From an uncultured bacterium (lineage in GTDB: Bacteria; Patescibacteriota; Patescibacteriia; Magasanikbacterales; GWA2-37-8): DNA of 64,000 bases. The stretch spans positions 67,275 to 131,274 of the forward strand of contig CALCZC010000025.1 in the NCBI GenBank assembly GCA_937903605.1. The letters are read 5' to 3'. The translations under genes and the position numbers were made by a program. The notes under the pieces are model-generated. The model was not told the DNA's origin. It was given only the letters and a program-made list of their open reading frames with translations, and ran no database searches. Shown here piece after piece: positions 1 through 64,000 of the stretch. Numbering within the stretch: position 1 is the first letter of the stretch; every line of letters begins with the position of its first letter.

Positions 1-1507
1 AAAGTTACAAGACAAACGTTTTGTGAGACTAAAAACCTCGGCATTGCTTTCCGGTACCACGCCAGCCGGAGCGGTAGAAAGACTCAATAATATCTTTTAT
101 GAAATTGCCAGGGCAGGAAATATTATTTTATGTATTCACAATATCCATGAATTGTTCGGAGTCAGCTCAGGGGGTGGTAGTAGTTTGGATGTAGCCGGAG
201 CCTTGGCAGAAAATTTATCCAAAGGTAGATTTTTAACTGTAGCTACTACTAGTCCAGAGGAATTTGCCAGGACTTTTAGCGGTACGACCTTGGGAAATAT
301 CTTTACCAAGATAGATGTGCCGGAGATGAACGAAGACCAAGCGATTCAAGTTATTGAAGCCAAAGTTGGTTATATTGAACATAAACATTCGGTTTTCTTT
401 TCCTATGATGCGATAGAAAAAGCGGTTAAATATAGTCATCGCTTTTTACATGAAACACTTTTACCCGGAAGTGCTTTGGAAGTGGTAGTAGAAGCAGCCG
501 CCTATACCAAAAATCACAAAGGGATAAATTCTTTGGTAACCGGAGAGGAGATATCCAAAGTAATAGCGGATAAGACCGGTATTCCGGTATCCTCGGTTAC
601 TGTCCAAGAAAGCGCTAAATTATTGAATTTAGAGCAAGAAATGCATAAACGCGTTATCGGACAAGATGAAGCCGTGCAGGCGATAGCCTTTGCTCTTCGA
701 CGAGCTCGAGCGGAAATAAGATCGCAAAATAGACCGATTGCTGCCTTCTTGTTTTTGGGCAGTACAGGGGTGGGGAAAACCGAATTGGCCAAAACCATAG
801 CCGAAATTTATTTTGGCGGAGAGAAAAAAATGATTCGTTTGGATATGAGTGAATATCAAGACGCACAAAGCATTTCAAGACTTATCGGCGCGCCCGGTCA
901 AAAAGGTACGGGTGTATTAACTGAAAATGTTCGTCGTAACCCTTTTTCATTGGTTCTGCTTGATGAAATAGAAAAAGCTGATAAAGATATTTTAAATTTA
1001 TTCTTACAAGTTTTAGACGATGGTCGTTTGACCGACAGTGTAGGTAAGGTGGTAGATTTCACCAACACCATAATCATTACTACCAGTAATGCCGGAACTT
1101 CTTTTATTATTCAAGCGCAAAAAGAAGGTGTTTCTTCCGAAGTGGTAAAAGAAAAACTATTACACGGAGAGTTAAAACAATATTTTCGACCGGAATTTTT
1201 GAATCGTTTTGACGGCATTGTATTGTTCAAAGAACTACAAAGAGAAGATTTGAAAAAAATTGCGGGTTTGATGTTAATGCGAGTAGTCAGAGACTTAGAA
1301 GTCAAAGGTATTGAAATGGTTTTTGACGATGAAGCTCAAGAATTTTTGGCTGATGTAGGTTTTGATCCGGAGTTTGGCGCCAGACCGATGCGACGAGCGG
1401 TCCAGGAAAAAGTAGAAAATAAATTGGCTGATTTATTATTAAGCGGTCAAATAAAAAAAGGGAGTAAGATAAAATTAGGTCAAGGAGGAGAAATAACTTC
1501 TTTATAA
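1..1507 (+). CDS. clpC: ClpC/ClpA-type AAA+ chaperone ATPase, 5'-truncated at window edge (D2 domain, sensor and C-terminal region present)
   Basis: The frame is open from nt 2. A D2 Walker A (LGSTGVGKTELAK), Walker B (LVLLDEIEKA) and the ClpA/B-type motif GAPGQKG are present. The typical C-terminal small domain is present. Confidence 0.8.
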   Translation, partial: KLQDKRFVRLKTSALLSGTTPAGAVERLNNIFYEIARAGNIILCIHNIHELFGVSSGGGSSLDVAGALAENLSKGRFLTVATTSPEEFARTFSGTTLGNIFTKIDVPEMNEDQAIQVIEAKVGYIEHKHSVFFSYDAIEKAVKYSHRFLHETLLPGSALEVVVEAAAYTKNHKGINSLVTGEEISKVIADKTGIPVSSVTVQESAKLLNLEQEMHKRVIGQDEAVQAIAFALRRARAEIRSQNRPIAAFLFLGSTGVGKTELAKTIAEIYFGGEKKMIRLDMSEYQDAQSISRLIGAPGQKGTGVLTENVRRNPFSLVLLDEIEKADKDILNLFLQVLDDGRLTDSVGKVVDFTNTIIITTSNAGTSFIIQAQKEGVSSEVVKEKLLHGELKQYFRPEFLNRFDGIVLFKELQREDLKKIAGLMLMRVVRDLEVKGIEMVFDDEAQEFLADVGFDPEFGARPMRRAVQEKVENKLADLLLSGQIKKGSKIKLGQGGEITSL

Positions 1508-1513
1508 TTTTTT

Positions 1514-1867
1514 ATGTTTGTTTTGTTAAAATCGCATTTCAAGGATTATTTTATTTTTGTGAGCCTTTTGGTTTCCATTATTTTTTTTGGTTTATCAAGT
1601 TGGTATATTTTTGGTCAAATAAATTGGGGTTTAGAACGTATTTTTTTGCATTATAATATTATTTTTGGTGTGGACAGGATAGGTGAGCCCGGGGATCTGT
1701 GGTATTTTTTTGCCGGCACAATCGGTGTTTTATTATTTAATTATTTATTATCTTTGTTTTTATATACAAAAGATAAGATTATTTCCCGAATTATCATGGT
1801 TTTCGGTGGTGTCTGGCAAATTTTTATGTTTATTGCGATTTCTTTGATTGTTTCTTTGAATAGTTGA
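1514..1867 (+). CDS. small hydrophobic membrane protein, hypothetical
   Basis: 117-aa ORF with three or four predicted TM segments. It sits 6 nt after clpC. No recognisable motif. Confidence 0.4.
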   Translation: MFVLLKSHFKDYFIFVSLLVSIIFFGLSSWYIFGQINWGLERIFLHYNIIFGVDRIGEPGDLWYFFAGTIGVLLFNYLLSLFLYTKDKIISRIIMVFGGVWQIFMFIAISLIVSLNS

Positions 1868-1868
1868 T

Positions 1869-2975
1869 ATGCAAAACGGAGAACTTTCAAAAAAAAGTAT
1901 TGATTGGAATTATCTTATATATATCTTTATTTTGTTAGCTTTTGGTTTGGCAATGCTAGCTTCAGCTTCCGCACCGCTTGGTTATATCAAATTTAACGAT
2001 TCCTATTTTTATCTCAAGCGCCAAATGCTTTTTGGGGTTTTACCGGGCTTGGCGCTTTTTTTTGTCGCTTTGAAAATGAAAAATGAATGGTTTCGTTTTT
2101 TGGCTTGGCCGGCTTATTTTTTGGGTTTACTTTTAGTTTGTTTGACATTTATTCCCGGGATAGCATTGGTCTTGAACAATTCTAGCAGTTGGATACAGAT
2201 TTGGGGTTTTTCTTTTCAGCCGGGTGAATTCATGAAATTGGGACTAGTTTTATTATTAGCGGCCATGCTTTCCGATCCGCATAGAGATGTTCGGGATTGG
2301 CAAAACGGTTTATTGCCGGTTTTGGTTTTTATTGGTATTCCGTTGGGTTTGATTTTAGCTCAACCGGATTTGGGGATGATGTTAATTTTGGGGGTTATTG
2401 CTTTCTGTATGCTTTTTGCCGCGCGTTTGCCGTGGAGTTATTTGATAATTTTGGGGTTGCTCGGAATAGTAGTTTTTTCCGGAATGGTCATGATAAAACC
2501 TTATCGCATGGAAAGATTGACTGTTTTTATGCATCCTGAACTTGATCCTCAGGGAGTTGGTTATCATGTCAATCAGGCTTATTTGGCTGTTGGATCCGGT
2601 GGTTTTTGGGGATTGGGTTTTGGTCATTCACGACAAAAGTACCAGTATTTACCTGAAGTCAACGCCGACTCTATCTATGCGGTTATTGCCGAGGAAATGG
2701 GATTCTTGATTGCCGCGGGCTTGATTTTACTTATTGGACTTATTGCTTTACGCGGTTTGAAAATAGCACGAAGCTGTGAAGATGAATTTGCCAGATATGT
2801 CGTGGTAGGGGTTTCGGCCTGGTTTTTTTGTCAGTCAATTATCAATATTGGCGCGATGGTCGGGGTTTTGCCGCTTACGGGAGTACCTCTACCATTTGTT
2901 TCTCATGGTGGTTCGGCGATGTTGATTTCTTTGATAGCAGTAGGAATGGTTTTGAATTTCAGTAAAAATGACTAA
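1869..2975 (+). CDS. SEDS family peptidoglycan glycosyltransferase (FtsW/RodA)
   Basis: About 10 TM segments. The conserved C-terminal motif ...PLTGVPLPFVSHGGSAML... is typical of FtsW/RodA/SpoVE. Confidence 0.85.
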   Translation: MQNGELSKKSIDWNYLIYIFILLAFGLAMLASASAPLGYIKFNDSYFYLKRQMLFGVLPGLALFFVALKMKNEWFRFLAWPAYFLGLLLVCLTFIPGIALVLNNSSSWIQIWGFSFQPGEFMKLGLVLLLAAMLSDPHRDVRDWQNGLLPVLVFIGIPLGLILAQPDLGMMLILGVIAFCMLFAARLPWSYLIILGLLGIVVFSGMVMIKPYRMERLTVFMHPELDPQGVGYHVNQAYLAVGSGGFWGLGFGHSRQKYQYLPEVNADSIYAVIAEEMGFLIAAGLILLIGLIALRGLKIARSCEDEFARYVVVGVSAWFFCQSIINIGAMVGVLPLTGVPLPFVSHGGSAMLISLIAVGMVLNFSKND

Positions 2976-3040
2976 ACAAGAGGTTTGACAAGAGTTGTAA
3001 TTATTGGAATAATTAAGCAAATAATTAAAATTAAAAAAAT

Positions 3041-4096
3041 ATGAAATTACTTGTTTGTGGGGGCGCAGGCTTTATCGGATCCAATTTTATCCGTTATATG
3101 CTCAATAAATATCCGGATTACAAAATAGTCAATTATGACAAATTGACCTATGCCGGTAATTTGGAAAATCTAAAAGACATAGAAAATAATCCCAATTATA
3201 CTTTTGTTCAAGGTGATATTGTGGATTTGGAAAATTTGGATAAAGTTGTTAAAGAATATAGTATAACTCATGTAATAAATTTTGCGGCGGAAACCCATGT
3301 GGACAGATCTATTCATGGCGGCTGTAAGGACTTTGTCTTGACTAATACTTTGGGGGTACAAATGATTTTGGATGCTGTTCGCAATAATAAACTGGAAAAA
3401 TTCGTTAATGTTTCCACAGATGAAGTTTATGGATCTTTGGAGCTGGATGAACCAAGTCGTTTTACCGAAAGTACTCCTATAGAACCAAATATGCCATATG
3501 CAGCGGCCAAAGCCGGTGGAGATCTGATGTGTCGGGCTTATTTTGCCACACATAAAGTTCCGGTTGTAGTTACTCATTGTTCCAACAATTACGGACCATA
3601 CCAATTTCCGGAAAAATTGATTCCATTTTTTATTTTTAAACTTTTTAAAGGTGAAAAGGTTCCGGTTTATGGCGATGGGCTGAATGTGCGCGATTGGATT
3701 CATGTGGTTGATCATGCGCGAGCTTTGGATTTATTACTACACAAAGGTGTTCCCGGCGAGGTTTATAATATTGGTGTGGATAATGAAAGAAATAATTTGG
3801 AAATTACCAAAATGATTTTGAAATTGATGAATTTGGGTGAAGACAGGATAGAATATATTACCGATAGACCAGGGCACGATCGTCGTTATGCCATTGATGC
3901 GAGTAAAATAACCGCCCTTGGCTGGTCTCCGGAATATAACAAAGAAAAATTTGAACAAGGCCTTCAAGAAACCATACAGTGGTATTTGAACAACCAGCCC
4001 TGGGTGGAAAATCTTTATCAAAAAAAGAAAGATGAAATGAATAAATTTCAAAATGATTTACAAAGATCACAAGAAAAAATGAAATCTTCGACATAA
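3041..4096 (+). CDS. rfbB: dTDP-glucose 4,6-dehydratase
   Basis: N-terminal GGAGFIGSN Rossmann motif, a YxxxK active-site region, and 'YDKLTYAGNLENL' typical of RmlB. Confidence 0.9.
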   Translation: MKLLVCGGAGFIGSNFIRYMLNKYPDYKIVNYDKLTYAGNLENLKDIENNPNYTFVQGDIVDLENLDKVVKEYSITHVINFAAETHVDRSIHGGCKDFVLTNTLGVQMILDAVRNNKLEKFVNVSTDEVYGSLELDEPSRFTESTPIEPNMPYAAAKAGGDLMCRAYFATHKVPVVVTHCSNNYGPYQFPEKLIPFFIFKLFKGEKVPVYGDGLNVRDWIHVVDHARALDLLLHKGVPGEVYNIGVDNERNNLEITKMILKLMNLGEDRIEYITDRPGHDRRYAIDASKITALGWSPEYNKEKFEQGLQETIQWYLNNQPWVENLYQKKKDEMNKFQNDLQRSQEKMKSST

Positions 4097-4105
4097 TTTA
4101 TTCGT

Positions 4106-4522
4106 ATGCAAAAATTTCAACAATTTTCCCTGAAAAAAATAGAAGTTCCCGGTAAATTTGTTATGAGTCCGGTGGAACTCAAAGATTATATCGATTTTGA
4201 AGTGAAAAGAATTTATTATATAACAAAAGTGGAGGCCCCGACCGGCGCGCATTGTCATAAAGTGGAAGAAGAATTGTTTATTTTGCTTTCCGGCACTTGC
4301 ACGGCCGTGATAGACAAAGGAAACGGCTTGGAAGAAATTTCGATGACCGGACCGACTGATGCACTCTATGTTCCAGGTTATGTTTGGCATCATTTCAAAG
4401 ATTTTTCTCCGGACGCCATACTTTTGGCCGTTTCTTCCACCAATTACAATCCGGATAGAAGCGATTATATAGAAAACTACGAAGAATATTTGAAAGTAAG
4501 AGATGAAAAATTGAAAGTTTAA
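4106..4522 (+). CDS. cupin-fold dTDP-sugar isomerase/epimerase (FdtA/WxcM-like 3,4-ketoisomerase or short RmlC-like)
   Basis: 138-aa cupin with His-rich metal/active-site-like motifs (GAHCHK…, WHHF). It sits between rfbB and rfbD. It is shorter than a canonical RmlC. Confidence 0.5.
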   Translation: MQKFQQFSLKKIEVPGKFVMSPVELKDYIDFEVKRIYYITKVEAPTGAHCHKVEEELFILLSGTCTAVIDKGNGLEEISMTGPTDALYVPGYVWHHFKDFSPDAILLAVSSTNYNPDRSDYIENYEEYLKVRDEKLKV

Positions 4523-4523
4523 T

Positions 4524-5378
4524 ATGAAAGTTTTAATCTTGGGTTACAAAGGAATGCTCGGACAATCTTTGACCGATGAATTTAAAAACAACGGCTATGA
4601 AGTCGTACTTTGGGATAAAGAAGATATAGATGTTGGCGATTTTGAATTGTTAAACCAAAAAATAAAAGAAGTACAGCCTAATATTTTGATAAACGCCACG
4701 GCCGTGAATGCCGTGGATAAGATAGAAGAAGACCCAAATGTTTTTGAATTGGCTTGGAAAATTAATGGAGAAGCAATAGGGGAATTGGCCAAAATTTGTA
4801 AAGAACAAAATATTTTGTTGGTTCATTATTCGTCCGATTATGTTTTTTATGGTGATAAAAAAGAAGGTTACGATGAAAACAGTGAAACCAACCCCGTGGA
4901 CAAATACGGGCAAACCAAAGCTAGGGGAGAAAAATTATTGCAAGAAAAAGGGGATAAATATTATTTAATTCGTTTATCCAAACTGTTTGGCAAACCGGCA
5001 ATAAGTGAAGGAGCGAAAAAAAGTTTTGTAGATACTATGATCTGGTTGGCAAATGAAGGTGGTAAAACACACCTTGATCTGGTGGATGAGGAAATCAGTT
5101 CTCCGACTTACGCGCCGGATTTGGCAATATTTACCAGGAATTTGTTGGAAGAAAATAAACCCTTTGGAATTTACCATGGCGCCAATAGCGGAGTTTGTAG
5201 TTGGTATGAATTGGGGAAAGCGACGTTTGAATTGAAAAATATCAAAATAGATATTTCACCGGTGAGCGGGGATAAATTCCAGAGACCCGCAAAAAGACCG
5301 GTTTACTCGGAACTCAAAAATACGAAAATGCCGTTACAGAGAAGTTGGCAAGAAGCGCTCAAAGAGTATTTAAAATAA
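4524..5378 (+). CDS. rfbD: dTDP-4-dehydrorhamnose reductase
   Basis: N-terminal MKVLILGYKGMLG Rossmann fold, RmlD-like length and context. Its start overlaps the stop of the upstream gene. Confidence 0.8.
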   Translation: MKVLILGYKGMLGQSLTDEFKNNGYEVVLWDKEDIDVGDFELLNQKIKEVQPNILINATAVNAVDKIEEDPNVFELAWKINGEAIGELAKICKEQNILLVHYSSDYVFYGDKKEGYDENSETNPVDKYGQTKARGEKLLQEKGDKYYLIRLSKLFGKPAISEGAKKSFVDTMIWLANEGGKTHLDLVDEEISSPTYAPDLAIFTRNLLEENKPFGIYHGANSGVCSWYELGKATFELKNIKIDISPVSGDKFQRPAKRPVYSELKNTKMPLQRSWQEALKEYLK

Positions 5379-5383
5379 ATTAA

Positions 5384-5412
5384 CAAAAAACAGCCCAAAC
5401 AGGCTGTTTTTT
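5384..5412 (+). terminator. rho-independent terminator after rfbD
   Basis: Stem AACAGCC / loop CAAAC / GGCTGTT, followed by TTTTTTG. Confidence 0.7.
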
Positions 5413-5421
5413 GTTTTAATC

Positions 5422-5450
5422 TTGACAAAATAGCCAAAATGTGCTAATCT
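5422..5450 (+). promoter_or_regulatory. sigma70-like promoter (TTGACA – 17 nt – TGcTAATCT) for the high-GC ORF
   Basis: cTTGACAaaatagccaaaatgTGcTAATCT. It is near-identical to the promoter at 47179-47207. Confidence 0.6.
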
Positions 5451-5502
5451 AATTCCGTGTTCTTTGTTAGTTTCATAAACTTTTTTTGGAAGAGGTAAAA
5501 AC

Positions 5503-5961
5503 ATGACCAAGTACAAGCAGTGGGATCTGTTGACCGATGACGAGAAGTACAACCTGTGTAATCTCGGCCCCGACGGCAAGAAACAGTTCTACGAGGTCAT
5601 CATGGGCCAGTACGGGCAGCCGCTCATCGTGGCCGAACCCGACAGGGCCTTCCCGTGTCCGGCGACGCTCGAGTATGTCAACGCCAAGGGCGAGCAGGCG
5701 GTGCCCAATGAGAAGATCGCCGGGATCATCTGCAGTGATGGTAAGCGTTTCTCGCTGACCAACGCCGCCAACAAAGGGATCAGGATCGAGCCCAAGGAAG
5801 ACGGTTCGATTCAGGTCGACAATGAGGTCTGGTGGATCAAGACGCTGTTCCAGAAGGACAAGAACCGCGTCATCAACTACGATGCGTACCTTGTCCCGAC
5901 CAAGCCGGAGCAGGTCAAGGTCATCGAATTGGCCGACCTCGTCAGCTTCCTCTGTTCCTAG
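5503..5961 (+). CDS. hypothetical protein with compositionally foreign coding sequence (~55–60% GC, GC3-rich codons)
   Basis: 152-aa ORF with an RBS-like GGAAGAGG upstream. Codon usage (AAG, CAG, CTG, GAC, GGC, CCC) is unlike all neighbours. It has its own promoter and terminator. No domain recognised. Confidence 0.65.
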   Translation: MTKYKQWDLLTDDEKYNLCNLGPDGKKQFYEVIMGQYGQPLIVAEPDRAFPCPATLEYVNAKGEQAVPNEKIAGIICSDGKRFSLTNAANKGIRIEPKEDGSIQVDNEVWWIKTLFQKDKNRVINYDAYLVPTKPEQVKVIELADLVSFLCS

Positions 5962-5974
5962 TTTCCACGGGTTT

Positions 5975-6003
5975 GCCGATTGTCCCTAACAATCGGTTTT
6001 TTG
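5975..6003 (+). terminator. rho-independent terminator after the high-GC ORF
   Basis: GCCGATTGT-CCCTAAC-AATCGG followed by TTTTTTG. Confidence 0.7.
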
Positions 6004-6060
6004 TTTACAAAACACGTTTTTGATGATAAAATCAGAATAACCTTTTTAACTAAAAATTTT

Positions 6061-7119
6061 ATGAAAATTTTAGATAATTTAGCCAAAATTAAGCAACTTG
6101 ATAGTAAAAACATGCTTGGTAGTATTGAATTGCTGGGGCAACAAATAAAGGAAGTAGAAAAAGCAGTTAAAACTATAAAGATTCCGAAAAATTATAAAAA
6201 GTTTGAAAATATTATCGTGTGTGGGATGGGTGGATCAGCCCTGGGTGCGCATCTGATAAAAAGCGTATATAAAAATGATTTGAAAACTCCTTTGTCTATT
6301 GTGAACGGTTATCATTTACCCGGGTTTGCGAATAAAAATACTTTGGTGATACTTAGTAGTTATTCGGGAAACACCGAAGAAGTAATATCTTGCGCCGTTG
6401 AAGCTAAAAAGAAAAAATGTAAAATTGCCGTGATTGCCTCAGGTGGTAAATTGGCGACTTTGAGTAAAAAAGAAAAATATCCGGCTTTGATTTTTACTAC
6501 AGAAAATAATCCGTGCGGATCACCGCGTATGGGGTTGGGTTATTCCATTGTCGGACAGATTTATTTATTTTCTAAATTAGGTCTATTAAAAGTTAAAACT
6601 GAGAAGCTGAAAAAAATTCCGGAGTTAATAGGGGAGTTAAATAAAAAATTCGGTGTTAAAGTAAAAAGTATTTTGAAAGATGTTGCCGAAAAAACAAAAG
6701 GTAAATCCGTGTGGTTTGTCGGAGCCGAACATCTCGGAGGTTCGGCGCATATTGCCGCCAATCAGATGAATGAAAACGCCAAACGTTTTGCCGGATATTT
6801 TCTCATCCCGGAACTGAATCACCATTTGATGGAAGGGATGATAAATCCCAAAAACAATAAAGATAATTTGTTGTTTGTATTTCTAGAATCGGATTTGTAT
6901 AGCGATAATTTCAAAAAACGTTTTGTCTTGACTAAAGAAATTTTGAAAATGAATAAGATAAATTTTGTTTCTATCAAAGCGAAAGAAAAATCCGCTTTGG
7001 AACAAACTGTGGAAATATTGATTATGAGCTCTTATTTGAGTTTTTATTCTGCGATGGTAGAGGGGATTGATCCAACTGCGATTCCTTTCGTTGATTTTTT
7101 TAAGAAAAAATTGGTTTAA
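6061..7119 (+). CDS. bifunctional phosphoglucose/phosphomannose isomerase (SIS-domain, archaeal-type PGI/PMI)
   Basis: SIS motif GMGGSALGAHL. Start placed at ATG 6061 (MKILDNLAKI…); the ORF-track start at 5980 would overlap the upstream terminator. Confidence 0.7.
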   Translation: MKILDNLAKIKQLDSKNMLGSIELLGQQIKEVEKAVKTIKIPKNYKKFENIIVCGMGGSALGAHLIKSVYKNDLKTPLSIVNGYHLPGFANKNTLVILSSYSGNTEEVISCAVEAKKKKCKIAVIASGGKLATLSKKEKYPALIFTTENNPCGSPRMGLGYSIVGQIYLFSKLGLLKVKTEKLKKIPELIGELNKKFGVKVKSILKDVAEKTKGKSVWFVGAEHLGGSAHIAANQMNENAKRFAGYFLIPELNHHLMEGMINPKNNKDNLLFVFLESDLYSDNFKKRFVLTKEILKMNKINFVSIKAKEKSALEQTVEILIMSSYLSFYSAMVEGIDPTAIPFVDFFKKKLV

Positions 7120-7173
7120 TTATTACCAAAACTTACTTGCTTACTAGCTTACTAGCTTATAAGCTAACAAAAT

Positions 7174-8052
7174 ATGAAATTGTCAGTAATCACTGTTACT
7201 TGGAAAAATGAATCATCTATTGGAAAGCAAATAGAAAGCGTACAAAAGGGTGCGACTGGTTTAGAATTGGAGCAGATTATCGTGGACAACGGTTCAACGG
7301 ATAGGACAATAGAAGTTGTCAAAAATTATCCGCAAATCAAACTTATTCAAAATAAAGAAAATCTCGGTTTTGGTGCGGCTAATAATCAAGGTTATAAAAT
7401 CGCCACCGGTGACTATATTTTATTTTTGAACCCTGATAATGAAGTGGAACCAGATTCTTTATTAAAACTTTGTAAAATGATGGAACAACGTCCAGAAATT
7501 GGTTTGCTGAGTTGTAAATTGACTACTCAAGAAGGGCTATTTAATGAAGGTGCCAAACCTAGGCGTTATCCTGGTTTGATTGATCAATTGGCCTTGTTGC
7601 TTAAAATTCCACATCTATTTCCGAAAGTTTTAGATAAATATTTAATGAAAGACTTTAATCCGGAAATAGAACAGGAGGTAGAAACGGTGAGGGGAGCTTT
7701 TATGTTGCTACGAAAATCAACCTTAGATAAACTGGGCTGGGGTTTTGATCCACGATATTTTATTTGGTTTGAAGATGTGGACCTGTGTAAAGAAGTACAA
7801 AAATTGGGGCTAAAAGTATTTTATACCCCAGAAGTTTCTTGTGTTGATTTGGTTGGACAAAGTTTTAAACAGCAAGATAATTTATGGAAGCAAAAGATTT
7901 TTACTGCTAGTATGGTACAATATTTTCAAAAGTGGGAACCATGGTATGTGTGGGTTTGGGTTGTATTTTTAAGGCCAGTAGCAATATTTTTAGTTTGGTT
8001 TAAAGTCTCTCTAAAGAGAAAAGAAAAAGAAAAAATTAAGCCATATTTATAA
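7174..8052 (+). CDS. glycosyltransferase family 2
   Basis: LSVITVTWKN…VDNGSTDRT and a DxD region. GT-A fold signature. Confidence 0.8.
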   Translation: MKLSVITVTWKNESSIGKQIESVQKGATGLELEQIIVDNGSTDRTIEVVKNYPQIKLIQNKENLGFGAANNQGYKIATGDYILFLNPDNEVEPDSLLKLCKMMEQRPEIGLLSCKLTTQEGLFNEGAKPRRYPGLIDQLALLLKIPHLFPKVLDKYLMKDFNPEIEQEVETVRGAFMLLRKSTLDKLGWGFDPRYFIWFEDVDLCKEVQKLGLKVFYTPEVSCVDLVGQSFKQQDNLWKQKIFTASMVQYFQKWEPWYVWVWVVFLRPVAIFLVWFKVSLKRKEKEKIKPYL

Positions 8053-8053
8053 T

Positions 8054-9097
8054 ATGCCAAAACTTTCTGTAAATTTAGTTGTCTGGAACGGGGCGAAATA
8101 TTTGCCTTATCTTTTTGATTCACTGCGTAAACAAAACTATCAAGATTGGGAATTGCAAATTTTAGATAATAATTCTACCGACAATACCATAGAAATTATT
8201 GAAAAAGAAATTATAAATTTTCCGGTCTCGGTAAGATTTTTCAAAGAAAAAGAAAATCATGGTTTTGCCAAAGGACATAATACATTATTTGCAGAAAGCG
8301 ACGATGAATATTTTTTACTTTTGAATCAAGATATGTATTTGGCGGAAGATTGTTTAGAAAAAATGGTAGATTTTTTGGATAAAAATCCGGCAGTTGCCGC
8401 AGTTTCACCTCGTTTGATGCGTTGGGATTTTGCCAAAATCAATGAAGGATTATTCGGGTCTTTTTCTTCACAAATAGACGCTTTGGGTTTGAAAGTTTTT
8501 CGTAATCGTCGCGTGATAGAACAGTATACCGGAAAAAATTGGGAAGAGATAAAAAATATTTTTGGATCAAAAGATAAAATGGAAGTTTTTGGCGTCTCCG
8601 GAGCTTTTCCGATGTATCGTCGTAGTGTCATAAAAAATGTTTTGTTTGATAACGGGCAGATGCTTGATGAAAGTTATCAATCTTACAAAGAAGATGTGGA
8701 TTTGGCTTATCGGTTGCAAGCCTCCGGGTACTCTTCCTTTATATTACTCGATACCATTGCTTATCATGATAGAGCCGGTGCCGGTCCTAAAGAAAGTGGA
8801 GATTTAGCGGCTTTAAAAAATAAGAAGAAACACAGTCCTTGGGTCAAATATTTTAGCTATAGAAATCATTTGGCGACTCTTTATAAAAACGAGCGCTGGC
8901 AAAACTTTTGGCTTGATTTTGTTTTTATTTTATGGTATGAATTGAAAAAGTTCGTTTATTTTTTGATTTTTGAACCGAAGATTTTAAAAGGTTGGGCCGA
9001 TTTGATGAAAGAAAGAAAAAATTTAAAAAGTAAAAGACAAGAAATTAAAAACAAACAAAAAATTTCTTGGAGGGATTTACGTAAATGGTGGAAATAA
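8054..9097 (+). CDS. glycosyltransferase family 2
   Basis: LSVNLVVWNG…LDNNSTDNT. Adjacent to and co-oriented with the other GT2 genes. Confidence 0.8.
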   Translation: MPKLSVNLVVWNGAKYLPYLFDSLRKQNYQDWELQILDNNSTDNTIEIIEKEIINFPVSVRFFKEKENHGFAKGHNTLFAESDDEYFLLLNQDMYLAEDCLEKMVDFLDKNPAVAAVSPRLMRWDFAKINEGLFGSFSSQIDALGLKVFRNRRVIEQYTGKNWEEIKNIFGSKDKMEVFGVSGAFPMYRRSVIKNVLFDNGQMLDESYQSYKEDVDLAYRLQASGYSSFILLDTIAYHDRAGAGPKESGDLAALKNKKKHSPWVKYFSYRNHLATLYKNERWQNFWLDFVFILWYELKKFVYFLIFEPKILKGWADLMKERKNLKSKRQEIKNKQKISWRDLRKWWK

Positions 9098-9101
9098 TTA
9101 T

Positions 9102-9941
9102 ATGAAAGACATAACAATAGTATTTGTAAATTATTTAATGAAAGACGACATTATAAATGCTGTCGATTCTTTGATCAAAGATATTGCTGATTGTCCCTAT
9201 GCCGTTCAAATAACGGTTACAGACAATTCGCAAAACAAAGATAATATCAAAGAATCTTTGGCGGAAAAATTTCCGCAAGTTAAATATATTGATTGTGGAG
9301 GAAATATCGGCTTTGGTGCCGGCAATCAAGTCGGTTTTATAGACACTCCGGCTCGTTATTATTTTGCTATTAATCGTGATACGATAATTCCAGAAAACAG
9401 CAGGACGATAGAACGGTTGGTAAGATTTATGGATGAACATCCTAAAATCGGCTGTATTGGGCCAAAATTACTGAACATGGACGGAACTCTGCAGGATACT
9501 TGTTATCGTTTTGATTTTCGTGCTTTATTGATTAAACCGCTCAAACAAATAAATTTTGATAAAAAATATGCTTGGGTAAAAAAATATACAGATTATCTTC
9601 TGATGAAAGATTTTGATCATAACGAAACCAGACCTGTAGATTGGGTTTTGGGAGCGGCCATGATAGTGCGTCAAGAAGTGGTAAACGAAATTGGTTGGTT
9701 TGATCCTAGATATTTTATGTATTTGGAAGATTGCGACTGGTGTCGCAGGATGTGGGAGTACCACTGGCCGGTTTATTATGTCCATGATATTGTCATATTA
9801 CATCGTCACGAAAGACAATCTGCCAAAGTTCCGGGAATTTTCAAAGCTTTGATAAAAAATAAAACCGCCCGCATCCATCTGGCCAGTTGGTGTAAATACC
9901 TCTGGAAATGGAAAGGTAAATATAAATATTATGCTGAATAA
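9102..9941 (+). CDS. glycosyltransferase family 2
   Basis: GT-A fold motifs (…VTDNSQN…, ED motif YLEDCDW). Confidence 0.7.
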   Translation: MKDITIVFVNYLMKDDIINAVDSLIKDIADCPYAVQITVTDNSQNKDNIKESLAEKFPQVKYIDCGGNIGFGAGNQVGFIDTPARYYFAINRDTIIPENSRTIERLVRFMDEHPKIGCIGPKLLNMDGTLQDTCYRFDFRALLIKPLKQINFDKKYAWVKKYTDYLLMKDFDHNETRPVDWVLGAAMIVRQEVVNEIGWFDPRYFMYLEDCDWCRRMWEYHWPVYYVHDIVILHRHERQSAKVPGIFKALIKNKTARIHLASWCKYLWKWKGKYKYYAE

Positions 9942-11031
9942 ATATCCCAAAGTTGCCATTGTATATCTTTCATTTCACAGCGAACCGTATATTGATGATG
10001 TGGTATCCGCTTTGAAAAAAACCACTTATCCCAAAGATAAATTGGAGTTTGTTATAGTAGATAATCCACATCCGCAATATGGGCCGTCTGTCAGATTTTT
10101 GAATGAAACAGTAATGCCTTTGTCGGGTAATGAATTGCCACATGTGACAATTTTACCGCAAACAGAAAATCTTGGTTTTGCTGGCGGTAATAATGCGGGG
10201 ATAAATTGGGCATTGGAACAAAACTTTGATTATGTATACTTTCACAATAACGATGGCTTTGTAGCTACTGATTTTTTGGAACCCTTGATTGAAACTATGG
10301 AACAGGATAAAAAAATCGGCATTACCCAATCACTTGTTATGTTGCATCCGGAAACAGAATTGATAAATACTTCCGGCAACACTTTCCAATATCTCGGGAT
10401 AGGCTTTTGTAATGATTTTCGTAAAAAGAGAACGAATATTGATTTAACAAAAAACAAGGAAATTAATTATGCTAGCGGTGCGGCGATGTTGATGAGGGTA
10501 GATTTGTTGAAACAGTTTGGAGTTTGGGATAAAGATTTCTTTTTGTATCATGAAGACGTAGAATACTCTTTTCGTTTGAAAATCGCCGGCTATAAAGTCG
10601 TGGTAGTTCCCAATTCCATCTTCTATCATAAATATTCTTTTTCTCGCAATAAAGAAAAATTTTATTATATTGAACGTAATCGTTACGGAGTGATGTTGAT
10701 GTTTTTTAAATGGCCAACACTTTTGTTGATGTTGCCGATGGGAATCATTTTAGATATTGGTCTACTCTTGTTTGCTTTCAAAAATGGTTGGATAAAAGAA
10801 AAGATGAATGCTTATAAATACTGGCTATCATGGAAAAATTGGCGCTTATGGTTAAAAAAACGCAGTTATGTGCAAAGCATTCGCCAGATCAAAGATAGAG
10901 AATTAATAAAAGACTTAGCGGGCAAAGTTGAATTTGAAGATAAAAGTATCAATAATCCTCTTTTGAAATACATAGGCAATCCGCTGATGAATATCTATTG
11001 GCAAGTAATCAAAAGAATAATTTTTTGGTAA
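9931..11031 (+). CDS. glycosyltransferase family 2 (rhamnosyltransferase-like) with C-terminal TM helices
   Basis: VAIVYLSFHS…VDNPHP, a DxD-like HNNDG, and a hydrophobic C-terminus. Confidence 0.7.
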   Translation: MLNKYPKVAIVYLSFHSEPYIDDVVSALKKTTYPKDKLEFVIVDNPHPQYGPSVRFLNETVMPLSGNELPHVTILPQTENLGFAGGNNAGINWALEQNFDYVYFHNNDGFVATDFLEPLIETMEQDKKIGITQSLVMLHPETELINTSGNTFQYLGIGFCNDFRKKRTNIDLTKNKEINYASGAAMLMRVDLLKQFGVWDKDFFLYHEDVEYSFRLKIAGYKVVVVPNSIFYHKYSFSRNKEKFYYIERNRYGVMLMFFKWPTLLLMLPMGIILDIGLLLFAFKNGWIKEKMNAYKYWLSWKNWRLWLKKRSYVQSIRQIKDRELIKDLAGKVEFEDKSINNPLLKYIGNPLMNIYWQVIKRIIFW

Positions 11032-11033
11032 TT

Positions 11034-12128
11034 ATGTCTTTGAAAAAGATTAGAAAAGCTATTTTGACCGGCGGGGGAAGAGCAACCAGACTGCGTCCTA
11101 TAACTTCCACTATTAATAAACATTTGATACCGCTGGCCAATAAACCCATGATTTTTCATGCTATCCAAAAAGTCGTGGATGCTGGCGTGGAAGAAATTTT
11201 TATTAATCTTAATCCCGGAGACACGGAACTTTCTAAATATATTGGTGATGGGGGACATTGGGGAATAAAAATAACTTATTTTGAACAAGAGGGCGGTCCG
11301 CAAGGTGTGGCTCACGTAGTCAAACAAGCGCAAAAGTTTATCGGTAACGATCCATTTATTTTCTTTTTATCCGATAATGTAGTGCTTGGCGATATCAAAC
11401 CGATGGTAGCGGAATTTATGGACAATAAATATGATTGTATGTTGGCCTTATCGGAAGTTCCCAATGCCAAATCTTTTGGCGTGCCGGTTTTTGATGAAAA
11501 CAAAAAATTGATTGATGTTTGGGAAAAGCCGGAAAATCCGCCAAACAATTTTGCAGTGACCGGTATTTATATTTATGGTCCGGATGTTTTTTTCAAAGCA
11601 TTTGATAACATAGAAAAAAGCGCTCGCGGTGAATATGAAATCAGCAGTATCCATTCTCATTTTTTGAAAAATAATTATAAAGTCGGTTACAAAGAAATAA
11701 CCGGTTGGTGGAAAGATACCGGACAAGCTCACGATCTTATTTTGGCCAACAAGTTATTGCTCGATGAATTGAAAGATGAAGAGTTTACCATTCAAGGAAA
11801 AGTGGAAGAGGGTGCAACGCTTACGGAAAAAGTGCATATTGGTGCCGGAACGATTGTCAGAAATGATGTAAAAATAAAAGGCCCTTCTACTATCGGTGAA
11901 AATTGTGTTTTGGAAAATTGTGTTATCGGACCTTATGCGACTATCGGAGGAGGTTGTATGATAAAAAATGCGGAAGTTAACAATTCTATTATTTTAAAAA
12001 ATTGTACTATTGATTGTCCGCTAAAATTCACAGAGAGTATTGTGGGTGAAAAAGCGGAAATAGTGAAAAAAAGAACGGATGAATGCCGAAGGATAATTAT
12101 CGGTGAACAGACGGTGATTGAGGTATAA
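11034..12128 (+). CDS. sugar-phosphate nucleotidyltransferase (RmlA/glucose-1-phosphate thymidylyltransferase-like) with C-terminal left-handed β-helix
   Basis: KAILTGGGRATRLRPITSTINKHL (G-x-G-x-R motif) and C-terminal hexapeptide repeats. Start placed at ATG 11034 rather than the overlapping 10998. Confidence 0.75.
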   Translation: MSLKKIRKAILTGGGRATRLRPITSTINKHLIPLANKPMIFHAIQKVVDAGVEEIFINLNPGDTELSKYIGDGGHWGIKITYFEQEGGPQGVAHVVKQAQKFIGNDPFIFFLSDNVVLGDIKPMVAEFMDNKYDCMLALSEVPNAKSFGVPVFDENKKLIDVWEKPENPPNNFAVTGIYIYGPDVFFKAFDNIEKSARGEYEISSIHSHFLKNNYKVGYKEITGWWKDTGQAHDLILANKLLLDELKDEEFTIQGKVEEGATLTEKVHIGAGTIVRNDVKIKGPSTIGENCVLENCVIGPYATIGGGCMIKNAEVNNSIILKNCTIDCPLKFTESIVGEKAEIVKKRTDECRRIIIGEQTVIEV

Positions 12129-12165
12129 AATAAATATTAGATATTGGATATTGAATATTAAATAT

Positions 12166-12196
12166 TAAAAACTCTGAACTTAGTTCAGAGTTTTTT
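12166..12196. terminator. bidirectional rho-independent terminator between convergent genes
   Basis: AAAAACTCTGAAC-TTAG-TTCAGAGTTTTTT, a perfect palindrome flanked by A- and T-runs. Confidence 0.7.
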
Positions 12197-12226
12197 GTAG
12201 TCCATAGTTTGTAGACTGAAGTCCAA

Positions 12227-12823
12227 TTACGTTCTGTTTTTCAACGCGCTGATGAGAGTGATTTCATCCGCATACTGTAAATCTGATCCTAGCGGGAGTC
12301 CGCGAGCCAAACGAGTAACTTTCAAATCAGGATTGATTTGCAACAATTCTTTTTTGATATACATCATCGTTGTTTCTCCGGAAAGGTCAGGGGACAGAGC
12401 CAAAATAACTTCTTTTATTTCTTTTTTACTTATTCTTTTTTTCAATTCTTCAATTTTAATTTTAGCGATTTCTGTTTCATCATCATCGGGACTTAGTGTT
12501 CCGCGTAAAACATGGTAAAGTCCACCATACTCATGGGTATTTTCAATAGCTACCAAATCTTGCGGATCAGCTACGACACAGACAACTTCTCTGTTTCTTT
12601 TTGAATCGCTACAAATATGGCAAGGGGAGTTATCATCAAAATTCCAGCACACCTCGCAACTTTTGGTGTTTTGTAACAAGATATCCAAGGCATCGCGCAA
12701 TTCATTGACTTCCTTTTTGCCGGATTTGAGCCAATAAAAAACAAAACGCTCGGCCGTGCGTTGCCCGACCGAGGGTAATTTTTTGAGAGCTTCAATAAGT
12801 TTGTTTATTGAAGAAGAATACAT
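12227..12823 (-). CDS. recR: recombination protein RecR
   Basis: HhH region, a C4 zinc finger (CxxC…CxxC) and a Toprim domain. 198 aa. Confidence 0.9.
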   Translation of the reverse strand: MYSSSINKLIEALKKLPSVGQRTAERFVFYWLKSGKKEVNELRDALDILLQNTKSCEVCWNFDDNSPCHICSDSKRNREVVCVVADPQDLVAIENTHEYGGLYHVLRGTLSPDDDETEIAKIKIEELKKRISKKEIKEVILALSPDLSGETTMMYIKKELLQINPDLKVTRLARGLPLGSDLQYADEITLISALKNRT

Positions 12824-12827
12824 AAAA

Positions 12828-13142
12828 TTATTGATTTCCGCCTCCTAGACCAGGTAAACTGAAGCCGCTTTCTTGCATTTTGCCGGCGATAATTTTTTGG
12901 ATTTTTTTGAGCACATCCGTATGAACATCTTTGATGGCGCTTTCCAATTTTTCTTTTTTATCTGGAGCCATCATATCCGGAGCGATTTTGACTTCCGTAA
13001 TTTGCATATTGCCGTTCATGGTAATACTGACGGTAGAACCGAAATTACTAGCCGTGGCGCTTTCACCGCTTAGACTTTCTTGAAGTTTTTTTCCTTGATC
13101 ACGAAGATCTTTGAACTGTTTTAATTTGGAGAACATGGACAT
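12828..13142 (-). CDS. ybaB: YbaB/EbfC nucleoid-associated DNA-binding protein
   Basis: 104 aa. It sits immediately upstream of recR, the conserved ybaB–recR gene order. Confidence 0.85.
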   Translation of the reverse strand: MSMFSKLKQFKDLRDQGKKLQESLSGESATASNFGSTVSITMNGNMQITEVKIAPDMMAPDKKEKLESAIKDVHTDVLKKIQKIIAGKMQESGFSLPGLGGGNQ

Positions 13143-13244
13143 AAGTTTGTATTTAAGATTTAAAGATTGAAATATTTAAAGATTTACCCCAGTGAAATGG
13201 CGCTTCGCGCCAATTTTTATTAAAATAAAAATTATTTCACGGGG

Positions 13245-14723
13245 TTAAAACTGTGGGGCGGGTGGTTCGGCGGAAATAGGTTTATTTACAAAATCACTTT
13301 TTGGTCGCAAACCGGATGAAAATTTATTTTCGGTTTTATTTTCACTGGTAACTCTGGTTTCCAGGTTGCGGAAAGAAGTGCAGTTGGCATTAAAGAGTAG
13401 TTTGACCGTACCGACAGGACCGTTTCTGTGTTTGGCAACGATTATCTCTGCTAAATATTTTTCATCCGGCGGAATTTCTTCCGGACGATAGTTCTTATCG
13501 GCTGATTTACGATAGATGAACATTACCACATCGGCGTCTTGTTCGATAGAACCGGATTCGCGCAAATGAGAAAGTTTCGGGATAGCCGGTTTGCTTTGTT
13601 CAACAACACGAGAGAGCTGAGAAAGAGCGATAACCGGGATATTTAGTTCACGAGCGATACTTTTGAGACCGCGAGTAATTTCGGAAACTTCTTGAACACG
13701 ATTTTCAAAACTACCGCGTGATTCCATCAACTGCAAATAATCGATAACGATCATACCCAAACCGTGTTCAGCTTGCAGTCTTCTGGCTTTGGTGCGTAAT
13801 TGCAAAATATTGTTGTTGGGGGAGTCGTCAATAAAAATCGGAGCTTCCGATAATGTACCGATAGCATGTCCGATACGAGGAAAATCATCATCTTCCGGTC
13901 TGTCGGACAGTTTGCCGTTACGTAATCGCCACAAATCAATATTGGCCTCGGCGCAGATCATACGATCAACGAGTTGTTCCTTACTCATTTCGAGCGAAAA
14001 CATCCCGACCGGAACTTTGAGTTTACCTCCGACGTGACGAACAATATCCATAGCAAAAGACGTTTTACCCACAGATGGACGAGCGGCGATAATTATCAGA
14101 TCTGATTTTTGTAAACCGGCCAACAGTTCATCCATTTCTTTGAATCCGGTTGATAGTCCGCGCAGTTGCCCTTTATTTTTATGCAACTCATCAATACGAT
14201 CAAAAGCGGTGTCCAAGACGCCGCGGATAGGAGTAAAATTTTGTTTGAAATAATTTCCAGAAACTCCGAACAAACTGCGTTGCGCCTCGTCTAATATTTG
14301 TTCCAAATCATCTCTTTCTTCATAACCTAGTCGCGCGATATCCGATGATGATTGGATAAGACGGCGACGGACAGCTTTACGATGAACGATCTGGGCATAA
14401 TGCAGTACATTGGCCGCGGTAGGCACGACATTGCAAAGAGTGGCTAAATACGGTTTTCCACCGACTTCTTCCAATTGATTTTTTTCATTCAAACGGTTAT
14501 CAATAGTCAATAAATCTATAGATTCGTTTTTGGCATAGAGTTCTTGCATGGCTTCATAAATCTTGCCGTGAGAACTTTTATAAAAATCACTTACCTCCAC
14601 AAGATCGGCAATTTTAATCATAGCATCTTTGTCTATAAGTAAAGAGCCGATTAATGACATTTCCGCCTCTACGCTGTGTGGCGGAATTTTATCTATGGAG
14701 TCAAAATTACCCGGAATAGTCAT
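13245..14723 (-). CDS. dnaB: replicative DNA helicase DnaB
   Basis: Walker A ARPSVGKTSFAMD, Walker B, an N-terminal helical domain, and an RecA-like core. Confidence 0.9.
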   Translation of the reverse strand: MTIPGNFDSIDKIPPHSVEAEMSLIGSLLIDKDAMIKIADLVEVSDFYKSSHGKIYEAMQELYAKNESIDLLTIDNRLNEKNQLEEVGGKPYLATLCNVVPTAANVLHYAQIVHRKAVRRRLIQSSSDIARLGYEERDDLEQILDEAQRSLFGVSGNYFKQNFTPIRGVLDTAFDRIDELHKNKGQLRGLSTGFKEMDELLAGLQKSDLIIIAARPSVGKTSFAMDIVRHVGGKLKVPVGMFSLEMSKEQLVDRMICAEANIDLWRLRNGKLSDRPEDDDFPRIGHAIGTLSEAPIFIDDSPNNNILQLRTKARRLQAEHGLGMIVIDYLQLMESRGSFENRVQEVSEITRGLKSIARELNIPVIALSQLSRVVEQSKPAIPKLSHLRESGSIEQDADVVMFIYRKSADKNYRPEEIPPDEKYLAEIIVAKHRNGPVGTVKLLFNANCTSFRNLETRVTSENKTENKFSSGLRPKSDFVNKPISAEPPAPQF

Positions 14724-14843
14724 ATTGTTTTTTAGTTATTTTATCTTAACTAAAAAGATTGAAATTGGCAAGCGGGGAGGGGTGCGTTTTGCGGATAACC
14801 TGTTGATGAAATGTGATTAAAAAACCGCCCCCTAAGGAGCGGT

Positions 14844-15602
14844 TCAAGAACGAGCGTTTAATTTACTAATAAGCGACCGGTAGGCAAACGGTGCGCTCAA
14901 AATGATAAAAAAAGAACCAAGTAAGGAAAAATTGCTTTCCGGGTTGGGATAAGCCAGGATAAAAGCGCCCAAACCGCACATTTCCAGTAAAAATTTGATT
15001 TTTCCGGACATGCCGGCTTTTATCAAACACTTACTATCGTTGTTAGCGGAAAATTTTTTATAATCTTGCCAACGAACAATAGCGAGCCAAATTTCTACTG
15101 GCACAATCAAGGTCAAACTACTGAAAGCGAGTGCTGGATAAAATATTCCCGTGTTTGTAAAATCCATCAGGAAAATCAAAGGAACAATCAAACAAACAAA
15201 GAAAACCTTATCCATGAGCGCGTCAATGGCTGCGCCGAATTCGGTCAGCATTTTTCTGCTTCTGGCCAAAAGTCCGTCCACTGAATCAAGATAAGCGGCA
15301 AAAACAAACAGGACAAAGGCTGGAATCTGGAAATCAAGCAACAGCAGGATAAGTACGGGTAGAAACAAAAAAGCGCGAAAAACAGAAATGCCGTTGGGCG
15401 TGACCCAAGGGGGAAAGATTTTTCCAACGATTTTTTCCATTACGAAATTGTATCGCTGGTAAAAAGCCTTGAAAGATTTTTCAAAGAACTCAAAGGTTGC
15501 AAAGACCACTACCAGCAAGAAATCCCAAAGTCTTTTGTACAACAGGTACGGATCATAATCCACTACCGGCTGGAAAAGCATAAGGCAGTTAGTCTGACGC
15601 AT
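14844..15602 (-). CDS. CDP-alcohol phosphatidyltransferase family protein
   Basis: D-x2-DG-x2-AR motif (DSVDGLLAR). Multi-pass membrane protein. Confidence 0.75.
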   Translation of the reverse strand: MRQTNCLMLFQPVVDYDPYLLYKRLWDFLLVVVFATFEFFEKSFKAFYQRYNFVMEKIVGKIFPPWVTPNGISVFRAFLFLPVLILLLLDFQIPAFVLFVFAAYLDSVDGLLARSRKMLTEFGAAIDALMDKVFFVCLIVPLIFLMDFTNTGIFYPALAFSSLTLIVPVEIWLAIVRWQDYKKFSANNDSKCLIKAGMSGKIKFLLEMCGLGAFILAYPNPESNFSLLGSFFIILSAPFAYRSLISKLNARS

Positions 15603-15685
15603 TTTGTACCTCCTTTTAGTTTATTTTCACAAAAACACTACAATACTTTGCTTTTTTTGTCAACTTTGTTATAATTCAAATAATA

Positions 15686-17784
15686 TGTTAAAGGTAGTAA
15701 AAAATTTGCTTGTTATAGCTATTTTTTCTCTGTTTTCGGGGTTTATTTTTACATATCAGCCAGGCTGGTTTTTTGGGCTGATTTTTTTATTATTTTTTGT
15801 TTTTTATTATGCCAAAGATGGATATCTACTGCTTGAACGCGTGTTTGATTTTCCACAAAATTCTTTTTTAAGTCGTTTTTTTGGCATGCTCACAGTTTTT
15901 TGGTTATTGGTTATAGTCGGCGGTTTTCTGATTTTAATCAAAATACCGATTTTTTATTTGAGCATTTTGGTTTTACCGGTGACAGCCGGGTTTTTGGAAA
16001 TTTTATTGAGTTTATCGCGATGGCGAAAAAAAAGAGAAAATGAAACAGAAGTTTTTGCGCAAAAACAAGAAACAGTCTTGCCTAGCTCTACTTCTTTTTT
16101 AGCTGCGGTTTTACTGTTGATGGCCGGGGCTTTTTATGTTTTGGTGCGTCATCAAACTGGAGATGAAATTTTGACTCCCTGGTCGGTTTTGCCGGATTAT
16201 TATCCTTATTTGTATTTATTGATTTATCTAGGTTTGGGATTGCTTATTTTTACCAACAATCATGCCAAGACTTTACTGATTTTGTTTTTCGTTTTTTCTC
16301 TGTTATGTCATTTTGATTTGAGTTTAACACACCAACTGGTTTATGGCGCGGATTATTGGCGACATTTGGGTACGCAAAATCAGATTTTACAAGGTGGGGG
16401 AGTCGTGGTGCAAAATTTTGCGGAAAATCCGAGTTTGATTGAAAAAATAAACTTCGGACTTTATTCTTATCTCGGGTTTTGGGGATTAAACGTTATTTTG
16501 AATTTATTTACCGGGTTTGATTTTTTGACTTTGGGGAAATTTGTCGGCCCAATACTTTGGTCTTTGTTTGTGCCGGTTTTGTTTTACGCGCTGGGGCGGG
16601 TTTTGAGTTTGTCCAAACGTTTATCGCTATTTTTGGTTTGGTTGTCTTTTATCCCGAGCGCCTTGCTTATCAGCGGTTCGTTTTCACTGCCTGCTACTTT
16701 GCATTTTATTTTCTGGCTTTTTTCGTTGACACTTTTGTTAAAAGCAAATTTAAAAGAAAACAGAAGCCAATTTTGGGGACTGCTTTTTGTCGGTCTGCTA
16801 CTTCTAAGCGGTTATCTGCTTTATGCCATAATTTTCTTTTTGGCTTTGGGGTTGAAATTATTAAACACATTGGACATCAAAAATCGCCTGGCTGATATCG
16901 TAATTTGGTTTTCAGCCGGCATTGGCGGAATTTTATTTTTGCCGCTATTGGAAATCCTATCCGGATATTCGCAATTATCTTTCAAAAGCGATATTTTTTC
17001 CGCCATCAAACAGTTTGTCGGCAATCTGACCGGATATTATTTTGTTTTTGGTCCGCGACCGCATACCATCGCAACCGGAAATATTCTTTTCAACCAAACT
17101 CCTGATTATGCTTTTGTCAGTAATGGTTTGACTGCCTGGTCGGGTTGGATGTTGTTTGTTGCGATTATATTTATTGGTTTGGCGATTTACGGATTATATA
17201 AATTTTTTGTAGAAGAAAAAGAAAAACGTTGGTTGGGGATTTTATTTATCGGATTATTTGGCGGGTATTTTATTTCTCGATATTTACTCAATGGTGAAAA
17301 TATTTTGGCTCGTCGACTAGATACTGTCCTCTCTACAGGCTTGATAATATTTTTTGTTTACGGAATTTCTTATTTACAACAATATTTTTCTCACCGAAGC
17401 GTCACTGTGTTTACGGTTATTATCTTGGCGATTTTTGGTTCTGCGATTTATACACTCGGACCGGTCAGTAAAGCGGTCTCATTTCAAGAATATTTGGATT
17501 ACACAGATATTGCTTTTCAGCTCAAAGATGAAAACAAATATTGCGTCATCGCTGATCCATATAATCTTACCGTGCTTGAAGGGGTTTCTACCAAGCAGAT
17601 AGTCGGTGGAGGTTTTCCAATAAAGGGAGATTTTTCGCAAATAGAATTGCAAACAGTACTCAAAGATTTGGAAGAGGGAAGAGATAAAAATCAGATTATT
17701 GCAGAAGCGAAACAAATCACCGGCGCGAAGAATTGTTTTGTGGTCGAAAAAAACGAGAGTGGTGTTAAAATGATAAAATTTTGA
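15686..17784 (+). CDS. large polytopic membrane protein (possible GT-C-like glycosyltransferase), hypothetical
   Basis: More than 12 TM helices plus a C-terminal soluble domain. Start placed at ATG 15686, because 15604 overlaps the divergent gene. Confidence 0.45.
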
Positions 17785-17861
17785 GATATTGAATATTAAA
17801 TATTGAATATTATTTTTATTTACGACTAATATCCAGTATTCAATATTCAGTATTTATTTTT

Positions 17862-18101
17862 ATGTCTTTTTTTGTCTACATTCTAAAGTGTTCCGACAAA
17901 ACTCTCTACACCGGTATTACCACCGACCTGAAACGCCGTATTGACGAACATAATTTTTCTGATTTGGGCGCCAAATACACCCGCGCGCGCCGTCCAGTCA
18001 AACTTGTTTGGTCAAAAAAGTTCAAAACCAGATCTTCCGCCGCGCGGATGGAGTATAAAATCAAACAGTTAAGCAGAGAAGAAAAATTAAAATTACTCTA
18101 G
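17862..18101 (+). CDS. GIY-YIG nuclease family protein (UPF0213-type)
   Basis: FVYILKCSDKTLYTGITTDLKRRIDEHN matches the GIY-YIG core. Confidence 0.8.
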   Translation: MSFFVYILKCSDKTLYTGITTDLKRRIDEHNFSDLGAKYTRARRPVKLVWSKKFKTRSSAARMEYKIKQLSREEKLKLL

Positions 18102-18102
18102 A

Positions 18103-18152
18103 TTGTCATCCTTGCACCCGTCAAGCGGGTATAAACTACAGCAGGGATCCAG
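18103..18152. repeat. family-1 palindromic repeat unit (GTCATCC…GGGATCCAG)
   Basis: ttgtcatccttgcacccgtcaagcgggtataaactacagcagggatccag. Near-identical inner part to the copy at 20743. Confidence 0.7.
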
Positions 18153-18364
18153 GAAATAATTATAAAAAAGCTCGCCTGAAAATGGCGAGTTTTTGTTCCC
18201 CTCTCTTTTTTAAGAGAGAGCTTGTCCGTCCGTAGTCCGGCGTAGTCTTAACGGAGCCTGGACGAAGGCGGAGGTTAGGGGAGAGTCTCTAAAAAATTTG
18301 TATTGAAGAAAATGTAAAAAAAGAGTAAAATATATTTGTTTTATATTAAAACATTATTAAATAT

Positions 18365-19204
18365 ATGGAGGAAAAAAATAAATTAGTGGTTTTGTTTGAA
18401 GATAATCCAGTACGTCGTTTATGGGATGAAAAAGAGGAGAAGTGGTATTTCAGCGTAGTGGATATTATTCAAATTTTAACTGGTAGTGTAGATGCGCGCG
18501 ATTATTGGTTTAAGATGAAAAAACGTGTTAAAAGTGACGATGGAATTGAGTTGTCGACAATTTGTCGTCAACTGAAATTAACAGCCAAAGATGGTAAAAA
18601 ATACTTGACAGATACGGCCAATATTGAAGGATTATTTCGTATTATTCAATCTGTCCCATCACCCAAAGCCGAACCAATAAAGCTTTGGCTAGCGCGTGTT
18701 GGTTATGAGCGCATGCAAGAAACTGTTGATCCGGAAAAATCTATCAATCGCGGTAGAAAAAATTGGCAAAGAATGGGGCGAAGTCAAAAATGGATTCAAC
18801 AAAGAATGATGGGGCAAGAAATAAGAAATAAATTGACGGATTATTGGAAAGATAATGAAGTAAAAGAAAAAGATGAATATGCGATTTTGACAAATATTAT
18901 TCATCAAGAATGGAGTGATTTGACGGTTAAAGAACACAAAAATTTAAAAGGTTTGAAAGTTCAAAATTTACGTGATCATATGACAGATGCGGAATTGGTT
19001 TTTACCGCATTGGCAGAATTATCCACGCGACAAATAGCTGAAACGATGCGAACCAAAGGTTTGGAAGAAAATAAAATTCCGGCACAAAAAGGCGGACGAA
19101 TTGCCAAAAATGCGCGATTGGAATTGGAAGAAAAAACGGGGAAAAAAGTGGTGACAAAAAACAATTTTCTCAAAAACATAGAAAACAGAAAAAGAATAAA
19201 ATAA
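18365..19204 (+). CDS. DinD / Bro-N-like DNA-damage-inducible family protein
   Basis: The N-terminal …RRLWDEKEEKWYFSVVDIIQILTGSVDARDYW… and C-terminal …GGRIAKNARLELEEKTGKKVV resemble E. coli DinD. Confidence 0.55.
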   Translation: MEEKNKLVVLFEDNPVRRLWDEKEEKWYFSVVDIIQILTGSVDARDYWFKMKKRVKSDDGIELSTICRQLKLTAKDGKKYLTDTANIEGLFRIIQSVPSPKAEPIKLWLARVGYERMQETVDPEKSINRGRKNWQRMGRSQKWIQQRMMGQEIRNKLTDYWKDNEVKEKDEYAILTNIIHQEWSDLTVKEHKNLKGLKVQNLRDHMTDAELVFTALAELSTRQIAETMRTKGLEENKIPAQKGGRIAKNARLELEEKTGKKVVTKNNFLKNIENRKRIK

Positions 19205-19223
19205 AAAAACCAAACAATAATTT

Positions 19224-19258
19224 CAACACTTCAGCCTATAGGTTGAAGTGTTTTTATT
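19224..19258 (+). terminator. family-2 conserved hairpin terminator (AACACTTCAGCC-TATA-GGTTGAAGTGTT + T-run)
   Basis: Palindrome followed by TTTTTATTTT. One of six near-identical copies. Confidence 0.7.
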
Positions 19259-19418
19259 TTCTTTGTTTTAGCAAAAATAAGTTGATTTATTTATTAGTAT
19301 AAATTTTAGTATTGCATTCGTATTATTAGTAAAATTAGTATATTGGTATCAATCAAAAAATTCAGTTGAATTTTTTAGGGAAAGAGAGTAAAATAAAGGC
19401 ATTAGTTGTTATAAAATT

Positions 19419-20402
19419 ATGAAGAAAAAAGTAAAAAACAATCAAGTTATTATTTATCAAGCCAAAAATGGAGCGATTGAGCTTCGGGGTGATAATTCCC
19501 GTGAGACTTTTTGGGCCACACAAGCGCAAATAGCGCGGTTGTTTGATGTTACTCCTCAAAATGTGACATTGCACTTAAATAATATCTATAAAGACAAAGA
19601 GCTTGAAATGTCGACAACTTGTAAGGAATCCTTACAAGTTCAAATCGAAGGGAAAAGAGAAATTAAAAGAACCGTTAAGTTTTATAACCTTGATGCGATT
19701 ATTGCTGTCGGCTATCGTATAAATTCCGTCTTGGGAACAAATTTTCGTATTTGGGCGACAAAGACTCTTCGTGGATATATTATCAACGGTTTTGTTATAA
19801 ATCGTAAACAAATATCGGTTCATTATTCGCAATTTTTGGAAGCTGTAGAAAATATCAAACAAATATTACCTGGAGCCGGAAATATAGATCAAAATAGTGT
19901 TTTGGAATTGATTTCCGCTTTTGCCAATACTTGGTTATCTCTGGAAGCTTATGATAAAGATAAAATGGTCAGCACCGGAAATACCAAAAAATCAGTAGTG
20001 ATAACCGCGGACAAATTAAAAAAAGCGTTGGGTGATTTCAAAAACGAGTTATTGAAGAAAGGCGAAGCAACGGAAATTTTCGGACAAGAAAAACACAGAG
20101 ATGCCGTAGGAAGTATTGTCGGTAATGTGATGCAATCGTTTGGCGGTAAATCGCTTTACGCAACCGTAGAAGAAAAAGCGGCCCATCTTCTTTATTTTTT
20201 GGTTAAAGATCATCCGTTTACAGACGGAAACAAACGAAGCGGTGCTTTCGCTTTTGTTTGGTTTTTGAAAAAAGCCGGTTTGCTTGATTCTTCCAAAATC
20301 ACTCCGCCCGCGCTCACGGCTATAACGCTTTTTATCGCTGAAAGCAATCCAAAACAAAAAGATAAGATGATTAAATTAGTTTTACAATTATTAAAAAAAT
20401 GA
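19419..20402 (+). CDS. RhuM-family N-terminal domain fused to Fic/Doc (death-on-curing) toxin-like domain
   Basis: RhuM-like N-terminus (…FRIWATKTLRGY…). Doc/Fic motif HPFTDGNKRSGA near the C-terminus. Confidence 0.75.
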   Translation: MKKKVKNNQVIIYQAKNGAIELRGDNSRETFWATQAQIARLFDVTPQNVTLHLNNIYKDKELEMSTTCKESLQVQIEGKREIKRTVKFYNLDAIIAVGYRINSVLGTNFRIWATKTLRGYIINGFVINRKQISVHYSQFLEAVENIKQILPGAGNIDQNSVLELISAFANTWLSLEAYDKDKMVSTGNTKKSVVITADKLKKALGDFKNELLKKGEATEIFGQEKHRDAVGSIVGNVMQSFGGKSLYATVEEKAAHLLYFLVKDHPFTDGNKRSGAFAFVWFLKKAGLLDSSKITPPALTAITLFIAESNPKQKDKMIKLVLQLLKK

Positions 20403-20407
20403 TATCC

Positions 20408-20532
20408 TGTGTCATCCTGAACGCAATGAAGGATCTGTAAATAAAACAGGACTTTGAATCAAATAATTTATTTTTTTGCAGACCTGCCTGCCGGCAGGCA
20501 GGTTCTTCGCTTGCGCTCAGAATGACAAATTA
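20408..20532. repeat. composite family-1 nested-hairpin element
   Basis: tGTCATCCtgaacgcaatgaaGGATCtg … ACCTGCCTGCCGGCAGGCAGGT (perfect 22-nt palindrome) … ctcagaATGACAa. Architecture parallels 44064-44176. Confidence 0.65.
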
Positions 20533-20552
20533 TACTAAATTTAGCCAAATTT

Positions 20553-20585
20553 AACACTTCACCCTATAGGTTGAAGTGTTTGTTT
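20553..20585 (+). terminator. family-2 hairpin terminator
   Basis: aacacttcaccctataggttgaagtgtttgtttt. Confidence 0.65.
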
Positions 20586-20742
20586 TATATTGACTTATAA
20601 CCCTGATCGTGTTATATTTTAAATAGGAGACATTCAAAATTTATTAGCGCGAAATGCGCCGTATAATTCTGGTGAAAACCAAGGCAACCGGGGAAATCTG
20701 CCGGAGTGCCGTATGAATTATATCGACTAACCAAAAAGGCAA

Positions 20743-20794
20743 TTGTCATTCCCGTACCCGTCAAGCGAGTATAAACTACAGCGGGAATCCAGTG
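20743..20794. repeat. family-1 palindromic repeat unit
   Basis: ttgtcattcccgtacccgtcaagcgagtataaactacagcgggaatccag. Confidence 0.7.
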
Positions 20795-20912
20795 GTCAAA
20801 GGCGGTTGGGAGATTTCATTCTAAGAGATAGTAATATCTTTTTGATGAAATCTCTTAGCCGCTTTTTTGTTTTTCAAAAAGGTCGAATCCGTAAAAACGG
20901 GAGAAAAACAAA

Positions 20913-21617
20913 ATGACTAATTTTAATTTTTTAACATCAATCTTTATGACACACAAAATACCTGAAGGATTAACCAAATGCAAAGTTTGCGGTTGGTATG
21001 ACGGACAAACGACCAGAGGTCAGTTCAATAACGGCGGGAGTTCCACTGAAAAAATCACCATATCCTGTCTTTGCAAAGGTTTGGTTTGTAAAAAATGCGG
21101 TCAAACCAAAATACCGAGACCTTGTTCCAATTCTTATGATGAAAAATCAAACACATTCGGACATTGGCCGTATTTCATCGGCATGATGACTACCTGTCCG
21201 GATTGCAGAAGGTTGGAAAAGATAATTGAAAAACCTTTTATCGGTTTTATCATTGATTGGAAAAAAATGTATTATGAAATAAATCTGGTCAATCCTACTG
21301 ATAGAAAAATTTCCAGCGTCTTGGCATATACAGGCGCGTTTTGCGGGGATACAGATGGCTTGATAGAGACAAGCAGGGTTACACGAGAAAAAGGGGAGAT
21401 GTTACCAAATTCATCAATTCTTTTGGAAAAAAGCGATGTTGACGGTTTGGAATTCGTGATTTGGTTTCATCTGGACATTTATTTTGAAGGAGAAGAAAAA
21501 CCCCTGAAAGTTTGGTTTAATATACCAAAAAATGGTTGGAATTATAAAGACAATGAAGAAATGCTTCCGGTATTGAATAAAAAAGGGCAAATAATAGAGT
21601 TAAAAGAGAGAAATTGA
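20913..21617 (+). CDS. Cys-rich (multiple CxxC) hypothetical protein
   Basis: N-terminal CKVC…CLCKGLVCKKC…CPDC zinc-binding-like clusters. No recognisable catalytic motif. Confidence 0.4.
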   Translation: MTNFNFLTSIFMTHKIPEGLTKCKVCGWYDGQTTRGQFNNGGSSTEKITISCLCKGLVCKKCGQTKIPRPCSNSYDEKSNTFGHWPYFIGMMTTCPDCRRLEKIIEKPFIGFIIDWKKMYYEINLVNPTDRKISSVLAYTGAFCGDTDGLIETSRVTREKGEMLPNSSILLEKSDVDGLEFVIWFHLDIYFEGEEKPLKVWFNIPKNGWNYKDNEEMLPVLNKKGQIIELKERN

Positions 21618-21655
21618 GATTGTATTTTTCTTCCAAAAATGCTAAACTTTATTCA

Positions 21656-21687
21656 GTGTCATTCCTGCGAAGGCAGGAATCCAGTGG
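21656..21687. repeat. family-1 short unit (gtcattcctgcgaaggcaggaatccagtgg)
   Basis: Same unit as 23710-23741 and (reverse complement) 62491-62522. Confidence 0.7.
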
Positions 21688-21754
21688 TTAATTCGAATTT
21701 CTCGGTTATTCGGGGCATTTGGATATTAATTTGTAGTATTCGGATTATATCTAT

Positions 21755-22342
21755 ATGAAATTAACACCAAAAATATTAAAAGCTATTAATTTTGCTAGCA
21801 AAAAGCATAAAAAGGGGGTTAGAAAAGGGGACAAGGGGTTGCCTTATATTAGCCACTGTTTTGCAACTGCCTGGATCTTGAACAGCTTTACCAAAGATGA
21901 AGATGTGATTGTCGCCGGTTTGCTTCACGATGTTATCGAAGATGTCTTGGGGCCCAAGGGTTACAAAATACTTCAAGAAAAATTCGGTCAGCGCGTGGTT
22001 GATATTGTGAAGGGTGTTACCGAAGACAAAGATCCCAACAAAAAAGAAGATGAAAAGCCATGGATTGAAAGAAAACAAGATTATCTTGATCATCTCAAAA
22101 AAGATAGCAAGGAATCCATGATGGTAAGTACAGCGGATAAAATACACAATTTGCAGTCCATGCGCGATGCTTATCGCGAACAAGGGGAAAAATTATGGAA
22201 GAATTTCAACTCTCCGGCGGATAAAAAGCTTTGGTTTTATGAAGAGGTTTATAAGATAGTAAAGGGAAAATTGAGGAATAAAATTGTAGAAGAGTTAAAT
22301 AAACAAATTAAAGGAGCAAAATATGAATTTCATTTATATTAA
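21755..22342 (+). CDS. HD-domain small (p)ppGpp/alarmone hydrolase-like protein (RelA/SpoT HD-type, paralog 1)
   Basis: …HCFATAWIL…AGLLHDVIEDV… matches the SpoT-type HD motif. 195 aa. About 70% identical to the product of 27353-27931. Confidence 0.75.
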   Translation: MKLTPKILKAINFASKKHKKGVRKGDKGLPYISHCFATAWILNSFTKDEDVIVAGLLHDVIEDVLGPKGYKILQEKFGQRVVDIVKGVTEDKDPNKKEDEKPWIERKQDYLDHLKKDSKESMMVSTADKIHNLQSMRDAYREQGEKLWKNFNSPADKKLWFYEEVYKIVKGKLRNKIVEELNKQIKGAKYEFHLY

Positions 22343-23057
22343 AAAAAGTTCAGCTATTGCCGGAATTATAGCTTTAGCTTTTATTTTTGCCGGAGTCGGT
22401 TATTTTTTCAAAGATAAAATACAAAAACAAAATTTTGATAATTATATTAATGAAAATAATGCAGAAAATTATTTTGAAGTCGTTAAAAAAGCCGACATGT
22501 GTTTGATGATGGAGCCAAAAGATATTGATTGTTTTATTTATAAAGCCAATGCTTTGGCAAAAATGGCTTATATTGACGAGGCTCTGAAAGTGTTAACCGA
22601 TGCAAAAAAATATGTAAATAAATGGTCTGATGAGGGTGAAGATTTAATACACTTATATTATTCTATCAGTGACAGAGGAAAAACGGACAAATGGAATCTA
22701 ATTTTAGATCAAGATATTCAGTGGAAAGGAAAAATTGGTATAGGGTTGGAACAGATTGACGGTATAAAATTTTATTTTATCGGAGATGATGGAAAAACAT
22801 CGCGAACAGCCGGTTGGCAAGATTGGTTTTGGGTTTTACCAACATCGACAGAGGAAATTGTAATAGAGAAAGATGGATGGGTAGAATATATGCTCAAAAG
22901 TTTTGGAAATATTGATATAAATACCGTAGATTTTATTAGTGATACGTTTTTGATAACAGGTAAATATACTAATTTTGATTGTGGTTTCTATGGAGATTAT
23001 ATGTGTGTACCAATAGTTGCTGTTGAGAAAATTGAAAGAATAAAAAATAACAAATAA
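22323..23057 (+). CDS. hypothetical protein with N-terminal TM helix
   Basis: 244-aa ORF overlapping the upstream stop. No motif recognised. Confidence 0.4.
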   Translation: MNFIYIKKSSAIAGIIALAFIFAGVGYFFKDKIQKQNFDNYINENNAENYFEVVKKADMCLMMEPKDIDCFIYKANALAKMAYIDEALKVLTDAKKYVNKWSDEGEDLIHLYYSISDRGKTDKWNLILDQDIQWKGKIGIGLEQIDGIKFYFIGDDGKTSRTAGWQDWFWVLPTSTEEIVIEKDGWVEYMLKSFGNIDINTVDFISDTFLITGKYTNFDCGFYGDYMCVPIVAVEKIERIKNNK

Positions 23058-23059
23058 AT

Positions 23060-23428
23060 ATGAAAATAGTTTATTCAAAATTCATTTCCGGTGCTTCTGC
23101 TTCGCGATTTAAAGTCAAAGGAGATAAAAAAAGTGTAAAAAATTGGAGAAATAATGTGATTGAACAAACCAAAGACGGGATAGGTATTATCAACAAAGAG
23201 TGTAGAATGAAAGTTATCTTTAAATTTCATTCAAGCAGATATCCAACAGATTTTCCATATGGTCCGGATTTAGATAACCACATAAAAAATTTATGGGATG
23301 GGCTTAATGAAACCATTTTTAAAAACGCACCAGGGCATGATAGTTGTGTAAAAATACTTCACGCGAGTAAACATAAAGTTGAAAAAGAAAAAGAAGCCGG
23401 AGTAAAAATAGAAATATCTTATATATAA
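23060..23428 (+). CDS. RusA-like Holliday-junction resolvase (phage-type), tentative
   Basis: About 120 aa with GPDLDNHIKNLWDGLNE, resembling the RusA DxDNxxKxxxDAL motif. Confidence 0.45.
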   Translation: MKIVYSKFISGASASRFKVKGDKKSVKNWRNNVIEQTKDGIGIINKECRMKVIFKFHSSRYPTDFPYGPDLDNHIKNLWDGLNETIFKNAPGHDSCVKILHASKHKVEKEKEAGVKIEISYI

Positions 23429-23473
23429 AATAAGAATATTTTCTATATTATTAAAAGCTAAAATAAGCCGGTT

Positions 23474-23531
23474 TTGTCATCCCCGCGAATCCGCCTTCGC
23501 CAGTTGGCGAATGGCGGAGGGGATCCGGTGG
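23474..23531. repeat. family-1 repeat with nested inner hairpin
   Basis: ttgtcatccccgcgaatccgccttcgccagttggcgaatggcggaggggatccggtgg. Confidence 0.7.
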
Positions 23532-23648
23532 TTAATTTTTGTAATCTTTCAATTTCGTAATTTCGCCTTTTTTTGTATGCTTAGCTTGTCCGGCGTAACT
23601 TTAGTGAAGTCGGATTATATTGTCCGTAAAAATAATATTCTGTATTTC

Positions 23649-23678
23649 AAACACTTCAGCCTAGGTTGAAGTGTTTTA
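23649..23678 (+). terminator. family-2 hairpin terminator
   Basis: aaacacttcagcctaggttgaagtgtttt. It is preceded by a duplicate of the last about 30 nt of the SNase gene's 3' end. Confidence 0.65.
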
Positions 23679-23700
23679 ATTTGCTTTGTTTTAGTAAAAT

Positions 23701-23788
23701 GTAGAACACATTGTCATTCCTGCGAAAGCAGGAATCCAGCGGTCGTCTCAATTTTCCTATATTCCTGCTTTCGCAGGAATTATGTTCT
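23701..23788. repeat. MITE-like family-1 element with terminal inverted repeats (TAGAACACAT … ATGTTCTA)
   Basis: Contains gtcattcctgcgaaagcaggaatccagcgg and a second hairpin attcctgctttcgcaggaat, bounded by imperfect TIRs. Confidence 0.6.
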
Positions 23789-23833
23789 AAATCTTTATTT
23801 GAATTTTATAATCAAAAAGAGTAAAATTCCATC

Positions 23834-24667
23834 ATGAAAAAACTTTATATTTCCATCATATTTCTACTATTTCTATCCGGTTGTACTTCCGAGGTTACGC
23901 AAAATAGTAAAGTAGAAATCAAAACCGAAAATCAAACCGTCACTGCGGTTGTTTCTTCTACCACAAATATAAAAATAAACGATGATTTTGATGATATAAA
24001 AACAGAAATTTTTGTTACTACCAATACCCCTACAAATTCAGAAAAAACTTTTTTGGTGACACGAGTTATTGACGGCGACACTATCGAGATAGAAGGCGGG
24101 CAAAAAGTGCGCTATATCGGTATAGACACTCCGGAAACTGTAGATCCGCGCAAACCCGTGCAATGTTTTGGCAAAGAAGCTTCCGCAAAAAACAAAGAAT
24201 TGGTGGAAGGCAAAAAAGTGCGTTTGGAAAAAGATGTTACAGACACGGATAAATACGGGCGCTTGTTGCGATACGTTTACATCGGCGATATTTTTGTAAA
24301 TCTGGAATTGGTCAAACAAGGTTACGCCTCCTCATATTCTTATCCGCCGGATATCAAATTTCAAAATATATTTTTGCAAGCTCAACAAGAAGCGCAAGCC
24401 AAGGATCTAGGTTTTTGGTCAGCTTGTGAAGAAAATAATATCCCCGAAATATCCACTCCTTCCATAAATACCACAACAAACAACAACAGCCCGACGGATT
24501 GTAAAATAAAAGGAAATATCAGTTCAAAAGAAGAAAAAATTTATCATTCTATAGGGTGTGATAGTTACGATCTTACAAAAATAGATGAGGCTAGGGGAGA
24601 GAGATGGTTTTGCACGGAAGAGGAAGCGGTGAACGCGGGGTGGAGAAAAGCATTAAATTGTCCGTAA
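23834..24667 (+). CDS. secreted/lipoprotein thermonuclease (staphylococcal nuclease, SNase-like)
   Basis: Lipobox LLFLSGCTS. SNase core VTRVIDGDTIEIEGGQKVRYIGIDTPE. Confidence 0.8.
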   Translation: MKKLYISIIFLLFLSGCTSEVTQNSKVEIKTENQTVTAVVSSTTNIKINDDFDDIKTEIFVTTNTPTNSEKTFLVTRVIDGDTIEIEGGQKVRYIGIDTPETVDPRKPVQCFGKEASAKNKELVEGKKVRLEKDVTDTDKYGRLLRYVYIGDIFVNLELVKQGYASSYSYPPDIKFQNIFLQAQQEAQAKDLGFWSACEENNIPEISTPSINTTTNNNSPTDCKIKGNISSKEEKIYHSIGCDSYDLTKIDEARGERWFCTEEEAVNAGWRKALNCP

Positions 24668-24686
24668 AAATAATATTCTGTATTTT

Positions 24687-24717
24687 AAACACTTCACCCT
24701 AGGGTGAAGTGTTTTAA
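24687..24717 (+). terminator. family-2 hairpin terminator (perfect palindrome variant)
   Basis: aaacacttcaccctagggtgaagtgtttt. Confidence 0.7.
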
Positions 24718-24802
24718 TTTTGTTTTATATTAGCAAAAATTTGTTTCTTGAGTTTTTTAGGGAAAAGGAGTAAAATAAATGCATCTTATTTAACAAAAAT
24801 TT

Positions 24803-25465
24803 ATGAAATTAAAGGAGGTTCCCGTCGTCGATAGACCGCGGGAAAAGTTGGAAAAATATGGGGTAAATAGGCTCAGTGACAGCGAGCTTATGGCTATTTT
24901 GATTCGCACCGGGATTGTTGGTAAAAATGTTGTGGAGCTTTCCAAACAAATTTTGAAAAAAATTAAAAAACTCGGTTTGGAAAAAATGGAAATGAAGGAT
25001 TTATTGGAAATAAAAGGTTTGGGAAAAACCAAGGCCGGGCAGATATTGGCAAGCTTGGAAATCGGTCGCCGTTTTCTTCAAAACAAAAAATCCGAATTAA
25101 TACTTTCTCCGCAAGATGTTTGGAACGAAATGAAAGACTTGCGCGACAGTAAAAAAGAACATTTTGTTATTTTTTATCTAGACACGCAAAATCAAATTAT
25201 TAAAAGAGAAATTATTTCCGTCGGCACGTTAAACGAAAGTCTGATTCATCCGCGAGAAGTTTTTGAACCGGCTGTCAGATATTCCACGGCGCAAATAATC
25301 ATGGCGCACAACCATCCGTCCGGGAATTTGGAACCGTCGCCTGAAGATGTCGCAGTTTCAAGACGTTTGATAGACGCCGGAAATTTATTGGGGATTGAAG
25401 TTTTGGATCATATTATCATAACAAAGGACGGTTTTAAAAGCATGAAAGAATTAAAAATGTTATAG
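24803..25465 (+). CDS. radC: RadC-like JAB/MPN domain protein
   Basis: JAMM motif HNHPSGNLEPSPEDV and an N-terminal HhH-like region. Confidence 0.85.
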   Translation: MKLKEVPVVDRPREKLEKYGVNRLSDSELMAILIRTGIVGKNVVELSKQILKKIKKLGLEKMEMKDLLEIKGLGKTKAGQILASLEIGRRFLQNKKSELILSPQDVWNEMKDLRDSKKEHFVIFYLDTQNQIIKREIISVGTLNESLIHPREVFEPAVRYSTAQIIMAHNHPSGNLEPSPEDVAVSRRLIDAGNLLGIEVLDHIIITKDGFKSMKELKML

Positions 25466-25468
25466 GTT

Positions 25469-26089
25469 ATGTCAAATCACTATACAGAAAAATTAAAAGC
25501 GGCTTTAAAAAAACGAGTTTATGTTTACATAGACGCGGCTAATTTGGAACGCTCGGTACAGGATATGTGGGTAAACTCCAAAGATATTCCGGATAATTTA
25601 AAAGAAAATAAAGCGGAAGAGTTGCACTATCGCGTAGATTATCAAAAATTTAAAGCTTATTTTGACAAAATTTCCGATTTAAAAGAAATAAAATTTTATT
25701 CCGCCGATTTTAATAATGAAAAGCACAGTAAGTTTTTATGGTTTTTAAGTAAAATATTAAAATTTAAATTAGGAACAAAACCTTTGAAAGAATATACTGA
25801 CCACACTCCTGAAACTCCGCACCGAAAAGCAAATTTTGACGTAGAACTGGCGGTAGATGCTACTTATCATTTGAATAAATATGACACTTTGGTTTTGTTT
25901 TCAGGAGATTGTGATTTTGAATACCTGATCAAATTTTTGAAGGGTCATGGTAAAGTGGTTATTGTTTTTTCACGGGTCGGACATGTGGCCAAAGAACTTC
26001 CGCCAGCAAGCAGTTATTATTTTGACATAGTGGACTTTAGACAGGAATTGTTAAAAATAGAAACTAAAACGCAAAAAATCCCGCGATAA
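25469..26089 (+). CDS. NYN/LabA-like (PIN-fold) nuclease-domain protein
   Basis: VYVYIDAANL…LVLFSGDCDFEYLIKFLKGHGKVVIV matches the NYN Asp pattern. Starts 4 nt after radC. Confidence 0.7.
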   Translation: MSNHYTEKLKAALKKRVYVYIDAANLERSVQDMWVNSKDIPDNLKENKAEELHYRVDYQKFKAYFDKISDLKEIKFYSADFNNEKHSKFLWFLSKILKFKLGTKPLKEYTDHTPETPHRKANFDVELAVDATYHLNKYDTLVLFSGDCDFEYLIKFLKGHGKVVIVFSRVGHVAKELPPASSYYFDIVDFRQELLKIETKTQKIPR

Positions 26090-26405
26090 AGCGGGATTCT
26101 GCAGTTGATTACAAGTGATACTGCTATCACCTGTAATTCAACTATACATTAATTTTACGATTTTGTCAATGTTATCCACAACGGAAAAAGTACCTAAGAT
26201 TGTTGTAATACTAAATAAACAAAAAACCCAATCGGTTAGATTAGGCGCTTTGTTGAAGTAGCGTCTTAAAAAGTGGTTATCTGCGGCTTAAGTCCCGAGT
26301 TCCTCGGGGGAACACCACAGCGCTCTCTAAGCTATTATTGCATACTTCAAGATTAATATACCACAAAACCCCTTTTTCGCCAATATCAGCTTATCCACAG
26401 GTTTT

Positions 26406-26435
26406 TTGTCATCCTGAACTTGATTCAGGATCTCC
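26406..26435. repeat. family-1 short unit (gtcatcctgaacttgattcaggatctccc)
   Basis: Palindromic ATCCTGAA-cttga-TTCAGGAT core. Confidence 0.6.
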
Positions 26436-26473
26436 CTTTAAGTCTAATTTCGCCTGTTCAAGGCGGATTTTTT

Positions 26474-26506
26474 AACACTTCAGCCTGTAGGTTGAAGTGT
26501 TTTTGT
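26474..26506 (+). terminator. family-2 hairpin (no annotated CDS immediately upstream)
   Basis: aacacttcagcctgtaggttgaagtgtttttgttt. Confidence 0.55.
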
Positions 26507-26795
26507 TTGGGTTGAATTAGCGAAAATTTATTTTTGACAAAATCACCAAAATATACTATACTACTAATAGTTACAATCTAAAATAATTATTTATCAAGAG
26601 CGCAGGTAGTTTCTTCGCCGAGGCGGAGAACTTAGGGATCTAGCCCAAAATCTGCCGGCAACCTCTGTGGCTGACTGCCAAAGAAAGGTGCCAATTCTAG
26701 CCCGAATAGGGAAAGATGATCGTCGATTTTTTGTTTCTTGAGCAAAAAGCATCTTTCCCACCCGGGAAAGATTTTTAATTTTTAATAATGAATAT

Positions 26796-27173
26796 ATGAT
26801 AACTGAAAATTTTAATACTTATACTTTTAAATTTTTATCAGGGGTTAAAAATAAAATGACGGAGTTTACCGAAGAACCGGATCTTATTGTTTATGAATCA
26901 ATAGGATTAGCCACGGCTGGCAGTGTAGAACATGCAATTATTCTTGCTTTACAACATAAAGAAGGTTTTTTAAAAGAGGCAGTAGGGTATAGAGTCAGAG
27001 AAAATAATGATATTATTAAAATTCTCAGCAAAGCCACGGGTAAAGATTATGTCGGAGTGGAGTTTTATAAGTTAAAAAGAAAAAATCAAGAAGAATTAAG
27101 TGGTATAGGTAAGTTTTTTGCGGACAATTTGAACAAGAATGTCCTGGAAGATCAAAAAAAGATGAAAAATTGA
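26796..27173 (+). CDS. hypothetical protein
   Basis: 125-aa ORF. No motif recognised. Confidence 0.35.
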   Translation: MITENFNTYTFKFLSGVKNKMTEFTEEPDLIVYESIGLATAGSVEHAIILALQHKEGFLKEAVGYRVRENNDIIKILSKATGKDYVGVEFYKLKRKNQEELSGIGKFFADNLNKNVLEDQKKMKN

Positions 27174-27352
27174 AGTTTTCTTAAAAAAATGCTAAACTTT
27201 AATGGCAATATTCGTATAAATTTTAGTATAGCACTAGTATAATTAGTATCAATTATTCGTATCTATGAAATTAATATTAAATTAGTATAAATTTTAGTAT
27301 TACATTCGTATCATTAGTACAATTAGTATATTAGTATCAATTATTTGTATCT

Positions 27353-27931
27353 ATGAAACTAACTCCCAAAATACAAAAAGCCATCAATTACGCCAGTCGT
27401 TTGCATGCCAAACAGATAAGAAAAGGGGATAAAGACCTGCCTTATGTCAGCCATTGCTTCACCGCGGCTTGGATTCTCAATGAATTTACCAAAGACGAAG
27501 ATATTATCGTGGCCGGATTGCTTCACGATGTACTGGAAGATGTTCCGGGTTATGGTTACGAAAGGATGAAAAAAGATTTTGGCGCGCGAGTGGCGAAAAT
27601 AGTCGCCGGTGTTACCGAAGATAAAGATCCCAATAAAAAAGAGAAAGAGAAGCCGTGGATTGAAAGAAAACAGAAATATCTCGAGCATCTCAAAAAAGAT
27701 AGCCGGGAATCCATGATGGTAAGCGCAGCGGATAAAATACACAATTTGCAGTCCATGCGCGATGCTTATTGCGAACAAGGGGAGAAATTGTGGAAGCATT
27801 TCAATGCTACAAAAGAGGAATCTCTTTGGTTTTATGAGCAAGTTTATAAGATTATTAGGGGGAAATTGAGGAATAAAATTGTGGGGGAATTGGGGAAACA
27901 ATTGGCAGGGGCAAAAAAGGAATTTAAATAA
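27353..27931 (+). CDS. HD-domain small alarmone hydrolase-like protein (paralog 2)
   Basis: …HCFTAAWILNEFTKDEDIIVAGLLHDVLEDV… matches the SpoT-type HD motif. Paralog of 21755-22342. Confidence 0.75.
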   Translation: MKLTPKIQKAINYASRLHAKQIRKGDKDLPYVSHCFTAAWILNEFTKDEDIIVAGLLHDVLEDVPGYGYERMKKDFGARVAKIVAGVTEDKDPNKKEKEKPWIERKQKYLEHLKKDSRESMMVSAADKIHNLQSMRDAYCEQGEKLWKHFNATKEESLWFYEQVYKIIRGKLRNKIVGELGKQLAGAKKEFK

Positions 27932-27935
27932 TTTT

Positions 27936-27968
27936 TAACACTTCAGCCTGTAGGTTGAAGTGTTTGTT
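27936..27968 (+). terminator. family-2 hairpin terminator
   Basis: aacacttcagcctgtaggttgaagtgtttgtttt. Confidence 0.65.
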
Positions 27969-27986
27969 TTGTGTAATTTTGGCCAT

Positions 27987-28076
27987 TTTGTCATTCCTGT
28001 GGGCCAAAGGCCTCCCTTTGGGAAAGGCAGAGATCTAGGCACTTGTCATCCCCGCGCAGGCGGGGATCCAATGACT
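27987..28076. repeat. two adjacent family-1 units
   Basis: ttgtcattcctgtgggccaaaggcctccctttgggaaaggcagagatctagg + cttGTCATccccgcgcaggcggggatccaATGAC. Confidence 0.7.
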
Positions 28077-28175
28077 AATTTTTCGCAATTTTTCGTATTT
28101 TTATAATTCAAAAATTGGTATTGTAAAAAAGGGGGAAAGAGAGTAAAATATAGACAACTTATTTAATAAAAATTT

Positions 28176-29105
28176 ATGAAAAGTTATTATCGTATAATGC
28201 TTGGCAAGGGTAGTGTTTATGCCAAAGAAGCAAGGTTAGAAAATTTTATGGGCGCCGGATGGCTTGGTGATATTGATTTAACAAATGAATTACCAGAAAG
28301 TCGAGTTGAATTCAATAAGAAATTCATACCTGTTTATTTAAAAAAACATCCTGATGCAAAGAAAATGTCAGCGGCCCTTGCTTGTGGTATGTTATACACG
28401 ATCGCAAAAGGTATTGTTATTGGTGATATTGTTTTATGTCCGGATGGGTCAGGTAATTATTATTTCGGAGAAGTCATTGGTGATTATCAATATGTGTCGG
28501 GAGTAAACTTACCGCACCGTCGTGCTGTGAAATGGTATTCCAAAATTATTCCCAGAGAAGAAATGAGTCAAGCTTTAAAATATTCCACTGGCGCCATTGG
28601 TACAGTTAGCAATATAACCGATCATGCTTCTGAATTAGAAAAATTGATATCAGGTAATGTTGAAAGTCCGATTGTTGTGACCGACGAGTCAATTGAAGAC
28701 CCAAGTGTATTTATGTTAGAGAAACATCTAGAGGATTTTTTGGTACAAAATTGGAACAATACTGAATTGGGTAAGAATTATAATATTTATGAAGAAGATG
28801 GTGAAATAGTGGGGCAACAATATCCTAGCGATACTGGTCCAATAGATATTTTGGCAATTAGTAAAGATAAAAAAACACTTTTGGTAGTTGAGTTAAAAAA
28901 AGGACGCGCAAGTGATGTGGTGGTCGGCCAAATTCAAAGGTACATGGGTTATGTAAAAGACGAATTAGCAGAAAAAAATCAAGAAATTAAAGGGGTTATA
29001 ATTGCTTTTGAAGATGATATTAAAATTCGCCGTGCTTTATCGGTTGCAAATAACATCGATTTTTATACTTATAAAATTGATTTTAAACTTGAAAAAAATA
29101 AATAA
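28176..29105 (+). CDS. YhcG/DUF1016-like PD-(D/E)xK nuclease-domain protein
   Basis: C-terminal …GPIDILAISKDKKTLLVVELKKGRASDVVVGQIQRYMGY… is a D…ExK motif resembling YhcG. It is the first gene of a tightly spaced 15-gene array. Confidence 0.5.
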   Translation: MKSYYRIMLGKGSVYAKEARLENFMGAGWLGDIDLTNELPESRVEFNKKFIPVYLKKHPDAKKMSAALACGMLYTIAKGIVIGDIVLCPDGSGNYYFGEVIGDYQYVSGVNLPHRRAVKWYSKIIPREEMSQALKYSTGAIGTVSNITDHASELEKLISGNVESPIVVTDESIEDPSVFMLEKHLEDFLVQNWNNTELGKNYNIYEEDGEIVGQQYPSDTGPIDILAISKDKKTLLVVELKKGRASDVVVGQIQRYMGYVKDELAEKNQEIKGVIIAFEDDIKIRRALSVANNIDFYTYKIDFKLEKNK

Positions 29106-29107
29106 TT

Positions 29108-30682
29108 ATGACTAATTTTAATACTTCAAAAGAACAAGAACGTGCCGAGCTTCATCGTGCTATTTGGCAAATTGCTAATGATCTAAGGGGAAGTGTAGAT
29201 GGTTGGGATTTCAAACAATATGTTTTGGGAATTTTGTTTTATAGATTTATTGGTGAAAATCTTTCTAATTATATCAATAAACAACAGAGAAAAGTTAAAG
29301 GGTTTGAAAATTTTGAATATTCAAATTTGAGCGATAAAGAAGCAGAATTGGGTAAAAAAGAAATTGTGTTGGCAAAGGGTTTCTATATTCTTCCAAGTGA
29401 GCTTTTTGTAAATGTTCGTAAAAATGCTAAAAACAATGCAAATTTAAACGAAACTCTTTCAAGAGTTTTTAGTAATATTGAAAATTCTGCAAAAGGTTTT
29501 GATAGTGAGGATGATATAAAAGGGTTATTTGCTGACCTTGATGTCAATTCTCCAAAACTTGGAAATACAGTTGAAAAACGTAATCAAAAATTAGTAAAAC
29601 TTTTAGATGCTATTGGAGATCTTCAATTAGGAAATTACTCTGATAATACTATCGATGCTTTCGGTGATGCTTATGAGTTTTTAATGACCATGTATGCTTC
29701 AAATGCTGGTAAATCTGGAGGTGAATTTTATACACCACAAGAAGTTAGTGAATTACTTGCAAAAATTACGACTGTGGGTAAAAAAGAGGTAAACAAAGTT
29801 TATGATCCATGTTGTGGTTCAGGATCGCTTCTTTTGAAATTTGCCAAAGTTCTTGGTAAAGAAAATGTCCGGCTTGGTTTTTTTGGTCAAGAAATAAATC
29901 TTACCACCTATAATTTGTGTCGTATCAACATGTTTTTACACGATATCAACTATAATCATTTTGATATTGAGCTCGGTGACACACTAACTGATCCCAAACA
30001 TTGGGATGACGAACCTTTTGATGCTATAGTTTCTAACCCGCCTTATTCAATTAATTGGGAAGGGGACGCTAATCCGCTTTTAATAAACGACCCTCGTTTT
30101 TCGCCTGCTGGAGTACTTGCTCCAAAGAGTAAAGCTGATTTGGCTTTCACCATGCACATGCTTTCGTGGCTTTCTACCAGCGGAACGGCGGCGATTGTTG
30201 AATTCCCTGGAGTTCTTTATCGTGGTGGAGCTGAAGCAAAAATCCGCAAATATTTGATTGATAACAATTACGTTGATGCTGTAATACAACTTCCACTAGA
30301 TCTTTTCTTTGGTACAACCATTGCTACTTGTGTTATCGTTTTAAAGAAGAGTAAAAAAGACAATAAGACTTTATTTATCGATGCTTCCGCTGAATTTGTT
30401 CGGGGTGGTAATAAAAATAAATTAAACGAAGAAAATCGTAAAAAGATCCTGAATGCTTTTATAGAAAGAAAAGATATAGAACATTTTGCAAAAATTATAG
30501 ATAACAAAGCTATTGCAGAAAATGATTACAATCTAGCAGTTTCTAGTTATGTGGAGCAAAAAGACACTAGAGAAGCAGTGGACATAAAAGAACTTAATAA
30601 AGAAATTGAGAGAATCGTAAAAAGACAAAGTGAATTAAGGTTGGCAATTGATGAGATTGTGAGGGAGATTGAGGGTAATTAA
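29108..30682 (+). CDS. hsdM: Type I restriction-modification system, DNA methyltransferase subunit M
   Basis: N6-adenine MTase motif IV NPPYS, an AdoMet-binding region (DPCCGSGSLL), and an HsdM N-terminal domain. Confidence 0.9.
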   Translation: MTNFNTSKEQERAELHRAIWQIANDLRGSVDGWDFKQYVLGILFYRFIGENLSNYINKQQRKVKGFENFEYSNLSDKEAELGKKEIVLAKGFYILPSELFVNVRKNAKNNANLNETLSRVFSNIENSAKGFDSEDDIKGLFADLDVNSPKLGNTVEKRNQKLVKLLDAIGDLQLGNYSDNTIDAFGDAYEFLMTMYASNAGKSGGEFYTPQEVSELLAKITTVGKKEVNKVYDPCCGSGSLLLKFAKVLGKENVRLGFFGQEINLTTYNLCRINMFLHDINYNHFDIELGDTLTDPKHWDDEPFDAIVSNPPYSINWEGDANPLLINDPRFSPAGVLAPKSKADLAFTMHMLSWLSTSGTAAIVEFPGVLYRGGAEAKIRKYLIDNNYVDAVIQLPLDLFFGTTIATCVIVLKKSKKDNKTLFIDASAEFVRGGNKNKLNEENRKKILNAFIERKDIEHFAKIIDNKAIAENDYNLAVSSYVEQKDTREAVDIKELNKEIERIVKRQSELRLAIDEIVREIEGN

Positions 30683-30688
30683 ATTAAT

Positions 30689-32890
30689 ATGAATAAATTA
30701 AAAGTTAAATTAGAAAATTGTTACGGAATAAAAAAGCTTGAACACGAGTTTGATTTTTCTAATTTTAAAACTTTTGTTATCTATGCACCCAACGGCGTAA
30801 TGAAGACATCATTTGCAAAAACCCTTAGCGATATTGCAAAAGGAGAAAAACCCTGTGATCAAATAGATGATACTTTAACACCAATTTTTAATTTTTTAAT
30901 TGATGATTCTGAAAATCAAATCCAATCAGAAGAAATATGTGTTATAGAGTCATACAACAAAAAAGCGTTTGATTCTGAAGATAAGATTCTTACGCTTCTA
31001 GCAGACGACGAGACCAAAAAGGAATATTTGGCAATATTTAACGAAATTGAATCACTTAAAAAAGCTTCTCTTCCTGGATTAAAAAAAATATCAGGCAGTA
31101 GTAACTACGAATCTGAAATTACAGAAGCATTTTCTAATCTTGATAAGAAAAATATTTTTGAAATTTTTGAGGCCGTTTTAAATGACATTGAAGCATCGAA
31201 AGATTCATTTGAATTTAAATATAACGATGTTTTTGATAAAGGTGGAAAAGTTAAAAAATTTCTGGCAGATAATTTTGCATTATTAAAAGAGTACATTGAA
31301 AAATACAATGATCTGATTAGTAAGTCTACTTTTTTTGCAAAAAATGCCAACCATATTTTTGGAACAACGGAAGCAAAAATTCTTGGTAAGTCGCTTGAGG
31401 GCGATGAATATTTTACTGCTGGGCATAAATTAGTATTAAAATCACATGGGGATGTATCTGCTAAAAATAAATTATCAGAAATAATTGATGAGGAAATTGA
31501 AAAAGTTTTTAATGATAAAGACCTGAAAGATATTTTTGAAAAAATCGATAATTTGCTCAATACTAATAAAGAACTTCAAGCATTTAAGAAGATTATTGAA
31601 AGAGACAATTCAATTTTATTGAGATTAAATAATTACGATGCTTTTAGAAGAGAGGTGTGGTTTAGTTTTTTAAAACAAATTGAGACAAGCATAAAATCAT
31701 TAGTTGAATTATATAATCAGAAAAAGGTTGATTTAGAAAGGATTATACAAAAAGCAAAGGACAGTCAGTCACAATGGGAAAGTGCTATTAAAGAATTTGA
31801 AAACAGATTTGTTAATAATCCATTTACTCTTGAAATTCAAAATAAGGCGGACGCTGTATTAAACGAAAAGACACCAGTAATTGATTTTAAATTTCAAGGA
31901 AAAGATATCGAAAGAAACAATTTGATAGAAAATGTATTGAGCCAAGGAGAGAGACGAGCTTTTTATATTTTAAATGTTATTTTTGAGATTAAATCTCGGC
32001 AGCTACAAAACAAAAAAACATTATTTATTATTGATGACATAGCGGACTCGTTTGATTACAAAAATAAATATGCAATTATTGAATATTTAAATGATTTATC
32101 CAAAGAAGATAATTTCTATTCAATAATTTTAACGCACAACTTTGACTTTTTTAGGACACTTCAATCAAGAATCTTGCAAGATAATAAGTGGAACTATTCT
32201 TTTATAGCAGAAAAACTAACAGATGAAATTAAACTAATTAAAGCAGGTAGTAAAAATGTTACTGACCCATTTACTAACTGGAAAGCAGGTCTTAATAACA
32301 ACAAAAAACATTTAATTGCTTGTATTCCTTTTGTGCGAAATTTGATTGAATTTAAAGATGGACGAAATGATGGATATAAGCTTCTAACGCACACTCTTCA
32401 TAGAAAATCTTTGGACGAAACTATTAAAGCAACCCCAGATATTTCAATTGCTGATCTACAAGCACCGTTTTCGAGTGTTGTGTCTGGTGTTGCATTTACA
32501 TTTACAGACACAAATGAAAAAATTATTGATGTAATTGAGGAACAGATAGCAGTGATAAAAAATGACAGAAATACCGATTCAATTGTTCTAGAAGATAAAA
32601 TTATTTTTGCTATTGGAATAAGATTGAAAGCAGAAGAATATATGTGGTCGAAGGTTACAAACCAAGATCTAATAAACGGATCGCAAACAGGTAAGCTGTT
32701 TCAGCGATACAAAGATCAATTTAAACAAGATCCGACTCATGTTGAAGCTATAAAAATCTTAGAAAGCGTAAATATAATGACTCCTGAGAACATACACCTG
32801 AACTCTTTTATGTATGAACCAATTTTAGATATAGGCATAGATGAGTTAAAGAGTTTACACGATAAGGTTTGCAATTTAATGAATAATTAG
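30689..32890 (+). CDS. ABC-type (Rad50/SMC-like) ATPase with ~400-aa helical insertion and C-terminal R-x3-E…H module; RloC-like anticodon-nuclease candidate
   Basis: Degenerate Walker A APNGVMKTS. ABC signature LSQGERRAF, Walker B LFIIDDIADSFD and H-loop ILTHNFDFF about 400 aa downstream. C-terminal GIRLKAEEY…(39 aa)…H. Lies between hsdM and hsdS. Confidence 0.5.
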   Translation: MNKLKVKLENCYGIKKLEHEFDFSNFKTFVIYAPNGVMKTSFAKTLSDIAKGEKPCDQIDDTLTPIFNFLIDDSENQIQSEEICVIESYNKKAFDSEDKILTLLADDETKKEYLAIFNEIESLKKASLPGLKKISGSSNYESEITEAFSNLDKKNIFEIFEAVLNDIEASKDSFEFKYNDVFDKGGKVKKFLADNFALLKEYIEKYNDLISKSTFFAKNANHIFGTTEAKILGKSLEGDEYFTAGHKLVLKSHGDVSAKNKLSEIIDEEIEKVFNDKDLKDIFEKIDNLLNTNKELQAFKKIIERDNSILLRLNNYDAFRREVWFSFLKQIETSIKSLVELYNQKKVDLERIIQKAKDSQSQWESAIKEFENRFVNNPFTLEIQNKADAVLNEKTPVIDFKFQGKDIERNNLIENVLSQGERRAFYILNVIFEIKSRQLQNKKTLFIIDDIADSFDYKNKYAIIEYLNDLSKEDNFYSIILTHNFDFFRTLQSRILQDNKWNYSFIAEKLTDEIKLIKAGSKNVTDPFTNWKAGLNNNKKHLIACIPFVRNLIEFKDGRNDGYKLLTHTLHRKSLDETIKATPDISIADLQAPFSSVVSGVAFTFTDTNEKIIDVIEEQIAVIKNDRNTDSIVLEDKIIFAIGIRLKAEEYMWSKVTNQDLINGSQTGKLFQRYKDQFKQDPTHVEAIKILESVNIMTPENIHLNSFMYEPILDIGIDELKSLHDKVCNLMNN

Positions 32891-32891
32891 T

Positions 32892-34010
32892 ATGAAAAAA
32901 CACCAATCAAAAATTGAAAAACTAATTTCAGAACTATGCCCTAATGGTGTGGAGTTTAAAATGCTTGGAGAACTAGAAGATGATAATTTGATTAAACTTG
33001 GACGTGGAAATGTAATTTCAAAAACTGATATTACAAACACACCTGGTGATTATCCGGTTTATTCTTCATCTGCAAATGATGAGGGCGAATTTGGCAGGTA
33101 TGGAAAATATATGTTTGATGATGAAAGAATTACGTGGTCAATCGATGGGGGCGGTAGATTTTTTTATAGACAGTCACATAAATATTCTGTAACAAATGTA
33201 TCGGGGTGGTTAAAAGTAAATGATAATAATGTATTAAATTTACGTTATTTGTATTTTGTTCTGTCAAATGCTTGGTTAACAAAAGTTTTTGATTATACAA
33301 AAAAAGCTCATCCTTCAGTAATTAGAGAAGAGTACAAAATCCCTATTCCACCTCTTGCAATTCAAGAAGAAATTGTAAAAATTCTTAATAGTTTTACGGA
33401 GCTGGAAGCGGAGCTGGAAGCGGAGCTGGAAGTAAGAAAGAAACAGTATGATTATTACCATAAAGAACTTTTTGATTTAAGGGATGATTTCGAATTAAAA
33501 ACACTTGGGGATATTTACGAATTTCAATATGGAGAAGGAAATACTATTCCTACTTCAGGGGATAAATTTCCAGTATATGGAAGTAATGGTATTGTTGGTT
33601 CTCATGAAAAATTCAACAGTGAAGATGCTCCGGTGATTGGACATATTGGAGCTTACGCAGGAATAGTAAATTGGGCTCAAGGAAAACACTTTGTTACATA
33701 CAACGGAGTTATTTGTAAAATCAAGCCAGGAGTTAATCCAAGGTTTGGTTATCATCTGTTGATTCTCCAAGATTTTAGATCAAAAGCAAACGCAGGGTCT
33801 CAACCTTTTGTTTCTTACGACATGCTTAGAAAAACCGAAGTAAAAATACCTCCTATTTTAATACAAAATAAAATTGCAGATGTCCTTGATAAATTTGATG
33901 CACTTGTAAACGATATTTCAGTTGGTTTGCCTGCCGAGCTCAAAGCACGTAGGTCACAATACGAATATTATAGAAATAAACTTCTTGATTTTAAAGAGTT
34001 AGAAAAATAA
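32892..34010 (+). CDS. hsdS: Type I restriction-modification system, specificity subunit S
   Basis: Two target-recognition domains. Central and C-terminal conserved helices (…LAIQEEIVKILNSFTELEAEL… and …LPAELKARRSQYEYYRNKLLDF). Confidence 0.85.
   Translation: MKKHQSKIEKLISELCPNGVEFKMLGELEDDNLIKLGRGNVISKTDITNTPGDYPVYSSSANDEGEFGRYGKYMFDDERITWSIDGGGRFFYRQSHKYSVTNVSGWLKVNDNNVLNLRYLYFVLSNAWLTKVFDYTKKAHPSVIREEYKIPIPPLAIQEEIVKILNSFTELEAELEAELEVRKKQYDYYHKELFDLRDDFELKTLGDIYEFQYGEGNTIPTSGDKFPVYGSNGIVGSHEKFNSEDAPVIGHIGAYAGIVNWAQGKHFVTYNGVICKIKPGVNPRFGYHLLILQDFRSKANAGSQPFVSYDMLRKTEVKIPPILIQNKIADVLDKFDALVNDISVGLPAELKARRSQYEYYRNKLLDFKELEK
33398..33433 (+). repeat. 3× 12-bp in-frame tandem repeat (GGAGCTGGAAGC; EAEL units) in the central conserved region of hsdS
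   Basis: ggagctggaagcggagctggaagcggagctggaagt. Confidence 0.85.
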
Positions 34011-34011
34011 T

Positions 34012-35166
34012 ATGGTTGAATTCGACTCAATCTCTGAATTGTTTGTTAATATAAAAAATGATTTATTATCAGATATTGATAAAAAGAGTATTGCTTTACT
34101 TTATGCTTTTAATTCTACTGGTAAGACAAGGCTTTCTATTGAGTTTGATGAATTAAACGAAAATGATAATGGTTATATTAAAGTACTATCTTATAATGCT
34201 TTTTTAGAAGACCTGTTTGTCTGGGATAATAAGAACCTTGTCTTAAATTTTAGTCCGGATGATTGGCGGATAAGATTTATTCAGGATCAAGGTTTAGAAA
34301 ATAAAATTGTAGAGAATTTTAAATTATTTACTAATTCAAAAGTTGAGCCTATCTTTGAAATTGAAACACATAGAGCAGAGCTCGATAAATTTATATTAGA
34401 CAAATCTAAACTAGGTGGAAATAAGATAGGAAAAATTTCTTTTTTTATTGCTTCAGGAGATGGAAAAAATAAAGATAGCATAAAAATTTCTAAAAGTGAA
34501 GAAAGTATACTGATATGGTCTGTTTTTTATTCTATTTTAGAGATTGTTATAGAAGAATTAAATACACCAGAAGAACATCGTTCAACTAATCTTTTTAATC
34601 ACCTTGAATATATTGTAATAGATGATCCTGTTTCTTCGATCGATGATGAAAGAATTATTTCTTTAGCAGTAAAATTATGTAGGACTATAAAGTTAAATGA
34701 AAATAGAAAAATAAACTTTTTAATAACCACACATCACGCTTTATTTTTTAATGTTTTATTTAATTCTTTCAAAAAATTTCAAAAATCTGATGTAAAAAAA
34801 TATTGTTATATTTTATCAAAAAATGGTAATATTTTTATATTAGAAAGCCAGAAAGATGATTCACCGTTTGCATATCATATTTTAGTTAAAAATAAGCTTA
34901 AAGAAGCAATAAAAAATGGAAGTCTTGAAAAATACCATTTTAATTTATTTAGAACTTTATTAGAAAAAACGGCAAATTTTTTAGGATATACTGATTGGGG
35001 TGAGTGTATTTATAAAGAAGAAAACAGAGAAGAAGTTAAAAGACTTATTAATTTATATAGTCATAGCAAATTATCAGAATTGGAAAGTGGAAGTTTAAGT
35101 AATGCTGATAAAGAGTTGTTTGCAAATACTTTTAATTCTTTTATGGAAGATTTTAAATATAAATAA
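34012..35166 (+). CDS. PrrC-like anticodon nuclease candidate (ABC-type ATPase N-domain + C-terminal R-x3-E…H module)
   Basis: Walker A FNSTGKTRL, Walker B YIVIDDPVSSIDD, H-loop LITTHHALFF. C-terminal FRTLLEK…(37 aa)…YSHSK. Sits between hsdS and hsdR, as in the prr locus. 384 aa (PrrC is about 396). Confidence 0.55.
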   Translation: MVEFDSISELFVNIKNDLLSDIDKKSIALLYAFNSTGKTRLSIEFDELNENDNGYIKVLSYNAFLEDLFVWDNKNLVLNFSPDDWRIRFIQDQGLENKIVENFKLFTNSKVEPIFEIETHRAELDKFILDKSKLGGNKIGKISFFIASGDGKNKDSIKISKSEESILIWSVFYSILEIVIEELNTPEEHRSTNLFNHLEYIVIDDPVSSIDDERIISLAVKLCRTIKLNENRKINFLITTHHALFFNVLFNSFKKFQKSDVKKYCYILSKNGNIFILESQKDDSPFAYHILVKNKLKEAIKNGSLEKYHFNLFRTLLEKTANFLGYTDWGECIYKEENREEVKRLINLYSHSKLSELESGSLSNADKELFANTFNSFMEDFKYK

Positions 35167-35169
35167 ATT

Positions 35170-38100
35170 ATGTCTAAAAATAATAATTACAATTTAGTTG
35201 CAGAAAATACACAAAGCACGGTTGTCGCCGAGTATGTTTCTGGTACAAAAAGATTATCACAATATCAAAGTGAAGATGCTTTAGAAAAAGCTTTTATTAA
35301 ACAATTAGAATCTCAGGCGTATGAATATATTGCGATTAAATCCGAAAATGATTTGATTCTTAATCTTCGCAAACAACTTGAAAAGTTAAATAGTTATACT
35401 TTTTCTGATGCAGAATGGGATAGATTTTTTACGAGCGAAATAGCAAATCCAAATCAGAGTATTGAAGAAAAAACTGCAACTATACAAGAAAATGAAGTAA
35501 AAAATTTATATGGTGATGATGGAAAATTTAAAAGAAATATAACTCTTTTAGATAAGAAAAATATTCACAACAACAGTCTGCAAGTCATCAATCAGTACGT
35601 CACCGAAGACGGACAAAGATCGAATCGTTATGATGTGACGGTATTGGTAAATGGATTACCGCTTATACACATTGAATTAAAACGTCGTGGAGTTGCTATT
35701 CAAGAAGCATTTAACCAAATAAACAGATATCAAAGAGAGAGTTTTTGGGCTTCAAGTGGTCTTTTTGAATATGTGCAATTGTTTGTAATATCTAATGGAA
35801 CACATACAAAATATTACAGCAATACAACAAGATCACAACACGTCAAAGAATCTCAAGAGGGTTCTAAAAATAAAGGAAAGAAGACCAGTAATAGTTTTGA
35901 ATTTACAAGTTGGTGGGCTGATGCAACAAATAGACCAATCACTGATTTGATGGACTTTGCAAAAACATTTTTTGCAAAGCATGCGATTTTGAATATTCTG
36001 ACGAAGTATTGCGTATTTACGACCGATCGCCTTTTGCTTGTTATGCGACCGTATCAAATCGTAGCAACAGAAAGAATTTTAAATCGCATTGAAGTTAGTA
36101 CAAATTATAAAAAACTTGGCACCACCGAAGCGGGTGGCTATATTTGGCACACCACAGGGTCAGGAAAGACTCTGACGAGTTTTAAAACTGCTCAATTGGC
36201 AAGTAAATTGTCATATGTAGATAAAGTATTGTTTGTGGTAGATCGTAAGGATTTGGACTATCAAACAATGAAAGAATATGACAAGTTTGAAAAAGGTGCG
36301 GCGAACAGCAATACGAGCACTGCGGTTTTAAAGAAACAACTGGAGGATTCAAATTCTAGAATTATTATCACAACAATTCAAAAACTTGATAGATTTATTG
36401 CCAAAAATTCTAGTCACACTATTTTTGATGGTCATATCGTAATTATTTTTGACGAGTGTCATCGTTCGCAATTTGGTGAAATGCATTCGAGTATTATAAA
36501 ATCATTTAATAATTATCACTTATTTGGATTTACTGGAACACCAATATTTTCTAAGAATGCTTCAGCTGGTGGCAGACCTGATTTCAAGACCACAGAGCAG
36601 GCTTTTGGTGAAAAATTACACACTTATACAATAGTTGATGCTATTTCTGATAAGAATGTTTTACCGTTTAAAGTTGATTATGTTTCAACTGTTAAAGAAG
36701 CAGAAAATATTGAAGACGCTCAAGTAAAAGATATTGACCGTGAAGCGGTATTATCCGCTCCAGAACGATTAGAAAATATTGTTCGCTATATTCGTGAACA
36801 TTTTGATCAGAAAACTAAAAGAAATAGTTTTTATAAAATTCAAGATAGAAGATTAGCGGGGTTTAATTCTGTTTTTGCAGTTTCTTCTATTGAGGTAGCA
36901 AAGAAATATTATCTTGAATTTAAAAGACAGTTGGCAGATGAACCGAGTGATAAAAAATTAAAAGTCGCCACAATATTTAGTTTTGGAGTAAATGACGAGG
37001 ATATAGACGGAATGATTGATGAAAATTCTGAAGATACAAGTGGTTTAGACGTAAGTTCAAGAGAGTTTCTTGAAAGTGCTATCAAAGATTATAATAAAAT
37101 GTTTGGAACGTCTTATGACACTTCATCTGAAAAATTTCAAAATTACTATAAAGATGTTAGTGAAAAAGTAAAAAAACGAGAAATAGACATCTTAATTGTG
37201 GTTAATATGTTTTTAACTGGTTTTGATGCTACTACTTTAAATACTTTGTGGGTAGATAAGAATTTGAGATTGCATGGATTACTTCAGGCATATTCAAGAA
37301 CTAACCGTATATTAAATAGTATTAAAACTTTTGGAAATATTGTTTGTTTTAGAAACCTAGAAAAAGCTACTAATGAAGCGATTGCTTTATTTGGAGATAA
37401 AGAAGCCGGTGGAATCGTATTACTTAAAGCATATGAGGATTACTACAATGGGTATAAAGAAGGTAATAAAGAAGTTCGAGGATACAAAAGTTTTGTTAAT
37501 GAACTACTTGCAAAGTTTCCAATCGGAGAAAGAATTATTGGAGAACAAAATCAAAAAGATTTTATAAAATTATACGGAGCAATTTTGAGAGTCAAAAATA
37601 TTTTAGCTACTTTCGATGAATTTAATGGTAATGAAATATTATCTGATAGAGATGTGCAAGATTATCATAGTATGTATATTGATTTATACAATGAATTCCG
37701 CAAAGCCGATGATTCTGAGAAAGAAAACATTAATGACGATATTGTTTTTGAAATGGAACTTATCAAACAAGTTGAAATTAACATTGATTATGTTCTTGGT
37801 CTTATAAAAATATATCATGAGGATCATGTAAAAAATAAAGAACTTTTGATAGATATTAATAAAGCAATTGATTCGAGTGTGGAATTGCGTAATAAAAAAG
37901 ATTTGATCAATCAGTTTATTACTTCCCTTGATGTTCATTCTATCATTGATGAAGATTGGCAAAAGTTTGTGGAAGAGAAAAAAGTCCAAGAATTAGAACA
38001 AATTATTGAAACTGAAAATCTTGATCATGAAGCTACATATAAATTTATAAAAAACTCTTTTAGAGATGGTAATATACCGATTACAGGAACCGCTATAAGT

Positions 38101-38226
38101 GATATTTTGCCACCAGTATCAATGTTTTCCCCAAACGGAGAAAGAACTAAAAAAAGAGAAGGTGTTTTGGATAAATTAACAAGATATTTTGAGAGGTTTT
38201 TTGATATTAGTAAAAGAGATTTATAG
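35170..38226 (+). CDS. hsdR: Type I restriction enzyme, R subunit (helicase/endonuclease)
   Basis: N-terminal PD-(D/E)xK (…LIHIELKRRG). SF2 motifs TTGSGKT (I), FDECHRSQ (II) and further helicase motifs. 1018 aa. Confidence 0.9.
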   Translation: MSKNNNYNLVAENTQSTVVAEYVSGTKRLSQYQSEDALEKAFIKQLESQAYEYIAIKSENDLILNLRKQLEKLNSYTFSDAEWDRFFTSEIANPNQSIEEKTATIQENEVKNLYGDDGKFKRNITLLDKKNIHNNSLQVINQYVTEDGQRSNRYDVTVLVNGLPLIHIELKRRGVAIQEAFNQINRYQRESFWASSGLFEYVQLFVISNGTHTKYYSNTTRSQHVKESQEGSKNKGKKTSNSFEFTSWWADATNRPITDLMDFAKTFFAKHAILNILTKYCVFTTDRLLLVMRPYQIVATERILNRIEVSTNYKKLGTTEAGGYIWHTTGSGKTLTSFKTAQLASKLSYVDKVLFVVDRKDLDYQTMKEYDKFEKGAANSNTSTAVLKKQLEDSNSRIIITTIQKLDRFIAKNSSHTIFDGHIVIIFDECHRSQFGEMHSSIIKSFNNYHLFGFTGTPIFSKNASAGGRPDFKTTEQAFGEKLHTYTIVDAISDKNVLPFKVDYVSTVKEAENIEDAQVKDIDREAVLSAPERLENIVRYIREHFDQKTKRNSFYKIQDRRLAGFNSVFAVSSIEVAKKYYLEFKRQLADEPSDKKLKVATIFSFGVNDEDIDGMIDENSEDTSGLDVSSREFLESAIKDYNKMFGTSYDTSSEKFQNYYKDVSEKVKKREIDILIVVNMFLTGFDATTLNTLWVDKNLRLHGLLQAYSRTNRILNSIKTFGNIVCFRNLEKATNEAIALFGDKEAGGIVLLKAYEDYYNGYKEGNKEVRGYKSFVNELLAKFPIGERIIGEQNQKDFIKLYGAILRVKNILATFDEFNGNEILSDRDVQDYHSMYIDLYNEFRKADDSEKENINDDIVFEMELIKQVEINIDYVLGLIKIYHEDHVKNKELLIDINKAIDSSVELRNKKDLINQFITSLDVHSIIDEDWQKFVEEKKVQELEQIIETENLDHEATYKFIKNSFRDGNIPITGTAISDILPPVSMFSPNGERTKKREGVLDKLTRYFERFFDISKRDL

Positions 38227-38232
38227 GTTTGT

Positions 38233-38946
38233 ATGAATATTTTAGGAATACACACTGAATTTATTGTTAATTCAACTCTATTAATAGGAGCTGTGGCTTA
38301 TCTATCACACTTTTTTGGTAAAGTCATAACCGACTGCAAACCAATAGTTGATGATCGTAAATGGGATGCCGAACTTTCCGGAGTTTATTATATTGGAATG
38401 TATGTTTTTTTGCCACTTACACTTTTATTAATCATTCCGCAATCCATATTGATGAATTTTCTTGATTCAATTGGTTTAAATAGTTTTGTTGCTGTTTTAT
38501 TACAGTTTATCCTTTGCTCTTATCTTTCTGTGTTTCAAGTAATTAAGTCACGGTTTTTTTACAGTGTGCCAACAGGACAAATAAAGTGGGTTGAAAAACG
38601 AATTGTAGAATATATAAAAAAGAAACGAAATTTTAAATTAAGTATTATTTTGGTGTTACTTGCACAAATACAATTATATTATTCTAGCAATGTTAGATTA
38701 TTTATTCTTGGTTTAATATTTTGTTTGATCTTTTATTTTTTACGTGCTGCCATATTTTCTTATGATAAAAATGTAAAACTAAATAAATTTAATATTTATT
38801 TTATAGATACAACGATTGCACCTTTACTTAATTATGATTTGGTTAAAATTAACGATGATCATATTAAGTTAAAAAAAGACGGTAAATTTATGATTATAAA
38901 TAAAAATACTATTTTACGTCTTGAGTGTTTAGAAAAAGAAAAATAA
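38233..38946 (+). CDS. hypothetical membrane protein
   Basis: 237 aa with about five TM helices. Very AT-rich. Confidence 0.4.
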   Translation: MNILGIHTEFIVNSTLLIGAVAYLSHFFGKVITDCKPIVDDRKWDAELSGVYYIGMYVFLPLTLLLIIPQSILMNFLDSIGLNSFVAVLLQFILCSYLSVFQVIKSRFFYSVPTGQIKWVEKRIVEYIKKKRNFKLSIILVLLAQIQLYYSSNVRLFILGLIFCLIFYFLRAAIFSYDKNVKLNKFNIYFIDTTIAPLLNYDLVKINDDHIKLKKDGKFMIINKNTILRLECLEKEK

Positions 38947-38953
38947 TAAAAAT

Positions 38954-39592
38954 ATGAATTTAAATGATTATACCAAAAGATTTGAAAAATGTTATCAAAT
39001 TTTTTCCGAAACTTTTTTAAGTTTTTTTGTTTGGAAGGGATTACAAGATAAAGATTTTGAAAAGACATATTCAGAAAATAATTATTTTTGGTCCGCCATT
39101 CTTCGTTCGCTTGAAAATGATTGGCTTACTAATCTTGCAAAAATATATGAAGAATCAAGATATAGTAAAGAAAATGAAGTAATTTCTGTGTATGCTCTTG
39201 TATCATACCAGGCTGACCTTGATCGAGCAGTCAAAGTCAGACAGATTTTAGAAGTAAATGCAGATATTATTAAAAATATTCAAATTTTACGTCATAATCA
39301 GTTGGCGCACAATAATGCTGAGCATTTACTAAAGCCGGAGACGTTGTTAGAGAAATTTCCGATTGAATATAATAAAGTAGAACAACTTGTGTTGTTAACA
39401 GATGAAGTTTTATCAAATTTACATCCTGAAACGGGTCACGGATATATTTATAAAATGCTTTCTGAAGATGCTGTCAACGACAGTAAAAATATTATAAAAA
39501 AATTACAATATTATTCAAAACTTCACCATAATCATTCAGAAAAATTTAGGTGTGGAGAAGTAAATGATTGGAAATTTCCACCAGATTTATAA
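38954..39592 (+). CDS. HEPN-like (R-x4-6-H) Abi-type hypothetical protein
   Basis: …ILRHNQLAHNNAEH… fits the HEPN Rx4-6H motif. Immediately downstream of hsdR. Confidence 0.4.
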   Translation: MNLNDYTKRFEKCYQIFSETFLSFFVWKGLQDKDFEKTYSENNYFWSAILRSLENDWLTNLAKIYEESRYSKENEVISVYALVSYQADLDRAVKVRQILEVNADIIKNIQILRHNQLAHNNAEHLLKPETLLEKFPIEYNKVEQLVLLTDEVLSNLHPETGHGYIYKMLSEDAVNDSKNIIKKLQYYSKLHHNHSEKFRCGEVNDWKFPPDL

Positions 39593-39603
39593 TTTAAATA
39601 AAT

Positions 39604-40179
39604 ATGCAAACACCGATTTTAATAAAAGAACATGTGAGTATAACTCAATTTATTAATTTTTGGTCAAGTTATTATATTTATGCAAAAATTGAAAATTATT
39701 ATATAAAAAATATAAATAAAAAAGTATTTGATAGTGAAACGTTAAACGCTTTATTTATGTGGAAGAATGGATCTGTGTTAAGTAAAAAAAAGAAAGATTC
39801 TCTGAATAAAAATATTATAAGAAAAATTGAAATAATAAATTCTCTTAAAAATAAATTTGATTTCGATCTGTTTAAAAAGGAATTTAAAAATGTGTCTGTA
39901 ATATGGAAAATTTTTCTTCTAAACTTAATTAAACCGAAAACATACCCCATATTTGATCAACATGTTTTTAGAGCGATGAAATTTATTAAATTTTCTAAAA
40001 TTGAAGAAGTTCCAAATAATGACAGAGAAAAAGAAGAAGTATATTTTGATGAATACATAGATTTTTTTAATAAAATTAAAGCTGAATTACCAAGAGATTT
40101 TGATAATAAAAAAATTGATGAAGCACTTTGGTCTTTTGGAAAATTTCTTAAGAGTAATTACAAAACAATTTTATGTTAG
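39604..40179 (+). CDS. hypothetical protein
   Basis: 191-aa Lys-rich ORF. No motif recognised. Confidence 0.35.
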   Translation: MQTPILIKEHVSITQFINFWSSYYIYAKIENYYIKNINKKVFDSETLNALFMWKNGSVLSKKKKDSLNKNIIRKIEIINSLKNKFDFDLFKKEFKNVSVIWKIFLLNLIKPKTYPIFDQHVFRAMKFIKFSKIEEVPNNDREKEEVYFDEYIDFFNKIKAELPRDFDNKKIDEALWSFGKFLKSNYKTILC

Positions 40180-40946
40180 GTGCTATTGCCGGTGACATTA
40201 TAGGTTCCGCTTTTGAATGGAACAACAAAAAAACAACGGACTTCTCTTTGTTTTCTGAAAAATCTATTTTTACCGATGACACCATAATGACTGTGGTGGT
40301 GATGGAAAGTTTGCTTACAAATAAAGATTATTTTTTTAAATTCAAAGATATAGGTCGCAGGTATCCGGATGCCGGATGGGGAGATGTATTTAGACAGTGG
40401 CTTTTTTCTCGACAAGAAGAACCCAACGATAGCTTTGGAAACGGCGCGGCAATGAGAGTAAGCCCTATGGGTTTCTTTTTTGACGACCTTGATTCTGTTT
40501 TGGAAGAAACGGCAATATGTACAAATATATCCCACGACCACGTAGAAGCTCGCAAAGGCGCACAAGCTGTGGCTTCTGCCGTATTTTTGGCTAGGACCGG
40601 TAAAACCAAGCAAGAGATTAAAGAATACGTTGAAAAGAAGTTTGGATATGATTTAAGCAGAAAATTGGATGATATTCGGCCGAATTACAGGTATGATGTA
40701 AGTTGTCAGGGGTCCGTACCAGAAGCTATTATCGCTTTTTTGGAATCAGAAAATTTTGAGGATGCTATCCGAAAAGCGGTTTCTTTGGGAGGGGATAGTG
40801 ATACTATCGCTTGTATAACCGGTGGCGTTGCCGAAGCTTTTTATAAAGGTGTACCAATTGATATAATGGAAAAGGTTAGAGTTTTATTACCGCCAGAATT
40901 GTTGGAAATAGTAGATAAATTTTACGAATATATTAATAATAAATAA
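40173..40946 (+). CDS. ADP-ribosylglycohydrolase (DraG/ARH family)
   Basis: N-terminal MLGAIAGDIIGS and C-terminal GGDSDTIACITGG. Both are hallmark ARH motifs. Confidence 0.85.
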   Translation: MLGAIAGDIIGSAFEWNNKKTTDFSLFSEKSIFTDDTIMTVVVMESLLTNKDYFFKFKDIGRRYPDAGWGDVFRQWLFSRQEEPNDSFGNGAAMRVSPMGFFFDDLDSVLEETAICTNISHDHVEARKGAQAVASAVFLARTGKTKQEIKEYVEKKFGYDLSRKLDDIRPNYRYDVSCQGSVPEAIIAFLESENFEDAIRKAVSLGGDSDTIACITGGVAEAFYKGVPIDIMEKVRVLLPPELLEIVDKFYEYINNK

Positions 40947-40947
40947 T

Positions 40948-41745
40948 ATGTCCGAATACTACACCCCCAAACGTACAAAAAATATCTTTGATCCAAAATC
41001 CAAAGAGCCTTTTAAAATATCTCGTTCCAAACTGGACCTATTTTTAAACTGCCCTCGCTGTTTTTATTTGGATCGTCGTCTCGGTGTTGGTCAACCGCCC
41101 GGATATCCTTTCAACCTCAACTCTGCCGTTGATGCCTTGCTCAAAAAAGAATTTGATATTCATCGCGCGAAAAACACTACCCATCCGCTCATGAAAACAT
41201 ACGGATTGGACCTTGTTCCGCTTGCCCATGACAAAATGAACGAATGGCGAGAGAATTTTGTCGGCGTGCAATATTTGCACGAGCCTACCAATTTGATTAT
41301 CACCGGCGCGGTTGATGATCTATGGGTGGATGCTCCCACCCCCTCTACCTCCTCTTCCGCCAAAGGCGGACAGGCGGGCAGGGGGAGAGAAAAAATTTAT
41401 ATTGTTGACTACAAGTCTACGAGTAAAAGCACGGAAGTGAACTTGGATGCTGACTGGCAAATAGGATATAAGAGACAGATGGAGGTTTATCAATGGTTGA
41501 TGCGTAAAAATGGCTTTCAGGTTTCTGATACCGGTTATTTTGTCTATTGCAACGGCCGGACCGACCGAGAGGCCTTTGACAGTAAATTGGAATTTGATGT
41601 AAAGATTATTCCCTACATTGGCGATGATAGTTGGGTGGAAAAAGCCATCGTTGCCGCGCACAAATGTCTGATGAGCGACAAAATCCCCAAAGCAGGGGAG
41701 GGTTGCGATTTTTGTCGTTACGTCGATGAAGCGAGTAAATTTTAG
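40948..41745 (+). CDS. Cas4-like / RecB-family PD-(D/E)xK nuclease with Fe-S cysteines
   Basis: N-terminal …SRSKLDLFLNCPRCFYL…, core IVDYKST…QMEVYQWL, and C-terminal …GEGCDFCRY. It carries a low-complexity GC-rich insert (APTPSTSSSAKGGQAGRGRE). Confidence 0.65.
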   Translation: MSEYYTPKRTKNIFDPKSKEPFKISRSKLDLFLNCPRCFYLDRRLGVGQPPGYPFNLNSAVDALLKKEFDIHRAKNTTHPLMKTYGLDLVPLAHDKMNEWRENFVGVQYLHEPTNLIITGAVDDLWVDAPTPSTSSSAKGGQAGRGREKIYIVDYKSTSKSTEVNLDADWQIGYKRQMEVYQWLMRKNGFQVSDTGYFVYCNGRTDREAFDSKLEFDVKIIPYIGDDSWVEKAIVAAHKCLMSDKIPKAGEGCDFCRYVDEASKF

Positions 41746-41753
41746 ATTTTAGA

Positions 41754-42107
41754 TTGCTGATTTTAGATTTAAATATGGAAGACGATCCATCTATACAACA
41801 AAGTATAAAATTTTTAAAAATAACACTGATTATATTTAAGATATTTCTTTTTGTGTTAGTTTTATTTATTGGATATGTAGTTATTAATATTAAAGGTTTG
41901 AATAAAAATAGATCAACTATAGATAATTCCTGGAATTATTTTCAAGACAATACAAACGCTACTCCAATACAGAAAAAAACAGAAACGCCCATTATTGAAG
42001 AAAAAACAAAACAACTAAGTGACGAAGAGCTAAAAGCTATTTATCAAGCTCAAGAAAATGAAATTAAGGAAGCGGAAGAAAGGGCTAGACAAAAATATAA
42101 TTTTTAA
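41754..42107 (+). CDS. hypothetical protein (TM helix + coiled-coil)
   Basis: 117-aa ORF. No motif. Confidence 0.35.
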   Translation: MLILDLNMEDDPSIQQSIKFLKITLIIFKIFLFVLVLFIGYVVINIKGLNKNRSTIDNSWNYFQDNTNATPIQKKTETPIIEEKTKQLSDEELKAIYQAQENEIKEAEERARQKYNF

Positions 42108-42110
42108 TTT

Positions 42111-42713
42111 ATGTTCAAACAAGTTATTGTCATCCATGGCGGAGACAGTTACAACACTTACAAAGAATATCTTTCCAATTTAAAAAAGATAAATTTAAAT
42201 TTTGAAAAGATGTTTCGAAAAGGTTGGAAAGATGGTTTAGATAAATCGCTTGGTAAAAACTTTCAAGTGATAATGCCAAGCATGCCCAACAAATCCAATG
42301 CTCGTTTTGAAGAATGGAAAATTTGGTTTGAGAAATTGTTCCCGTATTTAAACAAAGAAGTTATTTTAATAGGACATTCGCTTGGTGCCAGTTTTTTGCT
42401 CCGATATTTATCGGAGAATAAGTTCCCCAAAAAAATTAAAGCGACTTTTTTAGTCTCTGCTCCTTACGAGCAAACAGGCATGAAGACGGAATTGGGCGAC
42501 AGTTTCCGTTTTGGCAAAGATATGAGTTTGCTTATTAAGCAATCGCCAAGATTGGTTTTTTATCACAGCAAAGACGACAAAATCGTGCCTTATGCGGATT
42601 TTAAGAAGTTTCAAGATCTTTTCCCCGGCGCTTGTTTTGTAGAATTTGCAGATAGGGGACATTTCAATCAAGAAAATTTCCCAGAAATAGTTAAAGATTT
42701 GAAAGTACTTTAG
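42111..42713 (+). CDS. alpha/beta hydrolase (YdeN/RBBP9-like serine hydrolase)
   Basis: G-x-S-x-G nucleophile elbow IGHSLGASFL. About 200 aa. Confidence 0.6.
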   Translation: MFKQVIVIHGGDSYNTYKEYLSNLKKINLNFEKMFRKGWKDGLDKSLGKNFQVIMPSMPNKSNARFEEWKIWFEKLFPYLNKEVILIGHSLGASFLLRYLSENKFPKKIKATFLVSAPYEQTGMKTELGDSFRFGKDMSLLIKQSPRLVFYHSKDDKIVPYADFKKFQDLFPGACFVEFADRGHFNQENFPEIVKDLKVL

Positions 42714-42717
42714 ATTT

Positions 42718-43194
42718 ATGAGTGTTGTTACCTTTAAACCTCACGACAGAAAAGACATTCCCTTGCGAGTAAAATGGTTGAATAATAAAAAAGCCAATGT
42801 TTGCGCTATTGATAATCCGGAAAGCGGAACGACTTTAGAAAAAGAAACGAAGTGGTTTGATGAATATGAAAAAAATCCAACCAAAAAATTCTTTACCATT
42901 TATAGCGATGAAACACCGATTGGGTTGATGGGGCTATCTAATATTAATTTAAATACTAAAACCGCCAAATTATTTATTTTGATAGGGGAGGATGAATATC
43001 GTGGAAAAGGAATTGGAAAAACATCGCTCAAATATATAATTGATTATGCTTTTAATGATATAGGACTCTATTCTATTTTTTTGGAAGTGAAGAGAATTAA
43101 TTATCCAGCAATCAAACTTTATGAATCATTTGGTTTTGTAGATAACGGACCAGGAGATAAAGAATTTAGATATATGGTGTTTGATAAAAAATAA
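42718..43194 (+). CDS. GNAT family N-acetyltransferase
   Basis: Acetyl-CoA binding R/Q-xx-G-x-G/A (YRGKGIGKT). Confidence 0.7.
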   Translation: MSVVTFKPHDRKDIPLRVKWLNNKKANVCAIDNPESGTTLEKETKWFDEYEKNPTKKFFTIYSDETPIGLMGLSNINLNTKTAKLFILIGEDEYRGKGIGKTSLKYIIDYAFNDIGLYSIFLEVKRINYPAIKLYESFGFVDNGPGDKEFRYMVFDKK

Positions 43195-43208
43195 AATATT
43201 AAAATTAT

Positions 43209-43901
43209 ATGTCCAAACCTCGTCGTGTTGCTATCTTTGACATTGACGGAACGATATTTCGCTCCAGTCTTTTGATTGAGATAACCGAAGCCCTGATAGA
43301 TGAAGGTATATTTTCTCCCAATACCAGAAATATCTACATGAAACCCTACAAAAACTGGTCCAATCGCCGGGATACTTATGAGAAATACATTGATTCGGTG
43401 GTAGTGGCTTTCTTGAAAAACATCAAAGGTGTTGATTATGATATTTTTACCAAAATTGTCAGAAGGGTGATAAATGCGAAAAAAGACCGGGTTTATCGTT
43501 ATACTCGCGATTTGGTACATGACCTAAAAAAGAAAGGATTTTTCTTGTTGGCAATTTCTCAATCACCCAAAGAACTCGTGCAAGATTTCGGTTATAAGAT
43601 GGGGTTTGATAAAGTTTACGGTCAATATTACGAAGTTGGTAAAAACAAGAAATTTACCGGTAAAGTTTTATCATTAGAGATGACCGGCAACAAAGCCAAT
43701 TTACTCAACCGCGCGTTGGAGAGAAACAATATTACTTTGAAAGGATCTGTTGGAGTTGGGGATAGTGAAAGTGACATTGCTTTTTTGAAAATGGTGGATA
43801 ATCCGATTTGTTTCAATCCCAACAACAAACTTTACCAACATGCCAAAAAACATGGGTGGGCTGTGGTGGTGGAGAGGAAAGACGTAACATATAAGATATA
43901 A
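43209..43901 (+). CDS. HAD-superfamily hydrolase (phosphoserine-phosphatase-like, subfamily IB)
   Basis: Motif I VAIFDIDGTI. Motif IV GVGDSESDIAFLK. Confidence 0.75.
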   Translation: MSKPRRVAIFDIDGTIFRSSLLIEITEALIDEGIFSPNTRNIYMKPYKNWSNRRDTYEKYIDSVVVAFLKNIKGVDYDIFTKIVRRVINAKKDRVYRYTRDLVHDLKKKGFFLLAISQSPKELVQDFGYKMGFDKVYGQYYEVGKNKKFTGKVLSLEMTGNKANLLNRALERNNITLKGSVGVGDSESDIAFLKMVDNPICFNPNNKLYQHAKKHGWAVVVERKDVTYKI

Positions 43902-44063
43902 AAAATACTGGATATTGAATATTGAATATTGCGAAAATAAATAAATAATATGATGTCTATGATTATAATAGGAATAGTATTAATTTTGGTGATAGTTGGA
44001 GTGGTGAGTTGGTATTTTGTAGATTGAAAGATTACAAGATTTAAAGATTACAAGATTAACAAA

Positions 44064-44176
44064 ATGTCATCCCCGCGAAGGCGGGGATCCAGGACATTTC
44101 GCCACTGGACCTGCCTGTCCGGTAGGCAGGTTCCCGCTCGTCCCAAAGGGACCCCTTCGGGGGAGGCGGGAATGAC
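44064..44176. repeat. composite family-1 nested-hairpin element
   Basis: tGTCATccccgcgaaggcggggatccagg … gacctgcctgtccggtaggcaggt … cgtcccaaagggaccccttcgggggaggcgggaATGACAag. Confidence 0.7.
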
Positions 44177-44245
44177 AAGTCAACGTAAATTGATAACTAA
44201 AAATTAATTAAAAATTGTAAAATTATAAAATTAAAAATTGCCATT

Positions 44246-44647
44246 ATGTCCAACTGTATTTTTTGTAAAATCATTGCCGGAGAAATTCCGTGCCATAAAA
44301 TCTATGAAGACGATTATGCTTTGGCATTCCTAGATATTTTTCCTCATGCCAAGGGTCACACAGTCGTGATTCCAAAAAAACATTTGGAAAATATTGATGA
44401 ATTTAGCGCGGAGGAATGGAACTTTTTGATGTCTGCGGTTCACAAAGTTGCCAAAAGAGTAGAGGAAGTACTCAAGCCAGACGGGCTCAATATCGCGATG
44501 AATGATAAGCCTGTTGCCGGACAAATAGTACCACACACCCATTGGCATATCTTGCCGAGATACGAGGGCGACGGGGGAGGATCTATACATTCTATAATTA
44601 AAAATCCCGGGGATATCAAACCCGAAGAATTGATAAAATTATTTTAA
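44246..44647 (+). CDS. HIT (histidine triad) family nucleotide hydrolase
   Basis: H-x-H-x-H-hh motif HTHWHILPR. Confidence 0.85.
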   Translation: MSNCIFCKIIAGEIPCHKIYEDDYALAFLDIFPHAKGHTVVIPKKHLENIDEFSAEEWNFLMSAVHKVAKRVEEVLKPDGLNIAMNDKPVAGQIVPHTHWHILPRYEGDGGGSIHSIIKNPGDIKPEELIKLF

Positions 44648-44650
44648 ATT

Positions 44651-45202
44651 ATGCGTAAAGCAAAAAAAACCGACGAAGAAATAATTCACCAAAATCCGTG
44701 GTGGACTTACAAACACGACAAATTTGAAAAAGACGACGGCACTGTCGGTGATTATTTTTATGCGCAAACAAATAACAGTGCGATGATCGTGCCTGTGCTT
44801 GATGACGGGAGAGTGATATTAGTCAGTCAATATCGCTATTTACAAGATCGAGAAAGTATCGAATTTCCTTGCGGACAATTACAAGAAGACGAAGCGCCCT
44901 CAGAAGGTGCCAAGCGTGAATTGTTTGAAGAAACCGGTTATAAAGGCGGGGATTTGATCAAAGTAGGTAATTTTTGCGGAATAAAAGGTATGGTCAAAGA
45001 CGATACTCATCTATTCCTCGGGACCGATCTCAAACAAATAGATGAACCGCAAAAGGAAGATGATAGCGGGAAGATGGAAGTGATTTATCGTCGAGTGGAT
45101 GAATTGGAACAAATGATAATAGACGGTAAAATCTGGGATGGGCAAACGTTGGCTGCTTGGGCGCTAGTGCGCGATCATCTGCACAAATTAATTTCCGGAT
45201 AA
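44651..45202 (+). CDS. NUDIX hydrolase
   Basis: Nudix box GAKRELFEETGY. Confidence 0.8.
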   Translation: MRKAKKTDEEIIHQNPWWTYKHDKFEKDDGTVGDYFYAQTNNSAMIVPVLDDGRVILVSQYRYLQDRESIEFPCGQLQEDEAPSEGAKRELFEETGYKGGDLIKVGNFCGIKGMVKDDTHLFLGTDLKQIDEPQKEDDSGKMEVIYRRVDELEQMIIDGKIWDGQTLAAWALVRDHLHKLISG

Positions 45203-45261
45203 GCTATTTTTAGAGTTTTTGTTTTTGTGATATAATATAGTTAGCTAAAAAAATTTTAAAT

Positions 45262-47157
45262 GTGAGTGATAATTTTTGGGACAATTTAGAAGAGGCAGAA
45301 AAAGAACCGGAGTTTTACGCACCTCCGGATGTTAATTATTTCGCCATGACCAATTTCCGCAATCAAATGCGTAAATTTGGTATCAAGACCGATGACCGTC
45401 GCCGACACATGTATGTTATCGGTAAGACCGGTATGGGTAAGACCACGGTGCTTGAAAATATGGTGCTCAACGATATCTATGCCGGGCATGGAGTTGGTTT
45501 GGTTGATCCGCATGGAGATTTTGCCGAAAAAATCATCAACTATATTCCGCCCCGTCGCATCAATGATGTGGTATATTTTAATCCGGCTGATATGGATTTT
45601 CCGGTCGGTTTTAATATTTTTGAAACCGTTCGTCCGGAACACAAACATCTGGTGGCTAGCGGTTTGATGGGTGTTTTCAAAAAGATTTGGGTAGATATGT
45701 GGAGTTCTCGCATGGAATATATTCTCAATAATACTATTTTGGCGTTGCTCGAATATCCGGGTACGACACTACTTGGTATCAATCGCATGTTGGCTGATGA
45801 CGAATATCGTAATCGTATCGTTGCCAATCTCAAAGATCCGGTAGTAAAAGCTTTTTGGCAAAGTGAATTTGCCGGTTATAACGACAGATACAAACAAGAA
45901 GCGGTCGCGCCTATCCAAAACAAGATCGGTCAGTTTTTGTCCGCTTCGGTTATCCGCAACATCGTGGCACAAGTAAAAAGCAAGATAAACATCCGCGAAA
46001 TCATGGATCAAAAAAAGATTTTTATCATGAATTTATCCAAAGGTAGAATCGGGGAGGATAATTCTCGACTCTTGGGAGGTATGCTCATCACCAAAATCCA
46101 ACTCTCTGCCATGGAACGTGTAGATATGGCGGAAAAAGATCGTAAAGATTTCTTTTTATACGTGGATGAGTTTCAAAATTTTGCGACTGAAAGTTTTTCC
46201 AATATTTTGTCCGAAGCGCGTAAATATCGCTTGGATTTGACCATGGCGCATCAATATATGGATCAGCTTGATGAACACGTACGCGCCGCGGTAATAGGTA
46301 ACGTCGGCAGTATCGTTACTTATCGTGTAGGTTCGACAGATGCGGAAATATTGGGCAAAGAGTTTGCGCCGATTTTCACGGAAGAAGATCTGATCAACTT
46401 ACCAAAATACAACGTTTACCTCAAATTGATGATTGACGGCGTGGCCTCACGTCCTTTTAGTGCCATCACCTTGCCGCCTATTGGCAAACCTACCGGTAGT
46501 TTGGAAAAAGTGGTACGCGTATCTCGTGAACGTTACGCGACACCGCGCGATCAGATAGAAGATAAGATTATGCGTTGGAGCGGAATGGAAGAAAATATTG
46601 ATGAAAACAGAGAATTGGATGAAGATGAAATAGAGTTTAATAAAGCCGCGCCTTTGGTAAAAACTCCCGATACCGGCGGAAAAAAAGAATTTAAGAAAAA
46701 CGATTTTCGCGGTGACAAAAAAAGTAAACCAAATTTTAATAAAAAAGATAAAAAAAGTTTTGATTTTGCCTCTTTGCGACCAGATCCGGTTTTTGTTCCG
46801 CCACCAACGGTTAAGATTCCGCGTAAAGAAATTGTTCCGCCAAAGCCGGTAATAAAAACCGAGCCCAAAATCATAGAACAGAAAACAACTACGCTTTCAT
46901 TGTCTTCTTTGCAAAATAGGACAGATGTCAAACCACCGGAAAAATTGGCGCAAAAAATAGCCCCGGAACCGATTGAAAAAGAAATTGTTGAAGAACCACC
47001 GCAAAGTATCAATTTCAGCGATTTAAAGCGTTCCCACAAAGCAGAACCGCCAAAAAAAGTGGAAAATAAACCGAATTTGCCGAAAACCGAAAAGCCGCGA
47101 GAAAATCAAGGTAATCCGAAACCGCTAAAGCCAAATGATGTGGTAACTTTTGATTAA
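45262..47157 (+). CDS. VirD4/TraG/TraD-like (type IV secretion coupling-protein-like) AAA ATPase with Pro/Lys-rich C-terminal tail
   Basis: Walker A VIGKTGMGKTT, Walker B FFLYVDEFQNF, and TraG-D_C-like RKYRLDLTMAHQYMDQL. C-terminal about 200 aa are low-complexity (PPKPV…). Confidence 0.6.
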   Translation: MSDNFWDNLEEAEKEPEFYAPPDVNYFAMTNFRNQMRKFGIKTDDRRRHMYVIGKTGMGKTTVLENMVLNDIYAGHGVGLVDPHGDFAEKIINYIPPRRINDVVYFNPADMDFPVGFNIFETVRPEHKHLVASGLMGVFKKIWVDMWSSRMEYILNNTILALLEYPGTTLLGINRMLADDEYRNRIVANLKDPVVKAFWQSEFAGYNDRYKQEAVAPIQNKIGQFLSASVIRNIVAQVKSKINIREIMDQKKIFIMNLSKGRIGEDNSRLLGGMLITKIQLSAMERVDMAEKDRKDFFLYVDEFQNFATESFSNILSEARKYRLDLTMAHQYMDQLDEHVRAAVIGNVGSIVTYRVGSTDAEILGKEFAPIFTEEDLINLPKYNVYLKLMIDGVASRPFSAITLPPIGKPTGSLEKVVRVSRERYATPRDQIEDKIMRWSGMEENIDENRELDEDEIEFNKAAPLVKTPDTGGKKEFKKNDFRGDKKSKPNFNKKDKKSFDFASLRPDPVFVPPPTVKIPRKEIVPPKPVIKTEPKIIEQKTTTLSLSSLQNRTDVKPPEKLAQKIAPEPIEKEIVEEPPQSINFSDLKRSHKAEPPKKVENKPNLPKTEKPRENQGNPKPLKPNDVVTFD

Positions 47158-47178
47158 TAAAAAAGCAAAAAAGCACTC

Positions 47179-47207
47179 TTGACAAAAAGGTCAAAATGTG
47201 CTATAAT
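47179..47207 (+). promoter_or_regulatory. strong sigma70-like promoter with extended -10 (TTGACA – 17 – TGcTATAAT)
   Basis: cTTGACAaaaaggtcaaaatgTGcTATAATatt. 22 of 26 core nt identical to the promoter at 5422-5450. Confidence 0.7.
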
Positions 47208-47221
47208 ATTGCCAAATAAGT

Positions 47222-47325
47222 TTGGGTTACGTACGTTTTTGTGACAAACAAGTAGTCGTTCCCAAAACAGGTCGTTTAATTAAAAAATCCAAATAACATT
47301 TTGGGAAATAGTCACAAAAATTACT
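47222..47325 (+). promoter_or_regulatory. structured ~110-nt 5' leader upstream of the zinc-ribbon gene
   Basis: Nested complementary segments TTTTTGTGAC(47237-46)/GTCACAAAAA(47311-20) and CCCAAAA(47261-67)/TTTTGGG(47300-06). Confidence 0.4.
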
Positions 47326-47640
47326 ATGATGGACAGACAAATGTACTCTGTAGACGCTACTTGCGCAAAATGTGGCGCTCATATTTCTGAGCTTCCTTTT
47401 CAACCAAGTGGTGATCGACCAGTTTACTGTTCTGACTGCAATCGTGAATTCCGCAACCGCAACCGTGATGACAGAGGCGGACGTGGATTCAACAATCGTG
47501 ATCGCGGTCCAAAACAAATGTTTGACGTAAACATTGACTGCGCCGGCTGTGGTACGAAAATTACCAAATTGCCGTTCATGCCAAAAGATGGCGGAAAGCC
47601 AATCTTGTGCATCGATTGTTTGAAAAAACAAAGAGCATAA
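47326..47640 (+). CDS. tandem-duplicated CxxC…CxxC zinc-ribbon protein with Arg/Asp-rich linker
   Basis: Two repeats of C-A/G-x-C-G-x-x-I-x-x-L-P-F-x-P…P-[VI]-x-C-x-D-C, separated by RNRNRDDRGGRGFNNRDRG. Confidence 0.6.
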   Translation: MMDRQMYSVDATCAKCGAHISELPFQPSGDRPVYCSDCNREFRNRNRDDRGGRGFNNRDRGPKQMFDVNIDCAGCGTKITKLPFMPKDGGKPILCIDCLKKQRA

Positions 47641-47645
47641 AATTA

Positions 47646-47672
47646 AAAAACTCGCTGATAAGGCGAGTTTTT
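47646..47672 (+). terminator. rho-independent terminator after zinc-ribbon gene
   Basis: AAAAACTCGC-tgataag-GCGAG-TTTTTT. Confidence 0.65.
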
Positions 47673-47836
47673 TAATTAAAACTCAAAACGCAAATCTCAA
47701 AACTCAAAACCACAACTTAAAACCTTAAAACTACTAATAAATCGTCCCGACTTGTCGGGACACCAAAGTTTTGACTTTTGACATTTGAATTTTGACTTAT
47801 AACATTGAAAATATCCCAAATCTTTGATATTATTAA

Positions 47837-48976
47837 GTGAGTATGAGAAATAAAAAAATGCCTAAAGTGTTAGTCTGTCTCTCCGGTGGCGTAGATTCTT
47901 CTGTAGCCGCCGCTCTTTTGGTTAAGGCCGGATATGATGTTACCGGCGCATTTATGGTGAATTATGATGATAAGGATGCTCTGACAAGTTGCTGGCGAGG
48001 GGATTACCAGGATGCTCTGCGAGTCGCTGCTAAACTTCATATTCCGCTTTTACGTTTGAATTTTGTTCGGGAATACAAAAAAGCGGTTTTGGACTACATG
48101 TACTCTGAGTACAAAAAAGGCCGGACACCAAATCCGGATGTTTTGTGCAATAAATTTGTGAAATTTGGGTTTTGGTTGAAAAAAGCGAAAAGTTTGGGTT
48201 TTGATTACCTTGCGACCGGTCATTACGCCCGACTTTCCAGTTTGTCATCCCGCGGGCCAAAGGCCTCCCTTTGGGAAAGGCGGGAATCCAGTATCAAATT
48301 GGTTAGCGCTGTTGACGATAATAAAGACCAAACATATTTCCTTCATCAATTGAACCAATCTCAATTAAAGCATATCATGTTCCCCATAGGCGAATATACC
48401 AAAGACCAAGTTCGTAAATTGGCGGATAAATTTGATTTACCAACTGCCAAAAAAGAAGAAAGCATGGGTATTTGTTTTATCGGGGAAGTACCGATGAAAG
48501 AATTTTTACAAAAAAAGATTAAATCAAAAAAAGGAAAAGTGATTTTAAATAATAGTAAAGAAGTTTTGGGCGAACATGACGGTGTCCCTTTTTATACTAT
48601 CGGACAAAGATTGGGTTTGAATAATAAACCTTATTTTGTTGTTAAAAAAGACGCAAAGAAAAATATTTTGTTTGTCGGAACTGAAAATGATCCGGAACTT
48701 TTGAAGAAAGAAATTGAAGTTGAAAATGTAAATTGGATAAGTGGACAAAAGCCGAAATTGCCGTTAAAATGTGAAGTAAGACTGCGACATAGACAGACAC
48801 TACAAAAGTGTAGTGTCGAGTTCATAAAGTCTATAAAGTCCGTAAAGTCCATAAAGACGAAAGCGAATAATAATGTAATTATTAAGTTTCAAACCCCGCA
48901 ACGGGCCGTCACCCCCGGACAGTTTGCAGTTTTATACAATAAAGGTGTTTGTTTGGGTGGAGGAGTGGTAAAATAA
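47837..48976 (+). CDS. mnmA: tRNA-specific 2-thiouridylase MnmA (with an in-frame repeat-derived insertion)
   Basis: PP-loop SGGVDSS. Conserved …NKDQTYFL…. Alternative starts at ATG 47843 or 47858. Confidence 0.85.
   Translation: MSMRNKKMPKVLVCLSGGVDSSVAAALLVKAGYDVTGAFMVNYDDKDALTSCWRGDYQDALRVAAKLHIPLLRLNFVREYKKAVLDYMYSEYKKGRTPNPDVLCNKFVKFGFWLKKAKSLGFDYLATGHYARLSSLSSRGPKASLWERRESSIKLVSAVDDNKDQTYFLHQLNQSQLKHIMFPIGEYTKDQVRKLADKFDLPTAKKEESMGICFIGEVPMKEFLQKKIKSKKGKVILNNSKEVLGEHDGVPFYTIGQRLGLNNKPYFVVKKDAKKNILFVGTENDPELLKKEIEVENVNWISGQKPKLPLKCEVRLRHRQTLQKCSVEFIKSIKSVKSIKTKANNNVIIKFQTPQRAVTPGQFAVLYNKGVCLGGGVVK
48242..48291. repeat. family-1 palindromic repeat unit inserted in-frame inside mnmA
   Basis: ttgtcatcccgcgggccaaaggcctccctttgggaaaggcgggaatccag. 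The unit is near-identical to copies at 27987 and 62426. Confidence 0.8.
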
Positions 48977-49006
48977 AATATTTAATTTTTTTAATAAAAA
49001 TTTGTA

Positions 49007-49239
49007 TGATAACAACCATCGGAATATTAGGCGCATTTTTTATGTTATTGGCTTTTGTAATGAATCAAACCGGAAAGTGGAAAACCAATGATTTGATTTA
49101 TGATGTTGTGAATTTCATCGCAGCCGTACTTTTGGTTGTTTACGGTATATTGATCAAAGGTTATCCTTTTGTAATTTTAAACACGGTTTGGGCGTTGGTG
49201 TCGCTTAAAGATGTTTTTATAGATTTAAAAAAGAAATAA
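49007..49239 (+). CDS. small membrane protein, hypothetical
   Basis: Two TM helices. Start placed at ATG 49007 to avoid overlap with mnmA. Confidence 0.35.
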
Positions 49240-49401
49240 GTATGCCTTCCGAAACTGATAAACAAAAAATAAAAAAGATTATCCAAAAATTTGATGCAGA
49301 GATTGTTTTGCTCAAGAAAAAACAAAAGGAAGTTATTAAAAAGAATGTAAAGATTGTTGAAAAAAGAAAAATAGATCAAATAAGAAAGAAAATTTTTTAG
49401 T

Positions 49402-52400
49402 ATGGAGAATAAAATGATTGACAATGAAAAAAATAACGATTTTTTTTCCGATCTGAAAAAAAACCCAGATCGTGCTATTGAATTTGAAAAAATAGATGAA
49501 TTTACTGAAAATAATTTTGAAAAAGAAACAGAAAGTTATATTACCAACCAAACTAGAAATACTATTGTATCTGGTGAAAAAAATTTAATAATAGCCATGC
49601 AATCTGTTGAAGCTTCAGAACAAGAGTTACAAATGGCAAAGAAAGAATTAAATGAAATTAACCAAGAAATTAAAAAAGTTGGTCAAGATGGTCTTGATAA
49701 AGTTCATGAAAAAAAAGAAAGCGAAAAAGATAAAAAGTACGAGGATTTTTCCGAACAAATGACCCATCTATCACAACAAGGAAAAGAAATAAACTATGCG
49801 TTAAAAGAAAAAGATGAAAATTATAGAGAATTTATTGAAACAATGCAAGTTATTGCGGATATGGGAAATGTTTCTGAAGATGATGATGTGACAGCTATTA
49901 AATATATTGAAGCAAAAGGAATTAAAAAATATTTATCGGAAAAACAAATTAAAGAAGGTGTAAAAAAAGGCATTATTTCTTGCCTTTTGGAACAAAAGTC
50001 AATACCAGATTTGACAGTCTTTAAAGGCGTCGCTTCAAAAGAAGATCTTTTGGCAGATTCGGAAATTATTGAATCATTTAAAAAATCGATTAAAGAACTT
50101 ATAGAGAGGGGGGCTATTTCTATAATTAAAGGTTATATTTTACAGGCCGGATTACCGGAAGATGAAGTTAGAAAACCAGAATATGCTGAATCAATTAAAA
50201 TAGGAATACAAAAAAATTTGGAACAAGGAGATATCTATAAAGCTGAGGGAGATCTCTTAATGTTGGGTTTTACAGAAGAAGAGATAAAAGAAGAATTAAA
50301 AAAAGCAGAGTATAATCCTTTTGTTAAAAAGGGAATAGTTGAGATGCTTAAAAATGAGGATAGTATTAAAAAACTTCTCGATTCCACATCGCTTCCTTTA
50401 GAAGAATTAGATACTCCGGATATAATACATGGTTTTGTAATTAATCTCGCTAAAAACTTTAAAGAAGGAAATTACTATAGAATGGAAGAAACGCTTCATT
50501 ATGTGCCAGAAAAAAGAAAAGAAGAAGTTATTAAAGAAAGTATAATGGAATATTTCTTGATTGCTAATTTTAAAGATCCTAGTTGGGATTTAAGAAGAAT
50601 GATTGAATGGTTTAAATTGCCTACTGAAAATTTTGATTTAATCAAATTTGTTAAAACAGAAACTGATGATAAAAAAATTCAAGCAAAAATATTTTCTTTT
50701 TATGCAGATGAAAAACAATGGAAAGAGGAATTTGGCGAGGAAGAAATAAATAGTTTTTTGGATGTTTTGCCTAAAAAATCCGAAGAAAAACGCAATGCCT
50801 TTACGCATAATAAATATGATAGAACCAGTAAATTTTTGCAATTCTTATCCAAAGATAGTCTGTTTGTTTTAGATAAAGAAAATCTGGGTATAGCAAAGGA
50901 ATATATAAATAAATTTGGTTTAGCGAAATCAAAAATATTATATGAATATTTTAACAATATTAAATTACTTGAAAAAGGTTTATTAAAAGAATTACCGGAA
51001 GAACAAAAAAATGATGGTATTGTTTCTATGGAAATATTGGAAACAAAATATAATAATTTAAAAAATACTGTGTTTGGAGATAAGCCGATGATGGCGGAAA
51101 ATCTGGAAAATTTGTCAGAATTTGAAATTAGTCTTTTGAACAGTGTTACGGGGAAAAGTACTCATCGTTTTGATGGTGATCGTCCGAACATTCAAGAAAT
51201 TATAGAAAACTTTAAAAAATATTCTAAAAATGAAGGACACGAGGCGAAGGAATATGTGCCGGTTCCAAAGGAATATACATCGGCAGAAGTCGAGGTTAGC
51301 AATGTGGATATATCTTTTGATATCGAAAGAGTAAAAGAAGATTTTGATGTTTTGAAACAGGAAATTTTTCAAAGTTTTGATACGGAAGTTTCTGATAAAG
51401 ATAAAATAAATAAAATAAAAGAATCAGTATTGGATAAAATTAAGATCAAAATTCAGGAGCTGAAAAAAAATATTGAATCAAAATCTAACAAATTTTTGCA
51501 GGTACAATTGGAAAATTATCAAAATTTAGAAAAAAATATCACAGCGGTTGATGATTATGATAGTTTGATGGGAAATTTATTAGAAATCGAAAGAGGTACT
51601 GCGGAAAAACTGGGTTTATATGGTGAAATGAGGCAAATAATATTTCGTAAGATTTTAGAAAAAAATTACGGATCAAATCAAGCTGTAGAAAATATTCATA
51701 GTAATTTGGAAGGAAAAATAACCAGTCAATCAATTTTATCTATCGTTGATTTGATTGATAACTTTGCCAAGGAACATGTCTTGAATTTACAGGGTGCAAA
51801 TAGTGAAAAATATTGGTCAAACGAAACTTGGAAAAAAATTAAAGATGCGAAAGATAAAAGTAAAATGGTAAACTTATTAAAAATTTTTAGTCCACATCTG
51901 GATAGTCTTAAAAATGAAATAGCTAATTTTGAAGTAAAAGACAAAGGAGAACAATTTAAAATAAAATGTATTCCGGATAGAGGATTGGTCGGGGAAATGT
52001 CTGGTTATTTGGCGGATGTCTGTTATACAAAAGAAACAAAAATGTTGGAAAGATATCCCAATGTTATTCCGTTTAAGTTTGTGGTGGATGATGGAGTGGG
52101 AAATAAAAATTTTATTGGGTCTGTTTTATTGTTTGAACTTACGGATAATCAAGGAGAAAAAGTTGCTTTATTGCGTGGTTTTGACGTGCCTGATGAAAAT
52201 GATATAAATATTTCGAAGTTTATAGAAAAATTTATTGATCAAGTACAAATAATGACAAAAAATAGAAATATTAAAAAAGTTATTATTCCTGGGCTTAGTG
52301 GTGCTATTTCAAATTATAGAAGGACCGTAAATCATATGGCTTATAACTATGCCAAACCAAATAATCATGTAGCTTTGAGCGAAAAGTTTGATTTTAATGG

Positions 52401-52449
52401 AAATGAATATGATATTACAAACAATTGTTATATAGTAAGAAAAAATTAA
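49402..52449 (+). CDS. large (1015 aa) Lys/Glu-rich hypothetical protein
   Basis: A single ORF with no stops over 3 kb. Predicted coiled-coil-rich. No catalytic motif recognised. Lies between mnmA and alaS. Confidence 0.5.
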   Translation: MENKMIDNEKNNDFFSDLKKNPDRAIEFEKIDEFTENNFEKETESYITNQTRNTIVSGEKNLIIAMQSVEASEQELQMAKKELNEINQEIKKVGQDGLDKVHEKKESEKDKKYEDFSEQMTHLSQQGKEINYALKEKDENYREFIETMQVIADMGNVSEDDDVTAIKYIEAKGIKKYLSEKQIKEGVKKGIISCLLEQKSIPDLTVFKGVASKEDLLADSEIIESFKKSIKELIERGAISIIKGYILQAGLPEDEVRKPEYAESIKIGIQKNLEQGDIYKAEGDLLMLGFTEEEIKEELKKAEYNPFVKKGIVEMLKNEDSIKKLLDSTSLPLEELDTPDIIHGFVINLAKNFKEGNYYRMEETLHYVPEKRKEEVIKESIMEYFLIANFKDPSWDLRRMIEWFKLPTENFDLIKFVKTETDDKKIQAKIFSFYADEKQWKEEFGEEEINSFLDVLPKKSEEKRNAFTHNKYDRTSKFLQFLSKDSLFVLDKENLGIAKEYINKFGLAKSKILYEYFNNIKLLEKGLLKELPEEQKNDGIVSMEILETKYNNLKNTVFGDKPMMAENLENLSEFEISLLNSVTGKSTHRFDGDRPNIQEIIENFKKYSKNEGHEAKEYVPVPKEYTSAEVEVSNVDISFDIERVKEDFDVLKQEIFQSFDTEVSDKDKINKIKESVLDKIKIKIQELKKNIESKSNKFLQVQLENYQNLEKNITAVDDYDSLMGNLLEIERGTAEKLGLYGEMRQIIFRKILEKNYGSNQAVENIHSNLEGKITSQSILSIVDLIDNFAKEHVLNLQGANSEKYWSNETWKKIKDAKDKSKMVNLLKIFSPHLDSLKNEIANFEVKDKGEQFKIKCIPDRGLVGEMSGYLADVCYTKETKMLERYPNVIPFKFVVDDGVGNKNFIGSVLLFELTDNQGEKVALLRGFDVPDENDINISKFIEKFIDQVQIMTKNRNIKKVIIPGLSGAISNYRRTVNHMAYNYAKPNNHVALSEKFDFNGNEYDITNNCYIVRKN

Positions 52450-52476
52450 AATAAAAAAATTAAACTTATTGTTTTT

Positions 52477-54300
52477 ATGTTAACATCCACAGAACTTCGT
52501 CAAAAATATTTAGATTTTTTCAAAAGCAAGAACCATGCGATTATTGGTTCGGCTTCGGTAATTCCGGAAAATGATCCCACTGTGTTGTTTACCACCGCCG
52601 GGATGCATCCGCTCGTGCCGTATTTGTTGGGACAAAAACATCCGAGTGGTACCCGTTTGGCTGATGTGCAAAAATGTATTCGTACCGGAGATATTGATGA
52701 GGTTGGCGATATGAGCCATTTCACTTTTTTTGAAATGCTTGGCAATTGGTCGCTCGGGGATTATTTCAAAGAAGATTCTATCAAATGGAGCTTTGAATTC
52801 TTGACTGACAAAAAATGGCTTGGTTTGGATATAAAAAAATTGGCCGTGTCTGTTTTTGAAGGCGACGCTGACGCACCGCGTGATGAATTTTCCGCTGATG
52901 TTTGGAAAAAAGCCGGGATGCCAGAAAATAGAATTGCTTATTTACCAAAAAAAAATAATTGGTGGGGACCAGCTGGTCAAACAGGTCCTTGCGGTCCGGA
53001 TACGGAAATATTTTATTGGCGCGGTACTAGTGAATTTCCACCTGTTGATAGTAATCCGAAAAACGATGAAGAAAATTGGTTGGAAATCTGGAATAATGTT
53101 TTCATGGAATATTTTAAAAATGAAAAGGGTGAGTTTGAACCGCTCAAACAAAAAAATGTAGATACGGGCATGGGAATGGAGCGTACGATAGCCGTGATTA
53201 ACGGTTTAACTGATACTTACCAGATAGACACAATGTGGCCACTCATTCAAAAAATTGAAGAAATTTCCGGTCGTGAATATGTGGAAAATAAAGATGTTAC
53301 CAAAGCTATGCGCGTGATTGCCGATCATTTGCGTACATCCACGATGATAATGGGAGATGATCGAGGTATTGGCCCGAGCAATGTAGATCAGGGTTATATC
53401 GTTCGTCGTCTCATTCGTCGCGCGGTGCGTTACGGAAAAATTATCGGTTTGAAAGAAAATTTTTGTTCAATAATTTCAGAAAAAGTTATTGAAATTTTTG
53501 GCGATATTTATCCGGAAGTAAAAAAGAATAAAGAATTTATTTTGACGGAAATGGCTCGCGAAGAAAGTAAATTTCGAAATACTATTGAACAGGGGATAAA
53601 AGAATTTGAAAAGTTGGTTGACGGTTTTCGCCTTGCTTTTGAAAAGACCGGCAAGTTGATCAATACGATTTCCGGCAAGCAGGCCTTCAAACTTTATGAT
53701 ACTTACGGTTTTCCGCTCGAGATGACCATGGAATTGGCGGTGGAACACGGATTGAGTGTGGATGTGGATGATTTTAATGTGGCTTTCAAACGTCACCAAG
53801 AATTATCTCGCGCCGGTGCTGAACAAAAATTCAAAGGGGGGTTGGCCGATACCTCGGAAATTTCTACCAAATATCACACTGCCACGCACCTGATGCACAG
53901 CGCTTTACGCAAAGTGCTGGGTAGTCATGTAGAACAACGCGGTAGTAATATCACGGCGGATCGCATGCGTTTTGATTTTTCTCATCCGGAAAAAATGACT
54001 GACGAACAAAAACAACAAGTGGAAGATATGGTAAATGAGGCTATAGCCAAAAATTATTCCGTAACTTTCGAAGAAATGACAGTAGATCAGGCCAAAAAAC
54101 AAAATGCTATCGGATTGTTTGAAGATAAGTACGGTGAATCAGTCAAGGTTTACACTGTAGGAAATGATCAAGAAATTTATAGTAGAGAAATTTGCGGAGG
54201 TCCGCATGTGGAAAACACTGGAGTTTTGGGAAAATTCAAAATTACCAAAGAGGAAGCAGTTAGTTCCGGTGTCAGACGTATCAAAGCCGTGTTAGAATAA
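52477..54300 (+). CDS. alaS: alanine--tRNA ligase (short form: catalytic + tRNA-recognition + editing domains, no C-Ala domain)
   Basis: Class II motifs (…FTTAGMHP…, …GNWSLGDYFK…). Editing-domain HxxxH (HTATHLMHSALR). 607 aa. Confidence 0.85.
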   Translation: MLTSTELRQKYLDFFKSKNHAIIGSASVIPENDPTVLFTTAGMHPLVPYLLGQKHPSGTRLADVQKCIRTGDIDEVGDMSHFTFFEMLGNWSLGDYFKEDSIKWSFEFLTDKKWLGLDIKKLAVSVFEGDADAPRDEFSADVWKKAGMPENRIAYLPKKNNWWGPAGQTGPCGPDTEIFYWRGTSEFPPVDSNPKNDEENWLEIWNNVFMEYFKNEKGEFEPLKQKNVDTGMGMERTIAVINGLTDTYQIDTMWPLIQKIEEISGREYVENKDVTKAMRVIADHLRTSTMIMGDDRGIGPSNVDQGYIVRRLIRRAVRYGKIIGLKENFCSIISEKVIEIFGDIYPEVKKNKEFILTEMAREESKFRNTIEQGIKEFEKLVDGFRLAFEKTGKLINTISGKQAFKLYDTYGFPLEMTMELAVEHGLSVDVDDFNVAFKRHQELSRAGAEQKFKGGLADTSEISTKYHTATHLMHSALRKVLGSHVEQRGSNITADRMRFDFSHPEKMTDEQKQQVEDMVNEAIAKNYSVTFEEMTVDQAKKQNAIGLFEDKYGESVKVYTVGNDQEIYSREICGGPHVENTGVLGKFKITKEEAVSSGVRRIKAVLE

Positions 54301-54302
54301 TT

Positions 54303-54728
54303 ATGTTTTCTAAAATTGTCGGATACTTCAAAGAACATTCATTTGAATTTAATAGGTATTTTGTTATAGGAATCTCTGGAACGGTTCTGGACATAGTTTC
54401 ACTTTGGATATTGAAACAGTTTTTTAATCTGGTTCCAGTGTTGGCAGTTGTGGTGAACCAGATTTTTATTTTGCTATATTTGTTTTGGTTAAATAAAAAA
54501 ATCAGTTTTCGCGCACAGGGGATAGCCCGACAACAATTAGTAAGATTTGTTTTAGTGTTTGGGGGTAATTATATCCTCGCTATAGGCTGGATGTGGGCGT
54601 TCAATCATTTATTGAATTTTAATTATTTATTGGTTCGTTTGGTTAATATTGCTCTTTCTGTATCTTGGAATTTCTTTCTATATAAAGAATGGGTGTACAA
54701 AACAGCTAATAAGCAAATAAGCTTGTAA
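54303..54728 (+). CDS. GtrA-family membrane protein
   Basis: Four TM helices. RYFVIGISGTVLD typical of GtrA-like. Confidence 0.65.
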   Translation: MFSKIVGYFKEHSFEFNRYFVIGISGTVLDIVSLWILKQFFNLVPVLAVVVNQIFILLYLFWLNKKISFRAQGIARQQLVRFVLVFGGNYILAIGWMWAFNHLLNFNYLLVRLVNIALSVSWNFFLYKEWVYKTANKQISL

Positions 54729-54802
54729 GCAGTAAAGTAGTAAATAATTTTTGGCTAAAATAAGCGAAATTATCCATTAAAAAGCCGGTTTTTGGCTAAG
54801 AC

Positions 54803-54831
54803 TTGACTAAAATTAAAAAATAGTTTAATAT
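54803..54831 (+). promoter_or_regulatory. sigma70-like promoter upstream of infA operon (TTGACT – 17 – TAATAT)
   Basis: cTTGACTaaaattaaaaaatagttTAATATat. Confidence 0.55.
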
Positions 54832-54855
54832 ATTTACATAAATAATCCTTTCAAA

Positions 54856-55071
54856 ATGGCAAACAAAGACGCTATTGAAATCAAAGGGACAATCGAAGAG
54901 CTTTTACCAGCCGGTACTTTCAGAGTAAAACTTGAAAGCGGCCAGGTGGTTTTGGCTCATTTGTCCGGTAAAATGCGCCTGAATAAAATTCGTTTGGGAC
55001 TCGGCGATCAAGTAAAGATCGAGATGACCCCTTACGATTTGACTAAAGGTAGAATTATTTATCGGTTTTAA
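54856..55071 (+). CDS. infA: translation initiation factor IF-1
   Basis: S1-like OB fold. 71 aa …[34 protein letters not shown]. Confidence 0.9.
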
Positions 55072-55093
55072 AAAATATTATTAAAAAAGAAAT

Positions 55094-55160
55094 ATCAACC
55101 ACTGCGGTGTAGCTTGACACATAAGTTGAGCGTCGATATCGCGGCAGTGGTTGATGTTTT
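55094..55160 (+). terminator. long hairpin (14-bp stem, 33-nt loop) + T-run between infA and rpmJ
   Basis: ATCAACCACTGCGG…GCGGCAGTGGTTGAT followed by GTTTTTGTG. Confidence 0.5.
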
Positions 55161-55182
55161 TGTGTAATTTAAAATTAGTTTT

Positions 55183-55296
55183 ATGAAAGTACGTCCATCG
55201 GCAAAAAAAATTTGCCAAAAATGTAAAGTCGTCAGACGTAAGGGAAGGGTTTGTGTGATTTGTTCAAATCCCAAACACAAACAACGTCAAGGTTAA
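55183..55296 (+). CDS. rpmJ: 50S ribosomal protein L36
   Basis: 37-aa [37 protein letters not shown] with the C-x2-C-x12-C-x4-H zinc ribbon. Absent from the ORF track (<60 aa). Confidence 0.85.
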
Positions 55297-55323
55297 TTTA
55301 ATTTATTAAAGTAAGTTTAACTT

Positions 55324-55710
55324 ATGCGTATAGCAGGTACCAATATACCCAAAGAAAAGAAAATACTTTTTTCTTTGCAATATGTTTACGGAGTTGGTCC
55401 GACTTTGGCGGAAAGAATTTTAAAACAAGCCAAAGTTGACGGTGATTTACGCACCAAAGATTTGACTCCCGAACAAGAAGACAAAATCCGAGCGATTGTC
55501 GAAAAAAGTTATGTTACCGAAGGAGATTTACGTCGTGAAATCGGCGCCAACATTAAACGTCTCAAAGACGTTAAATGTTATCGTGGTATTCGTCATATGA
55601 AACATTTACCTTGTCGCGGTCAAAGAACCAAGACAAATTCCAGAACAGTTCGAGGCAATACCAGAAAAACCATGGGTAGCGGTCGCAAACCCTCTGGTAT
55701 CAAGACTTAA
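55324..55710 (+). CDS. rpsM: 30S ribosomal protein S13
   Basis: MRIAGTNIPKEKKILFSLQYVYGVGPTLAERIL…. Confidence 0.9.
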   Translation: MRIAGTNIPKEKKILFSLQYVYGVGPTLAERILKQAKVDGDLRTKDLTPEQEDKIRAIVEKSYVTEGDLRREIGANIKRLKDVKCYRGIRHMKHLPCRGQRTKTNSRTVRGNTRKTMGSGRKPSGIKT

Positions 55711-55739
55711 TTTTTTAATTTGGTAAGATTTTGTAATAT

Positions 55740-56141
55740 ATGGCAACAGAACAAGCAAAAAAAGTAAAAGCTAAAAAGAAAAAAGTGGTTAAACAAGTAC
55801 CACGTGCCGTGGCGCACATTTTGGCTTCTTACAACAATACCATCATTACCGTCACCGATCCCAATGGCAATGCGTTGGGTTGGGCTTCTGCCGGTATGGC
55901 TGGTTTCAAAGGTCCTAAAAAAGCCACTCCTTATGCTGCTTCCGTGGTAGTAAAAAATTTAGCGGAGAAAATTGTTGATTATGGTGTAAAAGAAGTGAGT
56001 GTTTTTGTGAAAGGTATCGGTCAAGGTCGTGAAGGCGCCATTCGCGCTTTTCATACCAACGGCATCAATGTGATTTCTATCAATGATGTCACCCCGATCC
56101 CGCACAATGGTTGTCGTCCGCCGAAGCCTCGTCGCGTTTAA
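55740..56141 (+). CDS. rpsK: 30S ribosomal protein S11
   Basis: …AHILASYNNTIITVTDPNGNALGWASAGMAGFKG…. Confidence 0.9.
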   Translation: MATEQAKKVKAKKKKVVKQVPRAVAHILASYNNTIITVTDPNGNALGWASAGMAGFKGPKKATPYAASVVVKNLAEKIVDYGVKEVSVFVKGIGQGREGAIRAFHTNGINVISINDVTPIPHNGCRPPKPRRV

Positions 56142-56167
56142 TACTTCTGAAATCTTAATTTATAGAT

Positions 56168-56794
56168 ATGTCTAAAAAAATTAATACCAATTGCGCACAA
56201 TGTCGTCGCGCCGGAGTAAAATTGATGCTTAAGGGAGAAAAATGTTTGGGACCAAAATGTCCTTTCGCCAAACGTAGTTATGCTCCGGGACAACATGGTC
56301 CTAATTCTCGTCGTGGAAAACTTTCCGGATATGGTGCTCAATTGAAAGAAAAACAAAAAGCCAAAAGAACTTATGGTCTGATAGAAAGACAATTTGCCAA
56401 CTATGTGAATAAAGCCGAATCTAAATTGGGAGATACGTCCAAAATTTTGTTGGCAATGTTGGAACAACGTCTTGATAACGTAGTTTATCGCATGGGTTTG
56501 GGAAAATCTCGTTTGGCCGCTCGTCAAATAGTTTCCCATGGTTTAGTAACCGTCAATGGTAAAAAAGTTGACGTTCCTTCATATAATGTAAAAATCGGCG
56601 ATGTTGTTGCTTTGGGTTCTAAGGGAAAAAATAAAAAAGGATTTGAAAATATCGGAGAAAAATTATCAAAAGTTGAAACTCCAGCTTGGTTGGGCTTGGA
56701 TGTCAAAAACATCTCTGCTAAAGTTTTGAACGTACCTCAAGTAGAAGATCCTGGTTTCAGTGTCAAAGCTATCATTGAGTATTATTCACGTTAA
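56168..56794 (+). CDS. rpsD: 30S ribosomal protein S4
   Basis: N-terminal zinc-ribbon-like CAQCRRAG…C…C and an S4 RNA-binding domain. Confidence 0.9.
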   Translation: MSKKINTNCAQCRRAGVKLMLKGEKCLGPKCPFAKRSYAPGQHGPNSRRGKLSGYGAQLKEKQKAKRTYGLIERQFANYVNKAESKLGDTSKILLAMLEQRLDNVVYRMGLGKSRLAARQIVSHGLVTVNGKKVDVPSYNVKIGDVVALGSKGKNKKGFENIGEKLSKVETPAWLGLDVKNISAKVLNVPQVEDPGFSVKAIIEYYSR

Positions 56795-56815
56795 AAATTT
56801 TTAATTTTAAACCAT

Positions 56816-57655
56816 ATGGAGAACTTATTATTACCGTCAAAAATTGAGTTTAATGAAGGCGAACAAGGTAATATCGGGGTGGTTACCGTCAGTCCGTGTT
56901 ATTTCGGCTACGGCACAACTCTGGGAAACGCTTTGCGTCGCGTACTTTTATCTTCTTTGCCGGGGGCAGCGGTAGAATCTTTCAAAATTAAAGGCGTTCA
57001 ACATGAATTTTCTACCATCGAAGGAGTAAAGGAAGATGTTGTAGAAATAATGTTAAACCTAAAACAATTGGTGGTAAAAGTTTATTCGCAAGAACCGGTA
57101 ACATTGGTACTTACCAAAAAAGGTCCTGGTGCGGTCACAGCAGCTGATTTTGAAAAAAATGCTGATGTGGAAATTATCAATTCCGACTTAGTTATTGCCA
57201 ATTTAACCGCCAATAAAACTTTTGAAATGGAAATTACTGTGGGAGTTGGCAGAGGTTTTAGAACGGTTGAAGAAAAAGATAAACAAGCTGTTGATTTGGG
57301 AACTGTTTTGATAGATTCCATCTATACTCCGGTCAAAGATGTTGGTTATCATGTTGAATATACTCGTGTAGGAGATATTACCAACTATGAAAAATTGACT
57401 TTAACCATTGAAACCAACGGTTCAATTTCACCAAAATTGGCCTTACAACAAGCCAATGACATCTTGATGGAACATTTCAAAATCGTCGCTTCCGGTATAA
57501 AAACCGAAGAAGAACTATACAGTGAACCGGAAATTTCTCTAGAAAAAGAAATTGAAGGAATAGATGAAGAAACACCGATAAAAGAAAAAAAGAAAAAGGG
57601 GGAAGAAAAGGTCGCTAAAAAAGTTAAAAAAACCACTAGTAAAAAAAGTAAGTAA
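56816..57655 (+). CDS. rpoA: DNA-directed RNA polymerase subunit alpha (short, Lys-rich C-terminal tail)
   Basis: Alpha NTD dimerisation motifs (…GYGTTLGNALRRVLLSS…). Conserved gene order. Confidence 0.85.
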   Translation: MENLLLPSKIEFNEGEQGNIGVVTVSPCYFGYGTTLGNALRRVLLSSLPGAAVESFKIKGVQHEFSTIEGVKEDVVEIMLNLKQLVVKVYSQEPVTLVLTKKGPGAVTAADFEKNADVEIINSDLVIANLTANKTFEMEITVGVGRGFRTVEEKDKQAVDLGTVLIDSIYTPVKDVGYHVEYTRVGDITNYEKLTLTIETNGSISPKLALQQANDILMEHFKIVASGIKTEEELYSEPEISLEKEIEGIDEETPIKEKKKKGEEKVAKKVKKTTSKKSK

Positions 57656-57661
57656 ACCCCT

Positions 57662-58012
57662 ATGAGACACAAAAGTAAAAAAATAACTTTGGATAGAGCT
57701 AAAGCCGGAAGACGCGCGTTGATGGCCAATCTGGTTGAAAGTTTGATTTTGTACGGAAAAATAAAAACAACCAAAGCCAAAGCCAGAGCGACTCGTTCCG
57801 CAATAGAAAAATTGATCACTATTGCCAAGAAAAATAATTTAGCTGCCCGTCGACAAATTTCTAAAACATTATATACAAAAAATGCGGTTAAAAAGTTGAT
57901 GGAAGTATATGGTCCGAAATATAATGAAACCAAAGGCGGCTGCACCAGAATTATTACTTTAAAAAACCGTAAAGGCGACGGAGCCGAAGAAGCGGTTGTA
58001 GAATTTATTTAA
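57662..58012 (+). CDS. rplQ: 50S ribosomal protein L17
   Basis: MRHKSKKITLDRAKAGRRALMANL…. Confidence 0.9.
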   Translation: MRHKSKKITLDRAKAGRRALMANLVESLILYGKIKTTKAKARATRSAIEKLITIAKKNNLAARRQISKTLYTKNAVKKLMEVYGPKYNETKGGCTRIITLKNRKGDGAEEAVVEFI

Positions 58013-58023
58013 TTTTTTTAGCT

Positions 58024-58371
58024 ATGAATAGAAAGAAAATTGAAATTGACGCCACAGACATGGCTCCGGGACGTTTAGCCACAAAAATCGCGATGATTTT
58101 GATGGGTAAACACAAAGTCGGCTATGAACCGCGCTTGGACAAAGGAGATAAAGTCGTGATAGTCAATGTAGAAAAATTAAAATTTACCGGTAAAAAGTTG
58201 GATCAAAAAGTTTATCGTCACCACAGTATGCATCCAGGCGGTTTGAAAGAAACTCCGGCTAAAAAAATCATGAAAGAAGATCCTAAAAAAATTGTTTTGC
58301 ATGCTGTCGCGAAAATGTTGCCGAAAAACAAATTACGCGACGGAAGAATGTTAAGAATATCATTTAAATAA
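58024..58371 (+). CDS. rplM: 50S ribosomal protein L13
   Basis: …DATDMAPGRLATKIAMILMGKHK…. Confidence 0.85.
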   Translation: MNRKKIEIDATDMAPGRLATKIAMILMGKHKVGYEPRLDKGDKVVIVNVEKLKFTGKKLDQKVYRHHSMHPGGLKETPAKKIMKEDPKKIVLHAVAKMLPKNKLRDGRMLRISFK

Positions 58372-58379
58372 TTTGTTCT

Positions 58380-58805
58380 ATGGCAAAAACAACAGTAAAA
58401 ACTTTAAAAAACGCTAAAAAGAAAGATGAAAACAGATCAGTTGGTCGTCGTAAATCAGCTGCTGCCAGAGTTAAGATAGACAAAGGTGAAGGTAAAATCA
58501 TTGTTAACGGCAAAGATTACAAAGAATATTTTTCTTTTTTTGAACAAGGTTTGGTTATCGTGCCTCTTAAAACCTTGGCAAAAGAAAAAGATTTGGATAT
58601 TTCCGTAAAAGTTAGCGGTGGTGGTAAAAAAGGCCAAGCTATAGCCGTACAACACGGTATTGCTCGTGCCTTGGTCAAATGGAACGAAGAATTTCGTAAG
58701 ACTTTGAAAGTTTCCGGATTATTGACTCGTGATGCTCGTGTAAAAGAAAGAAAGAAACCGGGTTTGAAAAAAGCTCGCAGAGCACCGCAATGGTCGAAGC
58801 GTTAA
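58380..58805 (+). CDS. rpsI: 30S ribosomal protein S9
   Basis: C-terminal …KKARRAPQWSKR. Confidence 0.9.
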   Translation: MAKTTVKTLKNAKKKDENRSVGRRKSAAARVKIDKGEGKIIVNGKDYKEYFSFFEQGLVIVPLKTLAKEKDLDISVKVSGGGKKGQAIAVQHGIARALVKWNEEFRKTLKVSGLLTRDARVKERKKPGLKKARRAPQWSKR

Positions 58806-58925
58806 GCGAGACCAGTGTGGCAGAGGGGGGTCGGGGGAACTGGGTGTTCCACCGCGGAGGAGAGCAGTGAAGCGCTGAGAACCGTGGGTTCTTAGAGCGC
58901 GCAGCGCCCGCAAATGGAGCAAACG
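58806..58925 (+). other. GC-rich (~65%) 120-nt structured segment downstream of rpsI; candidate small RNA or structured 3' UTR
   Basis: Composition is sharply different from flanking DNA. Strong hairpin GCGCUGAGAAC-CGUGG-GUUCUUAGAGCGC. It is followed by an independent terminator. Confidence 0.3.
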
Positions 58926-58939
58926 TTAATATTACTTCA

Positions 58940-58972
58940 AAAAAATCCCGATTTTACATCGGGATTTTTTGT
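58940..58972 (+). terminator. rho-independent terminator of the r-protein operon
   Basis: AAAAAATCCCGAT-tttacA-TCGGGATTTTTTG. Confidence 0.75.
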
Positions 58973-59015
58973 TTGAAAAAAGAATAGATTACTGATATAA
59001 TGGAAGAAACAAAAT

Positions 59016-60443
59016 ATGGCTAATAGTATTGCAAAAAATACGACTTTTATGACAATTGCTTCGATCGCTCAGCGGATCGTTTCTTTTGTTTACTTTATCA
59101 TCATTGCGCGAATTATCGGAGTAGAGAATACCGGCGATTACTTTTTTGCTTTATCCTTTTCTACCATATTTTTGGTAGTGGCTGATTTCGGGCTTAACAA
59201 TGTATTGGTTCGAGAATTAGCGAGAAACCAAGAAAAAGGAAATAGTTATTTGAATAGTTTATTGAGTTTGAAATTTTTCCTCGGTATTTTTTCTTACGCT
59301 TTGATAATTTTATTCGCTAATATTTTGGGTTATTCGGAAAATATCAAACAATTGATTTATGTTGCAGGTATCACGGTGGTTTTTGACAGTTTGCAAAATC
59401 TTTTTTATGCCTCTTTGCGCGCGGCGGAAAAACTGAAATATGAAGCTTTTGGGATTTTTATGTCTCAGGTTTTAACTATGGTTATCGGAACAACAGCTTT
59501 ACTTTTGCACTGGCCGCTTTATTTTCTTATTTTAGCTTATACAATCCCGAGTTTTTTGAGTGTTTTTTACGCCGGATATTTTACTGCTAAAAATGTTGGC
59601 TGGAAATTTCACCCTGTTTGGAAAAAAGAAATTTTGCAACCTTTTTTCTTCATGGCTTTGCCATTTTTTGCGGCCGCGATTATCGGCAAACTCTATTCTT
59701 TTAGCGACTCTCTTTTGATGAGTAAAATTCTTGACAGTACGCAATTGGGTTATTGGAGTGTGCCATATAAAATAGTTTTTGCATTTCAGTTTATTCCTAT
59801 AGCTTTGACCGCCAGTTTATATCCGGTCATTTCTGCGCTTCACACCGGGGAAAACAAAGAGCGCATCGCGCAATTACTTCTCAAAGGTTGGCGCTATTTA
59901 TTACTTATTGTCATGCCTCTCATGTTTGGAATTTACGCTATAGCTGATAATTTTATCATATCTTTTTATACGTCTGCCTATGCACCATCTGTTGCCGTGC
60001 TCAAGATTTTGATTTTTAGCCTGGTTTTCGGTTATCTCAATTATACTATGGCCGCACTGCTTAATGCGGTAAATAAACAAACCGAGCAAACACTGTTGGT
60101 TTTGTTAGCCCTGATCTTAAGTGTTTGTCTAAATTTGTGGCTATTACCAAAAGCGGGGGTGTTGGGTGCCGCTATTTCCGCTTTGCTTAGTAATGCTATT
60201 TTATTTATTTTTACATTATGGCGTGTGCGAAAAATTGTTTTATTGCCAATACGTGATATTATAGCTTTGGTTGATAAATGTCTCTGGCCGGCGGTTATTA
60301 TGGCGGCAGCGGTTGTTTATTTACAAAATTATTTTCATTTCATCGCTTGTATCTTTTTAGGCGCTTTGATTTATATTGCTTTGGCTTTTGTTTTTGGCGG
60401 TTTGGTGCGTGAAGATCTAAACATTAAAAAAATTATTTTATAA
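59016..60443 (+). CDS. polysaccharide flippase (Wzx/MOP-superfamily oligosaccharide flippase)
   Basis: 475 aa with about 12–14 TM helices. Context with GT genes. Confidence 0.65.
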   Translation: MANSIAKNTTFMTIASIAQRIVSFVYFIIIARIIGVENTGDYFFALSFSTIFLVVADFGLNNVLVRELARNQEKGNSYLNSLLSLKFFLGIFSYALIILFANILGYSENIKQLIYVAGITVVFDSLQNLFYASLRAAEKLKYEAFGIFMSQVLTMVIGTTALLLHWPLYFLILAYTIPSFLSVFYAGYFTAKNVGWKFHPVWKKEILQPFFFMALPFFAAAIIGKLYSFSDSLLMSKILDSTQLGYWSVPYKIVFAFQFIPIALTASLYPVISALHTGENKERIAQLLLKGWRYLLLIVMPLMFGIYAIADNFIISFYTSAYAPSVAVLKILIFSLVFGYLNYTMAALLNAVNKQTEQTLLVLLALILSVCLNLWLLPKAGVLGAAISALLSNAILFIFTLWRVRKIVLLPIRDIIALVDKCLWPAVIMAAAVVYLQNYFHFIACIFLGALIYIALAFVFGGLVREDLNIKKIIL

Positions 60444-60452
60444 AAGGAATTT

Positions 60453-61565
60453 ATGAAAACGCTTATTATAACATTGGAATATCCGCCAAAAATCGGAGGT
60501 ATAGCTTCTTATACTTATAATTTTGCTTCTCATTTGAAACCGGAAGAAGTTTTTCTTTATGCCCCCAAACAATCAGGGGATAAAGAATTTGATGCTCATA
60601 ATGATTGGAAAACATATCGTTTCAAGCCATATTTTAGGATTTTATGGCCAAGATGGTTGAGAATGTTTTTTCAAGTTCGTAAAATAATAAAAAAAGAAAA
60701 AATAGAAAAAATTTATGTTCACCATGCGTTACCTTCCGGTTATGTGGCTTATTTATGTAAAAAGTTCTATAAAATTCCATATATCGTCTTTTTTCATGGT
60801 ACGGATTTGGAAGTCGGACTCAAGAAAAAAGCACGCAAAATAAAACTGGTTTGCGATGGAGCAGAAAAAATTGTCGTTAGCAGTCATTTTCTAAAAAATA
60901 AAATAACAATGAGAATAGAAAGTTTGGAAGAAAAAATTATAATTTTACATCCATGTCCGGGAGATTTCTTTTTACAACCGATTAAAACAGAAGAGTTAGA
61001 AAATTTACGGGCGAAGTTGGCACTTAAAGGTAAAAAAGTTTTGATTTCTGTAGGGAGAATGGCGGATGGCAAAGGTTTTCCTCATATGGTCAGATTATTG
61101 CCAAAGATTTTGGAAAAAGTTCCGAATTTGGTTTGGTTGGTTGTAGGCGATGGTCCTAAAAAAGAAGATTTGATTAAAAATATTCAAAAAAATTACCTGC
61201 AAAATGTCGCTCGTATTATGGGCTTTATTCCCTTAGCGGAACTACCTAAATATTATCAGTTAGCTGACACATTTGTTTTACTTACCCATAAAGACGAAGA
61301 GAGTGAAGAGGGTTGGGGGACTGCATTTCTAGAAGCTGCAGCGTCTGGTTTGCCGGTGATTGCCGGACGTGTGGGTGGAGTGGAAGAAGTGATAGAAAAT
61401 TTGGTTACCGGTATAGTGGTTGATGTTTATCAAGATCAGGGTGTTGTTTCCGCAATTTCCGAACTTTTGAAAAATCCAGATTATGCTAGACAGATGGGAG
61501 AAGCAGGACGCCAGAGAATTCTGGCTGAATTTAATTGGGAGAAACAGATAGCGAAGTTAAATTAA
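60453..61565 (+). CDS. glycosyltransferase family 4 (GT-B, group 1)
   Basis: C-terminal E-x7-E-like region (…EGWGTAFLEAAASGLPVIAGRVGGVEEV…). Confidence 0.8.
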   Translation: MKTLIITLEYPPKIGGIASYTYNFASHLKPEEVFLYAPKQSGDKEFDAHNDWKTYRFKPYFRILWPRWLRMFFQVRKIIKKEKIEKIYVHHALPSGYVAYLCKKFYKIPYIVFFHGTDLEVGLKKKARKIKLVCDGAEKIVVSSHFLKNKITMRIESLEEKIIILHPCPGDFFLQPIKTEELENLRAKLALKGKKVLISVGRMADGKGFPHMVRLLPKILEKVPNLVWLVVGDGPKKEDLIKNIQKNYLQNVARIMGFIPLAELPKYYQLADTFVLLTHKDEESEEGWGTAFLEAAASGLPVIAGRVGGVEEVIENLVTGIVVDVYQDQGVVSAISELLKNPDYARQMGEAGRQRILAEFNWEKQIAKLN

Positions 61566-61656
61566 TTTGGTATATTGTATACCGTATGTCGTATATCGTA
61601 TAGTTTATATTATGCTTACAATATACTAAATACTATATACGAAATACGTTTTTCAT

Positions 61657-62361
61657 ATGGTCTCAGTAATCATTCCCATCTACAACCACAAACACACAAT
61701 AATCCCGACTTTAGAGTCCATAATGGGGCAATCTTATCGTCCTATAGAAGTGATAATTGTGAATGATGGTAGCAATGACGGATTTGAAGAAATGGTGCCA
61801 AAATTGACTCAAATAGGCCGTATCAACGGGGTAGACGTTAAAATACTCAACCAAGCCAATTTCGGGGCTCCTAAGGCCAGAAATGAGGGTTTTTTGGCCT
61901 CCCGCGGGGAGTATGTTATCTTTTGGGATGCTGATACTATTGGTGAATCCCAAATGCTGTCAAAAATGGCTTCGGTTCTGGATAAAAAACCAAATATCAG
62001 TTTTGTTTACAGCGGGTTTAAATTTGGTTGGAAAAAATTTAGAAACTGTACTTTTGAACCTGAAAAATTGAAAAAATTCAATTATGTAGATATTACCAGT
62101 TTGATAAGAAGAAAAGATTTTGTGCCATTTGATGAAAGTTTAAAAAAATTCCAAGATTGGGATTTTTGGCTGGGTCTCACACTGTCTGGAAAAAAAGGTG
62201 AGTGGATTGATGAAATTTTGTATCAAAAAATAGTTCGCGGGAGAAAGGGTATTAGCTTCTGGTTGCCGAAGTTTGTTTATAAACTTCCTTGGAAGATGGA
62301 AGAAGTAAAAAAATATGAGGAAGCGAAAAAGGTTATATATAAAAAACATCACTTAGATTAG
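61657..62361 (+). CDS. glycosyltransferase family 2
   Basis: VSVIIPIYNH…VNDGSNDG and DAD (FWDADT). Confidence 0.8.
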   Translation: MVSVIIPIYNHKHTIIPTLESIMGQSYRPIEVIIVNDGSNDGFEEMVPKLTQIGRINGVDVKILNQANFGAPKARNEGFLASRGEYVIFWDADTIGESQMLSKMASVLDKKPNISFVYSGFKFGWKKFRNCTFEPEKLKKFNYVDITSLIRRKDFVPFDESLKKFQDWDFWLGLTLSGKKGEWIDEILYQKIVRGRKGISFWLPKFVYKLPWKMEEVKKYEEAKKVIYKKHHLD

Positions 62362-62400
62362 TATTTAGTATATAGTATTAAGTATTCGGTATAAAAATAA

Positions 62401-62426
62401 AAAAGACCGTTAGTAGACGGTCTTTT
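62401..62426. terminator. bidirectional hairpin terminator between convergent genes
   Basis: AAAAGACCGT-tagtag-ACGGTCTTTT. Confidence 0.7.
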
Positions 62427-62522
62427 GTTATCCCCGCGGGCCAACGGCCTCCCTTTGGGAAAGGCGGGGATCCAGAAAATTTAATTACTACCACTGGATT
62501 CTTGCTTTCGCAGGAATGACAG
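62426..62522. repeat. two family-1 units in opposite orientation
   Basis: ttgttatccccgcgggccaacggcctccctttgggaaaggcggggatccag … ccactggattcttgctttcgcaggaatgacag (reverse complement of the 21656 unit). Confidence 0.7.
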
Positions 62523-63863
62523 TAAAAAAATTATCAAAATTATTCCCATCACATGAAATAACGCCGGAGAAGTGAAATTGATAATCAAAATGGAAATTAG
62601 AAGCGACAAAGAAAGTTTGTTATTTTTTGTTTGTTTAAATAACAACCAAATTAAAGCCATCCAGATTAGAATTCCAACAATTCCCATTTCACCGATAATT
62701 TCGAGATATCCCCAATCATAATGCGAAGTAGTAATTTCTTTTTTGAAAATAGGGGAATAAACGGCTATGGTATCACCTAAACCATTACCAATAAGTGGGT
62801 TAGTTTTTATTTTCTCCCAAATTTTTGGCAATAACATCATACGAGAAAGCGAACTATTCTCGGAGCTTGGGTCGATTACACTTTGAGCACGACCAAGAAG
62901 TAAATTTAATCCTGCGTCTTTACCTTGAGTTATTATTAAGTTTGTTGAACAAAAAATAAATATATAAATAAAAGCGGAAAGAAAAAAAACAGAAAAAGTT
63001 TTTTTCCAATTTAGTTTGGTGATTAAAAATAAACATCCGAAAATTATCGCCAGATGATAGATACGAGTAAAGTTAATCCCGAGAACAAAAAGTAAAGCGG
63101 ATAATATGGTAATATTTTGCCAAGTAATTTTTTCTTTGATGATTTTATAAAGCCAATAAAGCAAAATAGGCGCCAAAAGCAGTTGTTCGTTGAGAACCAG
63201 ACGGAAGAAATTTCCGCCCATTTCCGTAATCTTTCCCAAACCGATATCGCGGTACCAGTGGTAATATGGATCAAACATTACCAAAGTACCGGAAGAATAA
63301 CCGATGAAAGTCAACAAAACAAACAAAGCATTGCCAATAATGGCAGCCAAAATAAGTTTTTTGACAAATGAAACAAATTCAGCATTATCCAAAAGTTCTT
63401 TGAGCGGAAAATAATAAAAAAGAAAAAAATAGGGGAGAATGTCGGAAAAAATCAAATTCATACTGTGCCCGTTTAGCAAACCAACAACAGCTGAAATACC
63501 GGCGGATAATATTAATAAGCTAAAAATTAGGCTTATGATTCTATCCTCTTTAATTAAAGGAATCAATTGTTTTCGTTTCAGTTTTTGAAAGACAAAAATT
63601 AAGGCCGAAGAAATCAAGAGTAAAGTACGTAAAGATAGACCGAAAGCGGATAGAAATCCGCCGGCCCCGCCCAAAATAATTTCAAACGCAATCAAATACC
63701 AACCTTCTTTTCTTTTGGCAATAAGCAAAGCAGCGGTTATACTCAAAAAAAACAAAGTTAAAACGGTATTCATCCAATCGCCGGGTTGGAAATAAAAAGA
63801 AAAGACGCGTAGTAGTGCGTAGTCTAGTAAGAGTAGATAAGTGGGGTAGGTGGAGAAAGACAT
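62481..63863 (-). CDS. O-antigen-ligase-like / Wzy-like polytopic membrane protein
   Basis: 460 aa with about 12 TM helices and a periplasmic loop. Sits in the glycan cluster. Confidence 0.45.
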   Translation of the reverse strand: MSFSTYPTYLLLLDYALLRVFSFYFQPGDWMNTVLTLFFLSITAALLIAKRKEGWYLIAFEIILGGAGGFLSAFGLSLRTLLLISSALIFVFQKLKRKQLIPLIKEDRIISLIFSLLILSAGISAVVGLLNGHSMNLIFSDILPYFFLFYYFPLKELLDNAEFVSFVKKLILAAIIGNALFVLLTFIGYSSGTLVMFDPYYHWYRDIGLGKITEMGGNFFRLVLNEQLLLAPILLYWLYKIIKEKITWQNITILSALLFVLGINFTRIYHLAIIFGCLFLITKLNWKKTFSVFFLSAFIYIFIFCSTNLIITQGKDAGLNLLLGRAQSVIDPSSENSSLSRMMLLPKIWEKIKTNPLIGNGLGDTIAVYSPIFKKEITTSHYDWGYLEIIGEMGIVGILIWMALIWLLFKQTKNNKLSLSLLISILIINFTSPALFHVMGIILIIFLLSFLRKQESSGSN

Positions 63864-63867
63864 GCAG

Positions 63868-64000
63868 TTATTTTAAATAACCATTGATAAATGCTTTAGC
63901 ATTCATGGATTTCTTTCCCTCAATTTGTAATTCAAATATTTCCAGCGCTCCTTCTGTGCATCCAATAAACAATCTTCCGTTTTCAACAACAAATTTTCCC
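63868..64000 (-). CDS. fmt: methionyl-tRNA formyltransferase, C-terminal end (5' part beyond window)
   Basis: The reverse strand translates to …GKFVVENGRLFIGCTEGALEIFELQIEGKKSMNAKAFINGYLK*. This is typical of the Fmt C-terminal domain (…LQ.EGKK.M.A.DF..G). Confidence 0.6.
   Translation of the reverse strand, partial: GKFVVENGRLFIGCTEGALEIFELQIEGKKSMNAKAFINGYLK

Follow-up and report, generated by a model that had tools for sequence, protein, structure and literature searches.

The array of three perfect 12-bp units that lies within an hsdS gene of an uncultured Patescibacteria bacterium is, in our judgement, very probably the spacer-length module of a type IC HsdS, and by analogy with the EcoR124 family the number of units would set the length of the gap in the bipartite DNA target. 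That type IC systems have a repeat in helix D1 which affects the length of the gap has been known since 1989, and the array described here is a further member of that class. It is a feature that varies on an evolutionary timescale and not a demonstrated phase-variation locus. The genes and features that bear on this are listed below with their coordinates in the window, by which we mean the whole 64-kb stretch of DNA that was analysed.

28176-29105, + strand: 309-aa protein with a PD-(D/E)XK, NucS_C/YhcG-like C-terminal nuclease domain (PADLOC PDC-S02, 3e-153)
29108-30682, + strand: hsdM, 524 aa, intact (Pfam N6_Mtase, 2.6e-115, and HsdM_N)
30689-32890, + strand: 733-aa ATPase between hsdM and hsdS (PADLOC PDC-S46 end to end, 6.7e-231)
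32892-34010, + strand: hsdS, 372 aa, intact (two Pfam Methylase_S domains; PADLOC Specificity_I, 6e-87; Foldseek TM 0.75 to 7bst_A)
within hsdS (32892-34010), + strand: target-recognition domain TRD1, about aa 20-150, and TRD2, about aa 200-320
33354-33470, + strand: central conserved helix D1, aa 155-193, the first coiled-coil spacer helix, which holds the array (AF2 helix; ungapped EcoR124I alignment)
33397-33432, + strand: three copies of CGGAGCTGGAAG, encoding (T)ELE-AELE-AELE(V) (tandem-repeat detection, simulation and unit scan)
33855-33983, + strand: C-terminal helix D2, aa 322-364 (AF2 model)
34012-35166, + strand: PrrC homologue, 384 aa, between hsdS and hsdR (PADLOC PrrC, 2.6e-100; Pfam AAA_13 in the C-terminal part)
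35170-38226, + strand: hsdR, 1018 aa, intact, type IC (Pfam HSDR_N, SWI2_SNF2, T1R_D3-like and EcoR124_C, the last at 1.9e-65)

The array is a perfect period-12 repeat of CGGAGCTGGAAG (3.0 copies, 36 nt, window positions 33397-33432 on the + strand), and its Tandem Repeats Finder score of 72 was the top score of the 64-kb window. When the window was simulated with a first-order Markov model (n = 200), the longest perfect period-12 span had a mean of 20.7 nt and never exceeded 24 nt; the 36-nt span of the real window is far beyond chance. The unit GAGCTGGAAGCG was not found elsewhere in the window outside the array, even when one mismatch was allowed. An earlier, sequence-only reading of this DNA had placed a three-copy 12-bp repeat at 33398-33433. 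The repeat is real, but its register was one base off: the perfect array starts at 33397, and the register proposed there, GGAGCTGGAAGC, matches at 35 of 36 positions, the final base being T and not C. The description of the repeat as EAEL units fits two full units, with the third only partial.

It can be seen that the array is read in frame within the open reading frame at 32892-34010, the codons being ACG GAG CTG GAA GCG GAG CTG GAA GCG GAG CTG GAA GTA. Together with its edges it is translated as T-ELEA-ELEA-ELE-V (HsdS aa 169-181), which in the EcoR124 register becomes TEL-EAEL-EAEL-EV. The array has a G+C content of 62% compared with about 34% for the surrounding hsdS gene, and the codons that make up the unit are rare in the open reading frames of the window (CTG accounts for 6% of Leu codons, GAG for 15% of Glu and GCG for 21% of Ala). 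All three units are built from identical codons.

The position of the array within HsdS was assessed with an AlphaFold2 model (49 homologues, mean pLDDT 89.5) and by comparison with known structures. In the model, aa 169-181 fall mid-way along a single long helix spanning residues 155-193, with pLDDT values of about 88-91, a second long helix spans residues 322-364, and two beta-rich domains are placed one before and one between these helices. Pfam, the AF2 model and Foldseek all confirm the HsdS architecture of two TRDs with a central helix between them and a C-terminal helix after. The Foldseek matches of the model were themselves HsdS structures (1ydx, 1yf2 and 7bst_A), the best being 7bst_A, from the EcoR124I–Ocr complex, with a TM score of 0.75. 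A phmmer search against PDB sequences aligned the protein with the EcoR124 HsdS of 7bst_A (E 2.5e-27) over both conserved regions, and the alignment was ungapped across the array region (query stretches FTELEAELEAELEVRKKQYDYY, FTELEAELEAELEVRKKQY and ILNSFTELEAELEAELEVRKKQYDYY).

Since aa 169-181 lie inside the helix formed by residues 155-193, the array is in D1 and outside any target-recognition domain. In the alignment it occupies the columns of the EcoR124I TAEL repeat, and the window HsdS has an in-frame 12-bp, four-residue unit at the TAEL position of D1. The earlier placing of the array in the central conserved region rather than in a TRD is therefore upheld by the AF2 helix, Pfam, the ungapped EcoR124I alignment and Foldseek, and its equation with the position of the TAEL repeat by the column-for-column phmmer alignment. 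The assignment of the gene as a type IC hsdS also stands, given the two Methylase_S domains, the match to EcoR124 HsdS and the structural match to the EcoR124I subunit.

The remainder of the operon agrees with this assignment. The EcoR124_C domain of HsdR (1.9e-65), taken together with the gene order hsdS–prrC–hsdR, identifies the system as a member of the type IC family whose layout resembles that of EcoprrI, and the conserved regions of HsdS are likewise EcoR124I-like. Like EcoprrI (prrA-prrB-prrC-prrD), the locus has hsdM upstream of an hsdS–prrC–hsdR series, encodes a strong PrrC homologue and carries a D1 repeat in HsdS. It differs from EcoprrI in two additional genes, the 733-aa PDC-S46 gene that separates hsdM from hsdS and the PDC-S02 nuclease-like gene upstream; D1 is also in a 12-aa state here, whereas EcoprrI has three TAEL units, a 16-aa state and an N7 gap (PMC3874165). 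We note that this is an EcoprrI-like operon, combining a type IC system with an anticodon nuclease, in a Patescibacteria genome. PDC-S46 is a PADLOC candidate defence family; the 733-aa ATPase has weak SMC_N/RecF similarity and is separated by gaps of 1-6 nt from its neighbours in the hsd operon. The gene for the 309-aa PDC-S02 protein stops 3 nt short of hsdM. Neither a second hsdS nor long inverted repeats were found within 28000-40000, and an inverting (shufflon) hsdS locus was rejected on these grounds and because the unit occurs only in the array.

The TAEL repeat of EcoR124I and EcoR124II was described by Price et al. (1989; reviewed in PMC3874165). According to this review (Loenen et al., PMC3874165), the 12-bp unit is present twice in EcoR124I, which recognises GAA N6 RTCG, and three times in EcoR124II, which recognises GAA N7 RTCG, with EcoDXXI and EcoprrI also having three TAEL units; the change in TAEL number in D1 arises through unequal crossing-over, and in experiments with EcoR124I/II and with EcoR124I-EcoDXXI hybrids the gap followed the repeat number. 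The window array resembles that of EcoR124I in consisting of an in-frame 12-bp unit encoding four residues (xAEL / ELxA) in the same D1 columns, bounded by the invariant F-T and R-K-K-Q-Y anchors. It differs in the unit peptide, which is EAEL/ELEA here and TAEL there, and in having three DNA-perfect units where EcoR124I has two perfect units and a degenerate one. The two systems also differ in their setting: EcoR124I belongs to an enterobacterial plasmid, whereas the hsd locus here appears to be chromosomal and comes from an uncultured member of the Patescibacteria. The AlaRS of this host shares 99% identity with a protein that takes its name from a Candidatus Magasanikbacteria MAG, and the host was assigned on that basis.

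The distance between the F-T and RKKQY anchors is 12 aa in the window HsdS and also 12 aa in the EcoR124I chain of 7bst, in which two TAEL units follow a degenerate first unit, 'AL', compared with FT-EL-EAEL-EAEL-EV in the window protein. Because these distances are equal, the three DNA copies found here correspond to the length of the two-TAEL EcoR124I and not to that of the three-TAEL EcoR124II. The parallel drawn previously with two versus three copies in EcoR124 was thus correct as to the module, but the three copies here match EcoR124I (N6) rather than EcoR124II. The methyl-adenine interval of EcoR124I is 7, and from the shared 12-aa state we infer that the window HsdS has an EcoR124I-like interval, provided that the geometry of the TRDs is conserved; by the same analogy, one further unit would give an interval like that of EcoR124II, EcoDXXI and EcoprrI.

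According to the mechanism that we propose, each 12-bp unit contributes four residues, or about one helical turn, to helix D1, which together with its antiparallel partner helix keeps the target-recognition domains apart. Slipped-strand mispairing or unequal crossing-over would presumably add or remove one unit while keeping the reading frame, D1 would become longer or shorter by 4 aa, and the two TRDs would be moved and turned relative to each other by roughly one base-pair step. For each unit gained or lost, the non-specific gap in the bipartite target would then change by 1 bp, as it does in the EcoR124 family. As a 12-bp unit is divisible by three, the frame is kept, and a frameshift-type SSR switch of the NgoAV kind was rejected.

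To what extent unit number varies can be seen among relatives of the gene. The anchor-to-anchor length could be parsed for 112 of the best 120 protein matches, and was 12 aa in 98 of these, 8 aa in seven, 16 aa in six and 4 aa in one. A further 80 loci came from genomes of GTDB species representatives (Patescibacteria, Bacteroidota, Bacillota, Proteobacteria, Elusimicrobia and one archaeon), the closest having 60% identity; the 46 unique hsdS genes among them that could be parsed were divided equally between 12 aa (23 genes) and 16 aa (23 genes). The genes and operons in which these four lengths (4, 8, 12 and 16 aa) are found are intact. The most informative pair is P0054 and P0074, whose proteins are identical except for one four-residue SAEL indel and whose hsdM–hsdS–hsdR DNA (6,550 and 6,538 nt) differs solely by one 12-bp unit, with zero substitutions. 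P0028 and P0049, which are 93% identical, have 12 and 16 aa, respectively, and P0045 and P0112 (91% identical) have 12 and 8 aa. Unit number therefore differs between near-identical genes in relatives, although such a difference was not observed for the window allele. The heterogeneity that the sequence-only reading had looked to in related strains is present, including in an isogenic pair one unit apart, and neither of the findings that it had named as counting against a switch, an invariant copy number everywhere or an array located inside a TRD, was obtained.

The units of a given gene also resemble one another at the DNA level. Pairs of units encoding the same tetrapeptide were on average 0.27 nt apart within genes (80% identical) but 2.2 nt apart between genes (7% identical), and none of 5000 permutations gave a difference as extreme as that observed. 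Within a gene the units are mostly identical at synonymous sites, while the codons differ from gene to gene (for example, GAG CTA GAA GCA ×3, GAA CTC GAA GCT ×4 and GAG CTT GAG GCA ×3). This identity amounts to concerted evolution, although homogenisation and a codon bias specific to each genome are not completely distinguished by the test. In the window gene, the use of the same rare codons in every unit speaks against an origin in codon bias and indicates recent copying. Taken together, the length states and the homogeneity of the units are as expected if units had been gained and lost repeatedly throughout the family.

A potential explanation that would not need to invoke any role in specificity is that the repeat is simply a structural feature of the coiled coil, ELEA being heptad-like and selected at the level of the protein, so that changes in copy number would be deleterious or neutral. 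Coiled coils are typically repetitive and rich in E, L and A, and the 12-aa state of 98 of the 112 closest protein matches could reflect purifying selection on a single length. Selection on the protein, however, leaves the identity of rare codons at synonymous sites unexplained, and lengths of 4, 8, 12 and 16 aa occur in intact genes and operons, including the isogenic pair. Moreover, in EcoR124I/II and the EcoR124I-EcoDXXI hybrids the gap changed with the repeat number (PMC3874165). We regard a purely structural repeat as very improbable.

The opposite possibility, that the array is an active phase-variable switch within the population, with a mixture of 2-, 3- and 4-unit alleles and differing methylation specificities, is somewhat less remote but still unlikely. 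It would have precedent in Mycoplasma pneumoniae, where such arrays change between passages (PMC4537597), although the window array is short at three copies whereas the varying M. pneumoniae arrays range from 1 to 33, many being far longer. Exact look-ups placed the window HsdS on six contigs, HsdM on nine and PrrC on eight, all of them identical to the window wherever they overlapped. Each of the six contigs spanning the array has three copies, as must be the case by definition for an exact-protein match, and no near-identical 2- or 4-copy protein was found among 8000 scored candidates from a database of 5.8 billion sequences. The next-best protein match (P0002, 70% identical) has a swapped TRD1 and also three copies. 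Searches of JGI metagenome contigs gave 0 matches both with a pattern of the two flanks separated by a variable gap and with one that joined the end of the array to its right flank.

A hint of a switch is that two independent Logan assemblies terminate inside the third copy: L091 (SRR3330204), which matches the window at 100% identity along 5.5 kb, ends at 33428, and L092 (SRR3330212), at 100% identity along 4.8 kb, ends at 33425. In a k=31 de Bruijn simulation a pure 3-copy allele was assembled unbroken, and a mixture of 3 and 4 copies gave breaks at 33426/33432. The simulated breaks are near the observed contig ends but do not coincide with them, and for this reason we do not count the ends as evidence of heterogeneity. 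The same low-coverage samples are also fragmented elsewhere (L088, L089 and L093), and heterogeneity just downstream of the array, such as a TRD2 variant or a SNP variant in the conserved region (CCR), would produce identical breaks. For the L091 and L092 samples the two likeliest right-hand partial products starting in the array were looked up, and none was on record. The contig ends could thus reflect heterogeneity in repeat number or downstream of it, or low coverage. The slipped-strand specificity switch proposed from the sequence alone is therefore supported in so far as unit number varies among relatives, as in P0054/P0074, but not for the window allele itself, which has three copies in six of six contigs and no 2- or 4-copy variant in our searches. 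We conclude that the array, as found in this lineage, behaves like an allele of the spacer-length module that is evolvable but fixed at present, and not like a demonstrated fast switch.

A more speculative extension is that the array slips in natural Candidatus Magasanikbacteria populations or, more broadly, that GAGCTG-type units are a mutational hotspot selected across the family. Perfect, rare-codon, G+C-rich units of the GAGCTG type occur from Patescibacteria to Proteobacteria and Archaea. We hold this proposal to be unlikely. If slippage did take place, type IC specificities would be mixed within a single population of a CPR bacterium and would be coupled there to a PrrC anticodon nuclease, and if the units were a hotspot, the repetition would not be a passive feature of the coiled coil.

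Comparable repeats are found in other hsdS genes. In M. pneumoniae, 12-bp repeats encoding AELS or TELS in D1 of HsdS vary between strains and passages (PMC4537597; PMC8836594). As in the window gene, these are four-residue units in the first dimerisation helix, and their copy number is strain-variable; however, the M. pneumoniae arrays have 1-33 copies and vary on passage, whereas three copies and no variation were observed in the lineage studied here. NgoAV and other SSR-containing hsdS genes (PMC7383803) share with the window gene a repeat between the two TRDs whose change in length alters specificity instead of turning off expression. The NgoAV-type repeats differ in being homopolymeric or non-triplet, such that a change shifts the frame and truncates HsdS to a single-TRD protein that acts as a homodimer (PMC7383803), whereas with the multiple-of-three unit found here HsdS remains full-length and only the length of the helix would change. 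The survey of repeat-containing type I genes by Atack et al. excluded units that are multiples of 3 (PMC7383803), and arrays like the one in the window were consequently not counted there. The class of D1 repeats is missed when a survey of phase-variable type I systems leaves such units out. For annotation, the length of the helix predicts an EcoR124I-like methyl-adenine interval and each unit gained or lost is predicted to alter the gap by 1 bp, while the family comparison gives quantitative support for recurrent turnover of units across very distant phyla.

Several further observations were made in the course of this work. The locus L082 (569-1669), which encodes P0002, is from a related strain and differs in TRD1 (52% nucleotide identity) and in the DNA upstream, while from the central conserved region through TRD2 there are only 5 differences in 672 nt, with the same 3-copy array. 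The difference between L082 and the window is a case of TRD swapping, the junction lying within the conserved regions. In L094 (56-715), P0029 is a half-size, single-TRD HsdS of 219 aa that shares 83% identity with the TRD2 half of the window HsdS; it is followed by PrrC-sized and HsdR-like genes, and it may be a natural homodimeric S subunit.

Directly after hsdR, at 38233-39592 on the + strand, there is a 237-aa hydrophobic open reading frame with no family match and then a gene for a 212-aa AbiU2-type HEPN protein (4.2e-12), and together with the PrrC, PDC-S46 and PDC-S02 genes described above these look like a defence island. Upstream of the defence genes, at a distance of about 2 kb, is a match to the Rfam DUF3800-V RNA (26254-26349, - strand), which scores 72.9 bits against a gathering score of 37.4. 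A 631-aa protein encoded at 45262-47157 (+ strand) has weak similarity, at about 1e-10, to VirD4/TraD coupling proteins, and its gene may be a remnant of a mobile element near the defence island. Finally, the hsdS units of loci L002-L081 share a G+C-rich GAGCT(N) core across distant phyla, even in genes of 30-40% G+C (example G+C fractions are 0.5-0.75 for the units and 0.3-0.4 for the surrounding gene), and this core could result from horizontal spread of the conserved region or from selection on the DNA.

What the first reader, a model, noticed from the sequence alone, without database searches (positions are those of the whole stretch)
34012..35166. PrrC-like gene at the canonical position (hsdS–X–hsdR) with conserved catalytic spacing
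The protein is 384 aa (PrrC is about 396). The N-terminal ABC-like NTPase shows Walker A FNSTGKT, Walker B YIVIDDP and an H-loop TTHH. The C-terminus has FRTLLEK…YSHSK: Arg, Glu four residues later, and His 37 residues after the Arg. PrrC's ACNase triad is Arg320/Glu324/His356, a spacing of 36. If genuine, this is a latent tRNA anticodon nuclease held by the Type I enzyme.
Basis: partly seen in the sequence, partly recalled or inferred. Interest (0 to 1): 0.75.

Follow-up and report, generated by a model that had tools for sequence, protein, structure and literature searches.

The report
PrrC anticodon nuclease in restriction operon
The gene is a genuine but ordinary member of the well-known PrrC family: a normally silent tRNA-cutting "suicide" enzyme that sits inside a type I DNA restriction operon as a back-up defence against phages, found here in a candidate-phyla-radiation bacterium.

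Summary
The observation and the interpretation both hold. ORF 34012-35166 (+) encodes a 384-aa protein with every motif at the stated positions.

- **Homology:** it aligns over almost its full length with E. coli PrrC (36% identity, E 1e-67). It scores 334 bits (E 2.6e-100) on the PADLOC PrrC model.
- **Catalytic residues:** R314, E318 and H351 align exactly with R320, E324 and H356. Of the 33 residues shown by mutagenesis to be essential in EcoPrrC, 26 are identical. The other 7 vary across the family.
- **Spacing:** the 37-residue Arg-to-His spacing is the second commonest family variant (28 of 80 sequences; 36 residues in 34).
- **Context:** all 80 species-level homologues examined lie beside type I R-M genes related to those here, mostly in the order hsdS-prrC-hsdR. 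The HsdR here is 43% identical to the HsdR next to EcoPrrC.

This is a new member of a known kind, in a Candidatus Magasanikbacteria genome.

- **Not inferable:** the tRNA substrate, because the lysine-anticodon recognition peptide is only 4/11 identical.
- **Less ordinary:** the same operon carries a second, uncharacterised 733-aa ABC ATPase (PADLOC PDC-S46) between hsdM and hsdS.

The parts
34012..35166 (+). prrC homologue, 384 aa: an N-terminal ABC-type NTPase fused to a C-terminal HEPN anticodon-nuclease domain
   Evidence: ORF. PADLOC PrrC model E 2.6e-100, 334 bits. Pfam AAA_13 above its cut-off. 36% identity to EcoPrrC, E 1e-67. AF2 model mean pLDDT 84.9.
34108..34131 (+). Walker A / P-loop, FNSTGKTR (K38 T39 R40 = EcoPrrC K46 T47 R48)
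   Evidence: These residues are invariant in 122 homologues.
34183..34230 (+). PrrC box, VLSYNAFLEDLFVWDN (E66 W71 D72 N73 = EcoPrrC E88 W93 D94 N95), a motif unique to the PrrC family
   Evidence: The motif is defined in PMC1484252.
34363..34428 (+). 22-residue insertion (ETHRAELDKFILDKSKLGGNKI) relative to EcoPrrC and most homologues; predicted to be disordered
   Evidence: Alignment. pLDDT is below 50 for residues 121-136. Among the sequences read, a comparable insert is seen in the two closest (P0002, P0006) and not in the others.
34480..34506 (+). ABC signature region, IKISKSEES (K158, K161 = EcoPrrC K168, K171)
34609..34647 (+). Walker B and D-loop, YIVIDDPVSSIDD (D204 D205 S208 S209 D211 D212 = EcoPrrC D215 D216 S219 S220 D222 D223)
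34726..34737 (+). H-loop, TTHH (T240 H241 = EcoPrrC T250 H251)
34843..34875 (+). Segment equivalent to the EcoPrrC lysine-anticodon recognition peptide (LARP, residues 284-294). Only 4 of 11 residues are identical, and there is a 2-residue deletion.
   Evidence: Alignment. LARP is defined in PMC3025547 and PMC1950546.
34864..35163 (+). C-terminal all-helical HEPN nuclease domain (about residues 285-384)
34936..34968 (+). HFNLFRTLLEK: H309, R314, E318, K319 (= EcoPrrC H315, R320, E324, K325)
   Evidence: R, E and K are invariant in 80 of 80 sequences.
35041..35064 (+). RLINLYSH: R344, N347, S350, H351 (= EcoPrrC R349, N352, S355, H356). This is the HEPN Rx4-6H motif.
   Evidence: The motif is defined in PMC3710099.
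32892..34010 (+). hsdS, the specificity subunit. Its stop codon lies 1 nt before the prrC ATG.
   Evidence: Pfam Methylase_S, E 1.5e-36. Junction sequence.
35170..38226 (+). hsdR, a type IC-like restriction subunit. It starts 3 nt after the prrC stop codon.
   Evidence: Pfam HSDR_N, SWI2_SNF2, T1R_D3-like and EcoR124_C. 43% identical over its full length to the HsdR next to EcoPrrC. Junction sequence.
29108..30682 (+). hsdM, the methyltransferase subunit
   Evidence: Pfam N6_Mtase E 2.6e-115 and HsdM_N.
30689..32890 (+). 733-aa ABC/SMC-like ATPase of unknown function (PADLOC candidate PDC-S46), inserted between hsdM and hsdS. It is a second cargo gene and is not a PrrC relative.
   Evidence: PADLOC E 6.7e-231. 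Only a sub-threshold Pfam SMC_N hit. hhalign against the PrrC profile matches only the P-loop region, at 41% probability. Context.
28176..29105 (+). 309-aa NucS_C/PD-(D/E)XK-like protein (PADLOC candidate PDC-S02), the first gene of the cluster. It follows a 12-bp-stem terminator-like hairpin at 27937-27964.

Best explanation
The ORF encodes a functional member of the PrrC family of restriction-linked anticodon nucleases.

**Shown here**
- A two-domain protein: an ABC/Rad50-type NTPase fused to a HEPN RNase.
- It is homologous to E. coli PrrC along almost its whole length.
- It keeps the nucleotide-binding residues, the family-specific PrrC box and the nuclease residues: H289, H309, R314, E318, R344, N347, H351.
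- It is tightly packed (1-nt and 3-nt gaps) between hsdS and hsdR of a type IC-like R-M system in a Candidatus Magasanikbacteria chromosome.

**Inferred from the E. coli system (PMC1484252, PMC3025547, PMC3710099)**
- In uninfected cells the protein is an oligomer kept silent by association with the HsdM/S/R enzyme.
- When a phage anti-restriction factor disables or perturbs that enzyme, nucleotide binding and hydrolysis at the head-to-tail NTPase dimer switch on the HEPN site.
- Translation stops and the infection aborts.

Which tRNA is cut cannot be inferred. The peptide that reads the lysine anticodon in EcoPrrC is not conserved here.
For: - **Family models:** PADLOC PrrC HMM E 2.6e-100, 334 bits, covering residues 20-384. 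For calibration, EcoPrrC scores 489.5 bits and an IncC-plasmid PrrC 471 bits on the same model.
- **Pairwise homology:** BLASTP to EcoPrrC gives 36% identity, E 1e-67.
- **Essential residues:** 26 of the 33 residues essential in EcoPrrC (PMC3025547, Table 1) are identical. The 7 differences all fall at positions that vary family-wide.
- **Invariant positions:** the equivalents of R320, E324, K325, S355, H356 and H295 are invariant in 80 of 80 sequences. R-to-H spacing is 36 in 34 sequences and 37 in 28.
- **Context:** in 80 of 80 GTDB species loci the homologue lies next to genes for a related type I R-M system, and the majority are hsdM-hsdS-prrC-hsdR.
- **R-M partner:** the HsdR carries the EcoR124_C domain and is 43% identical over its full length to the HsdR flanking EcoPrrC.
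- **Operon packing:** gaps of 1 nt and 3 nt indicate co-transcription.
Against: - There is no biochemical evidence for this protein or any close relative.
- Seven residues essential in EcoPrrC differ: N224E, H225R, K245N, E262S, D276G, H297L and N321T. N321 tolerated no substitution in EcoPrrC.
- The LARP segment is only 4/11 identical and 2 residues shorter, so tRNA-Lys specificity is unsupported.
- Two bona fide PrrC homologues (Neisseria, Xanthomonas) were not toxic in the yeast assay (PMC3025547), so family membership does not guarantee detectable activity in a heterologous host.
- Silencing by the R-M enzyme and activation by a phage factor are extrapolated from one E. coli/T4 system.
Confidence: 0.85

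Rival explanations
1. It is an active HEPN RNase of the PrrC family, but its target is not a tRNA anticodon loop. It might cut another site in tRNA, or rRNA or mRNA.
For: The LARP segment is poorly conserved: 4 of 11 residues identical, with a 2-residue deletion. The authors of PMC1484252 themselves propose that PrrC homologues have diverse substrate specificities. Other HEPN RNases cut mRNA or rRNA (PMC3710099).
Against: The only PrrC and RloC proteins characterised so far cut tRNA anticodon loops (PMC1484252, PMC2610378). The catalytic and surrounding residues are the same as in EcoPrrC. The S. mutans PrrC has an equally divergent LARP (3/11) and is still toxic in yeast (PMC3025547).
Confidence: 0.08
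2. It is an RloC-type or other free-standing ABC-HEPN nuclease that regulates itself (for example by sensing DNA damage). On this reading its position in the R-M operon is incidental.
For: Pfam assigns it only to AAA_13, which covers both PrrC and RloC. There are weak hits to the PADLOC PDC-S06 models, which are about 730-aa AAA_13-like proteins.
Against: The protein is 384 aa, not about 800. It has no coiled-coil insertion and no CxxC zinc hook. The PrrC model scores E 2.6e-100 against 1.8e-06 for PDC-S06. Linkage to R-M genes holds in 80 of 80 homologue loci, whereas RloC is rarely linked (PMC3458546).
Confidence: 0.03
3. It is a catalytically dead relic, or an accessory NTPase of the R-M enzyme with no nuclease role.
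For: Seven residues that are essential in EcoPrrC differ here, including N321T and K245N. The gene's GC content (24.6%) is well below that of its neighbours.
Against: The reading frame is intact, with purifying-selection-like conservation of all NTPase and HEPN catalytic residues across 122 and 80 homologues. The seven differing positions vary in the whole family, including in the S. mutans homologue that is toxic in yeast (H297 is Met there; PMC3025547).
Confidence: 0.03
4. The motifs are a chance resemblance in an AT-rich ORF.
For: None beyond the low complexity of AT-rich coding sequence.
Against: The statistics rule this out: E 1e-67 to EcoPrrC over 367 aligned columns, 2123 database homologues, and a confident two-domain structure prediction.
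Confidence: 0.005

Closest known systems
E. coli PrrC (EcoPrrC), the tRNA-Lys anticodon nuclease of the prr locus, linked to the type IC enzyme EcoprrI
   Same: The domain architecture is the same: ABC NTPase, PrrC box, then HEPN nuclease. The size is similar (384 against 396 aa) and identity is 36%. Walker A, signature, Walker B, D-loop and H-loop are all present. The equivalents of H295, H315, R320, E324, K325, R349, N352, S355 and H356 are all present. The gene sits in the same position, between hsdS and hsdR of a related type IC-like system (HsdR 43% identical).
   Different: The LARP tRNA-Lys recognition peptide is only 4/11 identical and 2 residues shorter. Seven residues essential in EcoPrrC are substituted. 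There is a 22-residue disordered insertion at 118-139. The Arg-to-His spacing is 37, not 36. The host is a CPR bacterium, and the operon carries extra cargo genes. No activator comparable to T4 Stp is known.
RloC, the wobble-nucleotide-excising anticodon nuclease
   Same: It has an ABC-type NTPase fused to a homologous HEPN nuclease domain with the same Arg/Glu/His residues. Both fall in Pfam AAA_13.
   Different: RloC is about twice as long. It carries a Rad50-like coiled-coil insertion with a CxxC zinc hook, and it is rarely linked to R-M genes (PMC2610378, PMC3458546). None of these features is present here.
Other R-M-embedded HEPN or abortive-infection modules (ApeA, AbiU2, other ABC-HEPN fusions described in PMC3710099)
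   Same: The logic is the same: a HEPN RNase encoded in or next to an R-M operon, proposed to act as a second line of defence. An AbiU2-type HEPN gene lies two genes downstream in this window (38954-39592).
   Different: Those families lack the PrrC-type NTPase domain and the PrrC box, and they are not detectably similar in sequence to this protein.

Membership tests
PrrC anticodon nuclease family | Significant full-length sequence homology to EcoPrrC and to a PrrC family model | tested here: met
   BLASTP 36% identity, E 1e-67. PADLOC PrrC HMM 334 bits, E 2.6e-100, covering residues 20-384. EcoPrrC scores 489.5 bits on the same model. NCBIfam has no PrrC model, since EcoPrrC itself gets no hit there.
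PrrC anticodon nuclease family | N-terminal ABC-type NTPase with Walker A (K46 T47 R48), signature (K168, K171), Walker B/D-loop (D215 D216 S219 S220 D222 D223) and H-loop (T250 H251) | tested here: met
   All 15 listed residues are identical in the window protein: K38 T39 R40, K158 K161, D204 D205 S208 S209 D211 D212, T240 H241. The N-domain model matches Rad50 and ABC ATPases.
PrrC anticodon nuclease family | PrrC box, the family-specific acidic/aromatic motif (EcoPrrC residues 68-94, essential E88 W93 D94 N95) | tested here: met
   YNAFLEDLFVWDN is present. E66, W71, D72 and N73 are identical to EcoPrrC.
PrrC anticodon nuclease family | C-terminal nuclease residues R320/E324/H356, plus H295, H315, R349 and N352 | tested here: met
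   R314, E318, H351, H289, H309, R344 and N347 align with them. The R, E and H positions are invariant in 80 of 80 sequences. N321 is Thr here, but that position varies family-wide (Ala is the commonest residue).
PrrC anticodon nuclease family | Gene embedded in a type I (EcoprrI-like, type IC) R-M operon | tested here: met
   The order is hsdS-prrC-hsdR with 1-nt and 3-nt gaps. HsdR has the EcoR124_C domain and is 43% identical to the HsdR next to EcoPrrC. All 80 homologue loci show R-M linkage.
PrrC anticodon nuclease family | LARP peptide (KYGDSNKSFSY) for tRNA-Lys recognition. This is a feature of a subset of the family, not of the whole family. | tested here: not met
   The window has QKDDS--PFAY: 4 of 11 residues identical, with a 2-residue deletion. 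D287 and S288 are retained. The S. mutans PrrC is equally divergent (3/11) yet toxic in yeast (PMC3025547).
PrrC anticodon nuclease family | Cleavage of a tRNA anticodon loop; latency on the R-M enzyme; activation by a phage anti-restriction factor together with GTP and dTTP | not testable with these tools
   This needs expression, tRNA analysis and co-purification experiments.
HEPN superfamily | Helical HEPN fold with an Rx4-6H motif | tested here: met
RloC | Long Rad50-like coiled-coil insertion with a CxxC zinc hook between the NTPase lobes; protein of about 800 aa | tested here: not met
   The protein is 384 aa. It has no CxxC and only 3 Cys. The model has no long coiled coil. No RloC sequence was available, so no direct alignment was made.

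The most novel reading that the evidence does not exclude
One type IC R-M enzyme in a reduced CPR (Magasanikbacteria) genome may act as the hub for two unrelated embedded ABC-ATPase effectors.

- One is PrrC, between hsdS and hsdR.
- The other is the uncharacterised 733-aa PDC-S46 protein, between hsdM and hsdS.

On this reading PDC-S46 would be a second, mechanistically different abortive-infection effector, also guarded by the R-M enzyme. Its conserved C-terminal motifs (R645-x3-E649, N701-x-H703-x-N705-S706) would form a new toxin site.
Probability: 0.25. Interest if true: 0.55.

Novelty: new member of a known kind. Interest (0 to 1): 0.25.

Why it matters
- **Annotation:** the result puts a hypothetical/AAA_13 protein on firm ground as a PrrC-type anticodon nuclease.
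- **Host range:** the PrrC/type IC R-M partnership, worked out in E. coli and phage T4, extends with its catalytic machinery intact into candidate-phyla-radiation bacteria. By the homologue survey it also reaches archaeal MAGs.
- **Limits:** it does not open a new question. PrrC homologues are numerous (more than 2000 in the database searched) and are already detected by defence-system annotation tools.
- **What is useful for follow-up:** the operon is a compact natural example of several defence cargo genes stacked on one type I system. One of those genes (PDC-S46) has no known function and no literature.

Tried and rejected
1. **PDB sequence search.** The search with the protein found nothing meaningful: only a coiled-coil M protein at E 0.18. 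No solved PrrC structure could be used.
2. **NCBIfam.** It gave no hit. This proved uninformative, because EcoPrrC itself has no NCBIfam hit.
3. **Foldseek on the whole model.** It returned only ABC/Rad50 matches for the N-domain. The C-domain therefore had to be modelled separately to test the HEPN fold.
4. **Is the 733-aa neighbour a second PrrC/RloC-like nuclease?** BLASTP found nothing. hhalign matched only the P-loop region, at 41% probability. A profile search of the PDB found nothing. Pfam on its C-terminal half found nothing. The idea was rejected as unsupported.
5. **Is low GC a family trait of prrC?** The window gene has 24.6% GC, but the E. coli plasmid prrC has the same GC as its neighbours. 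Rejected.
6. **Naming the organism from the protein's own cluster.** This failed because the cluster carries no names. An AlaRS search gave Candidatus Magasanikbacteria instead.
7. **Window-wide RNA searches.** No tRNA genes were found, so the likely substrate tRNA could not be examined.
8. **Promoter scan.** The count was no better than in shuffled sequence: 63 against 66 expected.
9. **Alignment to RloC.** Not done, because no RloC sequence could be obtained with the tools. RloC was excluded on architecture and model scores only.

Full report
**The observation.** The window has an ATG-to-TAA ORF at 34012-35166 on the + strand, encoding 384 aa. The complementary strand is full of stops. R314, E318 and H351 have the stated spacings of +4 and +37.

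**The surroundings.** The ORF lies in a run of same-strand, tightly packed genes:
- 28176-29105: a NucS_C/PD-(D/E)XK-like protein (PADLOC candidate PDC-S02).
- 29108-30682: HsdM.
- 30689-32890: a 733-aa ABC/SMC-like ATPase (PADLOC candidate PDC-S46).
- 32892-34010: HsdS.
- 34012-35166: the ORF in question.
- 35170-38226: HsdR.
- 38233-38946: a 237-aa protein with no family hit.
- 38954-39592: a HEPN_AbiU2 protein.

The hsdS stop codon is 1 nt from the ORF's ATG, and the ORF's stop codon is 3 nt from the hsdR ATG. A 12-bp-stem terminator-like hairpin at 27937-27964 precedes the cluster.

**Finding a reference EcoPrrC.** A tblastn search of plasmids found E. coli records annotated 'anticodon nuclease'. 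One lies on a P1-like IncY plasmid, in the order hsdM-hsdS-anticodon nuclease-hsdR, and encodes 396 aa. That protein carries KYGDSNKSFSY at residues 284-294. It also has the expected residue letter at all 53 positions mutated in Meineke et al. 2010 (PMC3025547, Table 1). I used it as EcoPrrC.

**Alignment to EcoPrrC.** BLASTP of the window protein against it gives 36% identity over 367 columns, E 1e-67. R314, E318 and H351 align with R320, E324 and H356. The extra residue lies in the loop between them.

In a 122-sequence MAFFT alignment, 26 of the 33 residues essential in EcoPrrC are identical in the window protein:
- Walker A: K38 T39 R40.
- PrrC box: E66 W71 D72 N73.
- Signature: K158 K161.
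- Walker B and D-loop: D204 D205 S208 S209 D211 D212.
- H-loop: T240 H241, plus N247.
- Nuclease domain: H289 K293 H309 R314 E318 R344 N347 H351.

The seven differences are N224E, H225R, K245N, E262S, D276G, H297L and N321T. All fall at positions that vary throughout the family.

**Family models.** The PADLOC PrrC model scores the protein at 334 bits, E 2.6e-100. EcoPrrC scores 489.5 bits and an IncC-plasmid PrrC 471 bits on the same model. Pfam places the protein in AAA_13, above the gathering score.

**Conservation across the family.** The large protein database holds 2123 homologues with E up to 1e-3. A scan of one genome per GTDB species returned 80 loci from very diverse bacteria and some archaeal MAGs. 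I aligned 77 of these with the window protein and two E. coli plasmid PrrCs. The equivalents of R320, E324, K325, S355, H356 and H295 are invariant. The Arg-to-His spacing is 36 in 34 sequences and 37 in 28.

**Fold.** AlphaFold2 with a 65-sequence alignment gave mean pLDDT 84.9.
- Foldseek against the PDB matched the N-domain to Rad50 and ABC-transporter ATPases.
- Generic helical bundles score nearly as well. The fold match is supporting evidence, not proof.
- It agrees with the published assignment of the PrrC and RloC nuclease domains to the HEPN superfamily, and with the Rx4-6H motif (PMC3710099), which here is R344-x6-H351.

No solved PrrC structure turned up by sequence search of the PDB.

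**Genomic context.** In all 80 species loci the PrrC homologue lies next to genes that match this window's HsdM, HsdS or HsdR. The great majority have the order hsdM-hsdS-prrC-hsdR, with a few permutations. The window's HsdR has the EcoR124_C domain typical of type IC enzymes. It is 43% identical over its full length to the HsdR beside EcoPrrC. The 'canonical position' claim is therefore correct, and the family's defining genetic linkage is met.

**Mechanism.**
- Shown: homology, conserved NTPase and nuclease residues, the predicted folds and operon membership.
- Inferred from the E. coli system (PMC1484252, PMC3025547, PMC3710099): latency through association with the R-M enzyme; activation when a phage anti-restriction factor compromises that enzyme; control by nucleotides through the NTPase dimer; and metal-independent cleavage of a tRNA anticodon loop, causing abortive infection.
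- Unknown: the substrate. The segment equivalent to the lysine-anticodon recognition peptide shares only 4 of 11 residues and is two residues shorter. D287 and S288 are retained. The S. mutans homologue is similarly divergent yet toxic in yeast (PMC3025547).

**Rivals.**
- RloC is excluded by size, by the absence of a coiled-coil insertion and a CxxC hook, and by model scores. I could not obtain an RloC sequence for a direct alignment.
- A dead relic is unlikely, because every catalytic position is conserved.
- Chance is excluded by the statistics.

**Beyond the finding: the 733-aa protein.** It has an ABC-type P-loop, signature, Walker B and H-loop. It is not detectably related to PrrC elsewhere:
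- hhalign matches only the P-loop region, at 41% probability.
- BLASTP, a PDB profile search and Pfam on its C-terminal half found nothing.
- No paper mentions PDC-S46.

Several of its closest relatives with enough flanking sequence sit in hsdM-X-hsdS-hsdR operons without PrrC. The pairing with PrrC appears only in this window and in four Saccharibacteria loci.

**Beyond the finding: a cargo hot spot.** In 26 of 63 PrrC loci with the order hsdM…hsdS-prrC, the hsdM/hsdS junction holds 0.8 kb or more of other cargo. This includes RhuM, Fic/DOC, OLD-type ATPases, SMODS, a Shedu-like nuclease, Mrr, YhcG and a reverse transcriptase. The RhuM and Fic/DOC associations are already noted in PMC3710099.

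**Source organism.** The window is chromosomal, with ClpB, FtsW/RodA, DnaB, AlaRS and MnmA. It comes from a Candidatus Magasanikbacteria MAG: its AlaRS is 99% identical to one so named.

**Verdict.** This is a new member of a known family. Interest is low to moderate. The less ordinary part is the stacked defence cargo, especially the uncharacterised PDC-S46 gene.

Noticed in passing
window 30689-32890 (+): A 733-aa ABC/SMC-like ATPase (PADLOC candidate PDC-S46, E 6.7e-231) is inserted between hsdM and hsdS. It has no Pfam family above cut-off, no PDB sequence hit and no literature. Invariant C-terminal motifs include R645-x3-E649 and P699..H703-x-N705-S706-F-M-Y-E-P. Several of its closest relatives occupy the same hsdM/hsdS slot without PrrC. 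It co-occurs with PrrC only here and in 4 Saccharibacteria loci (L045, L059, L063, L081).
   Followed up: partly
window 28176-29105 (+): A 309-aa protein with a NucS_C/YhcG-like PD-(D/E)XK C-terminal domain (PADLOC candidate PDC-S02, E 3e-153) lies immediately upstream of hsdM, with a 2-nt gap. Similar genes precede hsdM in L016 and L073.
   Followed up: no
window 38233-38946 and 38954-39592 (+): Directly after hsdR come a 237-aa protein with no family hit, which looks hydrophobic and possibly membrane-bound, and a 212-aa HEPN_AbiU2 protein (Pfam E 4.2e-12). The AbiU2 protein is a second HEPN RNase candidate in the same gene run. Neither has a counterpart in the 80 PrrC loci examined.
   Followed up: no
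loci L009-L081, between hsdM and hsdS: In 26 of 63 PrrC-bearing type I operons, the hsdM/hsdS junction carries 0.8-3.5 kb of varied defence cargo: RhuM, Fic/DOC, OLD-type AAA_15 with TOPRIM, SMODS, SduA_C, Mrr, YhcG and a reverse transcriptase. The junction looks like a cargo hot spot.
   Followed up: partly
window 26254-26349 (-): Rfam DUF3800-V RNA motif, 72.9 bits against a gathering score of 37.4, full-length match. It lies just upstream of the defence gene cluster.
   Followed up: no
window 34363-34428 (+), residues 118-139 of the PrrC homologue: A 22-residue insertion (ETHRAELDKFILDKSKLGGNKI) between two N-domain strands, predicted disordered (pLDDT below 50 for residues 121-136). Among the sequences read, a comparable insert is seen only in the two closest (P0002, P0006).
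   Followed up: no
window 30000-40000: GC content drops across the defence cluster. prrC is 24.6%, the 237-aa gene 25.8% and ABC733 28.9%, against 35.1% for the window and 31-34% for the hsd genes. This suggests the cargo genes were acquired separately. The E. coli plasmid prrC shows no such dip.
   Followed up: partly
window 47837-48976 (+) and whole window: An MnmA-type tRNA 2-thiouridylase gene is present. From my own knowledge, this enzyme makes the s2U34 modification carried by tRNA-Lys, the EcoPrrC substrate. No tRNA gene lies in the window. The window is chromosomal DNA of a Candidatus Magasanikbacteria (CPR) MAG, judged by 99% AlaRS identity.
   Followed up: partly
L005 (E. coli IncC plasmid LC744502.1), locus 1-9699: A second, divergent PrrC clade (371 aa) is common on IncC and Klebsiella plasmids: 71 Klebsiella records among 113 plasmid hits. 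It sits in a differently ordered operon, hsdR-X-X-hsdS-prrC-hsdM.
   Followed up: no

Follow-up and report, generated by a model that had tools for sequence, protein, structure and literature searches.

Adjacent ADP-ribosylglycohydrolase and Cas4-like nuclease genes in a Patescibacteria chromosome are likely neighbors through insertion of a defense island

On balance, the ADP-ribosylglycohydrolase (ARH) gene and the Cas4-like nuclease (NUC) gene that adjoin each other in the 64-kb stretch of DNA analyzed here (the window) are best explained as separate genes made neighbors by insertion of a defense island into a Patescibacteria (CPR) chromosome, an explanation with which the published literature agrees. 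They are probably mere neighbors, because NUC is conserved as a stand-alone gene CPR-wide and ARH is an accessory, mobile gene that ends a restriction-modification (R-M) island. The original prediction would have made the pair a new two-gene conflict system, but the evidence points to two known enzyme families joined by ordinary island insertion. The predicted enzyme identities were borne out (for ARH, PF03747 at E = 4.4e-35; for NUC, PF12705 at 40 bits and five invariant cysteines). The pairing had also been regarded as undescribed, and literature searches returned nothing on ARH with Cas4; an ARH neighbor has not been described before for solo Cas4. Searches on Patescibacteria with RecBCD and AddAB were likewise empty.

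ARH (positions 40173 to 40946, + strand, 257 aa) is followed by NUC (40948 to 41745, + strand, 265 aa), the start codon of which lies 1 nt past the ARH stop codon. The 5′ end of ARH overlaps a 191-aa open reading frame (ORF) (39604 to 40179, + strand) by 7 nt (40173 to 40179), as had been predicted. The pair was said to end its gene array, but the tight run continues after NUC with four further genes (41754 to 43901, + strand), encoding a 117-aa membrane protein, a serine hydrolase, a GNAT protein, and a HAD hydrolase (Pfam Ser_hydrolase, Acetyltransf_1, and HAD). The tight spacing of ARH and NUC is not peculiar to them, because the 16 genes from 28176 to 43901 all run in the same direction, spaced −7 to 14 nt apart. 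Such compact co-directional packing, rather than a dedicated two-component mechanism, would account for the 1-nt spacing and for probable cotranscription. In DNA this AT-rich, scans for promoters and terminators told little (95 promoter-like sites versus 83 ± 11 expected), and a structured spacer at 43.9 to 44.2 kb had no significant Rfam match. A gene 3.7 kb 3′ of ARH (44651 to 45202, + strand) encodes a Nudix hydrolase of the NudE/AdpP (ADP-sugar/ADP-ribose pyrophosphatase-like) type; its best NCBIfam match, NudE, scored 68 bits against a cutoff of 169, and its Pfam NUDIX annotation was taken from an identical locus (L173).

The region upstream of NUC is an R-M-centered defense island of atypical composition lying between core genes. 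It covers ∼12.8 kb (28176 to 40946) between HD_4 and NUC and has low GC3 (the island genes, 0.14 to 0.24; ARH, 0.33; NUC, 0.48; core genes, about 0.40). Island status follows from the clustering of known and candidate defense genes, from the atypical GC3, and from the occurrence of HD_4 and NUC as neighbors or fusions elsewhere. The left core flank, HD_4 (27353 to 27931; RelA/SpoT-type HD hydrolase-like; PF13328, E = 1.5e-21), has a core-like GC3 of 0.44 and is followed by a terminator-like hairpin (27937 to 27964) and then a 244-nt gap. The island itself begins with the candidate defense gene PDC-S02 (28176 to 29105; NucS_C/YhcG-like PD-(D/E)xK; PADLOC PDLC04799, E = 3e-153; Pfam NucS_C and YhcG_C; GC3, 0.24). 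It continues with the Type I R-M methyltransferase gene HsdM (29108 to 30682; PF02384, E = 2.6e-115; PADLOC MTase_I, E = 1.6e-132), the candidate defense ATPase PDC-S46, inserted in the hsd operon (30689 to 32890; PADLOC PDLC05023, E = 6.7e-231; weak SMC_N match), the specificity subunit HsdS (32892 to 34010; PF01420, E = 1.5e-36; PADLOC Specificity_I, E = 6e-87), a PrrC-like anticodon-nuclease homologue embedded in the same operon (34012 to 35166; PADLOC PrrC, E = 2.6e-100; AAA_13; GC3, 0.14), and the restriction subunit HsdR (35170 to 38226; HSDR_N, SWI2_SNF2, T1R_D3-like, and EcoR124_C matches, with E values down to 2e-65). A 237-aa protein, multi-pass membrane by eye (38233 to 38946; GC3, 0.18; no Pfam, NCBIfam, PADLOC, or PHROG match), and an AbiU2-type HEPN protein (38954 to 39592; PF18734, E = 4.2e-12) precede the 191-aa ORF and ARH, the final island gene; all of these genes, like HD_4, are on the + strand. 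The array hsdM-hsdS-prrC-hsdR, with PDC-S02, PDC-S46, and AbiU2, resembles hsd-prrC Type I R-M loci, but neither ARH nor a Cas4-like nuclease is a known component of those loci.

ARH, the N terminus of which is MLGAIAGDIIGS, matches PF03747 at 122.2 bits (cutoff, 26.2) over residues 1 to 224 and profile positions 3 to 279 of 287, and matches phrog_6572 at E = 6e-53. The TDDT and GGDSDT motifs have an established role in metal ion binding in ARH3 and DraG. In the window ARH, FTDDT (residues 33 to 37) and GGDSDT (206 to 211, in GGDSDTIA) align with the TDDT and GGDTD motifs of MJ1187 (1t5j) and Lmo0067 (8za7), its nearest solved relatives, and with catalytic motifs intact the enzyme would hydrolyze an ADP-ribosyl linkage. 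It is a member of a subfamily that has spread horizontally and that temperate phages carry as well. The PF03747 fold and the di-metal motifs are shared with MJ1187, Lmo0067, ARH3, DraG, and Tri1, but the window protein is a much shorter, compact form with no cognate ADP-ribosyltransferase nearby, and it is neither DraG (41.3 bits versus 337 for TIGR02662) nor Tri1 (39.4 versus 490 for NF041672). As in DarTG and DarHTG, a putative ADP-ribose eraser is found in a defense-island setting, and ARH-fold erasers of DNA ADP-ribosylation are known, DarG3 of DarHTG being the ARH-fold antitoxin of a DNA ADP-ribosyltransferase system (PMC13069673). Identity with either system was rejected, as neither DarT (DUF4433) nor a DarH helicase is present among the annotated neighbors; Pfam, NCBIfam, and PADLOC scans of the neighbors from 26.8 to 45.2 kb found no DarT or ART domain. 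Further, the partner in DarTG is a transferase, whereas the partner proposed for the window ARH is a nuclease.

NUC exceeds the PF12705 (PDDEXK_1) cutoff of 22 bits (E = 5.7e-10) and carries the motifs C35-P-R-C38, D154-Y-K-S-T, and C253-D-F-C256. Residues C35, C38, C240, C253, C256, D123, D124, D154-Y-K156, Q177, and Y181 are invariant in 54 to 56 homologues. Of these, D123/D124, D154-x-K156, and Q177-x3-Y181 would, by homology, make a metal-dependent active site, and the five cysteines probably ligate a cluster of the Fe-S or another metal type. The predicted RecB-like fold (AlphaFold2 pLDDT, 85) was confirmed by Foldseek, with the AdnA nuclease domain (E = 2e-5) and lambda exonuclease, Cas4 Pcal_0546, RecE, MGME1, and EXO5 (E = 4e-4 to 3e-3) as best PDB matches, at TM-scores of only 0.35 to 0.48 and identities of 10 to 16%. 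The nuclease domains of AdnA, AddB, and RecB and the lambda exonuclease, RecE, EXO5, and MGME1 enzymes are the best-matching folds and have the catalytic D...D/ExK...QxxxY in common with NUC, but NUC has no fused helicase domain; it also has no recognizable ligand-sensor domain. CRISPR-associated Cas4 was considered and rejected: Cas4 models match weakly (TIGR00372, 24.9 versus a cutoff of 65; PADLOC Cas4, E = 4e-6 to 3e-4), no cas gene occurs among the genes annotated from 26.8 to 45.2 kb, and a CRISPR-like repeat array is absent from the window. BLASTP gave no significant match between NUC and DUF2779, which was rejected as a detectable sequence relative, and a phage origin was rejected with 0 matches in 50,697 phage records; the IMG/VR matches resemble CPR fragments. 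NUC may resect or degrade DNA ends in repair or recombination together with separately encoded SF1 helicases, and it might possibly also clear restricted DNA. The helicase partnership is inferred solely from occasional PIF1/UvrD neighbors.

Solo Cas4 and Cas4-like nucleases of CPR and DPANN were described by Hudaiberdiev et al. in 2017 as overrepresented in small-genome CPR bacteria; occasional R-M adjacency was noted, and PF12705 was treated briefly (PMC5704561). NUC resembles those proteins in being a stand-alone gene outside CRISPR-cas, with a RecB-like PD-(D/E)xK core, a QxxxY motif, and a cysteine cluster. It differs from them in matching PF12705 rather than PF01930 or COG1468, in having an extra, highly conserved N-terminal helical region, and in the spacing of its cysteines, which is C35-X2-C38 ... 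C240-X12-C253-X2-C256 (CX2C ... C-X12-C-X2-C) rather than the canonical Fe-S form C ... CX2CX5C. The R-M adjacency of solo Cas4 can be quantified here for NUC: of 94 NUC loci, 12 have co-directional R-M-like genes on the upstream side, and none has them downstream (P = 3e-4 to 7e-4, side alone). The R-M genes are not all of one type, and the NUC loci next to them are spread over at least seven clades of the NUC tree.

NUC is among the most conserved Patescibacteria genes. It was found in at least 581 species genomes of the phylum at 62 to 89% identity (64 to 89% for the best 120 matches, from many CPR classes), in 437 clusters at 50% identity with E ≤ 1e-30, and its alignment has a mean column identity of 56%. 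In nearly all species it is flanked by unrelated housekeeping or repair genes. The immediate neighbors include PIF1/UvrD-type helicases, UDG, alkylation-repair enzymes, tRNA synthetases, and cyclophilins, and ARH is in none of these positions; the largest neighbor family accounts for 5 of ∼75 loci, and even the orthologues at 86 to 89% identity (L090 and L179) have different neighbors on both sides. HD_4 adjoins NUC in L036 and L067 and is fused to it in the P0364 cluster, and HAD is also a NUC neighbor in other species, NUC belonging to a loosely syntenic core block HD_4/NUC/HAD/VirD4-like. ARH lies within 6 kb of NUC in just one of 94 other loci (L051), the only hit of an ARH profile search of 754 kb around NUC, with none in 14 viral-collection loci; 92 of the 94 lack both ARH and Macro genes.

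The converse search gave a similar result. Among ARH loci from outside CPR or from viruses, 88 of 89 are without such a nuclease; canonical NUC is in none of the 80 metagenome and 9 viral ARH loci, and the ARHs of Porphyromonas and Bacteroides phages have no adjoining nuclease. A count of neighboring pairs in other genomes, proposed at the outset as a check, thus gave 1 of 94 NUC loci and 1 of 89 ARH loci outside the clade of the window ARH. The prediction was to fall if the genes were never neighbors elsewhere and the nuclease was an ordinary housekeeping exonuclease, and the results largely point that way. NUC is phylum-wide with mostly housekeeping or repair neighbors, and adjacency to ARH persists solely in one clade, with nuclease types changing.

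The closest relatives of the window locus suggest that ARH travels with the upstream 191-aa gene and not with NUC. In L088 and L089, which come from separate sequencing runs, a 1,358-bp stretch comprising the 191-aa ORF and ARH (39593 to 40950) is 95% identical to the window at the nucleotide level (95.3% for L088), compared with only 83 to 86% for the flanks. The stretch occupies a different site there, between a 5′ fragment of the serine-hydrolase gene and HAD, where it replaces the 3′ part of that gene and the GNAT gene; the nuclease is absent, and ARH abuts HAD. The 191-aa protein (GC3, 0.15) is 98% identical between the window and L088 but only 66% identical to its next relatives. It belongs to an uncharacterized family of 87 homologues, none with a Pfam domain, in which W20, W53-K54, D118, R123, D172, and G179 are invariant; a member in Lutibacter has a defense-like context. 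The AlphaFold2 model (pLDDT, 95.9) is all-alpha, and neither PDB nor BFVD yielded a significant fold match; identity as an ADP-ribosyltransferase was rejected on these grounds. The motif YPIFDQHVFRA is somewhat reminiscent of the HhH-GPD motif of EndoIII/MutY. A DNA glycosylase was likewise rejected (Foldseek matches to MutY homologues at E of about 5 to 6 and TM 0.36; nothing relevant in a PDB profile search).

Within the clade sharing the window-type ARH (72 to 81% identity), ARH and HAD are conserved anchors, HAD being the right anchor in L085, L087, L088, and L178, and what lies between them has been replaced. In four of five lineages, a Cas4-like nuclease stands at the start of this stretch or within it, and its kind differs each time: canonical NUC in the window, a NUC only 54 to 56% identical to every canonical one in L087, a 232-aa PDDEXK_1 protein of only 22 to 24% identity in L178, and a DUF2779/Cas4 fusion in L085. 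Two cases are independent of the clade. In L051, NUC is followed by an FtsK-like gene and then an ARH-OGFr_N fusion, and in L148 a DUF2779 ORF ends 5 nt 5′ of ARH. Other ADP-ribose-related genes also recur. A MacroD/YmdB-type Macro gene begins 1 nt past NUC in L003/L005, where NUC, Macro, and a UvrD-RNase_T helicase follow one another downstream of a SMODS gene, and fusion clusters of NUC-Nudix (46 members) and TIR-NUC (7 members) come from several samples; the best match of the fused Nudix domain is weak and MutT1-like and not assignable to ADP-ribose. ARH or Macro lies within two genes of NUC in 2 of 80 species loci, against ∼0.4 expected, although that expectation is a rough estimate rather than a computed value. 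The counts are small, but these recurrences would be unexpected if ADP-ribose enzymes and NUC were wholly unrelated.

They could indicate a real but facultative link, in which a Cas4-like nuclease acts together with an ADP-ribose remover (ARH here, Macro or Nudix in other genomes), either in repair or processing of ADP-ribosylated DNA, with the hydrolase stripping the adduct and the nuclease resecting, or as a defense module in which an NAD-derived signal controls the nuclease and the hydrolase turns the signal off. The four nonorthologous nucleases at the post-ARH position, the reversed gene order in the independent L051 and L148, the L003/L005 arrangement, the Nudix and TIR fusions, and the DarG3 precedent all argue for such a link. 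It is nonetheless an unlikely one, given the 92 NUC loci and 88 ARH loci in which the proposed partner is missing, the nearest relative with ARH and no nuclease, the lack of an ADP-ribosyltransferase among annotated neighbors, the unassignable Nudix domain, and a nuclease with no recognizable sensor; the recurrence within the clade could arise from a variable ARH-HAD stretch combined with a tendency of Cas4-like nucleases to end R-M islands. A toxin-antitoxin-like module, with the nuclease as toxin and ARH as antidote, was part of the original prediction and is highly improbable. Besides the existence of ARH-fold and macro antitoxins in DarTG-type systems, only the tight spacing and shared strand speak for it, and it is effectively excluded because hundreds of species carry the supposed toxin by itself, as one of their most conserved genes; moreover, ARH occurs without the nuclease in its closest relative, in other phyla, and in phages, and DarT or another ADP-ribosyltransferase is absent among the neighbors.

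Alternatively, the functional unit could be the 191-aa gene with ARH, a mobile two-gene cassette (e.g., an enzyme or binder with an ADP-ribose eraser) to which NUC is a bystander. The overlap of the two ORFs, their near-identity at another site in L088/L089 between more divergent flanks, and the confident fold, invariant polar residues, and defense-like context of the 191-aa family are consistent with this. We consider it quite improbable, however, as other family members (L176 and L177) have no adjoining ARH, the 143-aa or 175-aa ORFs that precede ARH elsewhere in the clade (in L087, L178, and L085) showed no homology to the 191-aa ORF, the GC3 of the two genes differs sharply (0.15 versus 0.33), and the all-alpha protein has no ADP-ribosyltransferase fold. 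In a Porphyromonas phage, too, the ARH start overlaps the gene upstream by 7 nt, although that gene is an unrelated one; by our own inference, the overlap may stem from the conserved M-L-G codons, ATG-TTA-GG. The explanation that we favor thus remains that of separate genes brought together by island insertion.

NUC follows R-M islands of varied types, as the final co-directional gene, in ∼1/8 of species, which marks either a phylum-wide integration hotspot or a generic restriction helper. Its small but recurrent ties to ARH, Macro, Nudix, and TIR are a testable lead on solo Cas4 function. A functional tie between NAD/ADP-ribose chemistry and this family of solo Cas4-like nucleases found throughout CPR, with ARH, Macro, Nudix, and TIR repeatedly recruited or fused, is a doubtful proposition. 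If true, it would mean an undescribed pathway recognizing and resecting ADP-ribosylated DNA, or a nuclease effector under an ADP-ribose-derived signal, in bacteria without most known defense and repair machinery.

The two open reading frames (ORFs) lie on the forward strand as originally predicted, and their identities had been read correctly. The ADP-ribosylglycohydrolase (ARH; 40173 to 40946, 257 amino acids) matches PF03747 (E = 4.4e-35) and, aligned to its solved relatives MJ1187 and Lmo0067, retains both metal-binding motifs, FTDDT and GGDSDT. The nuclease (NUC; 40948 to 41745, 265 amino acids) matches PDDEXK_1 (PF12705, E = 5.7e-10) and matches Cas4 models only weakly. A single nucleotide separates the end of ARH from the start of NUC, and ARH overlaps an upstream 191-amino-acid ORF (39604 to 40179) by 7 nt. 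Such close spacing is not particular to ARH and NUC, because 16 co-directional genes at 28176 to 43901, four of them downstream of NUC, are all spaced by −7 to 14 nt.

The genes upstream form a defence island: PDC-S02 (starting at 28176, forward strand), HsdM, PDC-S46, HsdS, a PrrC homologue, HsdR (35170 to 38226), a 237-amino-acid membrane-like protein, an AbiU2 HEPN protein and the 191-amino-acid ORF, directly before ARH. Three accessory genes break up the Type I restriction-modification (R-M) operon (28176 to 38226): PDC-S02 precedes hsdM, PDC-S46 separates hsdM from hsdS, and the PrrC homologue separates hsdS from hsdR. Every gap is 1 to 6 nt. Genes downstream of NUC are of housekeeping type: serine hydrolase, GNAT, HAD, HIT, a NudE/AdpP-like Nudix protein and a VirD4-like ATPase. 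GC3 is 0.14 to 0.24 in island genes, including the 191-amino-acid ORF, 0.33 in ARH, 0.48 in NUC and about 0.40 in core genes. The locus was seen again on nine contigs from several samples; the organism belongs to the Patescibacteria (CPR), and CPR metagenome-assembled genomes are the source of every close homologue.

At 26254 to 26349 on the reverse strand, immediately to the left of HD_4 and the island, lies a match to the Rfam DUF3800-V RNA (RF02964; 72.9 bits, gathering score 37.4, E = 1.3e-14). The 344-nt HAD-HIT spacer (43902 to 44245) holds a G+C-rich, strongly structured element, especially at 44050 to 44200 on the forward strand (minimum free energy, −66 kcal/mol; z-score, −4.8 versus shuffles), with several perfect hairpins. 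It matched no Rfam family and may be a novel small RNA or a terminator cluster.

The closest relatives separate ARH from NUC. In L088 and L089, homologous loci from two independent sequencing runs, a 1,358-bp stretch comprising the 191-amino-acid ORF and ARH is 95% identical in nucleotide sequence to positions 39593 to 40950, while flanking genes are 83 to 86% identical. There, it follows a 95-nt 5′ fragment of the serine hydrolase gene and directly precedes HAD, taking the place of GNAT and of the remaining serine hydrolase sequence; the locus has no nuclease. Because this nearly identical stretch occupies another site without a nuclease, the moving unit is the 191-amino-acid ORF with ARH, not ARH with NUC. 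NUC orthologues at 86 to 89% identity (L090 and L179) have different neighbors on both sides, with a Type III R-M system upstream in L090 and an HNH-like gene (recognized by eye from sequence) downstream in L179.

The 191-amino-acid family has 87 members, none with a Pfam domain, and a scattered distribution that takes in archaea, Bacteroidota, Desulfobacterota and CPR; members in Lutibacter and an archaeon do not adjoin ARH. Residues W20, W53-K54, D118, R123, D172 and G179 are invariant. The protein model is confident (pLDDT 95.9), has no significant PDB or BFVD match and is all-alpha, for which reason an ADP-ribosyltransferase fold was rejected. The invariant WKNG and PIFDQH motifs suggest that the protein may be an enzyme or nucleic acid binder.

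The distribution of ARH is patchy, and the gene is mobile. It has only some six close relatives in CPR (72 to 93% identity); the next homologues, from Nitrospirota, Chloroflexi, Bacillota, Omnitrophica and other groups, share about 60% identity. ARH matches phrog_6572 (E = 6e-53), and temperate phages of Porphyromonas and Bacteroides carry homologues (42 to 51% identity) at the end of the early/accessory block, none with a nuclease. Among 80 metagenome loci (45 to 62% identity) and nine IMG/VR loci, canonical NUC, the CPR-wide type found here, was never near an ARH homologue, and PD-(D/E)xK families were absent from the frequent neighbors. Other gene arrangements were observed. A conserved upstream gene trio, its nearest member DUF5960, is shared by 12 ARH loci from gut and other metagenomes (L131, L137, L138, L143 to L145, L147, L150 to L152, L155 and L166); nine of the 12 share a very large opposite-strand protein downstream, and G5, F5/8 type C and fucosidase domains occur in large proteins among the neighbors. 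In four human gut metagenome loci (L132, L141, L142 and L146), two Macro-domain genes lie 2 to 3.5 kb upstream of the ARH homologue, in what looks like a small ADP-ribose-processing gene cluster.

NUC, in turn, stands alone as a gene and occurs throughout the phylum. Of at least 8,000 matches, the best 120 are 64 to 89% identical, about 250 amino acids long and from many CPR classes; a relative is present in at least 581 species genomes, and 437 clusters reached E ≤ 1e-30 when 1.84 billion cluster representatives were searched with a profile. Across 54 to 56 aligned homologues, mean column identity is 56%, and C35, C38, C240, C253, C256, D123, D124, D154-Y-K156, Q177 and Y181 are invariant. 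The AlphaFold2 model (pLDDT 85) is nearest to the AdnA nuclease domain, lambda exonuclease, Cas4 Pcal_0546, RecE, MGME1 and EXO5. Its confidence is low at a low-complexity insertion, APTPSTSSSAKGGQAGRGRE, at residues ∼128 to 148 in the loop after the GAVDDLW motif, where some homologues carry other insertions. No neighbor family is conserved in ∼75 species loci (the largest occurs at five); adjoining genes elsewhere include those for PIF1/UvrD-type helicases, UDG, alkylation repair enzymes, pseudouridine synthases, tRNA synthetases and cyclophilin. NUC thus agrees with the stand-alone "solo Cas4" of Hudaiberdiev et al. 2017 (PMC5704561), noted there to be overrepresented in CPR and DPANN and to have a putative role in repair or defence.

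R-M-like genes occur at 12 of 94 NUC loci (L005 to L084 and L189 to L202), all upstream and co-directional and none downstream (P = 3e-4 to 7e-4 for side alone; 413 kb upstream versus 389 kb downstream covered). Their types vary, one to four mostly unknown genes separate them from NUC, and at least seven clades of the NUC tree include such loci. The pattern points to a hotspot across the phylum or to a general association of R-M systems with solo Cas4, and the window fits, with ARH as one variable gene between the R-M genes and NUC. HD_4, left of the island here (27353 to 27931), is a direct neighbor of NUC in two loci (L036 and L067) and forms a fusion with NUC in cluster P0364; in four other species, HAD lies within 1.2 kb of NUC.

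A looser connection between ADP-ribose processing and nucleases has several arrangements in its favor. In lineages with window-type ARH (72 to 81% identity), DNA homology spans ARH and restarts exactly at the HAD start, and the interval differs in each: canonical NUC, membrane protein, serine hydrolase and GNAT in the window; in L087, four genes together with a NUC that shares 54 to 56% identity with every canonical member; one 232-amino-acid PDDEXK_1 protein, only 22 to 24% identical, in L178; a membrane protein and a DUF2779/Cas4 fusion in L085; and nothing in L088. In L148, a DUF2779 ORF ends 5 nt before ARH. L051 (Moraniibacteriota) has the order ResIII, reverse transcriptase, NUC, FtsK-like gene and ARH-OGFr_N fusion (L051:7562-8818, 418 amino acids), the helicase and reverse transcriptase lying upstream, beside NUC. 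In L003/L005 (4530 to 7270), a MacroD/YmdB-type Macro gene that starts 1 nt after NUC is followed by a UvrD-RNase_T helicase fusion; upstream of NUC lie a 160-amino-acid ORF and SMODS, a CBASS-type nucleotidyltransferase gene. NUC itself occurs in NUC-Nudix (46-member cluster), TIR-NUC (seven members), NUC-HD_4 and DUF2779-NUC fusions (partners GYF+TIR, Nudix, HD_4 and DUF2779 in P0366, P0333, P0364 and P0395, respectively), those with GYF+TIR and Nudix in several independent samples. Given the very large size of the family, these ARH, Macro, Nudix and TIR associations are few in number.

A dedicated new ARH-nuclease module, as originally predicted, is not supported, given ARH without a nuclease in L088/L089 and NUC as a stand-alone gene across CPR, and the toxin/antitoxin idea is excluded. 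We lean toward insertion of a defence island next to NUC, a core gene for a solo Cas4-like enzyme, ARH being a mobile accessory gene on the island's margin. A facultative link between ADP-ribose and the nuclease is rather unlikely, and it is the sole part worth following.
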